A stretch of 62,353 nt of DNA, filler included, from Asterionella formosa (Eukaryota), in the NCBI GenBank assembly GCA_002256025.1. It is 21 parts of 21 records of this genome, joined end to end, with 100 filler letters (N's around TTAATTAATTAA, not from the genome) between each part and the next. Parts side by side here need not be neighbours in the genome. Positions count along the whole stretch, not along the records: positions 14,915 to 17,796 come from NKIB01014706.1; 20 more parts are not named here. One strand, written 5' to 3'. The notes below the pieces were generated by a model. The model did no database searches and had not been told where the DNA came from. It saw nothing but the letters and a program-made list of their open reading frames with translations. A program made the position numbers and the translations under genes. Positions 1 to 62,353 of this stretch are shown here, piece by piece (within the stretch, counting starts at the first letter, position 1; each line of letters begins with the position of its first letter).

Positions 1-1551
1 ATATCAATTGGACATTGAGATCGGTTTGATGCATGCACCAACCACCCCTTCCTTGTCTTGGCAATGCCTTTATGGATACTGACATCAGCAGCATGCAGAG
101 CGAGGAGGTGGAACATCTGGCAGTGCTATTGGTAGCTAGAACCTGCTCTCCTCAGTGACAGACTGTGACATACCAAGCAATCAGTGGTTGTCATTTTGAC
201 TGAACAGGTGCATCACCATCTCATTTATACCATTACACTATGGACTTCATAATCACAATTTTATAGGGATCAGCCATTCCATGACTGGTTTGTACAACCT
301 TCACCTTCTCTCAAAGGGCATTAAATCAGAGCCTTGTCTTCTGGTGCTTGCCATTGAAATCATGTGGTGTTTTGCATGTGCTCTATGAGATTTGGTACCA
401 AACAGTTAAAAACTGATTTGAACCTCCATCGCAATTATTTTATCGCTTTCAACCTTTTTACATATAGAATAGCACATTTTGTCATGAATTTCTGATTGAA
501 TACAAATCTGAAGCGATTCTTCTGTAGCCGAGCATGTAGCGCTTCTCTGTGTGTGAAGGAGCTACTCTGAACATTCAGTTGTATGATCGATATTTTTGTG
601 TGAAAGGGGCAATCAACTTTTTGACAAAATAGATGTTAACCACATCCTCAGGGAGTACAAGCATATGTACACATCCATGAATTAGGTAAACCTTATTATC
701 AAATATGTATTTAGATTTCACATACATTTATTTAGCCCTATAGTTGTAATCATTCCAAGAGTTTGTAGTACCAGTAATTTATGGCGATTATTCACTATGA
801 AACATTGTAATTCGTCTTCCCTATGGAGCATAAATTAATTCTGCATTAAGAAATTTTTACGTATAGCTTTGAACCTCTATAATGGATAAATGCATCATCA
901 TTAACAACACATAGCTTCTGTTGTAACCATAATCCTCCACCTCTTGTGATTATCTGGAACATCTGCGATGATTGAAATTGATACATCAGTGTTAAGTCAT
1001 ACTATCAATCGAACGTAGTTAAACAAAGATTCGAAGCAGTTTTGAACTGGGACCAGTAGATTCTTTCCAACAGAAAAGTGAAGCCAGTGGTCATTCATTT
1101 AGTGATGTTAATTGATTTTTCTTGAGCTGTTCAATTTGTTTTTGCAAGATCATCACCATCCACACAGTTGCGTGCATCTTTTCTCCACTGGATTTCTCAA
1201 TGACAGATGGGAGACCATGCTTGAATGCTACGTCTTTCTTATGATTACTTACTGTTGGGGTCCTTTTAATGAACCCTTTTGCTTGGAGATATTACCTATT
1301 TGCCAAGAGAAGTTGCCATTGTAACCCAAAAACATCTAGTAGTAAGGAGAAATAGTTTTCAAAGTCGTCAAATCGTTACATGAGCAGAAGCATGGACTGA
1401 AATGGAATCCCGAATAACACATCATGGAGCGCTACTGAGCAAGTACTCGAGTACACGATTGAAAGGTGTGGTAGCAATCAATACATAGGGAACCAGCCAC
1501 ATTTCTTCTCTTTGTTCATAATTCTTCTAAGCTACTAGAATCACAAGTAAG

Positions 1552-1675
1552 CAAGGGAATGGCTTAGTGGTCCTTACTAGGCCCATCAGTTCCCTCTGGT
1601 CTGAAGTTGTGTGGTTTGATTCCCGCAATTCTTTTGAAAAGCAATTGTTGGGTTCGATTCCCACACTGCTGGTAC
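1552..1675 (+). pseudogene. tRNA-derived / SINE-like remnant with Pol III A and B boxes
   Basis: A-box TGGCTTAGTGG at 1560-1570, B-box-like GGTTTGATTCC at 1613-1623, second B-box GGTTCGATTCC at 1651-1661. No convincing cloverleaf. Confidence 0.35.
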
Positions 1676-2357
1676 TTACCATCCCGCATGTCCTTGTAGT
1701 ATGGTGAGCAGGAATCATGTGTGGTACATTAGAGGTGGCTGATCATGTATTGAAAAATAAATTCGTTGATGAATTATAGTGGGGAAGCAGAGATACAATT
1801 GATTGTGGGGAGATAGCATTGTTTCAATTTATACTTTCAACACACAGCATGTGCCGTAAAACACCTATCTACTCTGTAGGGATATGAGCCATTCATTTAA
1901 TGAATGTATGAAACTAGGAATATTCACTTTGATTATAATTAAAGCAGAGAAATTTTTTAATTATTATATGGAATCCATTGCCTTTTGAGGAAAGCAAGAG
2001 CAATCGCAATTGATCAGTAGCAGCACGAAGATACAGCAATACCAGCAACTGATATGGCACAGCCAGCGAAGGCCTACCAAGAGGAATTTGAAAGTAGAAA
2101 GAAAACAGAAAGTTGGAGCACCATGGTGACAATACAAGAATTTGGCAAATTTGGTAGCACTTGGAGTTGAGAAGATTGAAATACTGAAGGATTGTTGGAG
2201 TTTTTATGAGCTGGTTGATTGGTGAAGCCCAAAGCAACTACTTTTGCCTTTAAGCTTCTGGCACTGAATAAAATGTAAAAATGCTTTCTGTCACAGGATA
2301 AGTTTACATACCGTGTTCTTAACTTTTATCATTGAGACCCCATCCAGATTATGGCAC

Positions 2358-2882
2358 CTAGCTATTCTTGTTGTCAAGAGCGGTTGCAATAGGTATGACA
2401 TATTCAGCTGGAACAACATAAATTGGTTCCTCAGTTTGCGCCATTTGGTAGGGGGGAGCACTTGGAATGACAGTTGGATTCAAAGCAGGTGGATTTTCAT
2501 ACCCTTTAACCTGGGACCAACAAAAGCATCCAATACTCAGAGGCAGAGTCACCAACAAGGCAATCATACCCCACAACCGAGTTGCAAATATATGAACTGT
2601 GACTACCTCATCGGCCTGAATTAAAATGCAGCTCTGCCTATCTCTTCTGTTCAAAGTGCATTCAGTTGTTGTTTCGCAAGCGGCACTTTTCTGACCTGTC
2701 AAATCAAAGGATGTAAGGTCCACATGATATGTGATTGTCAGTCTGCCATGGCTATTCGAGGCATTGTCATATACAACCACATATGTATCTGAATTTGGTG
2801 CTGTGTATTGAACATGAATAGTTTGTCCCTTGGCTGCATATCGTTCAAGAATGGCTCCCTTGTAAATTTTAGTATCAGCTTC
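2358..2882 (-). CDS. 5'-partial single-pass membrane protein, resembling the APD1-4/DUF4793-type luminal domain
   Basis: Frame is open from the contig edge (EADTKIYKGAILERY...YVVVYDNASNSHG...CETTTEC), followed by a TM segment (LWGMIALLVTLPLSIGCFCW) and a PSAPPY-containing tail. Family resemblance is by eye only. Confidence 0.5.
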   Translation of the reverse strand, partial: EADTKIYKGAILERYAAKGQTIHVQYTAPNSDTYVVVYDNASNSHGRLTITYHVDLTSFDLTGQKSAACETTTECTLNRRDRQSCILIQADEVVTVHIFATRLWGMIALLVTLPLSIGCFCWSQVKGYENPPALNPTVIPSAPPYQMAQTEEPIYVVPAEYVIPIATALDNKNS

Positions 2883-2884
2883 AG

Positions 2885-2984
2885 NNNNNNNNNNNNNNNN
2901 NNNNNNNNNNNNNNNNNNNNNNNNNNNNTTAATTAATTAANNNNNNNNNNNNNNNNNNNNNNNNNNNNNNNNNNNNNNNNNNNN
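2885..2984. other. Artificial contig linker N44-TTAATTAATTAA-N44 (first of 20)
   Basis: Identical 100-nt spacers with stops in all six frames start at 2885, 5868, 8851, 11833, 14815, 17797, 20787, 23772, 26756, 29732, 32710, 35686, 38661, 41634, 44615, 47585, 50553, 53453, 56421 and 59388. Intervening contigs are about 2.8-2.9 kb in roughly descending length, so adjacency across linkers has no biological meaning. Confidence 0.98.
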
Positions 2985-5867
2985 TAGGAAAGAAGAATCC
3001 CGGTATAAATTACCTACTACATATTGAATCGAGTGAATCAAAAAGAATATGGTACCAGAGAAAATTCAGAATTCGAAAACAATCTACGCCAACAGTAAAA
3101 CCCATAATTCTACTAAAACTCTTAGGAACGATTACAATCGATTATGGCAACATCGTTGTTCATATCTACAGCCTATTTGGTCCCTGACATGTCCTTACAG
3201 GATACAAGAAAGCATAGAGTGCTTCGGGACGCAATTTCAACAGTTTTAATAGAATTAGCCGGCCAGGAAGAGCCGTGATACCACAATCAACAACAGGTGG
3301 ACTGTTGAGAGTCCGGAGACAAGATCTGAGGGTACCAGACCATCCAGAGTCTGAAGAAGTCGCACAAGGCGCATCATGAGTGGCAAAGGAAAGTTTACAA
3401 AGAAGGCTCAGGCCAAGTGCAAGTATCAAGCCAAGGGAGGGAGCACAAATGCTTCTCACTCCATCAAGAAGTCAGTTAATGACTATAACTACTACCTCGG
3501 ATCATTGAAGTAGGCATCTGATTATGAGACTACTGCTGAGTACCTCATCAATCACATCAAGAAAGTGTTCGACTATGGCAACGACATAGGAACTGCGCTC
3601 AAGTTGTTAGAACCAATCAACACATCGGCATGGAAACCAAGAATGCAAGTGAGCATTGCAACAACAGAAGAAGATCGCGCTGCAGAGAATCGACAATATG
3701 AGATTGAGTTCAAGGCTGACTATGACACCTACAGTAAAAGGGTACAGGCCTACGAAAATAAGTATACCAAGGCATATGCATTGCTCTGGGAAAGATGCAA
3801 CAAAGCCATGAAGAACAAGATCAAAGCGAGATCTGATTACAATAGGATCGAAAATAACCCAATAACATTGCTTATGGCAATTAAAGAACATGCATTAAAT
3901 TTTCAAGAAAATCAATATTCTATGTCAATCATTTTAGATGTGATGAGAACGTTTTTATTTATAAAGCAAAAGGAAGGAGAAAGTCTACAAGACTACACCA
4001 AAAGATTTCGTGTGGCACGAGATGTGCTCAAGTCACACATGGGAGGACCCATTTTCCTCACCAAGTTCGTTGAAGCCATGGATGGATACAACAAGACTGA
4101 CATCAAGCTATGAGATAAATTTCGCGAACAAGCTTTCAGTCAGTTTATGGCCTATTTATACCTTGATAATGCGGAAAAAGCCAAATATGGATCAATTATG
4201 ACCGGGCTGAACACTCAACAATCACTTGGCAACAATCAATACCCGAAGACCATCACCGAATCAAATAATGTTCTCAGCAACCGTCGGTTTGACATAATAA
4301 ATAAACCCAACAGTCGCAAGAAACCAGGAGATCATAATAAAGACAGAGAACAGAAGGATGCAGGGAAGGAAGACGAAGATGTGAACTTATTGTTTGTACA
4401 GTTGGAAGGAAAATGTTACTGCTGCGGAAAAGCAGGTCACAAATCTCCTTTGTGCAGTGACAAGAACAAACCCAAAGAGGAATGGGCTATCAACAAGGCC
4501 CAAAGCCATGCACATGCACAGGCTTCTACATCAGAGACAAGTACGGTTACCTCTGTTAATTCCAACAACCCACCATCATTACAAGCTTCACAGCAAGCAA
4601 ATGTCAATCAATTTGGATGGGCAGGAGCTCATATGAAACTACAATTTTACCAAGCATCTGAGATGCGTGACTGGATACTATTGGATAATCAATCAAGTGT
4701 CACAGTCTTTTGCAACCCGAAAATGGTTGAAAACATTCGAATGTCAACCAATGGAAGCATGCACCTGGCCACAAATGGTGGATCCATGGTCACTGATATG
4801 AAGGCTGATCTTCCACAATGGGGAGAAGTATGGTTTAATGAAAGGGTAATCACAAACATCTTCAGTTATGCCGAAATGGCAGATAGGTACAGAATTACCT
4901 ATGACTCTGAGAAAGAAGATGCATTCATTGTTCATTTGCCTGACAAACCAGTTCGATTTGAAAGAATTGGGATGAACTTATATGTTTTCAAGCCTCCTAC
5001 AGCAATTAAGGCGGAGAATGCTCAAATGTTTAATACACTTGAAGAAAACAAAACATTTTACACTGAACGTCAATTTCAGAGAGCTAAGCGAGCTTGTGAT
5101 CTATTTCATGCCTTGGGTAAACCATCAATTAATGATTTCAAGGCAATAATTTGTATGAATACGATCAACAATAATCCAGTGACTAACAATGATATCAAAA
5201 TTGCAGAGAAAATTTTTGGACCTGACATTGGAACACTAAAAGGCAAGACAACTTGTTGCAAGCCGCTGCCAGTTGTGGACGACTACATCGAGATTCCTAA
5301 GGAGCATATCCAAGCTCAACGCGAAATGATTCTTTGCATGGATGGAATGAAAGTGAATGGACAATCATTTCTCACAACAATTTCTCGAAACATTATGTAT
5401 AGGACAGCGCAATGGGTCAAGAATCAGACAGCTGAAGTCTATCGAGATGCTTTGATTCAAGTATTCCGTGTTTATAATACCGGAGGATTTAAAATTACAA
5501 CAATCCACTGTGACAACGAGTTTCGACCTTTGATGGAACAAATTTCCAATGAATTTCAAGTCACTATGAACTACGCAAACCCACAAGAACATGTTCCCGA
5601 AGCGGAGCGAAATAATCGAGTGATTAAAGAACGCGTGCGCGCAGCTTATCATCGATTACCTTTCAAACATTTGCCGCGACTGATGATTAAGATTCTAGTC
5701 ACAGAATCTGCAAGGAAACTGAATTTCTTTCCGGCAAAGAATGGGATATCCCCGTATTACAGTCCTCGTATGATTTTACATCAACGAAACCTGGACTATG
5801 CTCGACATTGCCAGTATACATTTGGCACTTATGTCCAAGCACATGAAGAACCTGTGTTTTCAAACAC
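2985..5867 (+). mobile_element. Ty1/copia (CoDi-like) LTR retrotransposon internal fragment, copy A
   Basis: Leader, then gag (zinc knuckle CYCCGKAGHKSPLC), protease (WILLDNQSSVTVF) and integrase core (LCMDGM, IHCDNEF, EHVPEAERNNRVIKER). PBS-like TGGTACCAGAG at 3050-3060. Confidence 0.92.
3376..5867 (+). pseudogene. gag-pol, 3'-truncated, with two in-frame stops
   Basis: A single frame runs from ATG 3376, interrupted by TAG 3511-3513 (CAG in copy B) and TGA 4111-4113. ORFs 3565-4113 and 4147- are in the same frame. Confidence 0.88.
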
Positions 5868-8800
5868 NNNNNNNNNNNNNNNNNNNNNNNNNNNNNNNNN
5901 NNNNNNNNNNNTTAATTAATTAANNNNNNNNNNNNNNNNNNNNNNNNNNNNNNNNNNNNNNNNNNNNGGTCGAGGCAGGTGATGTACAGCGTTTTGTCGA
6001 GCAACTTCACTATCTGCTTGACTCAACTTAAAGAAATAAAAATGTAGTCACTATCATTGACTTATTTGATCAATAATATATTCTACTCCATACTAAAGTC
6101 CCATTTTCCAGCAGGCCCCTGGTAGTGTTCTATTGGCTAAGGGGCGCATGAATTTTGCAATTGTGAAGTGACACCCGTCCCCCTCCTATTTGCCTGTGTT
6201 ATCTTTAACATAGCATGATGATCTTGATGCAACCATACACATATAACTTGTATAGAGGAATACAATTTCAAAACCATCTCCGTCACTTTCAATAAATGTA
6301 ACAACAACAGTATGAAATAGTAGCTCAGAGTAGTACAAACAAATTGAATAAGTATGCATACCAGATGCACTTGCACCATGAACCAGTTCTGCCGAAAAAA
6401 GGAACATGCAGAACATGCATAATTTTCACAAACTCCAACTCTGACACTAGACCAGAAAATATTCAGAATCTAGTGGTAAATGGAAAAATTTTGGCTCCTT
6501 GACTTTTTATCAACAAGTTCAGTAAAAACTTCTCAAGACAAATGAACAATATATATTTCCCAAAGTTGTGAACAAGAGACATGCTAAACATTTGTATTGT
6601 CAGTGACTCCAACACTGATGCTGAAACGGAAAGTAAACATCAGGTGCCAAAACAAAAAACATATCATGAAGTCAATTTGAATTATATTCATAAAATAAAT
6701 TCTCTCTTGATGACCAATTCCAAATCACGATCAAACTTTATCACAACTTGGTTTCAGGCAGGAAGATATTCCGGAAATGGAATTCTCCTTCAAATTTTCG
6801 TATACCATATATAATGCAGTGTCTTGGACCCCGCAATGTACACTGCCTGCTGTGACTGAATCTGACTGAGTTTACTTAGTCCAGGAATATGGTAAGAATT
6901 CCCTTATACTAGACTTTAGTGAATTTTTAAGTTCTACAGGATGGCGCGCTTTTTTCTAATAAATATAAAAATGTTGATCGTCATTTCCGCAAAGTGAAAA
7001 TTGAGAAAGATCTTCACCTTGCAAAAAATTCGCAACTTCACAGTGCTATTGGCGACTTCAATTTTTGTTGTCAATATAGGAAGTGTTATTACATAAAAGT
7101 TAGTAATGATTCATAGCCCATTCATACTCCCCTATTTCTATAGGCAAGTATTCATTGTGCTACTCACCACCAAGACCTGTGCTTCCCTAGTTTTGTTAGC
7201 ATAGGTGAGTCTCCAACCACGTTTTGCGAAAGGTGATCCTGGTCATAGCCGAAGCATTAGGGGATCATATTATCGAGTTCTTTCAGGCTAATTAGGCTGA
7301 TTTCAGTCTCTCGTTGAGGCTCAATATGAAAACCTTTATGTCACTTTCCTTTAAATTTATATAAATTGTTGGATAATACTTTTCTCCAGAATAAAAGGGC
7401 TAGCACTACTGTATAATTCAATGTCATGATCCCCCTCCTGAGGTTGCTGGACCCCCCTGTATATTTTGCTCGAGGTGGCACCAAACACCCAGTAATTTTC
7501 TAGACATAATAGGCAAAGAATCAAGCAATAATTGCGCTATCCTTTCTCGTAGGCACTAGTACATAATTAATTAGCAGAGATATGCGATTCTGCAGTCCCA
7601 GGACAATAAAGACAACCACACTTGATAAGCTCTTGTGCAATGTTGCAGAAGGTTTGTAGTGTCTGTGCGCATTGATTAACATGAAATATATAATAACAAT
7701 GATGATTATTTAATAATGGTTGCGAAATTAGTCATATCTCTTCCTCACATGCAGATGTGAGAATGAGGATGATCGATACCCTATCACCTATCAATTGACA
7801 CTGAGAGCACAGGTAAAATATATGCTCATTTGCTGCTCATATGTCTATTGGAGCGCGAAGTTATATGATTGTTTCGCTTCTTGTATGTTTATAGAAGACA
7901 GCTTGTGAACGATTTTTTCGCCTCAAGTTTGTGTATAGGAAAGTGCCTGATTTCAAAACTTGCGTCATTGTTTTGCTGCACCGTGAGTGAAAAGAAGATC
8001 GCTTGTGATCATAAGTTATGTGATCGTTTTGTTGCACGTGTGTTGAGATTTTACTCATTGAAACACTTTTGCTAACATTGTTTTTATATTCTACAGGAAA
8101 ATGATTTAGGAACCGTCTGTAAATAAAAAGTATCATGCATATAGGATCAACGGTATCGTACGCTAAGTGGCACAGGATTTTCTTATATATGATAATTTTT
8201 GGATCAAAAATATGATCAAGGTATCTTGTATCTATGATGATTTATTAATATGTTACCGACTTTGAAGTATAATGATAATAGGAGCATTATCATCACACAA
8301 TGTATATGAACTGATCAACCTTCTCATATTATTTTCACTTCTCGTGATCACCCGATGTAAATCATTACTACAACGCATCCTAAAATCAGCTCAACTCTAT
8401 GCTATCATGTGAATTGTTTCATCGTAAACATGATCATAATTCTAATCACAAGCATTGTTCAAAATAGATTGAAATGGATCGTAATTTAACTATCAAATTA
8501 AGCAATGCTATCTATGATTCTACAGGCCAGCAACCCAATGTTTCTCTCTCTACTTGGCTCAATGTATATTGATCCTGTCTCGCCCTTTCCTTCCTCTATT
8601 CTGAATCTTGCGCCATGCAGTGCTTAATGTCTCGCATTTGTCCCTGCAATTAGTGACACTCTGAACTCACCGACTATTCCGTTGTTTGATTGGTTTTATT
8701 GTCCTATGCATGCAGTTACAGTTACAATGAGAAGGAATGGTTTGTTAGCTAGTCATGTTACATTGACACAAGAACACGCAATTCCATCGTATCCTCTTGC

Positions 8801-8950
8801 TTCACTTACCACAAATCAATGCAACTGATGCATAAGTCTGTAATAGTAACNNNNNNNNNNNNNNNNNNNNNNNNNNNNNNNNNNNNNNNNNNNNTTAATT
8901 AATTAANNNNNNNNNNNNNNNNNNNNNNNNNNNNNNNNNNNNNNNNNNNN

Positions 8951-11832
8951 TAGGAAAGAAGAATCCCGGTATAAATTACCTACTACATATTGAATCGAGT
9001 GAATCAAAAAGAATATGGTACCAGAGAAAATTCAGAATTCGAAAACAATCTACGCCAACAGTAAAACCCATAATTCTTCCAAAACCTCTAGGAACGATTA
9101 CAATCGATTACGGCAACATCGTTGTTCATATCTACAGCCTATTTGGTCCCTGACATGTCCTTACAGGATACAAGAAAGCATAGAGTGCTTCGTGACGCAA
9201 TTTCAACAGTTTTAGTTGAATAAGCCGGCCAGAGAGAGCCATACATCACAATCAACAACAGGTGGACTGTTGAGAGTCCGGAGACAAGATCTGAGGGTAC
9301 CAGACCATCCAGAGTCTGAAGAAGTCGCACAAGGCGCATCATGAGTGGCAAAGGAAAGTTTACCAAGAAGGCTCAGGCCAAGGGCAAGTTTCAAGCCAAG
9401 GGAGGGAGCACAAATGCTTCTCACTCCATCAAGAAGTCAGTTAATGACTATAACTACTACCTCGGATCATTGAAGCAGGCATCTGATTATGAGACTACTG
9501 CTGAGTACCTCATCAATCACATCAAGAAAGTGTTCGACTATGGCAACGACATAGGAACTGCGCTCAAGTTGTTAGAACCAATCAAGACATCGGCATGGAA
9601 ACCAAGAATGCAAGTGAGCATTGCAACAACAGAAGAAGATCGCGCTGCAGAGAATCAACAATATGAGATTGAGTTCAAGGCTGACTATGACACCTACAGT
9701 AAAAGGGTACAGGCCTACGAAAATAAGTATACCAAGGCATATGCATTGCTCTGGGAAAGATGCAACAAAGCCATGAAGAACAAGATCAAAGCGAGATCTG
9801 ATTACAATAGGATCGAAAATAACCCAATAACATTGCTTATGGCAATTAAAGAACATGCATTAAATTTTCAAGAAAATCAATATTCTATGTCAATCATTTT
9901 AGATGTGATGAGAACGTTTTTATTTATAAAGCAAAAGGAAGGAGAAAGTCTACAAGACTACACCAAAAGATTTCGTGTGGCACGAGATGTGCTCAAGTCA
10001 CAGATGGGAGGACCCATTATCCTCACCAAGTTCGTTGAAGCCATGGATGGATACAACAAGACTGACATCAAGCTATGAGATAAATTTCGCGAACAAGCTT
10101 TCAGTCAATTTATGGCCTATTTATACCTTGATAATGCGGATAAAGCCAAATATGGATCAATTATGACCGGGCTGAACACTCAACAATCACTTGGCAACGA
10201 TCAATACCCGAAGACCATCACCGAATCAAATAATGTTCTCAGCAACCGTCGGTTTGACATAATAAATAAACCCAACAGTCACAAGAAACCAGGAGATCAT
10301 AATAAAGACAGAGAACAAAAGGATGCAGGGAAGGAAGACGAAGATGTGAACTTATTGTTTGTACAGTTGGAAGGAAAATGTTACTGCTGCGGAAAAGCAG
10401 ACCACAAATCTCCTTTGTGCAGTGACAAGAATAAACCCAAAGAGGAATGGGCTATCAACAAGGCCCAAAGCCATGCACATGCACAGGCTTCTACATCAGA
10501 GACAAGTACGGTTATATCTGTTAATTCCAACAACCCACCATCATTACAAGCTTCACAGCAAGCAAATGTCAATCAATTTGGATGGGCAGGAGCTCATATG
10601 AAACTACAATTTTACCAAGCATCTGAGATGCGTGACTGGATACTATTGGATAATCAATCAAGTGTCACAGTCTTTTGCAACCCGAAAATGGTTGAAAACA
10701 TTCGAATGTCAACCAATGGAAGCATGCACCTGGCCACAAATGGTGGATCCATGGTCACTGATATGAAGGCTGATCTTCCACAATGGGGAGAATTATGGTT
10801 TAATGAAAGGGTAATCACAAACATCTTCAGTTATGCCGAAATGGCAGATAGGTACAGAATTACCTATGACTCTGAGAAAGAAGATGCATTCATTGTTCAT
10901 TTGCCTGACAAACCAGTTCGATTTGAAAGAATTGGGATGAACTTATATGTTTTCAAGCCTCCTACAGCAATAAAGGCGGAGAATGCTCAAATGTTTAATA
11001 CACTTGAAGAAAACAAAACATTTTACACTGAACGTCAATTTCAGAGAGCTAAGCGAGCTTGTGATCTATTTCATGCCTTGGGTAAACCATCAATTAATGA
11101 TTTCAAGGCAATAATTTGTATGAATACGATCAACAATAATCCAGTGACTAACAATGATATCAAAATTGCAGAGAAAATTTTTGGACCTGACATTGGAACA
11201 CTAAAAGGCAAGACAACTTGTTGCAAGCTGCTGCCAGTTGTGGACGACTACATCGAGATTCCTAAGGAGCATATCCAAGCTCAACGCGAAATGATTCTTT
11301 GCATGGATGGAATGAAAGTGAATGGACAATCATTTCTCACAACAATTTCTCGAAACATTATGTATAGGACAGCGCAATGGGTCAAGAATCAGACAGCTGA
11401 AGTCTATCGAGATGCTTTGATTCAAGTATTCCGTGTTTATAATACCGGAGGATTTAAAATTACAACAATCCACTGTGACAACGAGTTTCGACCTTTGATG
11501 GAACAAATTTCCAATGAATTTCAAGTCACTATGAACTACGCAAACCCACAAGAACATGTTCCCGAAGCGGAGCGAAATAATCGAGTGATTAAAGAACGCG
11601 TGCGCGCAGCTTATCATCGATTACCTTTCAAACATTTGCCGCGACTGATGATTAAGATTCTAGTCACAGAATCTGCAAGGAAACTGAATTTCTTTCCGGC
11701 AAAGAATGGGATATCCCCGTATTACAGTCCTCGTATGATTTTACATCAACGAAACCTGGACTATGCTCGACATTGCCAGTATACATTTGGCACTTATGTC
11801 CAAGCACATGAAGAACCTGTGTTTTCAAACAC
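8951..11832 (+). mobile_element. Ty1/copia (CoDi-like) LTR retrotransposon internal fragment, copy B
   Basis: Near-identical to 2985-5867, with the same first and last bases. Confidence 0.92.
9341..11832 (+). pseudogene. gag-pol, 3'-truncated, with one in-frame TGA
   Basis: ATG 9341, TGA 10076-10078, then the same frame continues through the zinc knuckle (CYCCGKADHKSPLC), protease and integrase. Confidence 0.88.
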
Positions 11833-11932
11833 NNNNNNNNNNNNNNNNNNNNNNNNNNNNNNNNNNNNNNNNNNNNTTAATTAATTAANNNNNNNNNNNN
11901 NNNNNNNNNNNNNNNNNNNNNNNNNNNNNNNN

Positions 11933-13655
11933 CGGCCTGTACAGTCGACACTTTTGAAACTGCTTTTGCTTTCGCCTTTGCCTTAGAGCATCCGTCACAT
12001 GACCGGAGGGTACCAGAAAGTTCTATCTTCAGTGCTTTGAAGGTAGCACGTAGTGCGGCTTCCCCAATGTGCCCGTAGATATCGTGTGCCTGGTTGATAT
12101 CCTGTGACTTCATTTTGTCCTCCCCACTCATAACTGTATGGGTGTTTGTAGACAAGTTTTTGGTACTATCGGCCCCCTGGGACAATGGGGCAATAATCAT
12201 GGATACGACATCGGCACAACTCGCGCAACTTTCTTTAAAATAATAGAGAACTCCATTGGTCTCTCTGTTAAATGAAATATGTCCTCCACGACCTTTCTTA
12301 ACTGTCATTGTAGACCCTGTGACTGAAAGGTCAAAAACGTCACGGATTAGGACGCCCAAACTGACGACGTTCTTGTGAAACTTAGGCGTGTACAGGACAT
12401 CCTTCAATGTCAAAGTCTTCTCTCCGTTGGTGAGCTTGATGTCACCGCGTTTTGTGCATTTGATTTCCGAGCCATCGCCGACGACAACTGTGACACTGAC
12501 TGGGCGTACATTTGTCATACCGACGTCACTCATTGTGATATGGGCGGTAGCTCCAGTATCAGCGACCCAATTCTCCTGTAGGGCAATAGAGCGAGGAGCA
12601 ACAGCAGAGTCACAAAACTCTTTATTATTAAATTTTACATCACAATCATCAATAATTTCCTCGCAAATACCGACAAAAGTCCACTCTTTATCGTCGTTCT
12701 CGTTGTACTTGTCATTCATATCTTGTTTCTTTTCGTTTGCTTCGATGTCTTCGTAGTCAATCGTACACATGCCAACAAACATGCCGGTCTCTTTCGTTGT
12801 AGTACGTTCTCGTTTGGGTTCAGGGCAATCTTTTGCGATATGTCCGACAGGCTTGTTGCAATTGAAACACTTGACGCCTTTCGGAGGAGGCCTGTTTCTG
12901 TCGCCGTGTGTCTTGTTCTTGACTCGAAAATCGGCTGCCTTGTGTCCTTGCTTGCCGCAAGAGCGGCAGAGTCCTTTGAACTTAGTTCCAAAGGCAGCAA
13001 GAGCAAGTTCGCCATCCGACTTTTCGTTCTTAAACTTGCGTTTGAAGAACGCACGTATCTTGGCCTTAAGGTCTTCTAGTGTTAGGGAGGGCATAGCCTC
13101 AACCATTGTTACCACTTCTGATTACTCCTTAGGTAGTTTATCACGTATGTGGGCAATCATCTCGAGATCCTTCTTTTCGTAAGCAGAATCAATCGTCGCC
13201 ATTCGATTCCTCAACAACTCGAGTTGGATGAACCACTCGTCTGGGTCTTGCGTCTTCCCCTCACAGATGCACTTGTTGAACTGTCCTGACAGTTGGATTA
13301 AGTCGCTTGTAGCATTAGGAACATAGCGAGCCTTGAGGTAGGTCCAAGCAAGGAATGCATCGCCGTCTTGATGATTCTTTGTCTTGGCTTGGTTAACCAA
13401 ACCAAACGCAATCCCAGTGCAACTCATAATCAGAAGCTGGTATGCGCGGTCGTTCATCTCGTAGATTTTCTTGACATCGTCTTTGTCTGTAGTTTCGTAG
13501 ACAGCATCGCTTCATGGATTGGTATCCTTCATGTAGGCATTCTTGAATCCTCTTGTCTTGGCTGGTGCAAGTGTCTTCACACTCCACTCATGCCAATTGG
13601 CGTCCTCGCCATCAAACTTCACAAGGCGAATGGTCTCACCTTTGTCTTCAGTCAT
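11933..13655 (-). pseudogene. Ty1/copia gag-protease-preintegrase, second family, with two in-frame stops
   Basis: A single frame from ATG 13655 (MTEDKGETIRLVKFDGEDANWHEW) has stops at 13512-13514 and 13122-13124. It contains UBN2-like gag, zinc knuckles (CRSCGKQGH, CFNCNKPVGHIAKDC), protease WVADTGATAH and the GAG-pre-integrase HDIYGH...CDGC motif. Confidence 0.9.
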
Positions 13656-13687
13656 GTTGCAAAACGAAGTTGATCCGCTTGCAAGCA

Positions 13688-13935
13688 TGTTAAATTCTTC
13701 TGCAGTCTGGCTGCAATGCTAGCTCTTTCTAGACAAGCTCTGTGTAATAAAACCTTCTGTTCTAATCCAACCTTATTGTGAGCTTATTTGATCTATCTTG
13801 TAATCATTCACATGACCAATTATTAAGGTTCTCTTCCCAAATTTGTATATAGATATTCATTGTGTTGTCAGACATTCAAGTCTCAACTGACAACTCAACT
13901 CCACTCACTTAGTAGAACAATCATGAATAATGACA
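13688..13935 (-). mobile_element. 5' LTR (about 248 bp) of the 11933-13655 copia element
   Basis: The minus strand reads TGTCA...TAACA (TG..CA termini) and ends 32 nt before the gag ATG. A second copy lies at 24913-25157. Confidence 0.8.
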
Positions 13936-14814
13936 TCATCATCCAATATTAGTGTGCGTGCTGCGGATGATTGCTGACGTGTGCCTGCACGAGTAGGAGT
14001 AGGTGAGGTCACAAAGCCTGTAGATAGCCTATTCATTTCTCGATCGAGCTTTGTAGATTTCGTAGCATTATTCGTACGAGGCTCGTTCGTATTCATACCA
14101 CCTGCGACGGAATCTGCAAAGCTCACTCCCTTGGGAGTACTGGGATCGTCTTGTTTCGTTGGTAGTAGTGTAGTAGCCCCTTGCTCGTCAGGAGGCATTG
14201 CGTTGGTAGGTTTAGTAGGAGTGTCGAATTCCTCGTCTATACCGGATCCGTCTGTGGTGAATTCGTCCATGTCCGCTGTGGGTTTGGCATTTCCATGCCA
14301 GTCGGCCCATTTAAGGTCTCTTGTGTTGAAGACCTTTTTCGTTGTAACGTTGTACATGCGGTAGGTATCACCGGCGTGGTCATGGCTGTATCCAAGCATG
14401 ACACATTTGACACTTTTTGGGGTTAGTTTCTGCCTTGGCGTCCGAATCGTAGCCCACCCCACCCTGCCAAACTGAATCAGGTGAGGATAAATCTTAGGCT
14501 GAAAGCCGTAGAAAAGCCAATCGGGGCATTTTCCCGTATTCGAGTTAGCGACAGAGTTCGTTAGTCGCATGTGCATGTGGACACTCTTGGTCCACAGTAG
14601 CCCCTAGTATTCGTCTGACAATTTTGCGCTGAACATGGAGGCACATGCTCGGTCTTGTATTGTCACAAAATTTCGTTCCACGACTCAGTTCTGTTGAGGA
14701 GTATGGGGGGCAGTATACTCAATCTGAATACCCTGCGTGGTGCAGACGATACTTAGACTGGTCATGTTTTCACCGGCATTTTCCAGCGTAGGAAGCGTAC
14801 TACATAGCCCGCTG
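13936..14814 (-). pseudogene. Ty1/copia integrase core, SH3-like domain and linker, interrupted by the LTR
   Basis: NAGEN...IEYTAPHTPQQN*VVERNF and KCVMLGYSHDHAGDTYRMYN are present with stops. The frame runs directly into the LTR at 13935. Confidence 0.85.
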
Positions 14815-15163
14815 NNNNNNNNNNNNNNNNNNNNNNNNNNNNNNNNNNNNNNNNNNNNTTAATTAATTAANNNNNNNNNNNNNNNNNNNNNNNNNNNNNN
14901 NNNNNNNNNNNNNNGGCGACAAGTTCCGGGTCATGAGCCAAAAAATTGCCACATTGCAATTTTCAATAGTACTCAAATTTTGTGGGTTCTTACCAGCTTC
15001 GATTTTCTACCCCTTTTTCTATTGCGATTGGTGCCACAGTAGCACCCAGCGAGGGTCATTTTTTCTTTACCTTTGATGTGCGTCTGAAAAGGTGACTTTT
15101 GTTTCCATCTCATTCACTTTTCGACTCATGCTTGGTCATGAACGATGACACAAGTTTGCAAAC

Positions 15164-16080
15164 ATGACTGTAGACACAGCAGCAGCTACCGACGAACAAG
15201 CGGGCTTGGCCCGAAAGCGCCGCATGCATCGTTTACATCGCGATGTCAAGAGGCAATGCGCAGAGGAGGAGGAGTACGCCGAGGTCCCTGAGGCAGTTTC
15301 ATCCGACCCCAAGCCTCATCCGACCGGGATCAAGCTGCAAGCTCGCTACGATCCTGGCGTGCCCATGACCCGAGATGAACTTACCTCCTGGAGAAAGGAA
15401 GCTCGTCGTGTTCGCAATCGCGAGTCTGCTGCTGAGTCTCGCAAACGAACGCGCGACCGTATTGAGGAACTCGAAAGTGAAGTTTCTGCTTTGAACACGA
15501 AGTATCAGGCTGCTCTAGCCCGCATCATGGAGTTGGAATCACGCGGGGACAGCAGCACTCCTCTCTTTGTACCTCGCAATATTTCACAAGAAAAAACTCT
15601 CGTACGGGGAAAGGATTCGCGCAGTGTTTTTGTTTCCCCCTGTCCGTCGGAGGTTTCATCTCCTTGCCTCTCTCCTGTCTCCAACCGTTTGCCTTCTCGT
15701 TTCTCTCTCTCTGACAGGAACAGCCATCAAGAACTAGTGGACCAAAAGTATCAAAACATCATGACTATGATCTCTCGACCAGCCGAGTCTATTTGATCAC
15801 CCTTAAAGGAACTCATGTTCCTCCTATGTTTTACCTTCCAGCAGTGAAGTCAATCCATGATGATGATACTTTTGAGCCGCTAGCTCCTGATGCTAGTTCC
15901 TCGTTAACAGAGACAACGACGTTTGAGACTGCAAGTGATCTGTCATCCAACTCAGAAGACTTGGAGGAGACGGAACTTGGAGATTTTCTAATGGATGCGT
16001 TCTCTTCCTACGAAGATCAATTTCCGCTTGTCGTTGATGCTGACCTGGACGCATTCCTTGGTGACATGGTTGGGGTTTGA
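15164..16080 (+). CDS. bZIP transcription factor, putative HAC1/XBP1/bZIP60 equivalent. Unspliced form 210 aa (15164-15796); predicted IRE1-spliced form 285 aa (15164-15782 + 15842-16080)
   Basis: Basic region RKEARRVRNRESAAESRKRTR, then leucine heptads (IEELESEVSALNTKYQAALARIMELE). A downstream acidic reading frame is reachable by excising 15783-15841. The bZIP call is strong; the UPR assignment is inferred. Confidence 0.85.
15757..15862 (+). promoter_or_regulatory. Twin stem-loop RNA element with IRE1 consensus loops (unconventional intron 15783-15841)
   Basis: Hairpin 1 is GAC-CAGCCGA-GTC (15777-15789) and hairpin 2 is CTTC-CAGCAGT-GAAG (15835-15849). A flanking stem is formed by CATCATG 15757-15763 / CATGATG 15856-15862. 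Confidence 0.72.
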
Positions 16081-17081
16081 TGACATTGTTCGATGACCCA
16101 TGAATTCTACATTGCAACTACATTTTACACGTGTCGTAGAAACGATGAACCAACTTATGCGGCATCATTTGTACGAAGTGATAACCGGACAAGCCGAATA
16201 TCTTGGAAATAAATGCACCAACACTAGATCAGCAGCGTTAACAATTAATTCTTACAGTTGCATGTTTATTCTTGAATGTCACAGGTACATGCTGAATATA
16301 GACAACAACCATAAAACAAAATTATGCTAATGATTACGACTTGAACGGTTACAACTACACCAACGAGAACGTGTAGATGCCAGAAAAGAACTCACCCTGG
16401 CCCTTGTGATAATGTTCCCAAGAAGCGATATTCTTTGAACCAAGTTGTTACAACTTATTTTCCATCACCGGTGAGCTAAAGCAATGCCACTCAAATGCAG
16501 TCATGACATGCAAGATTTGCAAACATTTCGTCGTATGCAGGATCGCGACATGCATCATAGTACATATGGAAGCGAGACGACAATGTGTAATACAGCTGAC
16601 TTTCCATGTTGATGAGTGTGCCCAAGCTATCTACTGATAACGCACCGTCAACAAACCAAAATAAGAGGCTAAATACATGCGGATCGTATTACAAGGAGGA
16701 TCCTTACAATTTTTGCCACGCAAACAAGTGGAACGTAGACAAGTAGTAAATGGCTGTCCAAAACAAACATAAACAAAAAAATATTGGATAAAAAATCCAT
16801 CCCCGACCGTGGATTCAGTTTCATGATAGTTTAATGAACAATGTGACCTGCCATCATCAAACATAAAAAACACGCGCAAGAGTGTGTCCATACGAGTAGT
16901 AGATAGGCAGTTTAATAAAGAGTGCAAATTGTGAAATCGAATTACTTTTCGCCCACTGCATTAGAAAAATGAACTCTCACGTTATAATGCATCCCAGAAG
17001 AGATTCAAAACGAAAGCTTGGTTGATTCTTGCGTCTGAATGCAGAAACTCTAAATATCGTTCGTCTTGCCCCATCAAATCT

Positions 17082-17357
17082 CTAATCCGTCTTGGTACTA
17101 CTGCCAGTCGTCGCACTTTCGCTGCTCACGACACCCGAATTTCCTCCACCATTAGCTTCATTGTAAGCTGTCTCAAACATTTGAAGACTGAATAATAAAC
17201 CAGAACTCAGGAAGATCAAAATTGCCATGTGAATCCGAGCCACACCGGCAATAAAGATGCCAATCGTGCAAACCAACAAGAGACCAACAATGACACGGAC
17301 AAAAGGGATTAGCTTGATCCCGCCTCCGGGGGCCATGACTTCGGAAATAAAAGACAT
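17082..17357 (-). CDS. Small two-TM membrane protein, Pkr1-like (ER V-ATPase assembly factor family)
   Basis: 91 aa. MSFISEVMAPG, TM1, RIHM, TM2 (ILIFLSSGLLFSLQMF) and a polar tail parallel the Pkr1 pattern (S.F.PG...IHF...L..L.W.F). Confidence 0.6.
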   Translation of the reverse strand: MSFISEVMAPGGGIKLIPFVRVIVGLLLVCTIGIFIAGVARIHMAILIFLSSGLLFSLQMFETAYNEANGGGNSGVVSSESATTGSSTKTD

Positions 17358-17896
17358 CCTTGTACGATGTGTAGTTCCTTTTGCGTTAAATAGGATGGAT
17401 TGAATGGGACAATGACTTGGTCGTCAACAAGAATGTTGCTGAGAGGGAAATGGCGTCCTTGTTAATGAAAGCAAAAAGGGTACCAGGCATGATAGGTATG
17501 ATACCTGGTAACCTGGTACCTGGTACCAGGTACCTCCACACATATCCATGTTCATACAGGTCTACCGGCATGTATGTGTGCATTGTCTTCAATCTTCATC
17601 AGACCCTCATGTAATTAATAGTACCTGGTACCTGGTAGTATGTATTATCATGCACTCTATTAACAATGAGTTAGTATCATAGATGATGGATCATTCAGAA
17701 AATACCTTTGTACTTAGTTTTGTCTCTACCGGTACATCGTCAATACCAATGCTTTTCAAATGTAGTTACCGGTAGAATAATTATACATAAATGTATNNNN
17801 NNNNNNNNNNNNNNNNNNNNNNNNNNNNNNNNNNNNNNNNTTAATTAATTAANNNNNNNNNNNNNNNNNNNNNNNNNNNNNNNNNNNNNNNNNNNN

Positions 17897-18545
17897 TCCA
17901 TGCTGTCTCGTCAATCTCTGAAATACTAGCTAGTATGCAGCAAAATTGCAGGTGAACTTTGGGTTGTAGTATCTTGTGACAGTTGCATGTTGGTAATGCG
18001 ACCACCATTCTAACAGCTCGTTGCATGTGTGGATGTGATTTTAAAATAGAATGTTGATGACTAGATATCATGACAGCCATGAAAATGTTCGTTTGATTAT
18101 GTAGTCGTCTGATTTATTCTGTTTACCATCTATGCCTAGTACTATAGAGTCATATGTCTTCGTTTTCGTCGCCAATTCAAGCCCAATTGATTGCCCGCTA
18201 TCATCGATTAGCCACCCTGTTCTTATTGCTAAAAAAAACCTTCGAACGCGTTTGTCTATTATTCTCCGAATTCAAGTTTTTAAACTCTGGCGCATTTTTG
18301 ATTGTTGAATTGAATCAAGCTTTCTGGATTCGCTCTCTATCACCATGTCATGCAAATTTGTCACTGAGGGTCCACCATTTGTTGCAAGCTGATAAAGCAG
18401 GTCGGGTAGTTAAAAATTCACACAAATAACATGATTCTTTGATGGATTTAAGAGATGATTGAACTCGCTCCATAAGCCTATCATTGAGGCTTCATCAGCG
18501 ATGCAAGGAGTGCATGAAGCTAAACTCACAATGTGCAAGATTATT
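17897..18545. repeat. Dispersed repeat of about 650 bp (inverted copy at 58047-58705)
   Basis: Colinear reverse-complement match along its length, e.g. TCCATGCTGTCTCGTCAATCTCTGA vs TCAGAGATTGACGAGACAGCGTGGA, and CTAAACTCACAATGTGCAAGA vs TCTTGCACATTGTGAGTTTAG. Confidence 0.85.
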
Positions 18546-21292
18546 CAAAGTAGCTAGCAGTATGGATAAATCTACTACTAAAGAATACAATGTTAACATC
18601 GAAACTCTGATTTTGAAACTTTGATGCTAATGAATTGCTACTGGTAGTTATTGAAATGAACAAAGGAATTAATTTGGTTCAAGCAGTGAACCGAAGAATC
18701 AGGCCACAATTGTTGAATGTTGTCAACAATTTTCAACAGAACAAGTAGTACTGACACTACTAATAGCTAGCTATTCATTTCATCTACATTCTATCATTTG
18801 GTTGAGGTTGAAATGAAGTGATAGTGAGTCGTAATTTACATATTGTGTGTTTGCTATAGTTACAATATTTTTTGTCATCTGCTCCACCCTGCAACCTATT
18901 ATCAGTACTTTCTGTATTAGGTATGGATGGGTGTGGTGCGCCCGAGGTAGAAGTCGTTCTCGTGTGTACATTTTGTACCAACCATTTTTTACGTGTCGGT
19001 TTGTCCTAAAATTCAGGGTGTGAATAAGAAGTTAACTCCTGACGTTATAGTGTAAAAGGCTATCTATGTCATTCTTCATGAAACCCCGTAGGTGAAGAGC
19101 AATCCTCCTCCAAAAAGTCGACCCGATCGGCTTTTTCAACAGTCGCCAAAATATTGGAATCAGAATTTGTACGTGCAAAAACGTTCTCGTATACTTGGAG
19201 TCTTGCGTAGGTATGTTTCGATGAATAATTCTCAGTCCGAAAAGACTTCATGGTAAGTTCCCGCGTCACTACACATATTCTGATTGGTTGAATTGAATTT
19301 ATTCACCTGCTTGAGATCGCTGAAGTATCCCGGTCTTGTAAAATCTCGCCAGCCACACTTGAACCACACGTATTAGATGTGCTGAATACTGGATGGTAAA
19401 ATCAAAACCGGTACTACCGGTAGTACATCCTGTCATCCATCATGATGAACCAATATTGTGTACCAGGTACTACTGATACCTGGTGCTCCGAGTACCGAAA
19501 TACCGTTACTCTGGGACTCCGGTACCAGGTACCAGGGTACTGATTTACATACCGGTATTTACCTTTGTGCGTGTAGGGATATTGAAACTACAAACAGTAA
19601 CGTAGATTCATTATCAACGTATAAACAAGAGGCATGAGCATAGATGTTGGCATACTCCTAATTTATATGTGTGTTTTGGCGTTGAGCAAAATTATGTCTA
19701 CATTCAGCAACAAAGAAAAAGGAAAAACGTTTAAATATCATATTTAAAAAAAGGAACTCTATCAATCTGGTCCCGATTCCTATTAATTCGAATATTCAAA
19801 TGGACACTCGAATCATGAGAATTCATAGTAAGAAACTCCCTGTTCCACACCGTTTTTACAACCCTAGCGATATTTTCTCCGAACTAGGGTTAAGCCGGGG
19901 CCGCAACCTTGTGTAAGCACCAAACGCTTATTCACTTTTAGCTTAGCAAGGGTCAAGAGCACAAACCCAGCCACCACGGAAGCGTGCCAGCCCTTGCAAG
20001 ACGCGCTCTATATATAAATGCCAGTACGAAGTTCTTTATCATTAGAAAAAAGTATTAATTCCCCAATATAATTGCCGTTTGACGTTTTTAGCACCTTTTC
20101 CGTATGTCTCAGGTATGACTGCTAATCCCACTGCTGATGGCTGTTGTTCTTTTCCTGGTGTAATACTGTACTACACCAACTAAAAAGTGATATACCGGTA
20201 GTATAGAGTGGTAAGAGAATTCATACTTCATAACAACTGTCTGTAGGGTAAAACACGATTTTAATGAGTATGAAAGTGTTCCAGATGTGCACATAGCTCG
20301 TTGTAAAGTCCTAAACTTGGAGATGGCATTAAGAAATCTAATCCTTCTTTCACACTTGGCTGTTGCACCTGAAAAAGCCTATAAATTCAACACAAGCATC
20401 ATTTATTGCATCACCATAATCCTAAATGTCACGTTTTTAGTAATGTGATTTCAATTGTGATGAGTGAATGATTACTCTGAATCAATATTTTTCTTTCAAT
20501 GATCCTAGTTTGAACTAGCGGATTAAATTCAGCAAGCATCCATCTAACTAGCTGGTAGCCTATGGTGAGTCAATATGCATATATATTAATTTCAACTTTA
20601 GAAGTGTTAGACCCAATCAGGTTGTGTTGAACGTCACCAAAAGATCAAGGTTGTTGCTAAGATGAATGTTTGGATTCTGGCATAATTGTCTACCTGCCTT
20701 ATTCAACCTCGAGTATTGTGTGATATTGTTTTTGGTAGATCCTAGACTGCTGCCAAAAAAACCCAAGAAGTTGTCAACCTGAACATNNNNNNNNNNNNNN
20801 NNNNNNNNNNNNNNNNNNNNNNNNNNNNNNTTAATTAATTAANNNNNNNNNNNNNNNNNNNNNNNNNNNNNNNNNNNNNNNNNNNNTTTGTGGATGCGGA
20901 TATCGGCGCCAACAACTGCTTGTGCTGTTTGTTCTTTGGCAGTCGATATCAAGGGAAAATGTGATAGAGGAAAAAATAATAATTGAATCGAAATTAGGTA
21001 CTCTTTACTTAATTATGTGGTGAGACCAGCATAATATTGCCGTGAAGTGGCGTAATTTCGCCATTATACCGTTATGAGGGCTAGTTGAAAAAAAATATTG
21101 TTGCGAACTCACATAATTATTGGTTTGATCACATAATTATTAGATAAGTAGAATAAATTTTGTTTTAGAACACATAAATTTTGGTTTGATCCAAATAAAT
21201 TCCCAAAAAAGTAGCATAATATTTTAGAAAAGTAGCATAAATACGTCACTTTAGACATAAATTTGAAAAAGTGCCGTAAACGGCGTCTTAGA

Positions 21293-22450
21293 TGTGATTG
21301 GACTGGCTCTCGATACATTGGCCTTACACTGACGTGGGACTACGAACATCGCACAGTTGACCTCACTATGCCTGGTTACATTGTTTGTGCTCTACACCGA
21401 TTCACGCACTCCACTCCAACACACCCACAACATGCCCCCCATGCCTGGACTGCACCTAGTTATGGCGCTCACCAGCAATTTGTTGTTTCTGATGTCACCC
21501 CTGTCCTTGACCTCCATGATAAAACACGTGTGCAAGAGATTCTTGGTACTTTATTGTATTATGCCCGTGCTATTGATTGTACTATGTTGCCGGCCCTTGG
21601 TACATTGGCTACACAACAAGCAACCCCTACTGTGGCTACCTTGACTGCTATTACTCACCTTCTCAATTATTGTGCCACGCATCCTGAGGCCACACTTCGC
21701 TTTACTGCCGGTGACATGGTCCTCCATGTTGAAAGCGATGCTTCCTATCTCTCTGAAACACGTGGTCGCTCCCGCGCTGCCGGCATTCACTTTCTCAGCT
21801 GTAAACCCGTGTCTCCACCTAGCCTCCCTACATCCATCCCTCCTCTTAACGGTGCTATTTACGTCCACTGTCAAATTCTTAAGGAGGTTGTCTCAAGTGC
21901 TGCTGAGGCTGAATTAGCTGCTCTATTCCACAATGGCAAAGAGGCATATGCTATTCGCACCATTCTTGTTGAGCTTGGTCATCCCCAACCTTCTACCCGT
22001 ATTGTCACCGATAATAGCACTGCCAGTGGCATCGCCAATGATACTGTCCGACAAAAACGTTCCAAAGCTATGGATATGCATTATTACTGGGTACGCGATC
22101 GGGTTCGCCAAGGCCAATTTCTTGTCTACTGGAAAAAAGGTAGTTTGAATCGTGCTGATTATTTCACTAAACATCATCCCGCTTCCCATCATATGTTGAT
22201 GCGCCCGCACTATCTCCATTGCCCTCCATCCCTCCCTAGTCCTCCTAACTATTATGCGTGCTTGGCTTCCGATGCTGCTATCATCTCCACCCCCGCTCCT
22301 GTTCTTCTGCCTGAATCTGCTGGTGAGGGTGTGTTAATATCTGCATATGATGCTCCATACATGCGCCGTACAAACCATACCGGCGCAGCCACCAGATTAG
22401 GTACATGCGTGAGTGCTAACAACGATGTACTTGGAACAGCAATAGAATAG
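21293..22450 (+). mobile_element. Ty1/copia (CoDi-like) pol 3' part: RT C-terminus and RNase H, 5'-truncated
   Basis: YIGLTLTWD, GTLLYYARAID, ESDASYL, AEAELAALF, TDNSTA, KRSKAMDM and NRADYFTK lie in an open frame. Confidence 0.92.
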
Positions 22451-22498
22451 TCATAATATTGTAGTTCACCTTTATTCACGGTAAGGTTCCCCTCAACA
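22332..22498 (+). mobile_element. 3' LTR (about 167 bp) preceded by a PPT-like tract
   Basis: GGTGAGGGTG at 22322-22331, then TGTT...AACA termini, immediately downstream of RNase H. Confidence 0.7.
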
Positions 22499-22572
22499 CT
22501 AGTGTAACATCCTATTTAGCCTTTATGATGGGTGGCTGTACAGTAAGATATAGTACCAGGTACCAGTAAAGA

Positions 22573-22777
22573 ACTGCTGTGACCCACTGAGTTCTCCTAT
22601 TCGTTTGATTAGTTCGACTAAACCTATTCCATGCCTTGCGAGAATCAAACTTCCAGGTCTTGTTAACCAAAGGAGTCAGCAGGTTGCGGATCAGTCGGTA
22701 TTCTCATTGAAGGTCGAGGTACTGAGATACGAACCATTTTATGTGGACAAAATTTGCTGGTAATGGGTCACAGCAGT
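22573..22777. mobile_element. MITE-like element with 14-bp terminal inverted repeats
   Basis: ACTGCTGTGACCCA 22573-22586 / TGGGTCACAGCAGT 22764-22777. A diverged copy of one end plus internal sequence lies at 59218-59387. Confidence 0.7.
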
Positions 22778-22921
22778 ACTTAAATTTTTATCTATAATTG
22801 TATATAATTTTATATACCATTATGATCACGGATTACCCTGTTTGGTTTTCGCAAAATTATTTATAAGAATTTTCGCATCCAATATTTATATCACGATCAC
22901 ACACAAATGCATTGAGCCACA

Positions 22922-23770
22922 TTAAATGCTTGTGCCTATCAACACCACTGCAATATCGCCCTCATCCCTACTAAGCTCCTGCCCTCCCACAAGCACAACA
23001 TCAAGAGGCCTAATTGGATATGGAGAATGCTTTTCTCCACGGCAACAAGTCTCCAAGTATCTTGCCAACAAGTTCTGTCTGGTTATTGGAAGCGGCGCAT
23101 CGCCATTGCGCTTGTACCATGTCACCATTGTTTTCAGTTCAGCTACGTTGTAGTAGCTTCCAGCTTCCTTTCCAGTCTCTCTGATGGCCTGTACCTTCTG
23201 TGACAATTCAAAAAACCGTTGATTCAATTTCTGCTCCTTGTTTTGTTCCTGGATTTCATGCCGGCGTTTGATTTCCAGCATATGCTCAAAAAGCGGTGGT
23301 CCTAGACAAGTGTTTCCAACAGCAAAGTGCAGTCCTGCGGTCATTCGTTTGTGTGTGTCGATTGCTGCTTGTGCTGTTTGTTTTCTTTTCCTGGCATGTT
23401 CTGCTGCATCATTACCATTTCGCACATCTTCTCTGTTTATGTATTCAACGATTTGATTTGTAAGAGTTCCTGAAAGTCCTTCTCGCAGGTTGAGCTGGTC
23501 AGGTGTAATAGAGGTTCTGTTGCTGTGTGAGATTCTATTCAATGGGACAACACCAAATTTTGTCAGCTGTATTTCAGGATTCAACAAACAATTATAGTTC
23601 AAAGGTCCCCAGCCTCGCTCTGCTACCGCTTTTTTGTTTGTGCGTAATCTCGCAAAACTTTTTTCCCAAGCATGTGCAACAATTCCAACTACATCTGTCT
23701 TCTCAATTGCAAATGGAAGATGGTACAAAGCCTTCTTGGTGAGTAAGTCTCTCTTTGCTTGTGTGAGGTG
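22922..23770 (-). CDS. 5'-partial pogo/Tigger-like (DDE_1) transposase C-terminal region
   Basis: Frame is open from the contig edge. DVVGIVAHAWEKSF...NKKAVAERGWGPLN matches the pogo post-catalytic I..AW...G..P.N pattern and is followed by a charged coiled-coil. Confidence 0.6.
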   Translation of the reverse strand, partial: HLTQAKRDLLTKKALYHLPFAIEKTDVVGIVAHAWEKSFARLRTNKKAVAERGWGPLNYNCLLNPEIQLTKFGVVPLNRISHSNRTSITPDQLNLREGLSGTLTNQIVEYINREDVRNGNDAAEHARKRKQTAQAAIDTHKRMTAGLHFAVGNTCLGPPLFEHMLEIKRRHEIQEQNKEQKLNQRFFELSQKVQAIRETGKEAGSYYNVAELKTMVTWYKRNGDAPLPITRQNLLARYLETCCRGEKHSPYPIRPLDVVLVGGQELSRDEGDIAVVLIGTSI

Positions 23771-24592
23771 CNNNNNNNNNNNNNNNNNNNNNNNNNNNNN
23801 NNNNNNNNNNNNNNNTTAATTAATTAANNNNNNNNNNNNNNNNNNNNNNNNNNNNNNNNNNNNNNNNNNNNGCGATGCGCATGGTTGCAGAAACCAGACC
23901 ATTGACGCTACATAACGATGTAGGTCAAGATTGGGTTCAGCTTTTCCCTTCTTATTTTGGTCTTCGATTGTGTGGTGATGGAAAGTCAATGTTGCCTGCT
24001 GGTGTGTAAGTACTACAATGATTCACAATGCATACGTCTCCATTGTTCTTGGAACTCTTATTTTTTATTTCATTTCTAACCCAAACAATTTTTTCTATTT
24101 CTCATTTGATGCTACTTATTACACCACATTTCATACTTTGGTTGCTCCAAACATCATGTTCAATTTTCATTGATGTTGCATGTTACAATCATTCTCGTGT
24201 GTTTTACGCTTGTTGTACCATCTCTATGCATATTACCGTTATTCTGGTTGTCATGCTAAAATCGGCAATTTTATTGCCGAAAAATTCGATCTGCCCCATA
24301 TTGCCCTTAAATAAAAATTACTTAAGAAATTACTTAGAGACTAAAAATTACTTAGAAGTACCCGAATGGCAAGACGATAAAGCTGGAGCGGGAATTGCTA
24401 GTGCACAAGCAACAAAGCTACTAGTACCGGTACCTGGTACCCAGTCTACCCTGTATTCAAGTATATGTACATCGCGAGCTTTGTCGAAGGGGCTAGTTAA
24501 CTACCAGTGCAGTACACAGCTACAACTATATGTATGGCCATAAAAGGTTGCGCTGAGAGTTGATTATTTTTCGGGTACGTTCGTAGTACCAA

Positions 24593-24854
24593 TATGTTGC
24601 ACAGATTTTTTGTATGTAAACGTATGTACACGATTGATTTGAATTTTAATCATGCCTATCATCGGGATAACTACCGGTATGTATGTAGCACAAATTTTTC
24701 TGCATGTAAACGTACAGACCAGTATGCATACGATTGGCTGATTTGAATTCAAATCATGTCCATCACAGTGACACCTATAAACCGGTATGTTGCACAGATA
24801 TTTGTATGAAAACGTACTACGTATACTTTTGATTTGAATTTGAATCATGCCCAT
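24593..24854. repeat. Degenerate tandem repeat, three units of about 70-105 bp
   Basis: TATGT(T/A)GCACA(G/A)AT...AAACGTA...GATTTGAATT...AATCATG(C/T)C recurs at about 24593, 24682 and 24786. Confidence 0.7.
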
Positions 24855-24912
24855 GATAGGAATAGGGTTAGGGAGTGCCTTTGGTATACAGGTATCTAAA
24901 GGTGATTGAGGG

Positions 24913-25157
24913 TGTTAAATTCTTCTGCAGTCTGACTGCAATGCTAGCTCTTTCTAGACAAGCTCAGTGTATTAAAACCTTCTGTTCTAATCCCACCACC
25001 TTATTGTGAGCTTATTTGATCTATCTTGTAATCGTTCACATGACCAATTATTAAGGTTCTCTTCCCAAATTTGTATATAGATATTCATTGTGTTGTTAGA
25101 CATTCAATTCTCAACTGACAACTCAACTCCACTCACTTAGTAGAACAATCGTGAATA
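24913..25157 (-). mobile_element. Solo/truncated LTR of the same family as 13688-13935
   Basis: Near-identical to 13688-13929 and missing the last about 6 nt. No coding sequence adjacent and no TSD seen. Confidence 0.85.
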
Positions 25158-26210
25158 TTCAATGCTATCTGCATTGCATATATACCTTTCCTTCATTGAA
25201 ATATTGATTACTTAGAACATTCTCCATTCGAATATTTACCTTGGTTTGCTGATATAGTTCTTGGCAATCAATGCTGTTCAAATTCTCACAGCATTTCAAT
25301 ACGGGATTTTGGCTGGAATATTATTCAAGATTGATTAGTTCGACTGAACTAATATGCACGCAGTACTAAATCTTGACATGAGGGTACGCAATATCACGTA
25401 GTCGTATAACAATGTGGCATTGGTATCTGTTGGTGATGAAGGGCCTATACATTTGAAATCATGTTTAGAGGTTCCTTGTTATGCCTAGTACCGGTACCAC
25501 ATGATCCTGAAATGAAAGATAATCTCTGCCCTGCTGTGACAGCAAGGAAAACTGATAGAATGACGCTTTAACGCACACCGTGATGATAAACCTTGTGGCT
25601 TAGAAGCAAGGATTGAAAATGGAAGAGAGAATGGAATCTAGCTATGGTATGTGAAGAGTACATGCCAAGGTGATCAATTGTTGGGTTCACAAAGACAAAA
25701 TGATTGCCTCCTTCCCTAACAATTCAAAAGCACATTTCGCATTCAATGGGATACCACCAATGTCGACCAAAAACTTGTAAATGCTCTTGTTGGATCAATG
25801 AGCCACTGTTAGAACATCACTGACACATGTTTGTTTTTCAATCTTTCAGGATAATTTTAATCAAAGATTTTTATTGTAAGTTATAAATGACATTGGTGTA
25901 ACGGTTTATTGATTTGTACTATTGTGATCATTGACTGAAACATTATTTTGCAGAATTATGCGAAAAGTTCATCGATTTCTGGTAAGTGGAGCATGCTAAA
26001 ATGGGACTGCAGTGTTGAGATATAAACAAGACATGGCTAACAAGCGAGTAATTCCTTCTCATTGTAGTTATGATTAGGAAATCAAAATAGATAAAACAGA
26101 ATCGGATCAAAATGAAATGGGATTTGCAGCATGAAGTCAGATGAGTTTCAGAATCTGAGTGGAAGGGAGGCGGGAGGCATGGATCAAGAGATTTAAAGGC
26201 AGGATGCAAT

Positions 26211-26373
26211 GCATCCTTAAGAGCATTGAAGGGAAATGGGGGAGAGGCAGGCATCCTCAAGAGCATTGAAGGGAAGCGGGAGGGATGTATCCTTAAGAGC
26301 ATTGAAGGGAAGCGGGAGGCATGTGTCCTTAAGAGCATTGAAGGGAGGCAGGAGGCATGCATCAAGAGCATTG
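26211..26373. repeat. Minisatellite, unit about 36 bp, 4-5 copies
   Basis: CCTTAAGAGCATTGAAGGGAAGCGGGAGGCATG-type units start at 26211, 26251, 26287 and 26323. Confidence 0.85.
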
Positions 26374-28929
26374 AGACAAGAATAGAAAAGGGGAACATTG
26401 GCTGTTTAACCACACAAAATGTAGAAACATAAAAATGATTTTGTGATATAACAGTAAAATTACAATCCATTTCAACCTATTTTTAACAGCTATTTCGATT
26501 AGAGTTACCATCATATAAGGGAGGATAGGTATGCATATGATAAAAGAATATACATCATAGGATAATGTTTTGATAATTATATGGTGTTTTGTTTATTATG
26601 AGTAAGCTTAGCCTGTTCACTTTCATACTAGTATGCATTTATCATACATATAACGAAATATGTATCATGCACAGAAAAATTCTGTGCCAGTTATTGTATG
26701 ATACCCCTGATCTTATAAGTACGATATTTTTTATTTGCAGACGATTCAGTCCAAGNNNNNNNNNNNNNNNNNNNNNNNNNNNNNNNNNNNNNNNNNNNNT
26801 TAATTAATTAANNNNNNNNNNNNNNNNNNNNNNNNNNNNNNNNNNNNNNNNNNNNGATTTTCTATTATCATGTCTATTAGAATTCAATTTGTTCCGTTCA
26901 ATCGAAATATGTACAATACAATTGACTAAAATGAATTTTGGTTTTATCTTTGTATGTGTCTGATGCTAGTAGCTAGTTGTGTTTGTCTGACAAGAAGTTA
27001 CTGATGTCTGAAAACTATTATTATGTGTCTGACACAAAACATCCGACAAGAAATCATCTGACAAAAAATCGTTCAACACAAGCTCCTGGCTGGGTGGGGG
27101 CAGGCTGTACGCAACATATGTATGAGGAAAAATCGTTTGTAGTTTGTTCACAGAGGTTGCAGGCAACACTGGTGCCCAGTCATGCATGCACACCATGTAG
27201 ATATGATGATGAGAGATAACGAAACAAGCGATATTATACCATATTGTAATCAACAAAATGCATCATGTCCTCGTCTCAAAACATCAAAAAATCACGGGAT
27301 GCACACAGTCATTCAGACAACACAGTAACTTCAATTAATCATTATATTGTTCTACTTGTAGCAGTAGTCGTAGTGCAGCTACTTTGATGTGTTGAATCTT
27401 TATCAAACATCATTGCGTTGAATTGTGCATTTCTAAAGTAAATGAAAAATTCTCCATCAGCGTCTTTAATTTTCGTTGTTAATACTATTTGTGCAACACC
27501 AATAGTTCTTCTACAAGCAACTGTACTTTCTGTGTCGTGCTAGATATTGTTCTCGATTTTCGCAGACATTTCCGCCATTTTCGTCATGTCAAGGCTGAGA
27601 TGACATGATGCACAAGATGTTCCCCAGCCAGACACCACGATTACTTTTTACACATTGACTAATAGTACATAGAAAAGAATTACTAAATAATTATGTACAA
27701 GGGCCCATGATGATGCATCTGAGCTAGCTACACCACAACGGTACACACATATACTTTTTAAAGTGACAAAGAGCGAGAATCGTCTTGTAAAAAATCGACT
27801 GACAGAAAATCGACTGCCGAGAAATTGCCTGGACCAATTTTGCTGATGTCTGAAACGATTTTTATGTGCCTAAAACAATAATTGTACATTTCTTCTCCTA
27901 AATTCTCATGAATTACTAAACCGTTTTACACTAACATTCTTCTAAATGACTTATTTTGGACTGAAACACGTCCCTAAAATTGATTTGGCGAACATCGATT
28001 TCATGGGTCTGCGCCAAGCATTATTGATTTACTCCAGCTTATTTCTTTTTGAATTCCTGTATCTGCCTGTCAGCCGCTAACATGAATCAGCAAAATTACC
28101 GCAACTTACTGGTACCCTGGTACTATGTAGTGGTGAATACCCGGTATTCAGTTGTAACCTGGACAGTCATATTGGTCATGGCATATTGAGGAGATATTAG
28201 TGACAGGCGCAACTTACATAAACATGGAAGTACAGGTGCACAAATATGGATGTTGAAGGAGGTCACATTCATGCACATGCATAATATCCACTGGAGTATA
28301 TTATTAGCTCATATTAGTAAAATATTTGATACATGGTAGTAAATTGTTTTCTCTGTGTGTTCAGTGGCATGATATGCTTTCATTGTGATTGTGTCCACAC
28401 CAGATGTTTATATTTTGCTTGCTTACTATGCATAATACTCCAGAGGATTATTACAACAGCATACCTCTGGTGTAGTCATTCTGTTGTTAACAAGCGCAGT
28501 ATGGTGGAGATACATGTGACAAATACATATGTAGGTATGTGCTGGAACTTGAATCTATGGATTTATGGTACCAGTAGACAGCCAACTGCCACCCAACAGT
28601 GTATGAAATAAATTTATATAGCACACATTAGTACCGGTAGAGTAGGTAAATGATATACGGTATGCTATATCGTTTTCTCTGTGTCCGGCAGCATACCCGG
28701 TATGTGCTTTCGTCGTGATTGTGTCGACATCAGGTGTTTATATCTTGCTTTTGCTATGCATACACTTACACCAGGTAGTTGAAACACAGAAGAATTCTTG
28801 ATTCCTGATTCCCAGTTAGGTCTCCACTTTGCGTGAAGACAACATTTCCCTACTAGTCGTTGTGTTTGATGGAACAACGCACAATTCAATACCAAGCTTT
28901 ATAACCTTCAGAAATTTGATAAAGAACAA

Positions 28930-29368
28930 TGTTGAAGGGCGAATTCTATCAAGTTTTCCCTATGTTTACCAAACAAACTTGGTAAACCCTAAACTACGAA
29001 TGATTGGAGAGACATATCAGTTCTGTCTAAAGCATTGAAGAACAATCGAATCATCCTATTAAAGGATTGAGGAACAATCCAATCATCATATTGCAGATAC
29101 CTGAAAAGTATCTCAGTAGAGGAACATCTATGTCCTAGATTCTATCTAGGCTAGATGAATATATATGTTACAAGGAAGAGGATGTAATCTACTTCGCTAC
29201 AGCTGTAGGAACTACGAAGAACCTCGGCTCCAAGGAACAAAGAACAAATTCATTTCAGAAACATGTAGGAGTTGCCATGTTTCAATCGAAACTACATTTC
29301 AAAATTACATTTAGTTTAAGCTCACTCTTTTAGAAAACACACAAGTGAAACTACTAAGATTGTCAACA
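28930..29368. mobile_element. Possible solo LTR (about 439 bp)
   Basis: TGTTGA...TCAACA perfect 6-bp terminal inverted repeat, internal duplicated GAACAATC(G/C)AATCATC motif and a TATA-like tract. No TSD. Confidence 0.35.
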
Positions 29369-30489
29369 GAATATTAAAATCGTAAATTGTACTCCGTACT
29401 CATACTACTCACCGAGTTGATTTTTAACTCAGGTGAAGGTATAGAGAACTCAACTACGGCTAGTAAATGCAAAATAATTTGAATAATGCATATCATGTAA
29501 TATAGATATTCCGGAATTTATATCCGTATATACTCTATTTACGTAAAAGTCTGGCTGGTTCGATCACGAAGCAAAATTCTTTGAGTCGATCTTCTTTGCC
29601 TCGGCGTCGCTCGGAAGAACGACCACCATTCTCCCATAATTTCACACTCACTCATTTTTCGTTTCCCGTTATATTCACATTCAAACGCGTTCAGCTTTCA
29701 CAATGTCCAGCGAAGACCAAAAACTACGGGTNNNNNNNNNNNNNNNNNNNNNNNNNNNNNNNNNNNNNNNNNNNNTTAATTAATTAANNNNNNNNNNNNN
29801 NNNNNNNNNNNNNNNNNNNNNNNNNNNNNNNGGGGAATAGGAATGGGCTATAAAACAGATTTTCATTTTATAATCATTTTTATAAAGCATTCTTACTAGT
29901 TGATTTCTAGATTTGCATTCATTGCGCTCCATGGCCCATATAAGGGGCGGTGGAATTTTCGTTGGTAGTCACATCCTCAAGTGGAAGTATTGGTAAAAAA
30001 ATTGTGGTAGCTTTGTTCGTGGTTCCATTTCCTTTAACTGCACTTTCAATGTCAGTCAGAGGATGGGATGGTGAGTGTTTATTGGGTGAGAGATTTCCTT
30101 TTGGCCCCACTCTACCTGGTTGAGTTTTCTGTATTGGTTTGTTTCTCATGAATTCTGATATTTCTCTGATGTCATTGAGAGGTATTTACCGGTATTCCTT
30201 GTTTGTTCTATTATTTAATTCGAAGCGATTTGTGTACGATTTGACTAATAGTATAATTAGAGTCTAAAAAAATTGTAAACTCGATTATTGTACTGGGTAT
30301 ATGTTGCATTCAGTGGATTACCGCATGCCAGTGTCAAAGCCAATTACATATGTATGTACCAGGGTACCGATACAAAATTTAGACAGTATACCATCAGACT
30401 TAGGTAATCTTCTTCTTGTCTGACAGTAAGCCATTGCCAATGATTTTCGAACCATTTTTATTGATCGGAATGAGGCACTTGCGTACCGT

Positions 30490-31398
30490 CTACACTATAG
30501 GTTCTAGTTTCCCGAAAATGTTGTCTGGTGGCTGCTGGTATCCATGTTTTGGGTCAGGAAGCCAGCAGAAATCTAGATTGCGTAAGGCTTCCACCCGCTC
30601 CATGTTCAAGCCAGAAACCATGACGCCCTCAACCTCTTCTTCAATGGTTATACTTAGAACGTATTCTCTGCAGATTCGCTTTTGGTGTCGAACCCAGCGA
30701 CCCAACTGTGTATCTTCCTTCCATTTTTGGGGAACGCGGCAATGACCAAACCTCTCTTTGAATTTCCGTAGGGACTCATAACTTTCCCACCAGATTATCG
30801 AGCTAGGATACCATACAAATCCAGCTTCATCCAACATGTCGATCTGCTGTTTGGTCAAAGCTTTCCCCGCTTTCGTGTCCAGAGTCCCTACATTTGCTTT
30901 CTTGTACTTGTTTCGTAGATTAGAACACCATGACCCGAGCTGCTTGTTTTCAGCCCACCCAATTGGAACGTTACAATGCCCAAAGCGATCCTTAAAATCC
31001 AAGAGTTCCTGGTACTTCTGGTCCCATTTGGAAGTTCGAACTTTCCATACAAATCCGATCGAGTTCAATCGCTCGACTCTCTCCTTTGAAAGGAAAGACA
31101 GGTGTTTCTTTTCTGGAATTTCGAGATATTTATATTGGATCCGTTGGTTTCGAACCCAAATGCCCAAAAGTCGAGTTTCGGGATCGGCACTTGGGTTGCT
31201 GTGCCCATTTATTGCGATGAAATTTTTGATCTGCTCAAAACGGTCATTCCACCGTTCCTCTGTTGCACTTGTCTTGGCAATTGAGGCAGCAAGTTGTTGC
31301 ATGTGCTGTGCCCTTTCTTGACCAATAGAGAAAGCGCAGAACCCATATCCTCTAATAATGAGGCCAGCAAGGACAAACACAACAACTCTCCCCGACAT
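30490..31398 (-). CDS. Helicase-associated (HA) domain protein, three repeats, with N-terminal signal peptide
   Basis: Three W..(F/Y)..L..F...GH..VP...LG.W..QR...L...GF.W units and a hydrophobic N-terminus ending GYGFCAF. Confidence 0.85.
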   Translation of the reverse strand: MSGRVVVFVLAGLIIRGYGFCAFSIGQERAQHMQQLAASIAKTSATEERWNDRFEQIKNFIAINGHSNPSADPETRLLGIWVRNQRIQYKYLEIPEKKHLSFLSKERVERLNSIGFVWKVRTSKWDQKYQELLDFKDRFGHCNVPIGWAENKQLGSWCSNLRNKYKKANVGTLDTKAGKALTKQQIDMLDEAGFVWYPSSIIWWESYESLRKFKERFGHCRVPQKWKEDTQLGRWVRHQKRICREYVLSITIEEEVEGVMVSGLNMERVEALRNLDFCWLPDPKHGYQQPPDNIFGKLEPIV

Positions 31399-33354
31399 CA
31401 GTTGCTCTATACGACCAAAATGTTCTTGTTATGTCTAGAATATGATTCGGTGAGGATCAATACTTATATTTCGTTGCAGAATTGCTCGATTGTAAATAGG
31501 TAATGAGGAGCCATGTTGTGATGTGGCCAAAAATGTTCTGCCTTCTTAGTATACCGGTACCAGGTAGTAAGTTGTAGTAAGTAAGATACATATGGCTCAG
31601 CCATCGTATCATGCTGAAGGTAAGACACGACCGTGGGTTGAGACTGCCCGAGGCTTGGGAGGCGCGAGTAAGATATCGGTTGGTTGACCGAACGAGCGGC
31701 GCCCCTGGCGTTGCGAGAAGGTCTACCTGCTACCGGTAAGATAGGGCCTCCCAAGTCGACTGTTTGATCCCGTTCGTTTGACTAGTTCGACTAACACTTA
31801 GCTCGCCTCTCTCTGAAATTTGTTTGGAAGTATTGATGTCATTTGTAAGGCCGTTGCTAACCGTTGACCCAAACCAAAACTCGAAAACTTATTATTGGAT
31901 TGGTTTTGGTCAACTAACACAAAAACGATGCTTTCGGTTTTTGGGAAATCCTAAATGCTGTTGTTTCAACCACCCATCTACTGTGATGTAGGATGACAAA
32001 ACCATTATAAAAAAAGTAAAATATTTCTATTAGACTACTTTTATAAATGAAATATTATGATTCCTATTTGGGAATTAGTTAGTTTTTCCCGGAATTTGAG
32101 CGATGCTGCTGTCTTGTCATCCAACTGCACACCAGTACTAGTATGTATATATAATATAGAGTCATAAATATATACCACTCCAAGCAAGTACATAGTATTA
32201 CCAGGTACACAACAACAACAAGAACATAACAACATAGGTCGATTGCCACTCAGCATCCTCGATCATGGTGCCAGCACCCCTTCCAGCCAAGAGAGCTCTT
32301 TCTCCCTCTGCATGGCAAAAGGAGATGCAACGAACTGTTGCTGTTGCTGTTCTGGACAAGGTATCAGGAGGGCCAACAATGACAACCAAAAATCGTCAGA
32401 ATAAAGTATATCTACTTCATCATGGCGATCCATCCGTGAAAGGAAGCATTGGATATTTGGAGTCTCTGCTGAGGGGAAGGGGTCAATTCGAAGACCTTTG
32501 GAGTACTAAAGAGGAGCTGAATACCAACCTCCCAGGAAGAAATGCAGATCGCGTTTCTGGCTGCCTTTGATTTGGTCTTAAAAGATTGCTATTCCCGTGA
32601 TTATCAAAACAGATATGTTGTTGGCTCCCAATTCACTACAAGATCTCTTGCAGGCACTGGAATGAAAAATATTTCCACTTTAATTACTGGTCGAACTCTT
32701 TTGAAGATGNNNNNNNNNNNNNNNNNNNNNNNNNNNNNNNNNNNNNNNNNNNNTTAATTAATTAANNNNNNNNNNNNNNNNNNNNNNNNNNNNNNNNNNN
32801 NNNNNNNNNCTTTGGCACGATATTAGTTAGTTCATTAAGGTACATGAGAATTAGATCATTTCTTTACTTGAACATACCGGTATATTAACTGAGATCTATC
32901 CATTTTAAAAGTGACAAAAACGGTCAAAAAAATTTTTATAGGCGACGGTTAGAAAATATTACATCGTTTGCATTTTTTTCGAAGTTGTTGCATCGCTCGT
33001 TTTTAGACTGATGGTTGTGAAGATCTCGATGTGAAAAGATGAAGAGGCTACCGGTAAGCGGAGCTATGGAAAAGATAAAAGAGATGAAAATGATAAATAT
33101 GAAAATTATAAGTACTTATAAAAGCACCAAGTGTTACGCATACAAAGCAAGAGAAAGTATTGTTCTCTTGTGACTTATTTCTGATTTCGTGTGACGTTGA
33201 CAGGACTGACGTGTTCATATTTAAGTATATATATATATATGAAGTTGCCATATATATGGCGAGAATTGCATAGTCCCCCAAGGAGAGAAATGATAAATTA
33301 ACCAGCACCTTGAATATGAAAAGTAAATTAGCGCCATAACATGCGATGGCATAA

Positions 33355-35360
33355 TTAGAGATGTTTGTGAGGAGGAAGCCATTTGGTGAATACATCAGCC
33401 AAATTAGTAGAACCAGGTTCATGGTGAACTCGTAATGTGCCGGAGACCACAGATTCACGTACTTTGTGGTAAGCGATAGAGTTAAGTTTCTTTAGTAGGG
33501 TTGATTCGGGTTTGGTAACATTAATAACACCCAACATACGTAGTTTATAGCGCATTGCATCATTCATTTCAGTTGCGATTTTCAATGCCACAAATTCAGA
33601 GCCAAAAGTGGATGCTTCAATCGTGTTTTGTCGTTTGGAGTACCATTTGATAGGTATACCGTTAAGGAATAAGATAATACCTGTTGTTATGAGGTCAGTG
33701 GCATGAGAAGCATCACAAAACATGTTGAGTTGTACAGGTAAACCTTGTGGTTTAGGAGCGTTGTAGGGAATTTGTTCATGGACGTTGGGGTAAAAAGCCT
33801 TTCAAGATTCGGAAGTCCATGTAAGATGACTCCAATCACGTTCTCGGTAGTCAACAACAATATGGCATTTAATATATTTCTTGATGTAGGCAAAAGTTCG
33901 TAGGATCGCAACCATGTGACCTTTTCGAGGAGCCGCCATGAATTTTGCTAATGTTGCCCCTCCTGTATGTGCTAAATCGATCCTGCCTAACTCAATTGCC
34001 CATCGAATTATTCCATTATAACTCTGATATAGTCTGGTATCTTCGTCATTTAAGAATTCGCTATTGCCCAGTTCAGGATGATAATCAGGGGATGCTGGTG
34101 CATCATGTTTAGACTTGAACATTACCTTCAATGGGCCATATGTTTCTTCAATGATGGATATTGCGTTGGTCAAGTATTCGTTGGCAGAGATGAACCATGT
34201 CTCAGTTCCATCATCTAATTGTTGTCTTCCAATGTTTGCACCAAGATATCGGCTAGGGGACCCAACATCCTTTAGCCGATATTGGAAAGGCGGTTCCGAA
34301 AATGCATTTATGGTTTTCATAGGGTCCTCTGAAATACATAGGTTGTCATCAACATAGACAAGTACGTATTCATAGTAAGCAAGACCTTTGTAGCTTGTTC
34401 CTTCATGGTACCACATATCAGGGTCAGCATAGCTTGAGGTGAAGTTAAGGTCATGCAAAGTTGCTGCAAAGTGTGCTCTCCAAGCTGCACCTGAGCTCTG
34501 AAGCCCATATAGTGCTCTCACCACGATGGCAATCTTTCCTGCGTATATTCGTGAGTCCAGAATGGGATTGTTGTGTTTTCTTCCAATATACAGCCTGTCC
34601 GAGTTTCGTTTTCGTCCCAAAACCCTCGCTATCTCATTTCGATCTCCATGGGGAAGGTAAATCTGTGCATTAATGAATTCGTCTGGGACCGATATGACCT
34701 CTGCATTCTGTATTTTTTCATCATGTGCTTCTTCATCATCCATATCATTTGAGTACAGAGGGTCCATCATAACGTCAAGGGGAGCATTGTGAACAAGAGT
34801 TTCATCAAATGCTGAGTATAGTTCGGTGATAGCGTGGTCAAATGCTCTTCTCATGTCTGTTTCAATAGGGTCAAGGAGCTCGTCTTTGGTTAGTGTTCTA
34901 ATAGTGTATCGGGCAATTACCTTGCCATTCTGCTTAAGGATATATTAGAACATCGCATGTCCTGTGTTTTGTGCCACTCCTAACCAATGCCCCAGATCAT
35001 TTTCTGTGCCGCCGCCTTTCACATCATGGCATTTAACCCATCCATAGAAATCAAAGTTGATGTACTCAGATATGTCAGGGGTCTCTCCTGTCATGGATTC
35101 AAGGGGAGTTCGATTTTCAACCATTGGGCGGGAAATCCTTTCTCTAATTTGAAATGTATATTCCATTCCATAATCCCAGAAGCGCTCAGGACAGCGGGAT
35201 CGGTGCATAATACGACGGAAATGTCGCTTCAATTCTTGAATTTCCCGTTCTGCACGATTTTGTCACAGAGAATGTGGTTCTGTTGTCCTTTGTTGGAATA
35301 AGTATTTTTTCCTGACATGGTCCCATTCACCCCTAGTTTCTTCAACTGCGTTGTCTAAGG
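33355..35360 (-). pseudogene. Degenerate Ty1/copia pol (integrase, RT, RNase H) with an internal deletion
   Basis: DNAVEE..TEPHS*QNRAEREI, RALYGL, YVLVYVDD, FCDASHA, EASTFGSEFVA and NLADVFTK are present, with stops and frameshifts. The sequence jumps from ILDSRIY directly to AGKIAIVVRALYGL. Confidence 0.88.
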
Positions 35361-35785
35361 AGCACAGCAAAACCGAAATCATGGCTTCGCAACTTTTGTT
35401 TTTCTCATCAACTCACTCTGCAATTGTTTCCCTCTTTCTACAAAAGACAATCAATCCCAGCAATGAGAATGAGCAGCCAGCTCTTTTGCTATGAATTGAT
35501 CTACCGGTAGTAGTAGTAACAGGGATTCCTGCAAGTACTATGAGTAGCCAAGCAATCTTGCGATTAGTTACAGCATCCAGCTGCAAGAATGAACATCCAT
35601 TGCTTGTTGTATTGGTCTGAGAATTGCGATCTATAGAAAGTATCAATATAAACTATATAGCGAAGCAATTAATTTGATTGATTTTNNNNNNNNNNNNNNN
35701 NNNNNNNNNNNNNNNNNNNNNNNNNNNNNTTAATTAATTAANNNNNNNNNNNNNNNNNNNNNNNNNNNNNNNNNNNNNNNNNNNN

Positions 35786-35975
35786 TGGTCGTAAGAAATT
35801 CGAAGGCAGCAGAGATAATAGTGAATCGGTCAAGTCCTTGTTTTTCAAGGAGACAAATCGGAGCGAGCCTTCGGTAGGCTGCTGTGATATCTGATTGAGG
35901 TGCAAATCGTGGTAATCCAAGAATGGAAAACGGTTCGAGCTGTCCTTGGTGGAGGTGACAACTGTAGCATGACAT
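35786..35975 (-). CDS. 3'-partial J-domain-like (DnaJ) protein lacking the HPD motif
   Basis: PFSILGLP..A.QSDITAAYRRLA...RFTIISAAFEFL matches J-domain helices I, II and III. Confidence 0.45.
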
Positions 35976-37199
35976 GATAGATCTATCCCTTTTGTACTCG
36001 CGAAGGTAAGGTAATGAAAAAGGAAAGAATATAATCACTCGAGACTAATAACACAGTTTCGATGAAATATGATGCCCTTCTCGTCCTTATGGAACTAGTA
36101 TGTAGTGAAAAGTAAAAGACCATGAGAACAAGGGATATGCATATATGATACTACATGTAGATTTCCTGTGCCAATTGTTTCAGTAGGTGGTACCAGGTAC
36201 CTGGTACACGGGAGAATGGACTGTATGTATAGTCTTGGGAAACTACAGCAGGACGGCGAAAGCAACAATTGCAAGCAAATGATGCCAACGTCAGCATGTG
36301 ACTATGGTTTTCCACGAAGTTGTATGCAACAATGCAAATGCAAATTTGATTTACCTCCGCCCGCACGCCCTATGAAAGTCACTTGACGAAGATACCGGTA
36401 CCGGTACCGGTACCGGTAGTTGTGTTTAGTACTCCAGTACGTGGTACGTACCGCTAGTTTCTACATATCGCCATGACCAGGAAGGTTGAGTTACCAGCGC
36501 ATTGCGCACTTTTAACTAAAAAATTCCCCGTCATTATAAGTCTAACCGGCTCACCAACTCCAAAATGAAGAAAAATTTCAAAATATTTCCATGTATTTAT
36601 GTTACCTGTAACTATTATAAAGTTTCAAACTGAAAAGCAGTGCTGCCACCTTTCATATCAGAATTGCTGACTACCAACTTCAACTTGCTGACTGCGGGCA
36701 AAATTGTGCTGAAAATTTGGAAACATTCGCTGACTGCTGACTTCATTTGCTGACTACTGACATGAAATCACTGACTGCTTACTTCTAGTTGCTGACTTCA
36801 AGCAACCTACTGCTGTGTAGGAAGAAACCAACTATATGCATTGTGGTTAGTACTTTTCATACTTCATGACTTCAAATCTAGCTAATAGAATAAAAGATAT
36901 TATATTTTTTATGGGGCACAGTGCTGGGGAATAGCTCCTCTGTTTCTAATTTTTTCTAGGTCATGCGCATGGCATGTTTAGAGCGGCTGTCTTTGCTGGG
37001 TTCAATACAAATCATCACGAGAACGAGCTTTTTGAGCATCAAAGCGACAAGGAATGGAATGCAGAGAGGGTGTGGGTACCCTGCACAACCTATTAGTTGC
37101 TGAGACTGGGTCGCCTGCTCCTGTATTTCCAAAGAACAGAATTGCCTCTTATTTCCCTTGACAACATTGTCGCAAAGCGATTCTTAAAGCCAATTTCGC

Positions 37200-38345
37200 A
37201 TCCACCTTGTATTGGTTAACCAATCAGATCATCAGTTCCAATTCAAGGTATACCTTGTTTTGAACATGCCCATACAAGTGTACCTTGATTTGGAGACAAT
37301 ACAAGGTAACCCTTCAATGGGACCCAATAAATCATTTGCAAAACCCATTACAATATGAGGTTAATCATTTTTAAGGTTGTTAGCAAACTAATATCAATAA
37401 TACTATATTCTTCTACCAAAGTATATATATATTTTACTATTTTAACAAGAAACGAATACTTTATTGAGTCCTACAGCAATATAGAATTTCTGAAAATGTT
37501 TGAATCATCTGATGGAAAACGCCGAGCCCAAGCATTGCCATCACGGCTATTCACCAATTCGTTACCATTGACACCAGGAGCCATCAGTCAAAGCAAGTTG
37601 GAGCGCTCTGAACGATGTTGACAGAGTGAAGCACTTCTTCCATTACAGAAACAATGATCAAATGAAACAAAAATTATGATTTTATATGATCAATACACTT
37701 GCAGACACATAGGACTTAACCTTGTATTGGAATGGTATGTCACCTTGTATTGGAAAAAAGCAAATGACAAAAATCTTGTATTGGAAAACGTTGCGACGCC
37801 CAATACAAGGTATGGCTGGATTTGGAGGACGAAAACTGGTTGAAAAAGTACCAAAAATTGCCAATACAGGGTACTACCTTTTCCTGTGTATGTTCCGGCA
37901 TATTCCTACAGGGACAAGCTTTCACCAGTTGTCACACTTTCCATATCCTTAGAAAAGCAGTCATTGGTCAAAGTATGGATATAGGACAAATATATATGCA
38001 CACATACATCGTCAGGATATAGGATCTGGCGAGAAAGTGCAGAAAGGAACTTTGGTTTTAAAACTTTGCTGAAAATAGTGGATTTTATGTACCCTCCCAG
38101 AGAATTTCGGCAATCCTAAGGGCCGTTCTTATCATTCTGTTATTTGTTGTCATTGGTGTATCATCGCCGAAATATGATACAAAAATGGCGGTTTGGTTTT
38201 TTTTTGTGTATCACCAACGGTTTTTTTGGTCTGATCACCGGTGTATCATGGGTGTATCACTGATACAGTTTTTGGACCCCTGACCAATGCTGTATCACTG
38301 ATCAAGCCGTTGATCACTGTGTATCACGTCCGTTGCCACTGATAA
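37200..38345. repeat. Clusters of short dispersed motifs (ACCTTGTATTGG/CCAATACAAGG; GTGTATCA), possibly DNA-transposon subterminal repeats
   Basis: Multiple direct and inverted copies at about 37203-37310 and 37719-37870. GTGTATCA/TGATACA cluster at about 38155-38345. Confidence 0.45.
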
Positions 38346-41187
38346 AATAACTGTAAATACGCAAGCACAACACTATTAAATATTGCGCCAACTATTTTTT
38401 GTTATATATATAATACGGTACTCTGTATACATTACCTTTCAGCTTCGTGAGTCATACAAGAATCAGTAGTCCGCTCATCTCTATACCAATCTTCCAACAT
38501 CGACTATATCTCGATTAATTGGCGCAATGAGCTGCAAAGTAGTGGGTACGGCTGAAACTTCTGATGCTGCCTCTATTCGCATTGATTCGGAAGAGAAGCA
38601 ATGCGTTGTAGCTGATGAGGACGTCGAAGATATTGTTGAGTTGTCTACTGCTGATCCAACNNNNNNNNNNNNNNNNNNNNNNNNNNNNNNNNNNNNNNNN
38701 NNNNTTAATTAATTAANNNNNNNNNNNNNNNNNNNNNNNNNNNNNNNNNNNNNNNNNNNNACAAAGAATGATCGAAATTTGCCGCCGACAGCTGCGACGC
38801 AGAATGATAACGGCGAGGGCCGTGGATACAGGCGATTTCGGCGTAACGATGATTGAAATGCTCGCGATGCAGTAGAGAATGAAGAAGCTTGGTAAAAAAG
38901 AAAGGGAAGGACCATAATCGATGAACGTGGGTGCCAACAAAGTTGTGGCAAAGGTCTGTTAGGGGCTGTTCCAGCTGTTGGCATTTATGTTCTCCAGGCG
39001 ATCGTTTGTCTTTCTGTTCGATCACAGTGAGGTGTGGAGGCGTTTCGACTTTTTCGTTTTTCACATGCGCTTTAGGTAAGGGACGGAGGTGATGCGGCGT
39101 CGAGTAGTGCTTACCGGCATCAGTGGGAGAAGCTGGTTTTTGTGTGAAGACTTACAAACGTATTCCCAGCAAAAAATGATCAAATATATCTATTAATGAT
39201 CGTAGGTCCACAAAATTTCATTATGATACTTACTATAACTATTGTTGCATTCCGGGAAAGTCCGAATCAATTACAATCACTGAGTACCGGCACATGAATC
39301 TAGTGTGGTATTCATATGTTAAAGTATTACCTTTTTGTATAGATCTATATCGTTAGACAAAGAAGACTATAGATAGAGACGTTCGTTTCTCTTTCCGTTT
39401 CTATATTCTTATTGTGAGTTTACTAATCTAGTTTAGGTTGTTCTGTTTGAACAAAACAAACGAACTATTCTCCAAATGCTGTTTGCATTTCTAGGAACAT
39501 ACAATCATAGATAGACCCATGTCTATCTCACACTTACTGATCATAGGTATTTAACCATGATCATTCATTTCAAACAATCGGTCTTCCGAAATAGCTTATG
39601 TTGTCCGGCTCATTATAGTCGGAGTAGCAAAGTATAATGTGTGGTTGATGAGAGCTTGGTACATCAAAGTGGACTCATTCGAATCGTTTGACTCGTTTGA
39701 CTCCGAGTCCTAACTACGTAGATGAGCTCACTTTAACATTCATATACCGGCATTCTATATACTATTAATTATACAGGTGGTCTATCTGGTAGTAAGTATA
39801 GAGCAGGAGTACCGGTATGTTAAAAGGTCTCGTGCTCCTTCCCGTCTAACGGGTTTCCTCTTCGTAGGACTTACCTGTTGTACAACTACCATAGTATTGT
39901 TACCTTCTTTCTTCTGCTAGCCTTCGTGCTACTTTTCGCTATTGACCTTACTCTGTCAATTCTCACTGTTTCTTAATTATAAGCTTAAACTAAAACTAAG
40001 TTTCAATCCCATTCATCACACTTAGAGAACCTGTTCTTCGTGTTCCCTTTTCGTTGATGTAAACCTTCTTCTGATTGATCTAAGACATCAATCTCGTTAG
40101 CAAGCTTCTTGACATGGGAACGCACCATTTGACTCATTGGACTATAGTTGAGTCCACAGTCCTTCTTGTGACTCATTATAGCCATTGATGCTATATTCTT
40201 GACAGGAGTATTCATGGATAATAAATAAATTATTTCTTGTTCTGTCCTCTGTCTGGTGCACGTAGTTCGACAACAATTCCGGTGCGTTCGAGCTTGCTTG
40301 CTCTTCCCACCGGTACCTGGTACCAGTACGAGTATGATACGCCTAAATCCCAATACCAAGCATATCACGATCATGTGAGATGCAAGATGATTCACATGGA
40401 ACCCATTCATTTGGCTGATCAAGTGGCTGATGTGTACCTGGTACGGTTCCAAGCCCTTGCATCTCACTATATCGAGTCTCTTGAACATGGAAAAATAGGC
40501 CTTACAGCATTGGTTACCCCTTGAGCTCATGTGAATTGTTTTTAGAGGTGACAATCATAAAAATAATAAGGGAGGGGACAAAAACCGGGTTTTCCACTCA
40601 TGTGACTCACACACTATATTCAAATTCGATTTGAAAATATGTTTCCAAGCAGTCTCTGGTGTTTTGTGGCTTGTGTGGCAGATGGGAATGATCCAATACT
40701 TGGCGAGTCCATTGGTGCATGTTCAGTATTCCAATCTGAGGTGGTATTATCCAGGCAGTGATTGGCTTGCCCAAGCGATATGGCTTTTGGTGCTTCGTTC
40801 AAGGATATGTGTTGTATACTAGTGGCAGCTTTAAAAAGCCATTCTCTTGATGGTAGATAGAGGTTTCTTTCAAGTGCTGCATTGCTGCAGAAACACCTGT
40901 AGGTAGGCATTGGGATGTTGGCTCCCAACTATAGGGTATTTGATTCAGTGGTCCAAGAATTAATTTTGTCATTGGGGTTGGTTCTAGGTTCACCATGATA
41001 CATATATTGATGCTCTGTGCAAGCCAATCAACAGGATATTCAATTGCTACTACATGAACATGTCTCCAAACTTAATTGTTAGCTTGCAATGTACTTATTG
41101 AAAATGCAATGAAAGGTTACCTATCAAATTATCACTATATACAAACAAAGACCTTCAGCTGATCCACAAGACAAGTGTAGGAAAAGC

Positions 41188-41631
41188 TTAGCGAAGCCCA
41201 CCAAAGTAGTTGAGCCAAGCCAGAAGAGATTTAGAAATAAAGGACAGAAGGATAAATGCAATTTCTCCTTCGATGTAGTCTTCGAACCTCCCTTTCTTTG
41301 CACTTTGCAAATATAACAGCAGAGCGAAGGTACCATCGAGTGCAAAGATAATGAAAATAATAAACCAGACAAAAGATGGAGGATTGCCTCGTATGACAGA
41401 AGTAAAAAAGAAACAAAAGATGATTGCCCAGCTAGCCAGGTGTGGAACACAAGCCACTGCAAAAGGAAACCAATTTTGTTTGTATCCGTCTGCTCGGGCT
41501 TGGGCATTGACGGATTCATGGCAGCCGCCCAACAACATGGTGGTAGCTGTCAAGCAGAAAATGGAAAATAAAGTGGAAATGTCTGTCACACCGGAAAGCT
41601 GAGCTATCATGATGCGCATCAAGGAAGCCGA
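41188..41631 (-). CDS. Heliorhodopsin, 5'-partial (TM3 end to TM7)
   Basis: SASLM..IAQLSGVTDISTL..IF, WFPF, PPSFVW.IIF, YLQ..KKGRFEDYIEGEIAFILLSFISKSLLAW. These match the heliorhodopsin pattern, including the SxxxK retinal-binding lysine. Confidence 0.9.
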   Translation of the reverse strand, partial: SASLMRIMIAQLSGVTDISTLFSIFCLTATTMLLGGCHESVNAQARADGYKQNWFPFAVACVPHLASWAIIFCFFFTSVIRGNPPSFVWFIIFIIFALDGTFALLLYLQSAKKGRFEDYIEGEIAFILLSFISKSLLAWLNYFGGLR

Positions 41632-41733
41632 AANNNNNNNNNNNNNNNNNNNNNNNNNNNNNNNNNNNNNNNNNNNNTTAATTAATTAANNNNNNNNNNN
41701 NNNNNNNNNNNNNNNNNNNNNNNNNNNNNNNNN

Positions 41734-44614
41734 CAAAGACGGTTGCAGATTTTGAAACAACCATTAAGAACATGATCGCAATTGTCCTTTTCGTTCTAGG
41801 AAATTGCTTCACTGCTGACCGATTGTGCATGTGGCTAACCCATCATGGCTGATATCGAGGCAAATCGCGCCACCTATCGGCATTGCTCCGATCTCTATTT
41901 TCGCTTTTTCGCGCACCAACTTACAATCATGGACAACATGATACAGGCGTTCTGGCGCAACTCAAGGTATGCAAAATCAGTCCAAGAAATGGATTTTCAA
42001 CTCCTCGATTTCTCGCAACAACAACGCCAGATCGCTGTCGGAAACCCCATGACCTCACCACTTCATCCACGGGTTGCCGCACTTTTTCTACATTCCAAAC
42101 GTAGTCGGGATGACCAATTCGACGAGACCAATCGCAGACAACAGCAACAAGGAAACAGACATCAACAGCAGGAAAACAACCACCAACAAAACACAACAAA
42201 TTTCATCCGAGGCAGAGCAGTCACCAACCCGCGAGCCGACATCCTTTTTCGACTTCCGACAGGCATCTTCTATCGCGACGCTTTTCCGCCCTCAGTTCTG
42301 CGAAAGGCACCCAGAGTGAATGGGGCAACAAATTTTTGCCGTTGGCAGATATCAGGGATCTGCATAGACAACTGTGATAGAAAAGACACACACGTTCAGT
42401 TAACAGGCGACAACAAAAAAGCATTTGCAACATTTTTCACCGCGGCCATTCGCGATGTGACATCGACCACACCACGCAGTTCGAACACATCAAATTGACT
42501 AGGGCACACCCGGGTAGTCCCTGTACCGCATTCAGTAACGAGGCATTTAACAGTCTATCGCGGTTCATCGTCAATAGTAGCGCACAAGATCGAGACGACG
42601 ACAATTCCAAAACTTACCATCACCGAGTCAGGAAAGATTCGTCCATCCGATATCTCAAAATTATTAACCACATCATGCACGAAGTTTTTCGCACATTTAC
42701 GAGATCAGAATACGGACTCAGCACGTTGTATCAGGATAACGGCCTTACCGCCACTACCGATATCACCACTACCGCACCCACCACCGTACCTGGCATGACC
42801 CAGCACACATCTGCTACACTCCAGCACGCGGATGCCGCAACCCAACAATGAAACTATCCTGGGTAAGTCAAGCTATCATACCGGTGGTAGCGATTCCGAC
42901 TGTACAGATCACGACACAATACTAGCTACAGATGTTTGGGTACCTGGTACCCGACAGCACAGACACAAACTCGCCTGACCGCCACCACGACACTCCGCGG
43001 CAATTTGCACAAATAGCCCCACTCCCCGCCAGCCCCACCATCAAACAACACACATCACGCCATACTTTGGAAAACAAGTTGCTCCGACACATCAATTGCA
43101 TTCTAGATACCCCATCACCGCATATGAACACACCGACATTTCGTTTCGAATGGAGTACTGAGGCGGCAAACCACAACTGGGCGATACTAGTACAGTTCAA
43201 TCTAGACATTACCAAGGCAATTGCGAGCCAGGCCAACTCCCCGCTCAGTATAGGTTCGGGATTCCGAGCATTACACCTACTGCGTCCTCTACTATCCTAC
43301 CATCCGCTGTGGGGACGTTTCGTAACTCTCATCACGACTGGTGTAGAATTCCCACTCAAACCTCTACCAGACGAGCAGAGGCTACACGACTTGGAGCTCG
43401 CCGTCGCGCGAGGCAACCACACATCGGCGAAACTTAAACATGAAATAGTTACGAAACTTCTAATCAAAGAAGTCGACAGAGGCTGGCAACTCCCACTCCC
43501 ACCGGAAAATATCCGCCTACTACCACACGCTGTTGTAGCGCCGATAGGTCTAGTGACGCAAGCCACAATCAATGCACACGGGGAAATAATACCCAAGAAA
43601 GACCGGCTGACCCACGGGGACTTCCATCAACGCGTGTGTCATATTTGACTCGCTGACACCGTGTAGATACGGCACCGCACTGCGACGATTTATTCACTAC
43701 ATAGTGGATCTAAGAAGAATCTATCCGTACACTCGAATTCTAATGACTAAATTAGATTTTAAAGCCGCGTATCGCCGCCTACATGCATACATCGAGTCTC
43801 ACAGCGTCACAGGCTGTAGTCATTATCGATGATATAGCGCTTCTCGCTTTACGGATGACTTTCGGGGGGGGGGGGGGGGGGGGGGCGGCGCGCGGGGGGG
43901 GGGNNNNNNNNNNCCCCCCCGCCCCCCCCCCCCCCCCCCACCAAACCCAAGCATGTGGAGCGATGTCTCTGAACTAGCATGCGACACGTGCAATTTGTTC
44001 TCACGTTGCGACCGATGGAACTCGGAGTCCACACCCACACTGGAATCCCCGCACCAACAAAAATACTTCACCATGCCAAGGTACCTCAACACTAGGTCAA
44101 CTTGTGAAGCAGCACAACCCATGACGGTAGCGATCGACGCTGACCTAGCACCATTTACTGAATGTTATCTAGACGATCTATTTACGTGTTTCTTGGATAA
44201 TCCGACAGCTATGTGGAAAGGTTCACGAATTACACTGCTTATGCTACATCTGTTGGGCAGACCTATAGCTTACTCTGAACCCCTACAACGTGAAGATCTA
44301 CTCGCATTCGAAAAAATGACAGCAGAAGGCTCCCCAGAAGAATCCAAGATAATATTAGTAGGATGGGAGGTGAACACACGCACCCTTCGACTACGCCTCC
44401 CCCACGATAAACTCACGTCCTGGAATGCGGAAATTTACCGCATAATACAGTTGCCCATGGTTGATTGTGAAGTATTTCCGGCGAATTTGGACCGAATTCC
44501 TTGCGTCCATTGGATTTTGTGATGTCACCGATCCATTCCTCGCCAACCTCTCCCCAGAACAACGCATTCGACTCATCGGAGCGTTCGCGCATGCCGTCCG
44601 GCAGGCCGAGTTCA
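41734..44614 (+). mobile_element. DIRS/Ngaro-like tyrosine-recombinase retrotransposon, degenerate
   Basis: Gag-like ORF ending in a Cys/His finger (FCRWQISGICIDNCDRKDTH). RT motifs RGNH.SA, KEVDRGWQ, APIG, KDRLTH, KLDFKAAYRRLH, LRMTFGG, YLDD and GWEVNT, then an abrupt jump into a putative recombinase N-terminus (WTEFLASIG..DPFL..LIGAFAHAVR). Frameshifts present. Confidence 0.78.
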
Positions 44615-45269
44615 NNNNNNNNNNNNNNNNNNNNNNNNNNNNNNNNNNNNNNNNNNNNTTAATTAATTAANNNNNNNNNNNNNNNNNNNNNNNNNNNNNN
44701 NNNNNNNNNNNNNNTATTTCCTGATGTGTCTTCATTGCGCTTCATGGCCCATGTAAGATGGGGCAGTGGTGGATAGAGGTGGTCACTCCCTCATATGGGA
44801 GTATGAAAATTTTAAAAAATCATATTTACAGAAATGGTCTGTTTTGATCTGATTTGGATGAATGGACATTGTCAAAATCTTAACTCAATTTAATAATGCT
44901 GTTGGGTGGATTTCGATCATTTTGGTTCTATCTAGTACATGAGTTTCTTGTCAATTCTTGTGGTACTTTCATATGCTTGTAGCTGCAATGGCGATGAAAC
45001 GGACTCAATTAATGATGATGTAGTTGTAAAAAATATACATTGTCCTCCATGGTGAGAGAGGGTCCTTACCAGTGCTAGTAGGATTGCTGTGAAAGTCCTA
45101 ATACCGGTAGCTAATTTTCTTTCAACAACATTTGGGTGCTTTGACAAAAATGTACATATATATGATGTATAGAGAGAAACTAAATTTTTAAGTACAGTAC
45201 GCGTTATTGAGCCTCGACTATAGTTTGGACATGCATTTATATATATATATATATGTCATAAACAAAGCA

Positions 45270-45321
45270 GGTGGAGAATGCGGGAATCGAACCCTCCACC
45301 TCGGAAGGTGAGCTAACAACC
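45270..45321 (-). pseudogene. tRNA-Ala-like pseudogene lacking the anticodon arm
   Basis: The minus strand reads GGTTGTTAGCTCA-CCTTCC-GAGGTGGAGGGTTCGATTCCCGCATTCTCCACC, with a D-arm start, T-arm B-box and a tRNA-Ala-type 3' acceptor. Confidence 0.55.
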
Positions 45322-45650
45322 GGTACTCTGAGTACGGGTAAGACTGTACGTATTATGTTGTTGATTCTCTGTTGAAAACATAACTCTCCCGGTGCTATGC
45401 ATGGTACCTAGTACCTGGTACCAGGTAATAGGAAGAGATTCGAGCGAGGGCCGCAGCAAGAAACCCCAAATGTTTCTGAAGCGGTTCAAGAATGCAACGC
45501 CATGATACTCTTAATTCTCAAGAACTCCAATGCAGCCTCTGACTTTGTCTCTTGGATCCTATTAAGCTCAGGAGAATACTTATCGCGAGAGAGCGAATGC
45601 ATGCAATGAATGAATCAGCAACAAGTGACATCAAACAGCTGAAATCGGAA

Positions 45651-47183
45651 ATGAACACATTCGCCTTTTCTGCGCTGTATGCCACACTGCTTCTCGTTCG
45701 CTTCATTTGCGTGGTCCTTCCTGGGTATATTCACCCCGATGAATTCTTTCAAGGCGGCCAGGAGCTATTTTTTGGGACAGTCCAAACCTGGGAATGGAAG
45801 GAAGCCGCAGCAGCTAGGAGCATTTTACCTCCGCTGTTCATGACTTGGCTCCCAATTCAAGGTGCCCGGCTTCTTTTCTGGGGGCCATCCGTCAGAATTT
45901 CGTGGCTCGCACCCAGAATATGGATGACTTGTCTGTCGTTGGTAGTTGATGCTGTGTGTTGGAATCTGGGCAACCGAAAATCTGTACTATTGTTGGCGTC
46001 GGCCTGGCCAACGCTACTATTTCTTACCCGACCGTGGAGCAATTCGTTAGAAACATTGGAATTGGCACTACTGTTTTGGATTGTGACTGTACAGCAAAAA
46101 GGTTTGCGAAAAAATTTATGCTTGGGCGGCCTTGCTGCAATCGGGCTTTGGACGAGATTTTCGTTCCCCTTATTTGCCTTTCCTGTTTACCTGAAACATT
46201 TATGTACGGCAGCATCGGTCCCCAAGACATTCCTGGGTCTTGCAACTGGCTTTCTGTTAATGGCTGGCATTTTTATATACTCAGATATACTATTCTATCA
46301 TGGTGCCTTTGCTTGGGGACATGTTCCCAACACCATTGCGCCTCTCAATTTATTTCTTTACAATTTCGATGTGACCAATTTGGCTCAACACGGATTGCAC
46401 TTTCAAGGCTTGCATGCCCTAGTAAATATGCCCATGCTCTTTGGGGTCATGGGGATTTGGTTTTATTGGGATTATGGGTTTGGAGAAACATCAATTCCCA
46501 ATAGCCTTGTCGGCATGTGTCGATGGACCATTGTTTCTGGCGTTGTTTTGTTGTCGTGCTCACCTCATCAAGAACCCAGATTCCTTCTGCCTTGCTTAGT
46601 GCCATTATGTATTTTAGCATCTCAAATACCTGTTTCAAAGTGGGTCATGTCGATTTGGATGGGATCCAACCTTTTGATTGGCGTTTTTTGGGGTGTCCTA
46701 CATCAAGGTCAAGTCACCAATTCGCTATTGGCACTCAACGACTTCACGGAAACCACACCACCATCAGTGGTATACTACTATTGGAGAACGTATATGCCAC
46801 CCACGTTTCTGGTGCAACCATGCAACACGGAGGAACAATGTACCAATCTTGACATTATTGATGCAAAAAGTAGTCATTCATCAGAATTTATCCCAACCAT
46901 GGACACATTATTGCAATGTGGGCACCACAAGGATAGAGCCATTCATGTGGTGACACCAACTTTGTATTCAAGTCACGGACTAGAATTCTCTCCCACAGCT
47001 TGTCATGTTCCTTCATATAATTGTACCCTAATTCGGTCCCATTGGCCGCATGTTTCAACAGAGGACTTGCCACCTTGGAGAGGTTCCTTATCCAGTATTC
47101 TGAATGATTTGCAATTGGGAGTCTACCTGGTAAGTTGCCTAGCTGCTCCCGTGCATACAGGACTGGATTCAGAAGGTGAATGA
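45651..47183 (+). CDS. PIGZ: GPI mannosyltransferase 4 (PIG-Z/Smp3, Alg9-like GT22 family)
   Basis: GYIHPDEFFQ, RSILP, RPWSNSLE, HQEPRFLLP and LHQG, with many TM segments. Start is uncertain (ATG 45597, 45606 or 45651). Confidence 0.88.
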   Translation: MNTFAFSALYATLLLVRFICVVLPGYIHPDEFFQGGQELFFGTVQTWEWKEAAAARSILPPLFMTWLPIQGARLLFWGPSVRISWLAPRIWMTCLSLVVDAVCWNLGNRKSVLLLASAWPTLLFLTRPWSNSLETLELALLFWIVTVQQKGLRKNLCLGGLAAIGLWTRFSFPLFAFPVYLKHLCTAASVPKTFLGLATGFLLMAGIFIYSDILFYHGAFAWGHVPNTIAPLNLFLYNFDVTNLAQHGLHFQGLHALVNMPMLFGVMGIWFYWDYGFGETSIPNSLVGMCRWTIVSGVVLLSCSPHQEPRFLLPCLVPLCILASQIPVSKWVMSIWMGSNLLIGVFWGVLHQGQVTNSLLALNDFTETTPPSVVYYYWRTYMPPTFLVQPCNTEEQCTNLDIIDAKSSHSSEFIPTMDTLLQCGHHKDRAIHVVTPTLYSSHGLEFSPTACHVPSYNCTLIRSHWPHVSTEDLPPWRGSLSSILNDLQLGVYLVSCLAAPVHTGLDSEGE

Positions 47184-48151
47184 GAGAATTACGTGCCTTG
47201 GGGTAACAACAACAGTGGTCATCATGTGGACTGTTTGTATCGGTGCCATTTTGGATAGCCACAATGTCCTCCTGGCTGGCACTTCCAGGCTTACAAAATA
47301 AATAGCGATTGATCTTTGCAAATATTTATTTAACCGGGTATATGTTAGATTTGACAACTGGACGGTATATTCAACTAAAGCAAGGATTCTCAGTTGAGGA
47401 TGTGACCAAATGTGTAGACCACCTGGTATTTATACAGGCTAAAAACAACCTATGACTACCCGTACATACCGTACATAGACGAGCACTACTGGGACTGTAT
47501 AGCAGCACAGTATTATATGCATTGGTGTTCTTTACGCATATGTACTGGCACTTTTCCGTTTCCTTCCTGGTTCAGAACAGTGCANNNNNNNNNNNNNNNN
47601 NNNNNNNNNNNNNNNNNNNNNNNNNNNNTTAATTAATTAANNNNNNNNNNNNNNNNNNNNNNNNNNNNNNNNNNNNNNNNNNNNGGTATATTTGTAAATA
47701 AAAACATCCGGAAAATGCAGGAAAATTGGTTCAAAGTGAAAGGTTATGAGTACAGGTCGTTAAACCTTCTTCCAACCAATTTTTGTTATGTTTTCCCTCT
47801 CTCCTTGTTCTATATTTTCCTGATCCATTCTTTCCATCATGAAAATTTGTTCGTACGTACACATCATTTGACGTTCTGCATTATCGCATTTAAATGCCGG
47901 TATAAAATACGGAGTCTTGTGTATGTACTACATATCATTCCTATATCGTCCTCTCCTTCTTTTGGTTTGCCCTTCAATGCATGACAGATACTCCGTACCT
48001 GCGGATGATTTGATTTTCACACGGGATCCATCAGCCATCCTACCGGAACTTGTATCATCCGTACATTCACCATTTCTTGCCTGCTGTGGACATCCCGAAC
48101 AGAACGACTGGTTATCCCCCTTCATTCACCGACTTTCATCAGCCAACCACC

Positions 48152-49360
48152 ATGTCAAAGAAATCGAACGCCCAAATCAAGCGCATGATTGATCGAGCTG
48201 CAAAACGTGGCGAAGTATACGTGGCTCCTGTTATACCTGAACAGGAAGACCAACTATCGCCAGGAGAATCCTCCATTTGCAAGCTCAGCAAACAAGACTC
48301 CAAAAAGCTCAAGGCTGTAATTCAACTAAACAAGGATCTTGAAGCAGTCGATAAAGACGAAGACATGCGAGCCAAGGATCGCCGATCTGCCAAGCGCAAG
48401 GCAGAAGCGATTGCAGCGGAAGAAAGTGGTTGCACGCTCGAAGAATTGATGGCATGGTACAAGGAACACGGGTCTTCTCAACAAAAAGAGGAGGAAGGAG
48501 AATTAGTCAAGAAAACGGGGAAGACTGCCACAGACGAAGATAAACCCTTTCACAACCCATACATTGTCTTCATTGGTCAACTGGCTTTCACAACTACGAA
48601 GGAAGGATTGTTTGCTCACGTTAAGGAAGAACTCGGAAAGGAATTCAAAGTCACTCCAGCGACGTGTAAGATTCGACTCCTTACAGACCCCAAAACGAAC
48701 AAATCTCGAGGCATGGCGTTTTTGGAAACCAATGACCCTGAAATGCTCTATGCTACGCTTAAGCTTCACCACACTTTGTTGGATGGCCGCCGCCTCAATG
48801 TCGAACGTTCCGCCGGAGGAGGAAAGGAAAACAGAAAAGAAAAGCTTAAGACATACAGAAAAGAGCAGGAAACATTTCTGTCAGATGCCGTTGACAATAT
48901 GATTCAAGAATATGTCAAGTCGGGCGAATTGAACAAGGGTGAACTCGACGATGGTGTCATTCTCTTATGCAAACGCCATTCACCAGCAACCGTCGAAGCT
49001 ACATTAATAAAGTACCTCGAAAGCAATGGAAGGGACATGGAAAACCCAAGTGCTTACTTTTCATTCATGATTGGAAAAATTGCTGCTGAAGGCCTTTATG
49101 AGACAGCACAAGAACGATTGGACAAGAAGCGTGCCAAGGAAGGTCCTAACAAACACACTGGTGTCAAGGAGTGGGAACCGAAAAAGAGGCGGCATCCGAT
49201 TGATGGTGATACGGCTTTGGGACGGATTGGAAACAAGCTGCAAAAGTCCTCTGGCTTTGCGAAGGCAGGTGTGGACATGAGCAACAGTACTATAAATGAC
49301 GGCGACATGTCCAAGATTTTCCCGTCTAGTAGAGGACGCGGACGTGGGCGAGGAAAATGA
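48152..49360 (+). CDS. RRM-domain RNA-binding protein, Nop6-like
   Basis: RNP2 VFIGQL, RNP1 RGMAFLE, LHHTLLDGRRLNVERSAGGG, Lys-rich segments and C-terminal RGRGRG. Confidence 0.8.
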   Translation: MSKKSNAQIKRMIDRAAKRGEVYVAPVIPEQEDQLSPGESSICKLSKQDSKKLKAVIQLNKDLEAVDKDEDMRAKDRRSAKRKAEAIAAEESGCTLEELMAWYKEHGSSQQKEEEGELVKKTGKTATDEDKPFHNPYIVFIGQLAFTTTKEGLFAHVKEELGKEFKVTPATCKIRLLTDPKTNKSRGMAFLETNDPEMLYATLKLHHTLLDGRRLNVERSAGGGKENRKEKLKTYRKEQETFLSDAVDNMIQEYVKSGELNKGELDDGVILLCKRHSPATVEATLIKYLESNGRDMENPSAYFSFMIGKIAAEGLYETAQERLDKKRAKEGPNKHTGVKEWEPKKRRHPIDGDTALGRIGNKLQKSSGFAKAGVDMSNSTINDGDMSKIFPSSRGRGRGRGK

Positions 49361-49436
49361 AGTTATTGTCATTAGTGATTGTAACTAGTCGATTTTTAAA
49401 GAAAAATTCCGTCTGTGACGCATGCCTATATGTAGT

Positions 49437-50552
49437 TCAACGATCAGAAATCGGCGATGAATCCTCGTCGTCTAATTCCTTACTTCTCGGTCTTCCTTGC
49501 TTTGGCGTCCAATTGAATCCAAGAGCATCGAGTTGCGCTCGCCGTGCTTTTCCGGCAATCCCATGCACATAGGCACCCTTGATTCTGACATCTTTGAGTC
49601 GTTGCCCGAGGGGCAAACCCCAGAGATACTCGGGCCAGGGCCATGAGTCATCGCCACCAGCTACTCGGTTTTCAATGATCGCCCTTGCATTCAGTGGCGC
49701 TGGCACGATGAACCCGAAGGGGACGTCCAAATTTCGATTGTGCATTTGGGAGTAAATCGCAGCTGCATGAACAACTTCCAGCCAGCCCATGGCAGCATTC
49801 CCATTCCACTGAAATCCTAACTCTTCCAATATTTTCTGCCTCCGGTTGTCATTTTTTACATACAAGCCCTTGTGTCGGACCGCTGCACACTTGGCTCCAA
49901 GTGGATAACTCCAAAGCTCTTTGGGCCATGCATCGTCTCCAGAAGGAATGACAAAAGTTGATGGTATTCGAATTGCAAATTGTCTTCCGGTAAATTGATT
50001 TTTTTGCCGCTGCCATTTCGAGTAGAATTGAAGGGCCCAGCAAAACTTACGGAAGACATGATCGTTGATGTCCCAGACGAAACCTAATCGATCCAACTGC
50101 CTCCTTCTTGCAGCTCCCTTGTTACCACGCAAAAAATCATTTCGTGATCTCATCCTGTAAACATTCTTACCCAGCTTGATCCCCCAAGTAGCCTTGGGCC
50201 AAAGATCGTCTCCATGTGGAACTACAAAGGACGTTGGCACAAGCAAATTTCCGTTCAATGATAAATAACAGATTAGGGCTTCCATAATTAGGTTCCATTC
50301 TGGTTGAAGCCGGTCCCACACAAAACCTAGTGCATTTAACTCTGCCACTCGATGTGGATGATGTCGCACATTTCGCATCCACCATCGCATGGTATAGACA
50401 GTACTACTCAAGTCGAGTCCACGCCATTCAGGCGGGTAGGGGTCTTGTGCAGGAATTAGATATCGTCGTGGAATGACCAAATTCCCATGAAGGGAGTGAT
50501 AGACTCTGAGTGCAGCCAAAGCCGACTCGTAGGGTAGGTAATCCCCATTCCG
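49437..50552 (-). CDS. 5'-partial protein with divergent helicase-associated-like repeats
   Basis: Four units of AL..Y...(G)NL.VP..F.VP....WP...WG..LG......R...L..LGF.W. Frame is open from the contig edge. Confidence 0.8.
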   Translation of the reverse strand, partial: RNGDYLPYESALAALRVYHSLHGNLVIPRRYLIPAQDPYPPEWRGLDLSSTVYTMRWWMRNVRHHPHRVAELNALGFVWDRLQPEWNLIMEALICYLSLNGNLLVPTSFVVPHGDDLWPKATWGIKLGKNVYRMRSRNDFLRGNKGAARRRQLDRLGFVWDINDHVFRKFCWALQFYSKWQRQKNQFTGRQFAIRIPSTFVIPSGDDAWPKELWSYPLGAKCAAVRHKGLYVKNDNRRQKILEELGFQWNGNAAMGWLEVVHAAAIYSQMHNRNLDVPFGFIVPAPLNARAIIENRVAGGDDSWPWPEYLWGLPLGQRLKDVRIKGAYVHGIAGKARRAQLDALGFNWTPKQGRPRSKELDDEDSSPISDR

Positions 50553-51109
50553 NNNNNNNNNNNNNNNNNNNNNNNNNNNNNNNNNNNNNNNNNNNNTTAA
50601 TTAATTAANNNNNNNNNNNNNNNNNNNNNNNNNNNNNNNNNNNNNNNNNNNNTCATAGTTGTCAAAGCAAGAAAATGACCCAATCACGTTCACACCATGA
50701 CACAAACATCATGAGCATCGCCATACGCACATACAACAAAGAAATCTCATACCTATGCCATAAGTGTATAATACATATACTCCATATTATTTATCCGCCC
50801 TATAAATAAATGACTTCATAAATAATATATCCATTTACACCATGGATGGCAAATTGCAGGCATGTAATCATATATATTTACATACATGTACGACAAATCT
50901 TTTGATGACCTCTACGTAAATAATAATAACAGTAGTCTAGGTATACCACAACTGATGTATGACCCTCTTCAGGAATTTCTGTAAACGTGAAGATCACAAA
51001 TCCCACTTCGCTTTATATTTCGTTTGAACATCAGTAAGCTCCCTGTAACATAAGTATGAAACCTGACCCTCATCGCTCCTTTGCGAAAAAGAGAGGCGAC
51101 AGCAACCAA

Positions 51110-53452
51110 ATGATGATTATCGGATTGCTCGTATTGTTGGGTTCGGCTACCGCCACAATCAACCAAGGCGCTACTGGTGGCTCAATCACAATCTCCGACT
51201 TCCCGCGCGTTGTCGATCCGAAGGAGGAGTTTGTTCCAAATCTCATTCGGGATGAGAAGTACACAGGTTACCACTGGTCTGATACCGTTATTTATAACAA
51301 GAAGACTAGAAGAGCTGACAAGAACTGTGTTGACTGCATCAAGAATACCCTTGGCGAGAAGACAGACACTACTTACGCTGAGGCCATGGCCGCCATGCAT
51401 CGCCAACTCCAAAGCCCCTCGACCACTGGCTTCCTCAGCTCGATTGTTGTTTCTAACCAAGGCAGAAATATCGATACTCGTAGCCGTGACGGAAATAAGG
51501 GTACAAAGATCTCTACTCAATACGAGATGAAGGGTATTGGAACTAAAACAAATCTAGACCTATTTCGTAGCGCCAGGTCATCCCCTACAAATGCGGGTAA
51601 GGATTTGACACGTGTGAGCCCCGTACTCGACCATCTTAGCGGCTTAAAGTACAAAAGCTTTCGAGACATGGTGGCCCTGAACGCTAGGAATCGTATTACC
51701 GGCAAACCTGACCGACACGGAAAAGAACGCAGTCAGGTCAGAGACGCTGATCCCCCCGATCGTACCCAGCGAGACCATGCCAACCCAAACCGTGATGGCG
51801 CTGAGACTGCTAAGAACCGCGATATTATCTCCTACCGTTGCCAGTACCCTGGTGAGTCATACTATCCAATGAGCCCTGCCGCAATGGATACTCCCGGCTC
51901 GTCGGGTGGCTCGTCTGGCGGTGCAGGAGGTATTGGAAGCTCCAATGCCAGCAAGAGCAAGGCTTCACGCGGCGTAGCAAACGACAGAACATTCAATGCC
52001 GCTGCAGTGGGCAGGGCTAGTATGATGCGAGGTATGAAAGGTATGAGCAGCTCATTCTTTGGACATCGTGATCTAATGGGCGGTGGCAAGAGCAAGGGCT
52101 CGGGCTCCAACTCAGGCTCAGGCTCAGGCTCTGGTAGTAGTGGTTCCGGGGCGCTTGATGCTTCCAGATACATTTTCGCTGGCGGTTTCATGATTCTCCC
52201 TCCCAGTCACCCCGTTTGTCGCCACGCCCGGTTCATTTGTCCTGGTGATGTTGTTGACGGCCCCCTGTGGTCTTACCATTACAGTGCAGGTGACGTTTCT
52301 CCAGGTTCGCAGCTTGACGGCGCCAATGGCAACGGAATTGCTGGTCACAGTGGTCAAGGAGGTAGCAACACAGGCGGCAACGGAGACAGCAAGCGAGGAG
52401 GGGGATCCAAACACGGCCGCAATCTCAGCTATAACAGCGAACCTGTTGTGATGTCTATGAAGAGAAAGTTTTTCCAAGGCTTCAACCGTGAGACGAAGCC
52501 AATGGGAGGCAACTTGGGGACCGGGAGCAAGGCTGACCACGACCAGAAACCCCGCGACGCTGTAATGGCTGGTACCCACAAAGGCACAATGGGCACGATC
52601 AGTTATTCCTCGACTCCAGAGGCTGGCCGAAAGCCGCCTGCAAGTGGGAAGGGTACCGCAGCCGACAGTGCGAATGGATCGGTTGTTCTATTACCTGCAA
52701 GTCATCCTCAATGTGCAAGCAACATCAACGCAGATTGTCAACCGGCAGTTATACCAGGAAATTCTTCCCCAGTTGGCCTAGTTACCGCTCCAAAACCTAC
52801 TATCAGCGGCTTCTTTCATCCTGGTATTAAAATAACATCAGCGGGAGATTTTGCATTCGACAGCACTACTTTGAAAAAAGGAGATAAACATAAGAGTAAT
52901 TTCGACCTTGGTGGTACTTTCGGCACATCGACGGCAATGAAGTCATCCTTTGACTTTGGTGGTACATTTGGAGGAAGCGGCAGTAGCAACGGTGGCTCTG
53001 TTCTTGATATTCTCCTGAGCCACGGTATAGGACAAATGGGCTCAATGAGCGGAATGGGACACGGCACAGTACCGAATGACTTTAACGGAGATCGATGCAC
53101 TCCTACTCCAGCTCCAACCATTGTCGATGTCCCGACCCCTAAGGCTCCACCAAATCTACCCACAACGACGACGTTCAGTCCTACGGAGAGTCCAAGGCCC
53201 AGCCCAGCACCTTCGGCAGAGCCATCTTCTTTCGATTTTTCGCCTCCTCTTGTGGAAACAATAAACCCAACCAGGTTACCCCCCATACGAGGACAGACAC
53301 CCGGGCCCACTCCCTACCAAATTCCAGGACAGACACCCGGGCCCACTCCATATCCAAATCCAGGAGAGAAAACCGGGCCCACTCCCTATCCAATTCCCGG
53401 ACAAACACCCGGGCCAACTCCATATCCAATTCCAGGAACAACCCCCGGGCCC
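51110..53452 (+). CDS. Secreted Gly/Ser/Lys/Met-rich and Pro/Thr-rich protein, 3'-partial
   Basis: ORF of more than 780 codons. Signal peptide MMIIGLLVLLGSATA, low-complexity blocks, a duplicated LP(P/A)SHP.C motif and C-terminal tandem repeats. Confidence 0.85.
53281..53452 (+). repeat. Coding tandem repeat, 36-bp unit (IPGQTPGPTPYP), about 5 copies, running off the contig
   Basis: Visible in both DNA and translation. Confidence 0.9.
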
Positions 53453-53617
53453 NNNNNNNNNNNNNNNNNNNNNNNNNNNNNNNNNNNNNNNNNNNNTTAA
53501 TTAATTAANNNNNNNNNNNNNNNNNNNNNNNNNNNNNNNNNNNNNNNNNNNNAAACTTCCCCAGGTAAGCACACCATTGTTTCCAGTTTCATATGCCAAA
53601 GTGCCCATCATTGTAAA

Positions 53618-54106
53618 CTAACTATCATAATGCTCACTCACACCTTCATTGTTGTCATCTTCTTCCTCCTCGACAATTTTATATGAATTATGAATGAGAT
53701 TACTGGGAAATAACAAGGCAAAGCTGCCATCAGCATTCAAGAGTTGGGGTTTAGTAGGGCCACAATGGTCAGGTGTCAATGTAGACACCATGGTTGCAGT
53801 TGATGGCTGAAAGAGGGACGAACCAGAAGTAGTATACATACTAGTAGTACTAGACTTAACTTTTAGTTTAGCACTTTGTTTTAGTTCATTCTTCACTTGG
53901 TTAACAGATATCCAAGGGAAAATGCATTGCTTAGCTGATACTGTCCTAGAAATAGCACCATAAGGCATTTTTCCACCATTCTTAGCCTTCTTAGCTTATA
54001 GCTCCCTAATCACATTGTTAAGACAAATCTGAACACTGACCAACTCTTCAGGAGACAATTTCTTTCGAGGCAAGGCATTGCCTTGTCGAGGCGCTTTCGA
54101 TGTCAT
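53618..54106 (-). pseudogene. Probable transposase N-terminal remnant (pogo-associated type)
   Basis: Frame from ATG 54106 has a TAA at 53996-53998. The GGKMPYGAI...FPWISVNQV pattern is recalled from diatom transposase N-termini. Weak. Confidence 0.3.
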
Positions 54107-54718
54107 GGTGTTGGTGTTGTGATGGGTGATGGGTGATTGTTGTGTGTTTGCATTTAATTTTTGTACTCATAATTCGGGCGCACCAGGAATTCCTATTTGA
54201 CGTTTTCCATTAATGAAATTATCTCTTTATTATGGCGCACGAGCGAAAGCGCAATGCCGTCGTAGTCGTATTAAATAAATTTTAGAGGATACTAAATTAG
54301 TTTTCTAGCGGAGGAATATTGTCATACCTGTATACGTATATAAAAGGTGATGCTTGCTCAATCGAGTAAACGTGAAAATATCCAATTTTCGCAATTTCAC
54401 GTCGACAGCAACCTTTGGGCGATAATACCTAATTAACAATGTACACAATGCAACAATACAAGTACGGAAGTATTTACTCGCTATATAAATCTGAACAACT
54501 CGTTCGTGACAATAAATAGCGTATCTTGTAAACTAAGTTCAAACCGTGCGTTTACTCCGTTTAGCGGTGGCTTACAGTTCAAAAGTCGCCGTAGCGGTGG
54601 CTTACAGTTTTTAAGTGGTACCATGTATTGTGCAAGACGAAAAGAATTACAACCAGCTAGCTGTGCAGCACGATCATAACGCACCACGAAAAAAAAGGAG
54701 TCCTTTCATAAATCAGCC

Positions 54719-56420
54719 ATGGCGATGAATATCCCTCCTGCTTTTTACGCCCGTACCCACCGTGATGCTCCAATTTTGAATGACCATGGCGTACAAGTTG
54801 AGCTCATTAAGAGTGGACTCTGTCCTTATCATCCAGACATTCAACTTCGCAAAAAGAAATGGAATGGATTTTGGAAGACTGTGCGAGACAGCTGCCCAAA
54901 ATGCGATCGTCTGAATATTACCCGAGGGGCTACTGCTCCAGTGACTCCAATGCCTCAGCAGTCTCCTTCTTTGCCAGCAACCCAAATTCCAACCACTTCA
55001 ACTCCGTTTCCGATTGCTAAAATTCTTTCAAAGACGAGATTGAATGAACGGAATGCTAACATTCAAGAAGAAGGTCTCTTTGAACTTCAGAAGTTGGCTG
55101 CGAATGATGAAAACCACAGGGTGACAATTGCTGCAGCAGGAGGTATCACGACGATTCTGTCTTCAATGAAGACTCATTCCTCAAATGCTACTGTGCAAGA
55201 GAATGGTTGTGCAGCACTTCAGACTGTGAAAAATGACAACAACAAGGTGACGATTGCTGAAGCAGGAGGTATCACTACGATTCTGTCTGCAATGAAGACT
55301 CATTCCTCAAATGCCACTGTGCAAGAGCATGGTTGTGGAGCACTTAGGAACTTGGCTGTGAATGACAACAACAGGGTGACTATTGCTGAAGCAGGAGGTA
55401 TCACTACGATTCTGTCTGCAATGAAGATTCATTCCTCAAATGCTACTGTGCAAGAAAAAGGTTGTGGAGTACTTTGTTGCTTAGCTTTTAATGACAACAA
55501 CGAGGTGATGATTGCTGAAGCAGGAGGTATCACTACAATTCTATCTGCGATGTATAACCATTTCTCCAATCTTAATGTGCAATACTGTGGTTGTGCAGCA
55601 CTTATGAAGTTGGCTACTAATAATGAAAGCATCAAGCTGATAATTGCCAATGCTGGTGGAGAAGATGCAATTAAATCTGCTATTCGAAATCACTCATCCA
55701 ATGCTGGTGTCTGGGAAAAAGGTCATGAAGCACTTCTTATGATTCAACCAATTTCAACAACATCCAAGAGAGCGCATGTTCCTTCCTTAACCACTCCAAC
55801 ACCAAGCAGTAGCAATTCAACTGATCTCATTTCTGAAGGTCAATCGAAAATGAAGGAAGCTATCGACAATGTGAAATCAAGACCAATCGAGCTTTCTGCT
55901 GAATTCATTACTTATTGTACAAACAATTTTGCTGAAGACAGAAAACTTGGTCAAGGAGCTTTTGGTGCTGTTTACAAAGGCCAAGATGACAATCGGGATT
56001 TTGCTGTTAAATGTATTCTATTCAATATTGCTGTTGAGAAAAATAAGGTGGAGGAAGTTACCAAGGGTTTTAAAAGAGAATTGCAGGTGAGCTCATTTGT
56101 GGTATCAAATATTGCATTTCGTTTCAAGTCTTTATGTTTCTCATTCTACTGTCATACTGTTTCAGGCCTTGAAGAGGTTCCGACACCCCAATATTGTAAC
56201 TTTGTATGGCTATCATTTGTCCCCTAATTCGCTTTATCAATACCTTGTGTTTGAGTATGCATCCAATGGTTCACTTGAGACATTCTATAGGAGTGAACAA
56301 AAAAGGGCAGGTCTCTCAAGTAAGATCTGACTTCGAATCATGTTCGAAATCTTTTGTGCCATCCACTACCTTCATACTGGTACAAAGGACAACCTTGGTC
56401 TGTTTCATCGTGATATCAAG
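54719..56420 (+). pseudogene. Zn-finger-like motif, ARM repeats and IRAK/Pelle-like protein kinase; intron 56087-56165; premature TGA 56328-56330; 3'-partial
   Basis: CPYHP...CPKC; four near-identical ARM units of 126-129 bp; LGQGAFGAVYKG, AVK, then (after a phase-0 GTGAGC...TTCAG intron) FRHPNIV, LVFEYASNGSL, KI*LRI, HYLH and HRDIK. Confidence 0.82.
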
Positions 56421-57847
56421 NNNNNNNNNNNNNNNNNNNNNNNNNNNNNNNNNNNNNNNNNNNNTTAATTAATTAANNNNNNNNNNNNNNNNNNNNNNNN
56501 NNNNNNNNNNNNNNNNNNNNTGCGATTCCCTGCCAAGTAGAGCATATGCAAGGCAGATTCAAACAAAGCACATGCCTATGATCTAATACCATCATCGCCG
56601 GCTTGGTTGAATCCAAGATCCAACGATCCCAAAGCGCGGTGTGCTGAAATTCCGACAGCCAACATATTAAAACATACCTTCGTTGCTCAAGTTGTTGTAA
56701 CCTGGTTTGAGAATGAAGATTTGAATTCTGCAGCAGGGCCACTTTGACCAAGCGTGCGTCCGATGACTTCAATCCTTGCTTTGATTAATCAATCTACCAA
56801 TCGTGAGTACAGATGGAGTATTTGAGGGAAAAAAGCGCCAAGGGGATAGAACAACTAAGCCACAACACAGTGTAATACAACAACACGCACTTGGGGTGCT
56901 TGTACCAGTTCTTAACTTGGTTAGCTATCGTCGCATGAGCGCTTCTGATAAGCACTGAAGGACACTCTCTCGAGTTGGCGTTGCTTTGGCGTATTGGTGC
57001 AACTTCAATTTGCCAATTTTACATTGACAATGCGCACTTACTTCAGCCTAGAGCGGCGATATTTATGGTTGCGTCAATTTGGTGCATGAGGATGGCGAAA
57101 ACTCTTTTCGCTGCTGTCATTTCTTGGCCGATTCATACCTTCTTGACATATGTACCACAATACGTTACTTGAGTTGTCTTTCGCAATGATTTATCCTCTA
57201 AAACAATTTTATCTTGAACTTTTAAAATGTGTAGTTGTAACATCAACTAGTTTTGTCTTGGAAATCACTGTATGATTCTGAACCATCACATGAAAACCTT
57301 GAAGAGAAGTCTTGTTCACTCTAATAGTTCATATTATTTACGTGAAGTGCACAACTATAAACTGTAGATTGTCCATGCATGAAATAAGACACCACAAATA
57401 TCCTTACTATTTCATAAATAAAGATGCATTTAGTAAATGAATTTGCCATGAGAGCATGATATTTGTTGAACTTTGAAATGAATTATTTGAAACATCAACT
57501 AATTCAGTTTCGAGTTCAAAGGTCATTGTGAAAACTTCAGTACCACGTAAGTAACACTCCTACGTAAATGAAAATTCGAACAGTGGCATATTTCGCGGCT
57601 TAGATGTAACCTGAAATCGAAGTCCATTGCACAGTGATGGGTGAAAAATTTGTTTTTGTAGTTTCATTACAACAAATATAGGACCTTGTTTGTTGAGACA
57701 GCCCTGTACAGTTTCAGTTTCAGCTCCAGCTCCAGCTTGCTAACTATCAAGCTTGAGAGATTTTCCACGTGAAACCATTGATCATGTAGCTAGGCGTAGA
57801 TCTGCATACCCAACACAAAATAGCTCATAGATAACGAAATCGTGTCC

Positions 57848-59147
57848 ACCGGTATGTTGATCACAGCCAGATTGTTACCTGTTTGGGAAGATTCTTTACT
57901 GTGAGTACCGGTAGTACTGTATGTACATCAGTGCTGCATATACTCATACCCGTATACCCGGTAATACAATCAAGACACAAATATTCGGAATGGCCAAGCT
58001 TTTTTAAGTGCAAGCAATTTGATGATCCCAATAATTACTGTACATAACAATGATCTTGCACATTGTGAGTTTAGCTTCGTCATGCACTCCTTGCATTGCT
58101 CATGAAGCCTCAATGATAGCTAGGCTTCTGGAGCGAGTTCAATCATCTCTTAAATCCATCAAAGAATCATGTTATTTGTGTGAATTTGTAACTACCCAAC
58201 CTGCTTCATCAGCTTGCAACAAATGGTGGACCCTCAGTGACAAATTTGCGTGACATGGTGATAGAGAATCCAGAAAGCTTGATTCAATTCAACAATCAAA
58301 AATGCGCCAGAGTTTAAAAACTTAAAATCGGTGAATAATAGACAAACACATTCGAAGGGATTTTTCTAGCAATAAGAGCAGGGTGGTTAATCGATGATAG
58401 CGGGCAATCAATTGGGCTTGAATCGGCTACGAAAACGAAGAAGTATGACTCTATACTAGGCATGGATGGTAAACAGGAGAATAAATCAGACGACTACATA
58501 ATCAAACGAACATTTTCATGGCTGTCATGATATCTAGTCATCAACATTCTATTTTAAAATCACATCCACACATGCAACGAGCTGTTACAATCGTGGACGC
58601 ATTACCAACATGCAACTATCACAAGATACTACAACCCAAAGTTCACCTGCAATGTTGCTGCATACTAGCTAGCTAGTATTTCAGAGATTGACGAGACAGC
58701 GTGGACTTCGGTTGATTGCTGCGATAATCGATCGTCGCCTCATACAAATGAGCACATCCGTAGCTAGCAATGACAAAGGTGAGCCGTGGCAAACTGTAGA
58801 CCAATCATATGGTTTCGCAATATTCAATGACAAGAACAACGAAAAGTTCATGCCGACAAGATTCTACAACACACCGGTACGTAAGTAAGTTGAGCATTCC
58901 TAAATGGTATACAGGGCACATACACATATATCCATACCGGTCCATTGTTATGTACAGTAATTATTGGGATCATCAAATTGCTTGCACTTAAAAAAGCTTG
59001 GCCATTCCGAACATTTGTGTCTTGATTGTATTTCCGGGTATACCGGTATGAGTATATGCAGCACTGATGTACATACATTACTACCGGTACTCACAGTAAA
59101 GAATCTTCCCAAACGGGTAACAATCCGGCTGTGATCAACATACCGGT
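57848..59147. mobile_element. Non-autonomous element with about 205-bp terminal inverted repeats (MULE/foldback-like)
   Basis: 57848-58052 is the near-perfect reverse complement of 58943-59147. No transposase inside and no TSD seen. Confidence 0.75.
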
Positions 59148-59217
59148 AGTATATAAAATCAGATACAAAATCCATCTATACATATACTGAAGAAAAAAAA
59201 GATACTAAGTACCGGTT

Positions 59218-59387
59218 CTGCTGTGACCCATTTGCTTCCGACAAATTATATACACACTGTAGTACCCACCTACAAAAATTTCGTACCGGTATCTCAGGAC
59301 GTTGAGCTGAAATGAGAATAAATACCGTATCGACGCGACCACAACCTGCTGACACCTTCGGTTAACAAGACGTGGAAGTGTGGTTCT
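59218..59387. mobile_element. Partial copy of the 22573-22777 MITE family
   Basis: CTGCTGTGACCCAT terminus and CAACCTGCTGAC.CCTT.GGTTAACAAGAC.TGGAAGT internal match. Confidence 0.65.
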
Positions 59388-59719
59388 NNNNNNNNNNNNN
59401 NNNNNNNNNNNNNNNNNNNNNNNNNNNNNNNTTAATTAATTAANNNNNNNNNNNNNNNNNNNNNNNNNNNNNNNNNNNNNNNNNNNNTTTGGAAAGTGAT
59501 TTACACAAAATGATGTCAAGCAATAGAAATGGTTCCTAACCTCCAAACTTTCACTGTCACTTTGATCACAATAATGATTTAGGTAGTTCCAAAAGGATTC
59601 AGTGCTTGTTCCTAGTGGACCACAACAAAAAGTGTGTTATAAGCAGGGAATACTGATACTAGACTTTCAATTGCCTTGTTTGCTTGAAAGGAATTTTCCT
59701 TTACGGCAGACATCGAATT

Positions 59720-60470
59720 ACCAATACCTCCTTGGGTGAGTTGAGCAGCCCTGAAACAAGGTGACCGGCTGCAGCGAACCAAGGCCTTTTTTCATACAAG
59801 ACCTTAATTTTTCCTTCAAAAAATTGTCCTTAAGGGCGGGCAGACATATAAATACCAATTCCGGCTTGGGTGAGTTGAACAGCCCTAAACAACAAGATCG
59901 GCAGCAGCAAATAGAGCAAGGTTTTGGTTGGCAACTTCTTGAGCCTGCAGATGAGCAAATGATGCAGGAGTCCCTTTTCGAATCCAAGAGGATGTAACCC
60001 AAAGTCATCAAAGACATGGAAAGCAAGTTCATTTTCAGTGATGGCAGAAATTCCTCCAACAATTTCAGTGTGCATAATGATGATGAGAGCAAAGCATTGT
60101 ATTGTAGGTGGTCAACACAAAGCTGCCAGATAGCATTCATCTAGCACTTCGCAGTGGCCATTTCTCATCCAGGGACAGGTCCGAAACGCTCAACCTAGAC
60201 AATTTCGGGAACGGCAAGCATGACAACACGGCAATGCTTAATCTCGGCCTCACAAATCCAGTTAAGATTAATTCCAATCTCGTCCATGCTGAAAAGGCCA
60301 GGAGGATCAAAACCAACATCACCCGCCATGGATTGAAAAATGAGAGGAGATCGGCTCATGAAGGGGGGGCCTTGCTCATCTTGGAGTTAAATGCAAAATT
60401 GCGGCTGGATCCCTAAGAGACGGGGGCGTGCGCAGAGGACGGGAGAAAAGGAGGCAGGCAGATGCAAAAT
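59720..60470 (-). pseudogene. Light-harvesting complex (fucoxanthin-chlorophyll, Lhcr-like) pseudogene
   Basis: MSKA..PFM..SMAGDVGFDPPGL, NWICEAEIKHCRVVMLA, DFGLHPLGF and LQAQEVANQNLALFAAA occur across stops and frameshifts. The 3' end (GCSTHP) is duplicated. Confidence 0.85.
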
Positions 60471-61069
60471 CAAATGATTTCAAGAACAGCAACAATATTG
60501 AATGGAATCATAAGTACAATGAGCATACTGTTGAAATCGCATTTTCTGCTTCAACACCTCTGTGTCAATCAGATAAGAACAGATCTAGCTTGAAACGGTG
60601 ACAGGGTGATCTAAAATGTTTGTAAACTGGAAAATTAAAATAAAGTGAGTTATTTTTCTTCTTCCTTGCTTCTTGCTTCAACTGTGACCCACCCGTCATT
60701 CTCCTATAATCATTTTGTCTTGTCACCTAACTCTTTTGTCCTACCATCTACTTGGGAGAATGGCTTAGTGGCTAGCACACCTTCTGCAGTGGCCGATTTG
60801 GTTTCTGAATTCTCCACCTGTCTTTTTCATGTAATCCCTAGGGTTCCAGGGGGTGCGACTGGCGAAAAGACAGGTCCCGTTGTACCGTACAGACGAATAA
60901 AACCGGTTCTATTAGTGTCCATTTCATTTGAGCCCGAGTGCAATTATTGGGTAGCTAGCTTTGACATACTATAATATTTTATTGACATTTTTTGTCCTAC
61001 CATCTACTTGGTTGAACACACTCCTGCAATCCTCCATAGCATAGTTGTAGTCTGCTATGGATGGATTGA

Positions 61070-61470
61070 TGTCCATAATGAAGCAAGTTGCACATCGGCT
61101 CCTTGTAGGGCCTTCATAAAATCGTGAGCTGCTACCAGGGTACCATCCGTTCAGTGGGGCAGTACCTCACAGGCACATCTCCAGAAGATACCCTGTCAGC
61201 CAGAAAAAGCAGCATATATTTATATGTCTTGACCGGCAACTACTCGATGCCTGTCCATTGTGTTCTAATAGGAATGCACTTTGATTGTCTTGGTGAAATA
61301 TCACAGAGTCCTTAATTTCATATCCTTTTGTTTCCATGAAATATCGTGTCCATAGGATTTGCGTCATGCCATTATTTACGCTGACTAACTCTCCCTCAGT
61401 CGAGCTCTTGTTGTTTATCTTCTGTCAGACAGATGTTCCATAAATCACTCCTGGACTGAGCATCATTGCT
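61070..61470 (-). pseudogene. Ty1/copia RNase H remnant
   Basis: KSSTEGELV, ILWTRYFME..GY, HQDNQSAFLLE.NG.ASS..RSRHINI, degraded by stops and frameshifts. Confidence 0.8.
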
Positions 61471-62353
61471 CCCCCCCTTCCTCCTTTAATACTGGGCACA
61501 TAGTAAGATTCCAAGGAAGCAGTTTAAAGTGACCCCCACAGGTACTCCATTGATAGACACAAATTTTTAAAAGTCATTACATTTACTGGTATGTTTGTAT
61601 TTAAGTATCAGTGTATGTATTTATTTATGTACGTATCTATGTATACATATATGTATGTATACATCTTCTTGGCCGAGCATGATGTTTGCCCCTGGTCATT
61701 CCGGGTATTTACCACAGCAGTTGCAAATCGTCTGTACATTGTTAAGGAGTACCCTGGTACCGTCAGTGGTACAAGCTAATTTGAAGATTTCTGGAATGAG
61801 AAGTCTTGACACTCAGATTGGGGGGAAAAACCCCAATCGAAAGCCTCCCAATCCTACATAGAGCCCCTAATCCAACCCCCCCCCCAATCGTACCGGTAGC
61901 AAGGTTCGGAAACCTGGTTTTTCCCGAAAAGCATTCTTTAAAATTTGATTTTGATGAAATCGAATTTAATGGGCCAGCGCGAAACTGTTAGGAATTTCTA
62001 AATGTCGATTCAATGTATTGCTGGAGGATTCGAATTTGAGTGCCTGCCGGCGCCAAATTTCAGTGTCGGCAAAATGACCGCAACTTGCAGGTACCGTCGT
62101 CATTTATTTGGTTGCTGTGGTCGCTACCGACTGACGATACCGGTAATACTTGGTTGTCCACAGCAAATACTCTCGAATCTAAGACCGCTACCTGGTAATG
62201 CCGATCACGAAGTCAAAAATCGATCAACCGATTTCGTTGAAATATACTGGACTAGTTAAGGTTGACCATCAATTTTCCCGTCCCATCCCTTCCTGTATTG
62301 TTCCTTGTCATTCATTTTTGATGATATCACGTTTTGCTTCCCATTAACTCAAG

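Follow-up and report, generated by a model that had tools for sequence, protein, structure and literature searches.

Does the bZIP gene that begins at position 15164 of the Asterionella formosa DNA shown above end where its open reading frame ends, or is a short segment carrying that stop codon removed from the mRNA at two hairpin loops so that a second, overlapping frame becomes the true C-terminus? The window, meaning the whole analysed stretch of 62,353 nt, was read for open frames at this locus, giving an unspliced bZIP frame at 15149..15796 with its ATG at 15164 and a +2 frame at 15715..16080 that reads AVKSIHDDD...GDMVGV up to its stop. The identity of the first frame was confirmed by Pfam matches to bZIP_1 (E 6.5e-9) and bZIP_2 (E 4.6e-7). 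The bZIP basic region is of the RNRESA type. The features of the locus are as follows, with loops in parentheses and predicted cuts marked by a slash.

15164..15782, plus strand: coding 5' exon of the bZIP gene, running from the ATG to the G with which the junction Ala codon begins; covered by RNA contigs.
~15386-15538, plus strand: bZIP domain (Pfam bZIP_1, residues 75-125, E 6.5e-9).
15757..15763, plus strand: 5' arm of the outer stem, CATCATG, predicted to pair with 15856-15862 in both the MFE and centroid folds, and likewise in relative L008.
15768..15799, plus strand: extended 5' splice-site stem-loop, with outer arms TGATC (15768-72) and GATCA (15795-99).
15777-15789, plus strand: 5' hairpin GAC(CAG/CCGA)GTC, with a 7-nt loop at 15780-15786 and the cut placed after G15782.
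15783..15841, plus strand: unconventional intron of 59 nt, spanned by an RNA junction contig and containing the stop of the unspliced form.
15794..15796, plus strand: TGA stop of the unspliced form (U-form), whose protein ends ...ISRPAESI; 210-aa U-form proteins are recorded (P0125).
15807..15822, plus strand: hairpin AGGAAC-TCAT-GTTCCT inside the intron, with a splice-site hairpin on either side (predicted fold).
15835..15849, plus strand: 3' splice-site hairpin CTTC(CAG/CAGT)GAAG, loop at 15839-45, with the cut placed after G15841.
15842..16080, plus strand: 3' exon, supplying the rest of the junction Ala codon and a 78-aa acidic tail in which the motif ETELGDFLMDAF occurs; stop at 16078-16080.
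15856..15862, plus strand: 3' arm of the outer exon-exon stem, CATGATG (sequence and predicted fold).

The first-pass annotation had described the twin hairpins, the extension of the 5' hairpin, the outer stem and the intronic hairpin, and each was verified in the sequence at the positions claimed. Since both ends of the intron carry CCAGC, its exact register is uncertain over 5 nt.

The 59-nt segment is removed from the mRNA at the predicted junction. In run X6, a freshwater metatranscriptome, a 55-nt contig at a depth of 41.8 joins 15778 to 15838 with no mismatches and skips 59 nt, exactly the removal that had been predicted, the shorter side of this contig being only 25 nt, which is weak by metagenome standards. 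An unspliced contig of 114 nt is present alongside it at a depth of 66.2; the two depths sum to 108, near the 113 of the downstream contig, and the joined form accounts for ~39% of the depth in this environmental sample. In three of the four runs, X1, X2 and X7, the unspliced form alone was detected, with no joined contig; rare variants are lost from contigs, and the absence from these runs is therefore not evidence against splicing. At the protein level, the fusion ...ISRPA/VKSIHDDD...GDMVGV foreseen from the sequence is on record as an exact match, the 285-aa P0001, together with variants P0123, P0132 and P0134, all on 15 contigs of no more than 1670 nt each, and U-forms are found also on a contig of 37.6 kb. 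Spliced and unspliced forms occur together in the culture transcriptome of Synedropsis sp. CCMP1620 (P0144, P0145).

The comparison was made over 80 related metagenome loci, from which 42 non-redundant representatives were taken. Two motifs, ..MISRP.A and CTTCCNGCAGNGAAGAT, serve to recognise orthologues. The twin-hairpin layout expected in orthologous bZIP loci was found in the related loci, the system being present in 80/80, of which 78 are unspliced and two (L065 and L066, on contigs of 1298 and 1380 nt) are spliced. The intron is kept in 10/10 related loci lying on contigs of at least 3 kb. Every one of the 78 unspliced loci has the 3' hairpin CTTC(CNG/CNGN)GAAG or a near match to it, and the 3' loop reads CNG/CNGN in 42/42 representatives. 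The 5' site has G at -1 in 42/42 and C at +1 in 41/42 representatives, with the full CNG/CNG loop, as in the window, in 19/42 and departures from it in 23/42; many 5' sites lie in 8-nt loops, cut after the fifth base. The expectation of conserved loops held for the 3' site and failed for the complete 5' CNG/CNG, which elsewhere is reduced to G/C. Spliced forms are nevertheless known for relatives with a non-canonical 5' loop (L066, P0105).

The length of the intron ranges from 59 to 189 nt in the family. The 3n+2 spacing proposed in the first-pass annotation is not a rule in these diatoms, as lengths modulo 3 are split 13/14/15 among the 42 representatives. In 42/42 representatives the stop of the unspliced frame falls inside the intron, the U-form ending 1-28 codons past the 5' site. 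The switch excises a stop codon, and intron length is therefore free of a frame rule. Where the tail is complete (37 cases), the spliced frame runs on for another 60-191 codons, the other two frames being mostly short. Conservation of the tail in the spliced frame, though intron length modulo 3 varies, indicates that selection is acting on that frame.

These observations bear on whether the joined form is natural at all, or results from reverse transcriptase template switching between the CCAGC repeats or from a DNA deletion allele carried by some strains. A 5-nt direct repeat does flank the window intron, the region is structured, and the evidence consists of contigs assembled from metagenomic libraries. 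However, the joined form makes up ~39% of the X6 depth, both forms occur within one culture transcriptome, and relatives of the IIRPIA type, which share only the G and C at the cuts, are spliced alike (L066, P0105). Furthermore, the intron is retained in the window and at every related locus on the longer contigs, with spliced forms restricted to transcript-sized contigs, and the tail is conserved in the spliced frame alone while the intron varies freely modulo 3. An artefact or a deletion is thus scarcely credible as the source of the joined form.

Removal of the segment by the spliceosome, as an intron with unusual ends that is partly retained through ordinary alternative splicing, is also very improbable. 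The 3' end does resemble a pyrimidine tract followed by CAG, and retained and removed forms coexist, but neither GT-AG, GC-AG nor AT-AC ends are available in any equivalent register in 40/42 representatives, the window included, the remaining two having AT..AG ends. Conservation, moreover, centres on the hairpin stems and loops and on synonymous positions of the exons rather than on a donor consensus. Two spliceosomal donors were considered in the window. With the GT at 15787 as donor, 55 nt would be lost instead of 59 and a premature stop would follow, which is contradicted by the X6 junction and P0001; a donor at 15782 is ruled out by the observed junction and protein. The earlier judgement that nearby spliceosomal options are unfit was therefore sound, since no register is valid and the observed junction differs.

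A hairpin census on both strands of the 62-kb window, requiring a stem of at least 3 bp and a CNGCNGN loop, returned 10 hairpins compared with 4.1 +/- 2.0 in 200 dinucleotide shuffles. The sole pair spaced 20-250 nt apart is that at 15780/15839, against a shuffle mean of 0.01 pairs. When 15750-15870 was folded with RNAfold, the outer stem, the intronic hairpin and the 5' hairpin with its extension all appeared, at a fold energy modestly below that of the shuffles (z -1.66), 12 of 200 shuffles being equally good. Rfam, searched over 15600-16000 at E up to 10, gave no family match and two hits at chance level only. Across the representatives, the fold of the intron region has a mean z of -1.82 versus shuffles and is negative in 39/42; local folds place the 5' cut in an apical loop in 40/42, and the predicted structures of most of the 42 relatives include a central intronic hairpin, though one unrelated in sequence. 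The exon-exon stem in relatives sets GAUCU(C)UCG opposite (C/U)GAAGAUC, with 8/8 pairs in 22/42 and at least 7 in 33/42, compared with 5.2 in the shuffled control; duplex energies of this stem showed no significant gain over shuffles (mean z -0.56). In long-context folds the 4-bp 3' stem exceeds a probability of 0.5 in just 13/42, pairing to the downstream CUGGUGCUG being its competitor.

RNAalifold, applied to the IIRPIA subgroup, recovered neither splice-site hairpin and proposed instead the exon-exon pairing together with pairing of the 5' site to an intronic GCAAG, pairs which are uninformative because all are invariant. Of the covarying stems proposed as a check in the first-pass annotation, the central intronic hairpin gives an instance, with compensatory changes at three pairs in one subgroup of relatives. 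Synonymous sites adjoining the cuts are nearly frozen: Ile is AUC in 28/28, Ser is UCU in 22/28, Arg is CGA in 23/28 and Lys is AAG in 41/42. In the invariant basic region, Arg codon entropy is 1.7-2.3 bits.

The tail gained by splicing was predicted to be acidic. This proved correct, D+E making up 27% and K+R 1% of the window tail and 21.5% and 3.1%, respectively, of the family tails. A motif LG.FL is conserved in 34/37 complete tails, with a longer form LG.FL.D.F. An acidic tail bearing LG.FL.D.F is probably a transactivation domain, judging from its composition and motif.

Combined, these results make it likely that the locus is the diatom counterpart of the HAC1/XBP1/bZIP60 switch, in which a bZIP mRNA undergoes IRE1-type twin-hairpin splicing. 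By default, the mRNA would be read into a 210-aa bZIP that stops four codons past the 5' splice site and lacks an activation domain. Cuts by an endonuclease would fall after the G in the apical loops CAG/CCGA (15780-86) and CAG/CAGT (15839-45), with the intronic hairpin and the exon-exon stem holding the splice-site hairpins together. An RNA ligase, in this class of mRNAs a tRNA-type enzyme (Trl1/RLG1 or RtcB), would then join the exons, so that the 59 nt and the stop codon are lost and the bZIP is fused to the 78-aa tail, and the 285-aa product would turn on ER chaperone and quality-control genes. The loop motif suggests that the nuclease is most probably the IRE1 RNase; we infer the ligase, the triggering of splicing by ER stress and the tail's role as an activator. 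The gene probably marks the hitherto undescribed master regulator of the unfolded-protein response in diatoms.

A different nuclease acting at the same loops, whether another HEPN/KEN-type enzyme or one of the tRNA-splicing type, would produce the same excision with the link to ER stress optional. Consistent with such an enzyme are the 23/42 5' sites that depart from full CNG/CNG, many of them in 8-nt loops cut after the fifth base, splicing of some 39% in an environmental sample for which no stress is known, and the Pfam search of the window, in which the 16 ORFs reaching 220 aa or more gave no hit to an IRE1-type domain. No paper documenting IRE1 in diatoms was found in the literature search; the partial text of a kelp transcriptome paper carries an ERN1/IRE1 label in a figure legend. 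Nevertheless, the 3' loop is of the textbook type in 42/42 representatives, the 5' loop of the window is canonical, and the substrate is a bZIP with a predicted splicing-dependent activation tail, as in known IRE1 targets. A bulge-helix-bulge intron has two 3-nt bulges with a 4-bp helix between them at the cut sites. This geometry, expected for a tRNA-type endonuclease, is absent here, the cuts being situated in apical loops 59-189 nt apart. A relaxed donor loop also has a precedent in Chlamydomonas CrbZIP1 (PMC11077094, partial text). We consequently regard a nuclease other than IRE1 as improbable, although less so than the spliceosomal or artefactual origins, and favour IRE1.

We consider it likely that the locus represents a diatom IRE1 substrate, perhaps ochrophyte-wide, which would be the first described in SAR and would take the switch back to the last eukaryotic common ancestor, with three twists. 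The donor appears from the alignments to be relaxed in many species to a bare G/C in an 8-nt loop while the acceptor remains canonical. Secondly, the excised stop codon dispenses with a frame rule. Thirdly, a conserved GAUC in the 5' exon has two potential partners, an intronic GAUC before cleavage and a GAUC of the 3' exon after it; the change of partner may act as a zipper, expelling the intron and bringing the ends into line for ligation.

Diatoms account for much of the photosynthesis in the ocean and are under development as protein-production hosts. Our literature search, in which subscription journals lay mostly outside the scope, revealed no IRE1 target described for diatoms, oomycetes or other stramenopiles, and no paper naming a diatom unfolded-protein-response transcription factor. 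Hooks and Griffiths-Jones reportedly made a wide survey of HAC1/XBP1 introns in 2011, which might bear on novelty. Tunicamycin induces BiP, GRP94, PDI and calreticulin in Phaeodactylum, and the available part of that report mentions neither IRE1 nor a bZIP (PMC9585838); the available part of a 2026 review lists XBP1, HAC1 and plant bZIP60 as the only IRE1-spliced mRNAs (PMC13149111). If true, the present reading adds a fourth major eukaryotic lineage to those with IRE1-bZIP splicing and, as the first substrate described in the SAR supergroup, argues that the twin-loop bZIP switch dates to the last eukaryotic common ancestor. The candidate provides a simple RT-PCR read-out of ER stress in cultures and metatranscriptomes, and the relaxed donor, which occurs for instance as UUG/CUUG, supplies natural variants for the study of IRE1 substrate requirements. 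Gene models need correction, the gene now being split into a 210-aa bZIP (P0125) and an 84-aa orphan ORF (P0121).

The intron of metazoan XBP1, the IRE1alpha substrate, is 26 nt long and acts by frameshift. The diatom mRNA resembles that of XBP1 in encoding a bZIP, in having two hairpins with 7-nt loops predicted to be cut after the G of CNG/CAGN, and in its 3' loop, which is CAG/CAGC, CAG/CAGU or CCG/CAGC in 40/42 representatives. As in XBP1, exon complementarity could hold the halves together (cf. the title of PMC4687415), and splicing would swap the C-terminus for a predicted activation domain. Unlike XBP1, the diatom intron is 59-189 nt long, of any length modulo 3, and works via removal of a stop codon, and over half of the family members have a degenerate 5' loop. 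The short U-form tail shows no obvious hydrophobic or pausing region. Translation of yeast HAC1 is blocked by pairing between its intron and 5'UTR. Fungal HAC1 and hacA share with the diatom gene a variable intron length, an intron that carries the unspliced-frame stop and the addition of a new tail on splicing, although the sequence families are unrelated except for the bZIP fold. The HAC1 intron itself measures 19 nt in C. albicans and as much as 379 nt in C. glabrata (PMC6222058, partial text). The plant group of bZIP60, OsbZIP50 and MpbZIP7 has twin stem-loops with CxGxxG loops and a flanking stem (PMC11077094), an RNRESA-type basic region and a switch yielding an active factor, as predicted in the diatom. 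Plant bZIP60 has an intron of 23 nt and an unspliced form whose transmembrane domain is lost on splicing (PMC12781897, abstract), whereas the diatom U-form merely ends 1-28 codons beyond the site. Chlamydomonas CrbZIP1, an algal IRE1 target whose donor loop keeps only CxG (PMC11077094), is similarly relaxed at the 5' site. CrbZIP1, however, belongs to the green lineage and not to the stramenopiles, and in contrast to it the diatom transcripts combine a fully canonical acceptor loop with a donor that in many species is G/C only.

The bZIP gene of the window is probably subject to IRE1-type cytoplasmic splicing, through which a bZIP lacking the tail would become an activator. The upstream frame, starting with ATG 15164, encodes a 210-aa bZIP protein (Pfam bZIP_1, E 6.5e-9) ending in ...ISRPAESI before the stop, and the +2 frame is open from 15715 to 16080. 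All of the hairpins and stems from which the first-pass annotation had proposed a candidate IRE1-spliced intron are present (the loops are bracketed):

15757-63 and 15856-62: outer stem of 7 bp
15777-15789: 5' hairpin GAC[CAGCCGA]GTC, extended by TGATC (15768-72) and GATCA (15795-99)
15807-15822: intronic hairpin
15835-15849: 3' hairpin CTTC[CAGCAGT]GAAG

Hairpins with a CNGCNGN loop and a stem of ≥3 bp occur 10 times in the 62-kb window (both strands) compared with 4.1 ± 2.0 in 200 dinucleotide shuffles of the window, and just one pair is spaced 20-250 nt apart, that formed by the two splice-site hairpins (shuffle mean 0.01 pairs).

Around the gene, two N runs flank a short palindromic linker, TTAATTAATTA, at 14816-14915, ∼250 nt upstream of the bZIP ATG. 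This resembles a gap in the assembly or an insert introduced by masking, and the bZIP promoter region is thus seemingly incomplete in the window. Fragments of copia-type retroelements (Pfam Pol_BBD, SH3_retrovirus, RVT_2) are located at 11880-14603 (-) and 33805-34944 (-), one being directly upstream of the bZIP gene. Two ORFs of equal length, 601 aa, at 4114-5919 (+) and 10079-11884 (+) lack a Pfam match and may be copies of a repeated element or duplicated gene. An Alg9-like ER mannosyltransferase (Glyco_transf_22, E 2e-39) and two proteins with helicase-associated (HA) domain repeats are encoded at 45543-47180 (+), 30493-31428 (-) and 49440-50600 (-). A Pfam scan of the window's 16 ORFs of ≥220 aa detected no IRE1-type domain.

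Removal of the predicted 59 nt (15783-15841) is observed in RNA. At least half of the gene's sampled words were present in 18 RNA runs, most of them freshwater metatranscriptomes, which came from 17 studies. Four of the runs (X1, X2, X6 and X7) were inspected as Logan contigs. A 55-nt contig of X6 joins 15778 to 15838 with zero mismatches, skipping 59 nt with 5 bases ambiguous, the same excision in another register; the shorter flank of the joint extends for just 25 nt, which is flagged as weak for metagenomes. Depth of this contig is 41.8 and that of the neighbouring 114-nt unspliced contig 66.2, together 108 compared with 113 for the downstream contig, indicating that roughly 39% of molecules are spliced in this sample. 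Only the unspliced form was detected in X1, X2 and X7 contigs, which is not evidence of absence as contigs drop rare variants. In X2, a single 1727-nt contig (depth 1407) covers all of 14940-16400, extending well past the ends of the polyA run X1 (15157-16161), and may represent longer transcripts or DNA carry-over.

Protein records provide independent support for intron removal in RNA. The exact predicted 285-aa product, ...MTMISRPA^VKSIHDDD...GDMVGV (^ denotes the join or cut), is on record in the protein collection as P0001, with three allelic variants (P0123, P0132 and P0134), on 15 contigs in total of which the longest is ≤1670 nt. The 210-aa form is found on a 37.6-kb contig as well. On unspliced contigs, gene callers break the gene in two, one part being the 210-aa bZIP and the other an orphan ORF of 84 aa (P0121). 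A 3-nt GAG insertion at 15262, adding a Glu to an acidic run, is present in X2 and X6 contigs and in P0132; this and several single-base differences between RNA runs are strain-level polymorphism of the same bZIP gene.

Relatives of the gene are numerous, with 659 proteins matching the 210-aa form and 760 representative clusters matching a profile of eight spliced forms at E ≤ 1e-3, 274 of the latter at E ≤ 1e-30. Named relatives are diatoms, Synedropsis sp. CCMP1620, Tryblionella compressa, Cyclophora tenuis and Cylindrotheca fusiformis, with taxonomic lineage checked for two of the four. The majority end directly after the motif MISRP.A; spliced relatives read ...RP.A^A/V-K-I.... Among the best 120 matches, 6 are spliced forms with a long acidic tail (P0001, P0015, P0040, P0047, P0105 and P0106). 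When another 134 cluster representatives were screened by regular expression, 13 were flagged as spliced, ∼12 being true after one false match was excluded. Both forms were assembled from a Synedropsis sp. CCMP1620 culture transcriptome (P0144 and P0145), identical through ...IIRPTA.

At the nucleotide level, a metagenome contig scan retained 80 loci of the 274 confirmed relatives and the twin-site system is present in all 80, 78 unspliced and two spliced. In the unspliced loci the 5' site reads GATC.C.CGACC...G^C... and the 3' site CTTC[CNG^CNGN]GAAG(AT); the 3' stem covaries in L035, L037 and L038 (CTTC/GGAG) and the 5' arm is one base shorter in L015. Ten of the loci lie on contigs of ≥3 kb, none of them spliced, and the two spliced loci, L065 (no intron) and L066 (joined as ...CGACCTATTG^CAGCGAAGATC...), are on 1298- and 1380-nt contigs. 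Clustering at ∼90% identity gave 42 non-redundant representatives, window included. Conservation across relatives holds for the 3' loop, which is CNG^CNGN in 42/42 (CAG^CAGC 17, CAG^CAGT 15, CCG^CAGC 5, CCG^CAGT 3, CAG^CCGC 1, CTG^CCGC 1), and for the stop of the unspliced frame, located within the intron in every representative. It holds only in part for the 5' site, where G at -1 (42/42) and C at +1 (41/42) are kept and full CNG^CNG occurs in just 19/42, the others being TTG^CTTG (7), CAG^CTTG (4), ATG^CTTG (3), ATG^CATG (2), TAG^CTTG (2) and five singletons. The 3n+2 length noted earlier is not a family rule, introns of 59-189 nt being distributed 13, 14 and 15 over lengths of 0, 1 and 2 mod 3. 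Thus, what stays constant in the family is the presence of the stop codon within the intron.

These sites bear on two other explanations. An odd spliceosomal intron is highly improbable, since 40/42 representatives contain no GT-AG, GC-AG or AT-AC ends in any equivalent register, the other two having AT..AG; spliceosomal ends are unsuitable, as first proposed from the window. A reverse transcription or DNA artefact is scarcely conceivable. Non-canonical donors are also spliced, TTG^CTTG in L066 and RPIA^AKIPPG in the Tryblionella protein P0105, and only G and C are common to both cuts, which speaks against a template switch at a repeat.

The frame entered after the join, A-(A/V)-K-I..., is open for 60-191 more codons in the 37 representatives with a complete tail, and the remaining two frames are mostly closed within a few codons. 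The tails contain 21.5% D+E and 3.1% K+R, and 34/37 include the motif (E/D)x(E/D)-L-G-x-F-L-x-(D/E)-x-(F/L), features that fit a putative acidic-hydrophobic activation domain. Codons adjoining the cuts are near-fixed (Ile AUC 28/28, Ser UCU 22/28 and Arg CGA 23/28; further, Lys AAG 41/42 and Ile AUC 36/42), whereas the basic region WRKEARRVRNRESAA, which 41/42 representatives share unchanged and which serves as internal control for synonymous sites, has a codon entropy of 1.7-2.3 bits for Arg and 2.25 bits for Ser. The RNA sequence itself is thus under selection next to the cuts.

Folding of the window sequence alone recovered the outer stem, extended 5' hairpin and intronic hairpin with a z of -1.66, modest relative to shuffles. 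For the 42 representatives, each folded as the intron with 30 nt of exon on either side, mean z was -1.82 against dinucleotide shuffles, negative in 39 and below -2 in 18. In 40/42 local folds an extended helix carries the 5' cut in its apical loop, and most MFE drawings, judged by eye, show a hairpin at the centre of the intron, with unrelated sequence. RNAalifold predicted 19 pairs in the alignable subgroup of IIRPIA-type relatives (29 unique of 35 sequences); the three that show compensatory changes belong to the central hairpin. Complementarity exists between GAUCU(C)UCG in the 5' exon and (C/U)GAAGAUC at the start of the 3' exon, with 8/8 pairs in 22/42 representatives and at least 7 in 33/42 (shuffled control 5.2); both sides are altered in L060 and L035, and the window and L008 use the longer CAUCAUG/CAUGAUG stem instead. 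A GAUC within the intron is a second partner of the 5' exon GAUC, lengthening the 5' hairpin. The two pairings are mutually exclusive, suggesting a possible zipper like that of XBP1 (named in the title of PMC4687415). The structural case is weakened by exon-exon duplex energies no better than shuffles (mean z -0.56), a 4-bp 3' stem with probability >0.5 in just 13/42 long-context folds and no matching Rfam family. In several relatives (e.g. L004, L020, L023) the 3'-site CAGCAG folds onto a conserved downstream CUGGUGCUG, coding ..TGAD.., a modelled rival of the 4-bp hairpin that may mask the acceptor or form part of a conformational switch. IIRPIA-type introns (L022, L039, L051 and others) contain an invariant GCAAGU, complementary to the donor G^CUUGC, with an XBP1-like CUGCAGC or UUGCAGC just upstream; in this lineage, whose donor is the most degenerate, an alternative structure or an additional site of cleavage may be involved.

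That a different nuclease performs the same splice appears unlikely, and IRE1-type splicing is preferred. Full-text literature searches, in which subscription journals are largely uncovered, yielded no account of an IRE1 target from diatoms, oomycetes or any other stramenopiles. A term search of a cross-eukaryote IRE1-bZIP survey (PMC4891664) returned no mention of these groups, the accessible text of a 2026 review (PMC13149111) names only XBP1, HAC1 and bZIP60, and that of a kelp transcriptome paper contains only an ERN1 label in a figure legend. Tunicamycin induces chaperones in Phaeodactylum, with neither sensor nor factor named in the accessible text (PMC9585838). The proposed switch is of a known type, in a lineage for which no earlier report was found and a prior description may exist. 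Its unusual points are the relaxed donor site and excision of a stop rather than a frameshift. According to the accessible portions of two reports, Chlamydomonas CrbZIP1, in which the donor side keeps only CxG (PMC11077094), is a precedent for the relaxed diatom donor, and fungal introns, at 19 to 379 nt (PMC6222058), vary in length as do those of the diatom family.
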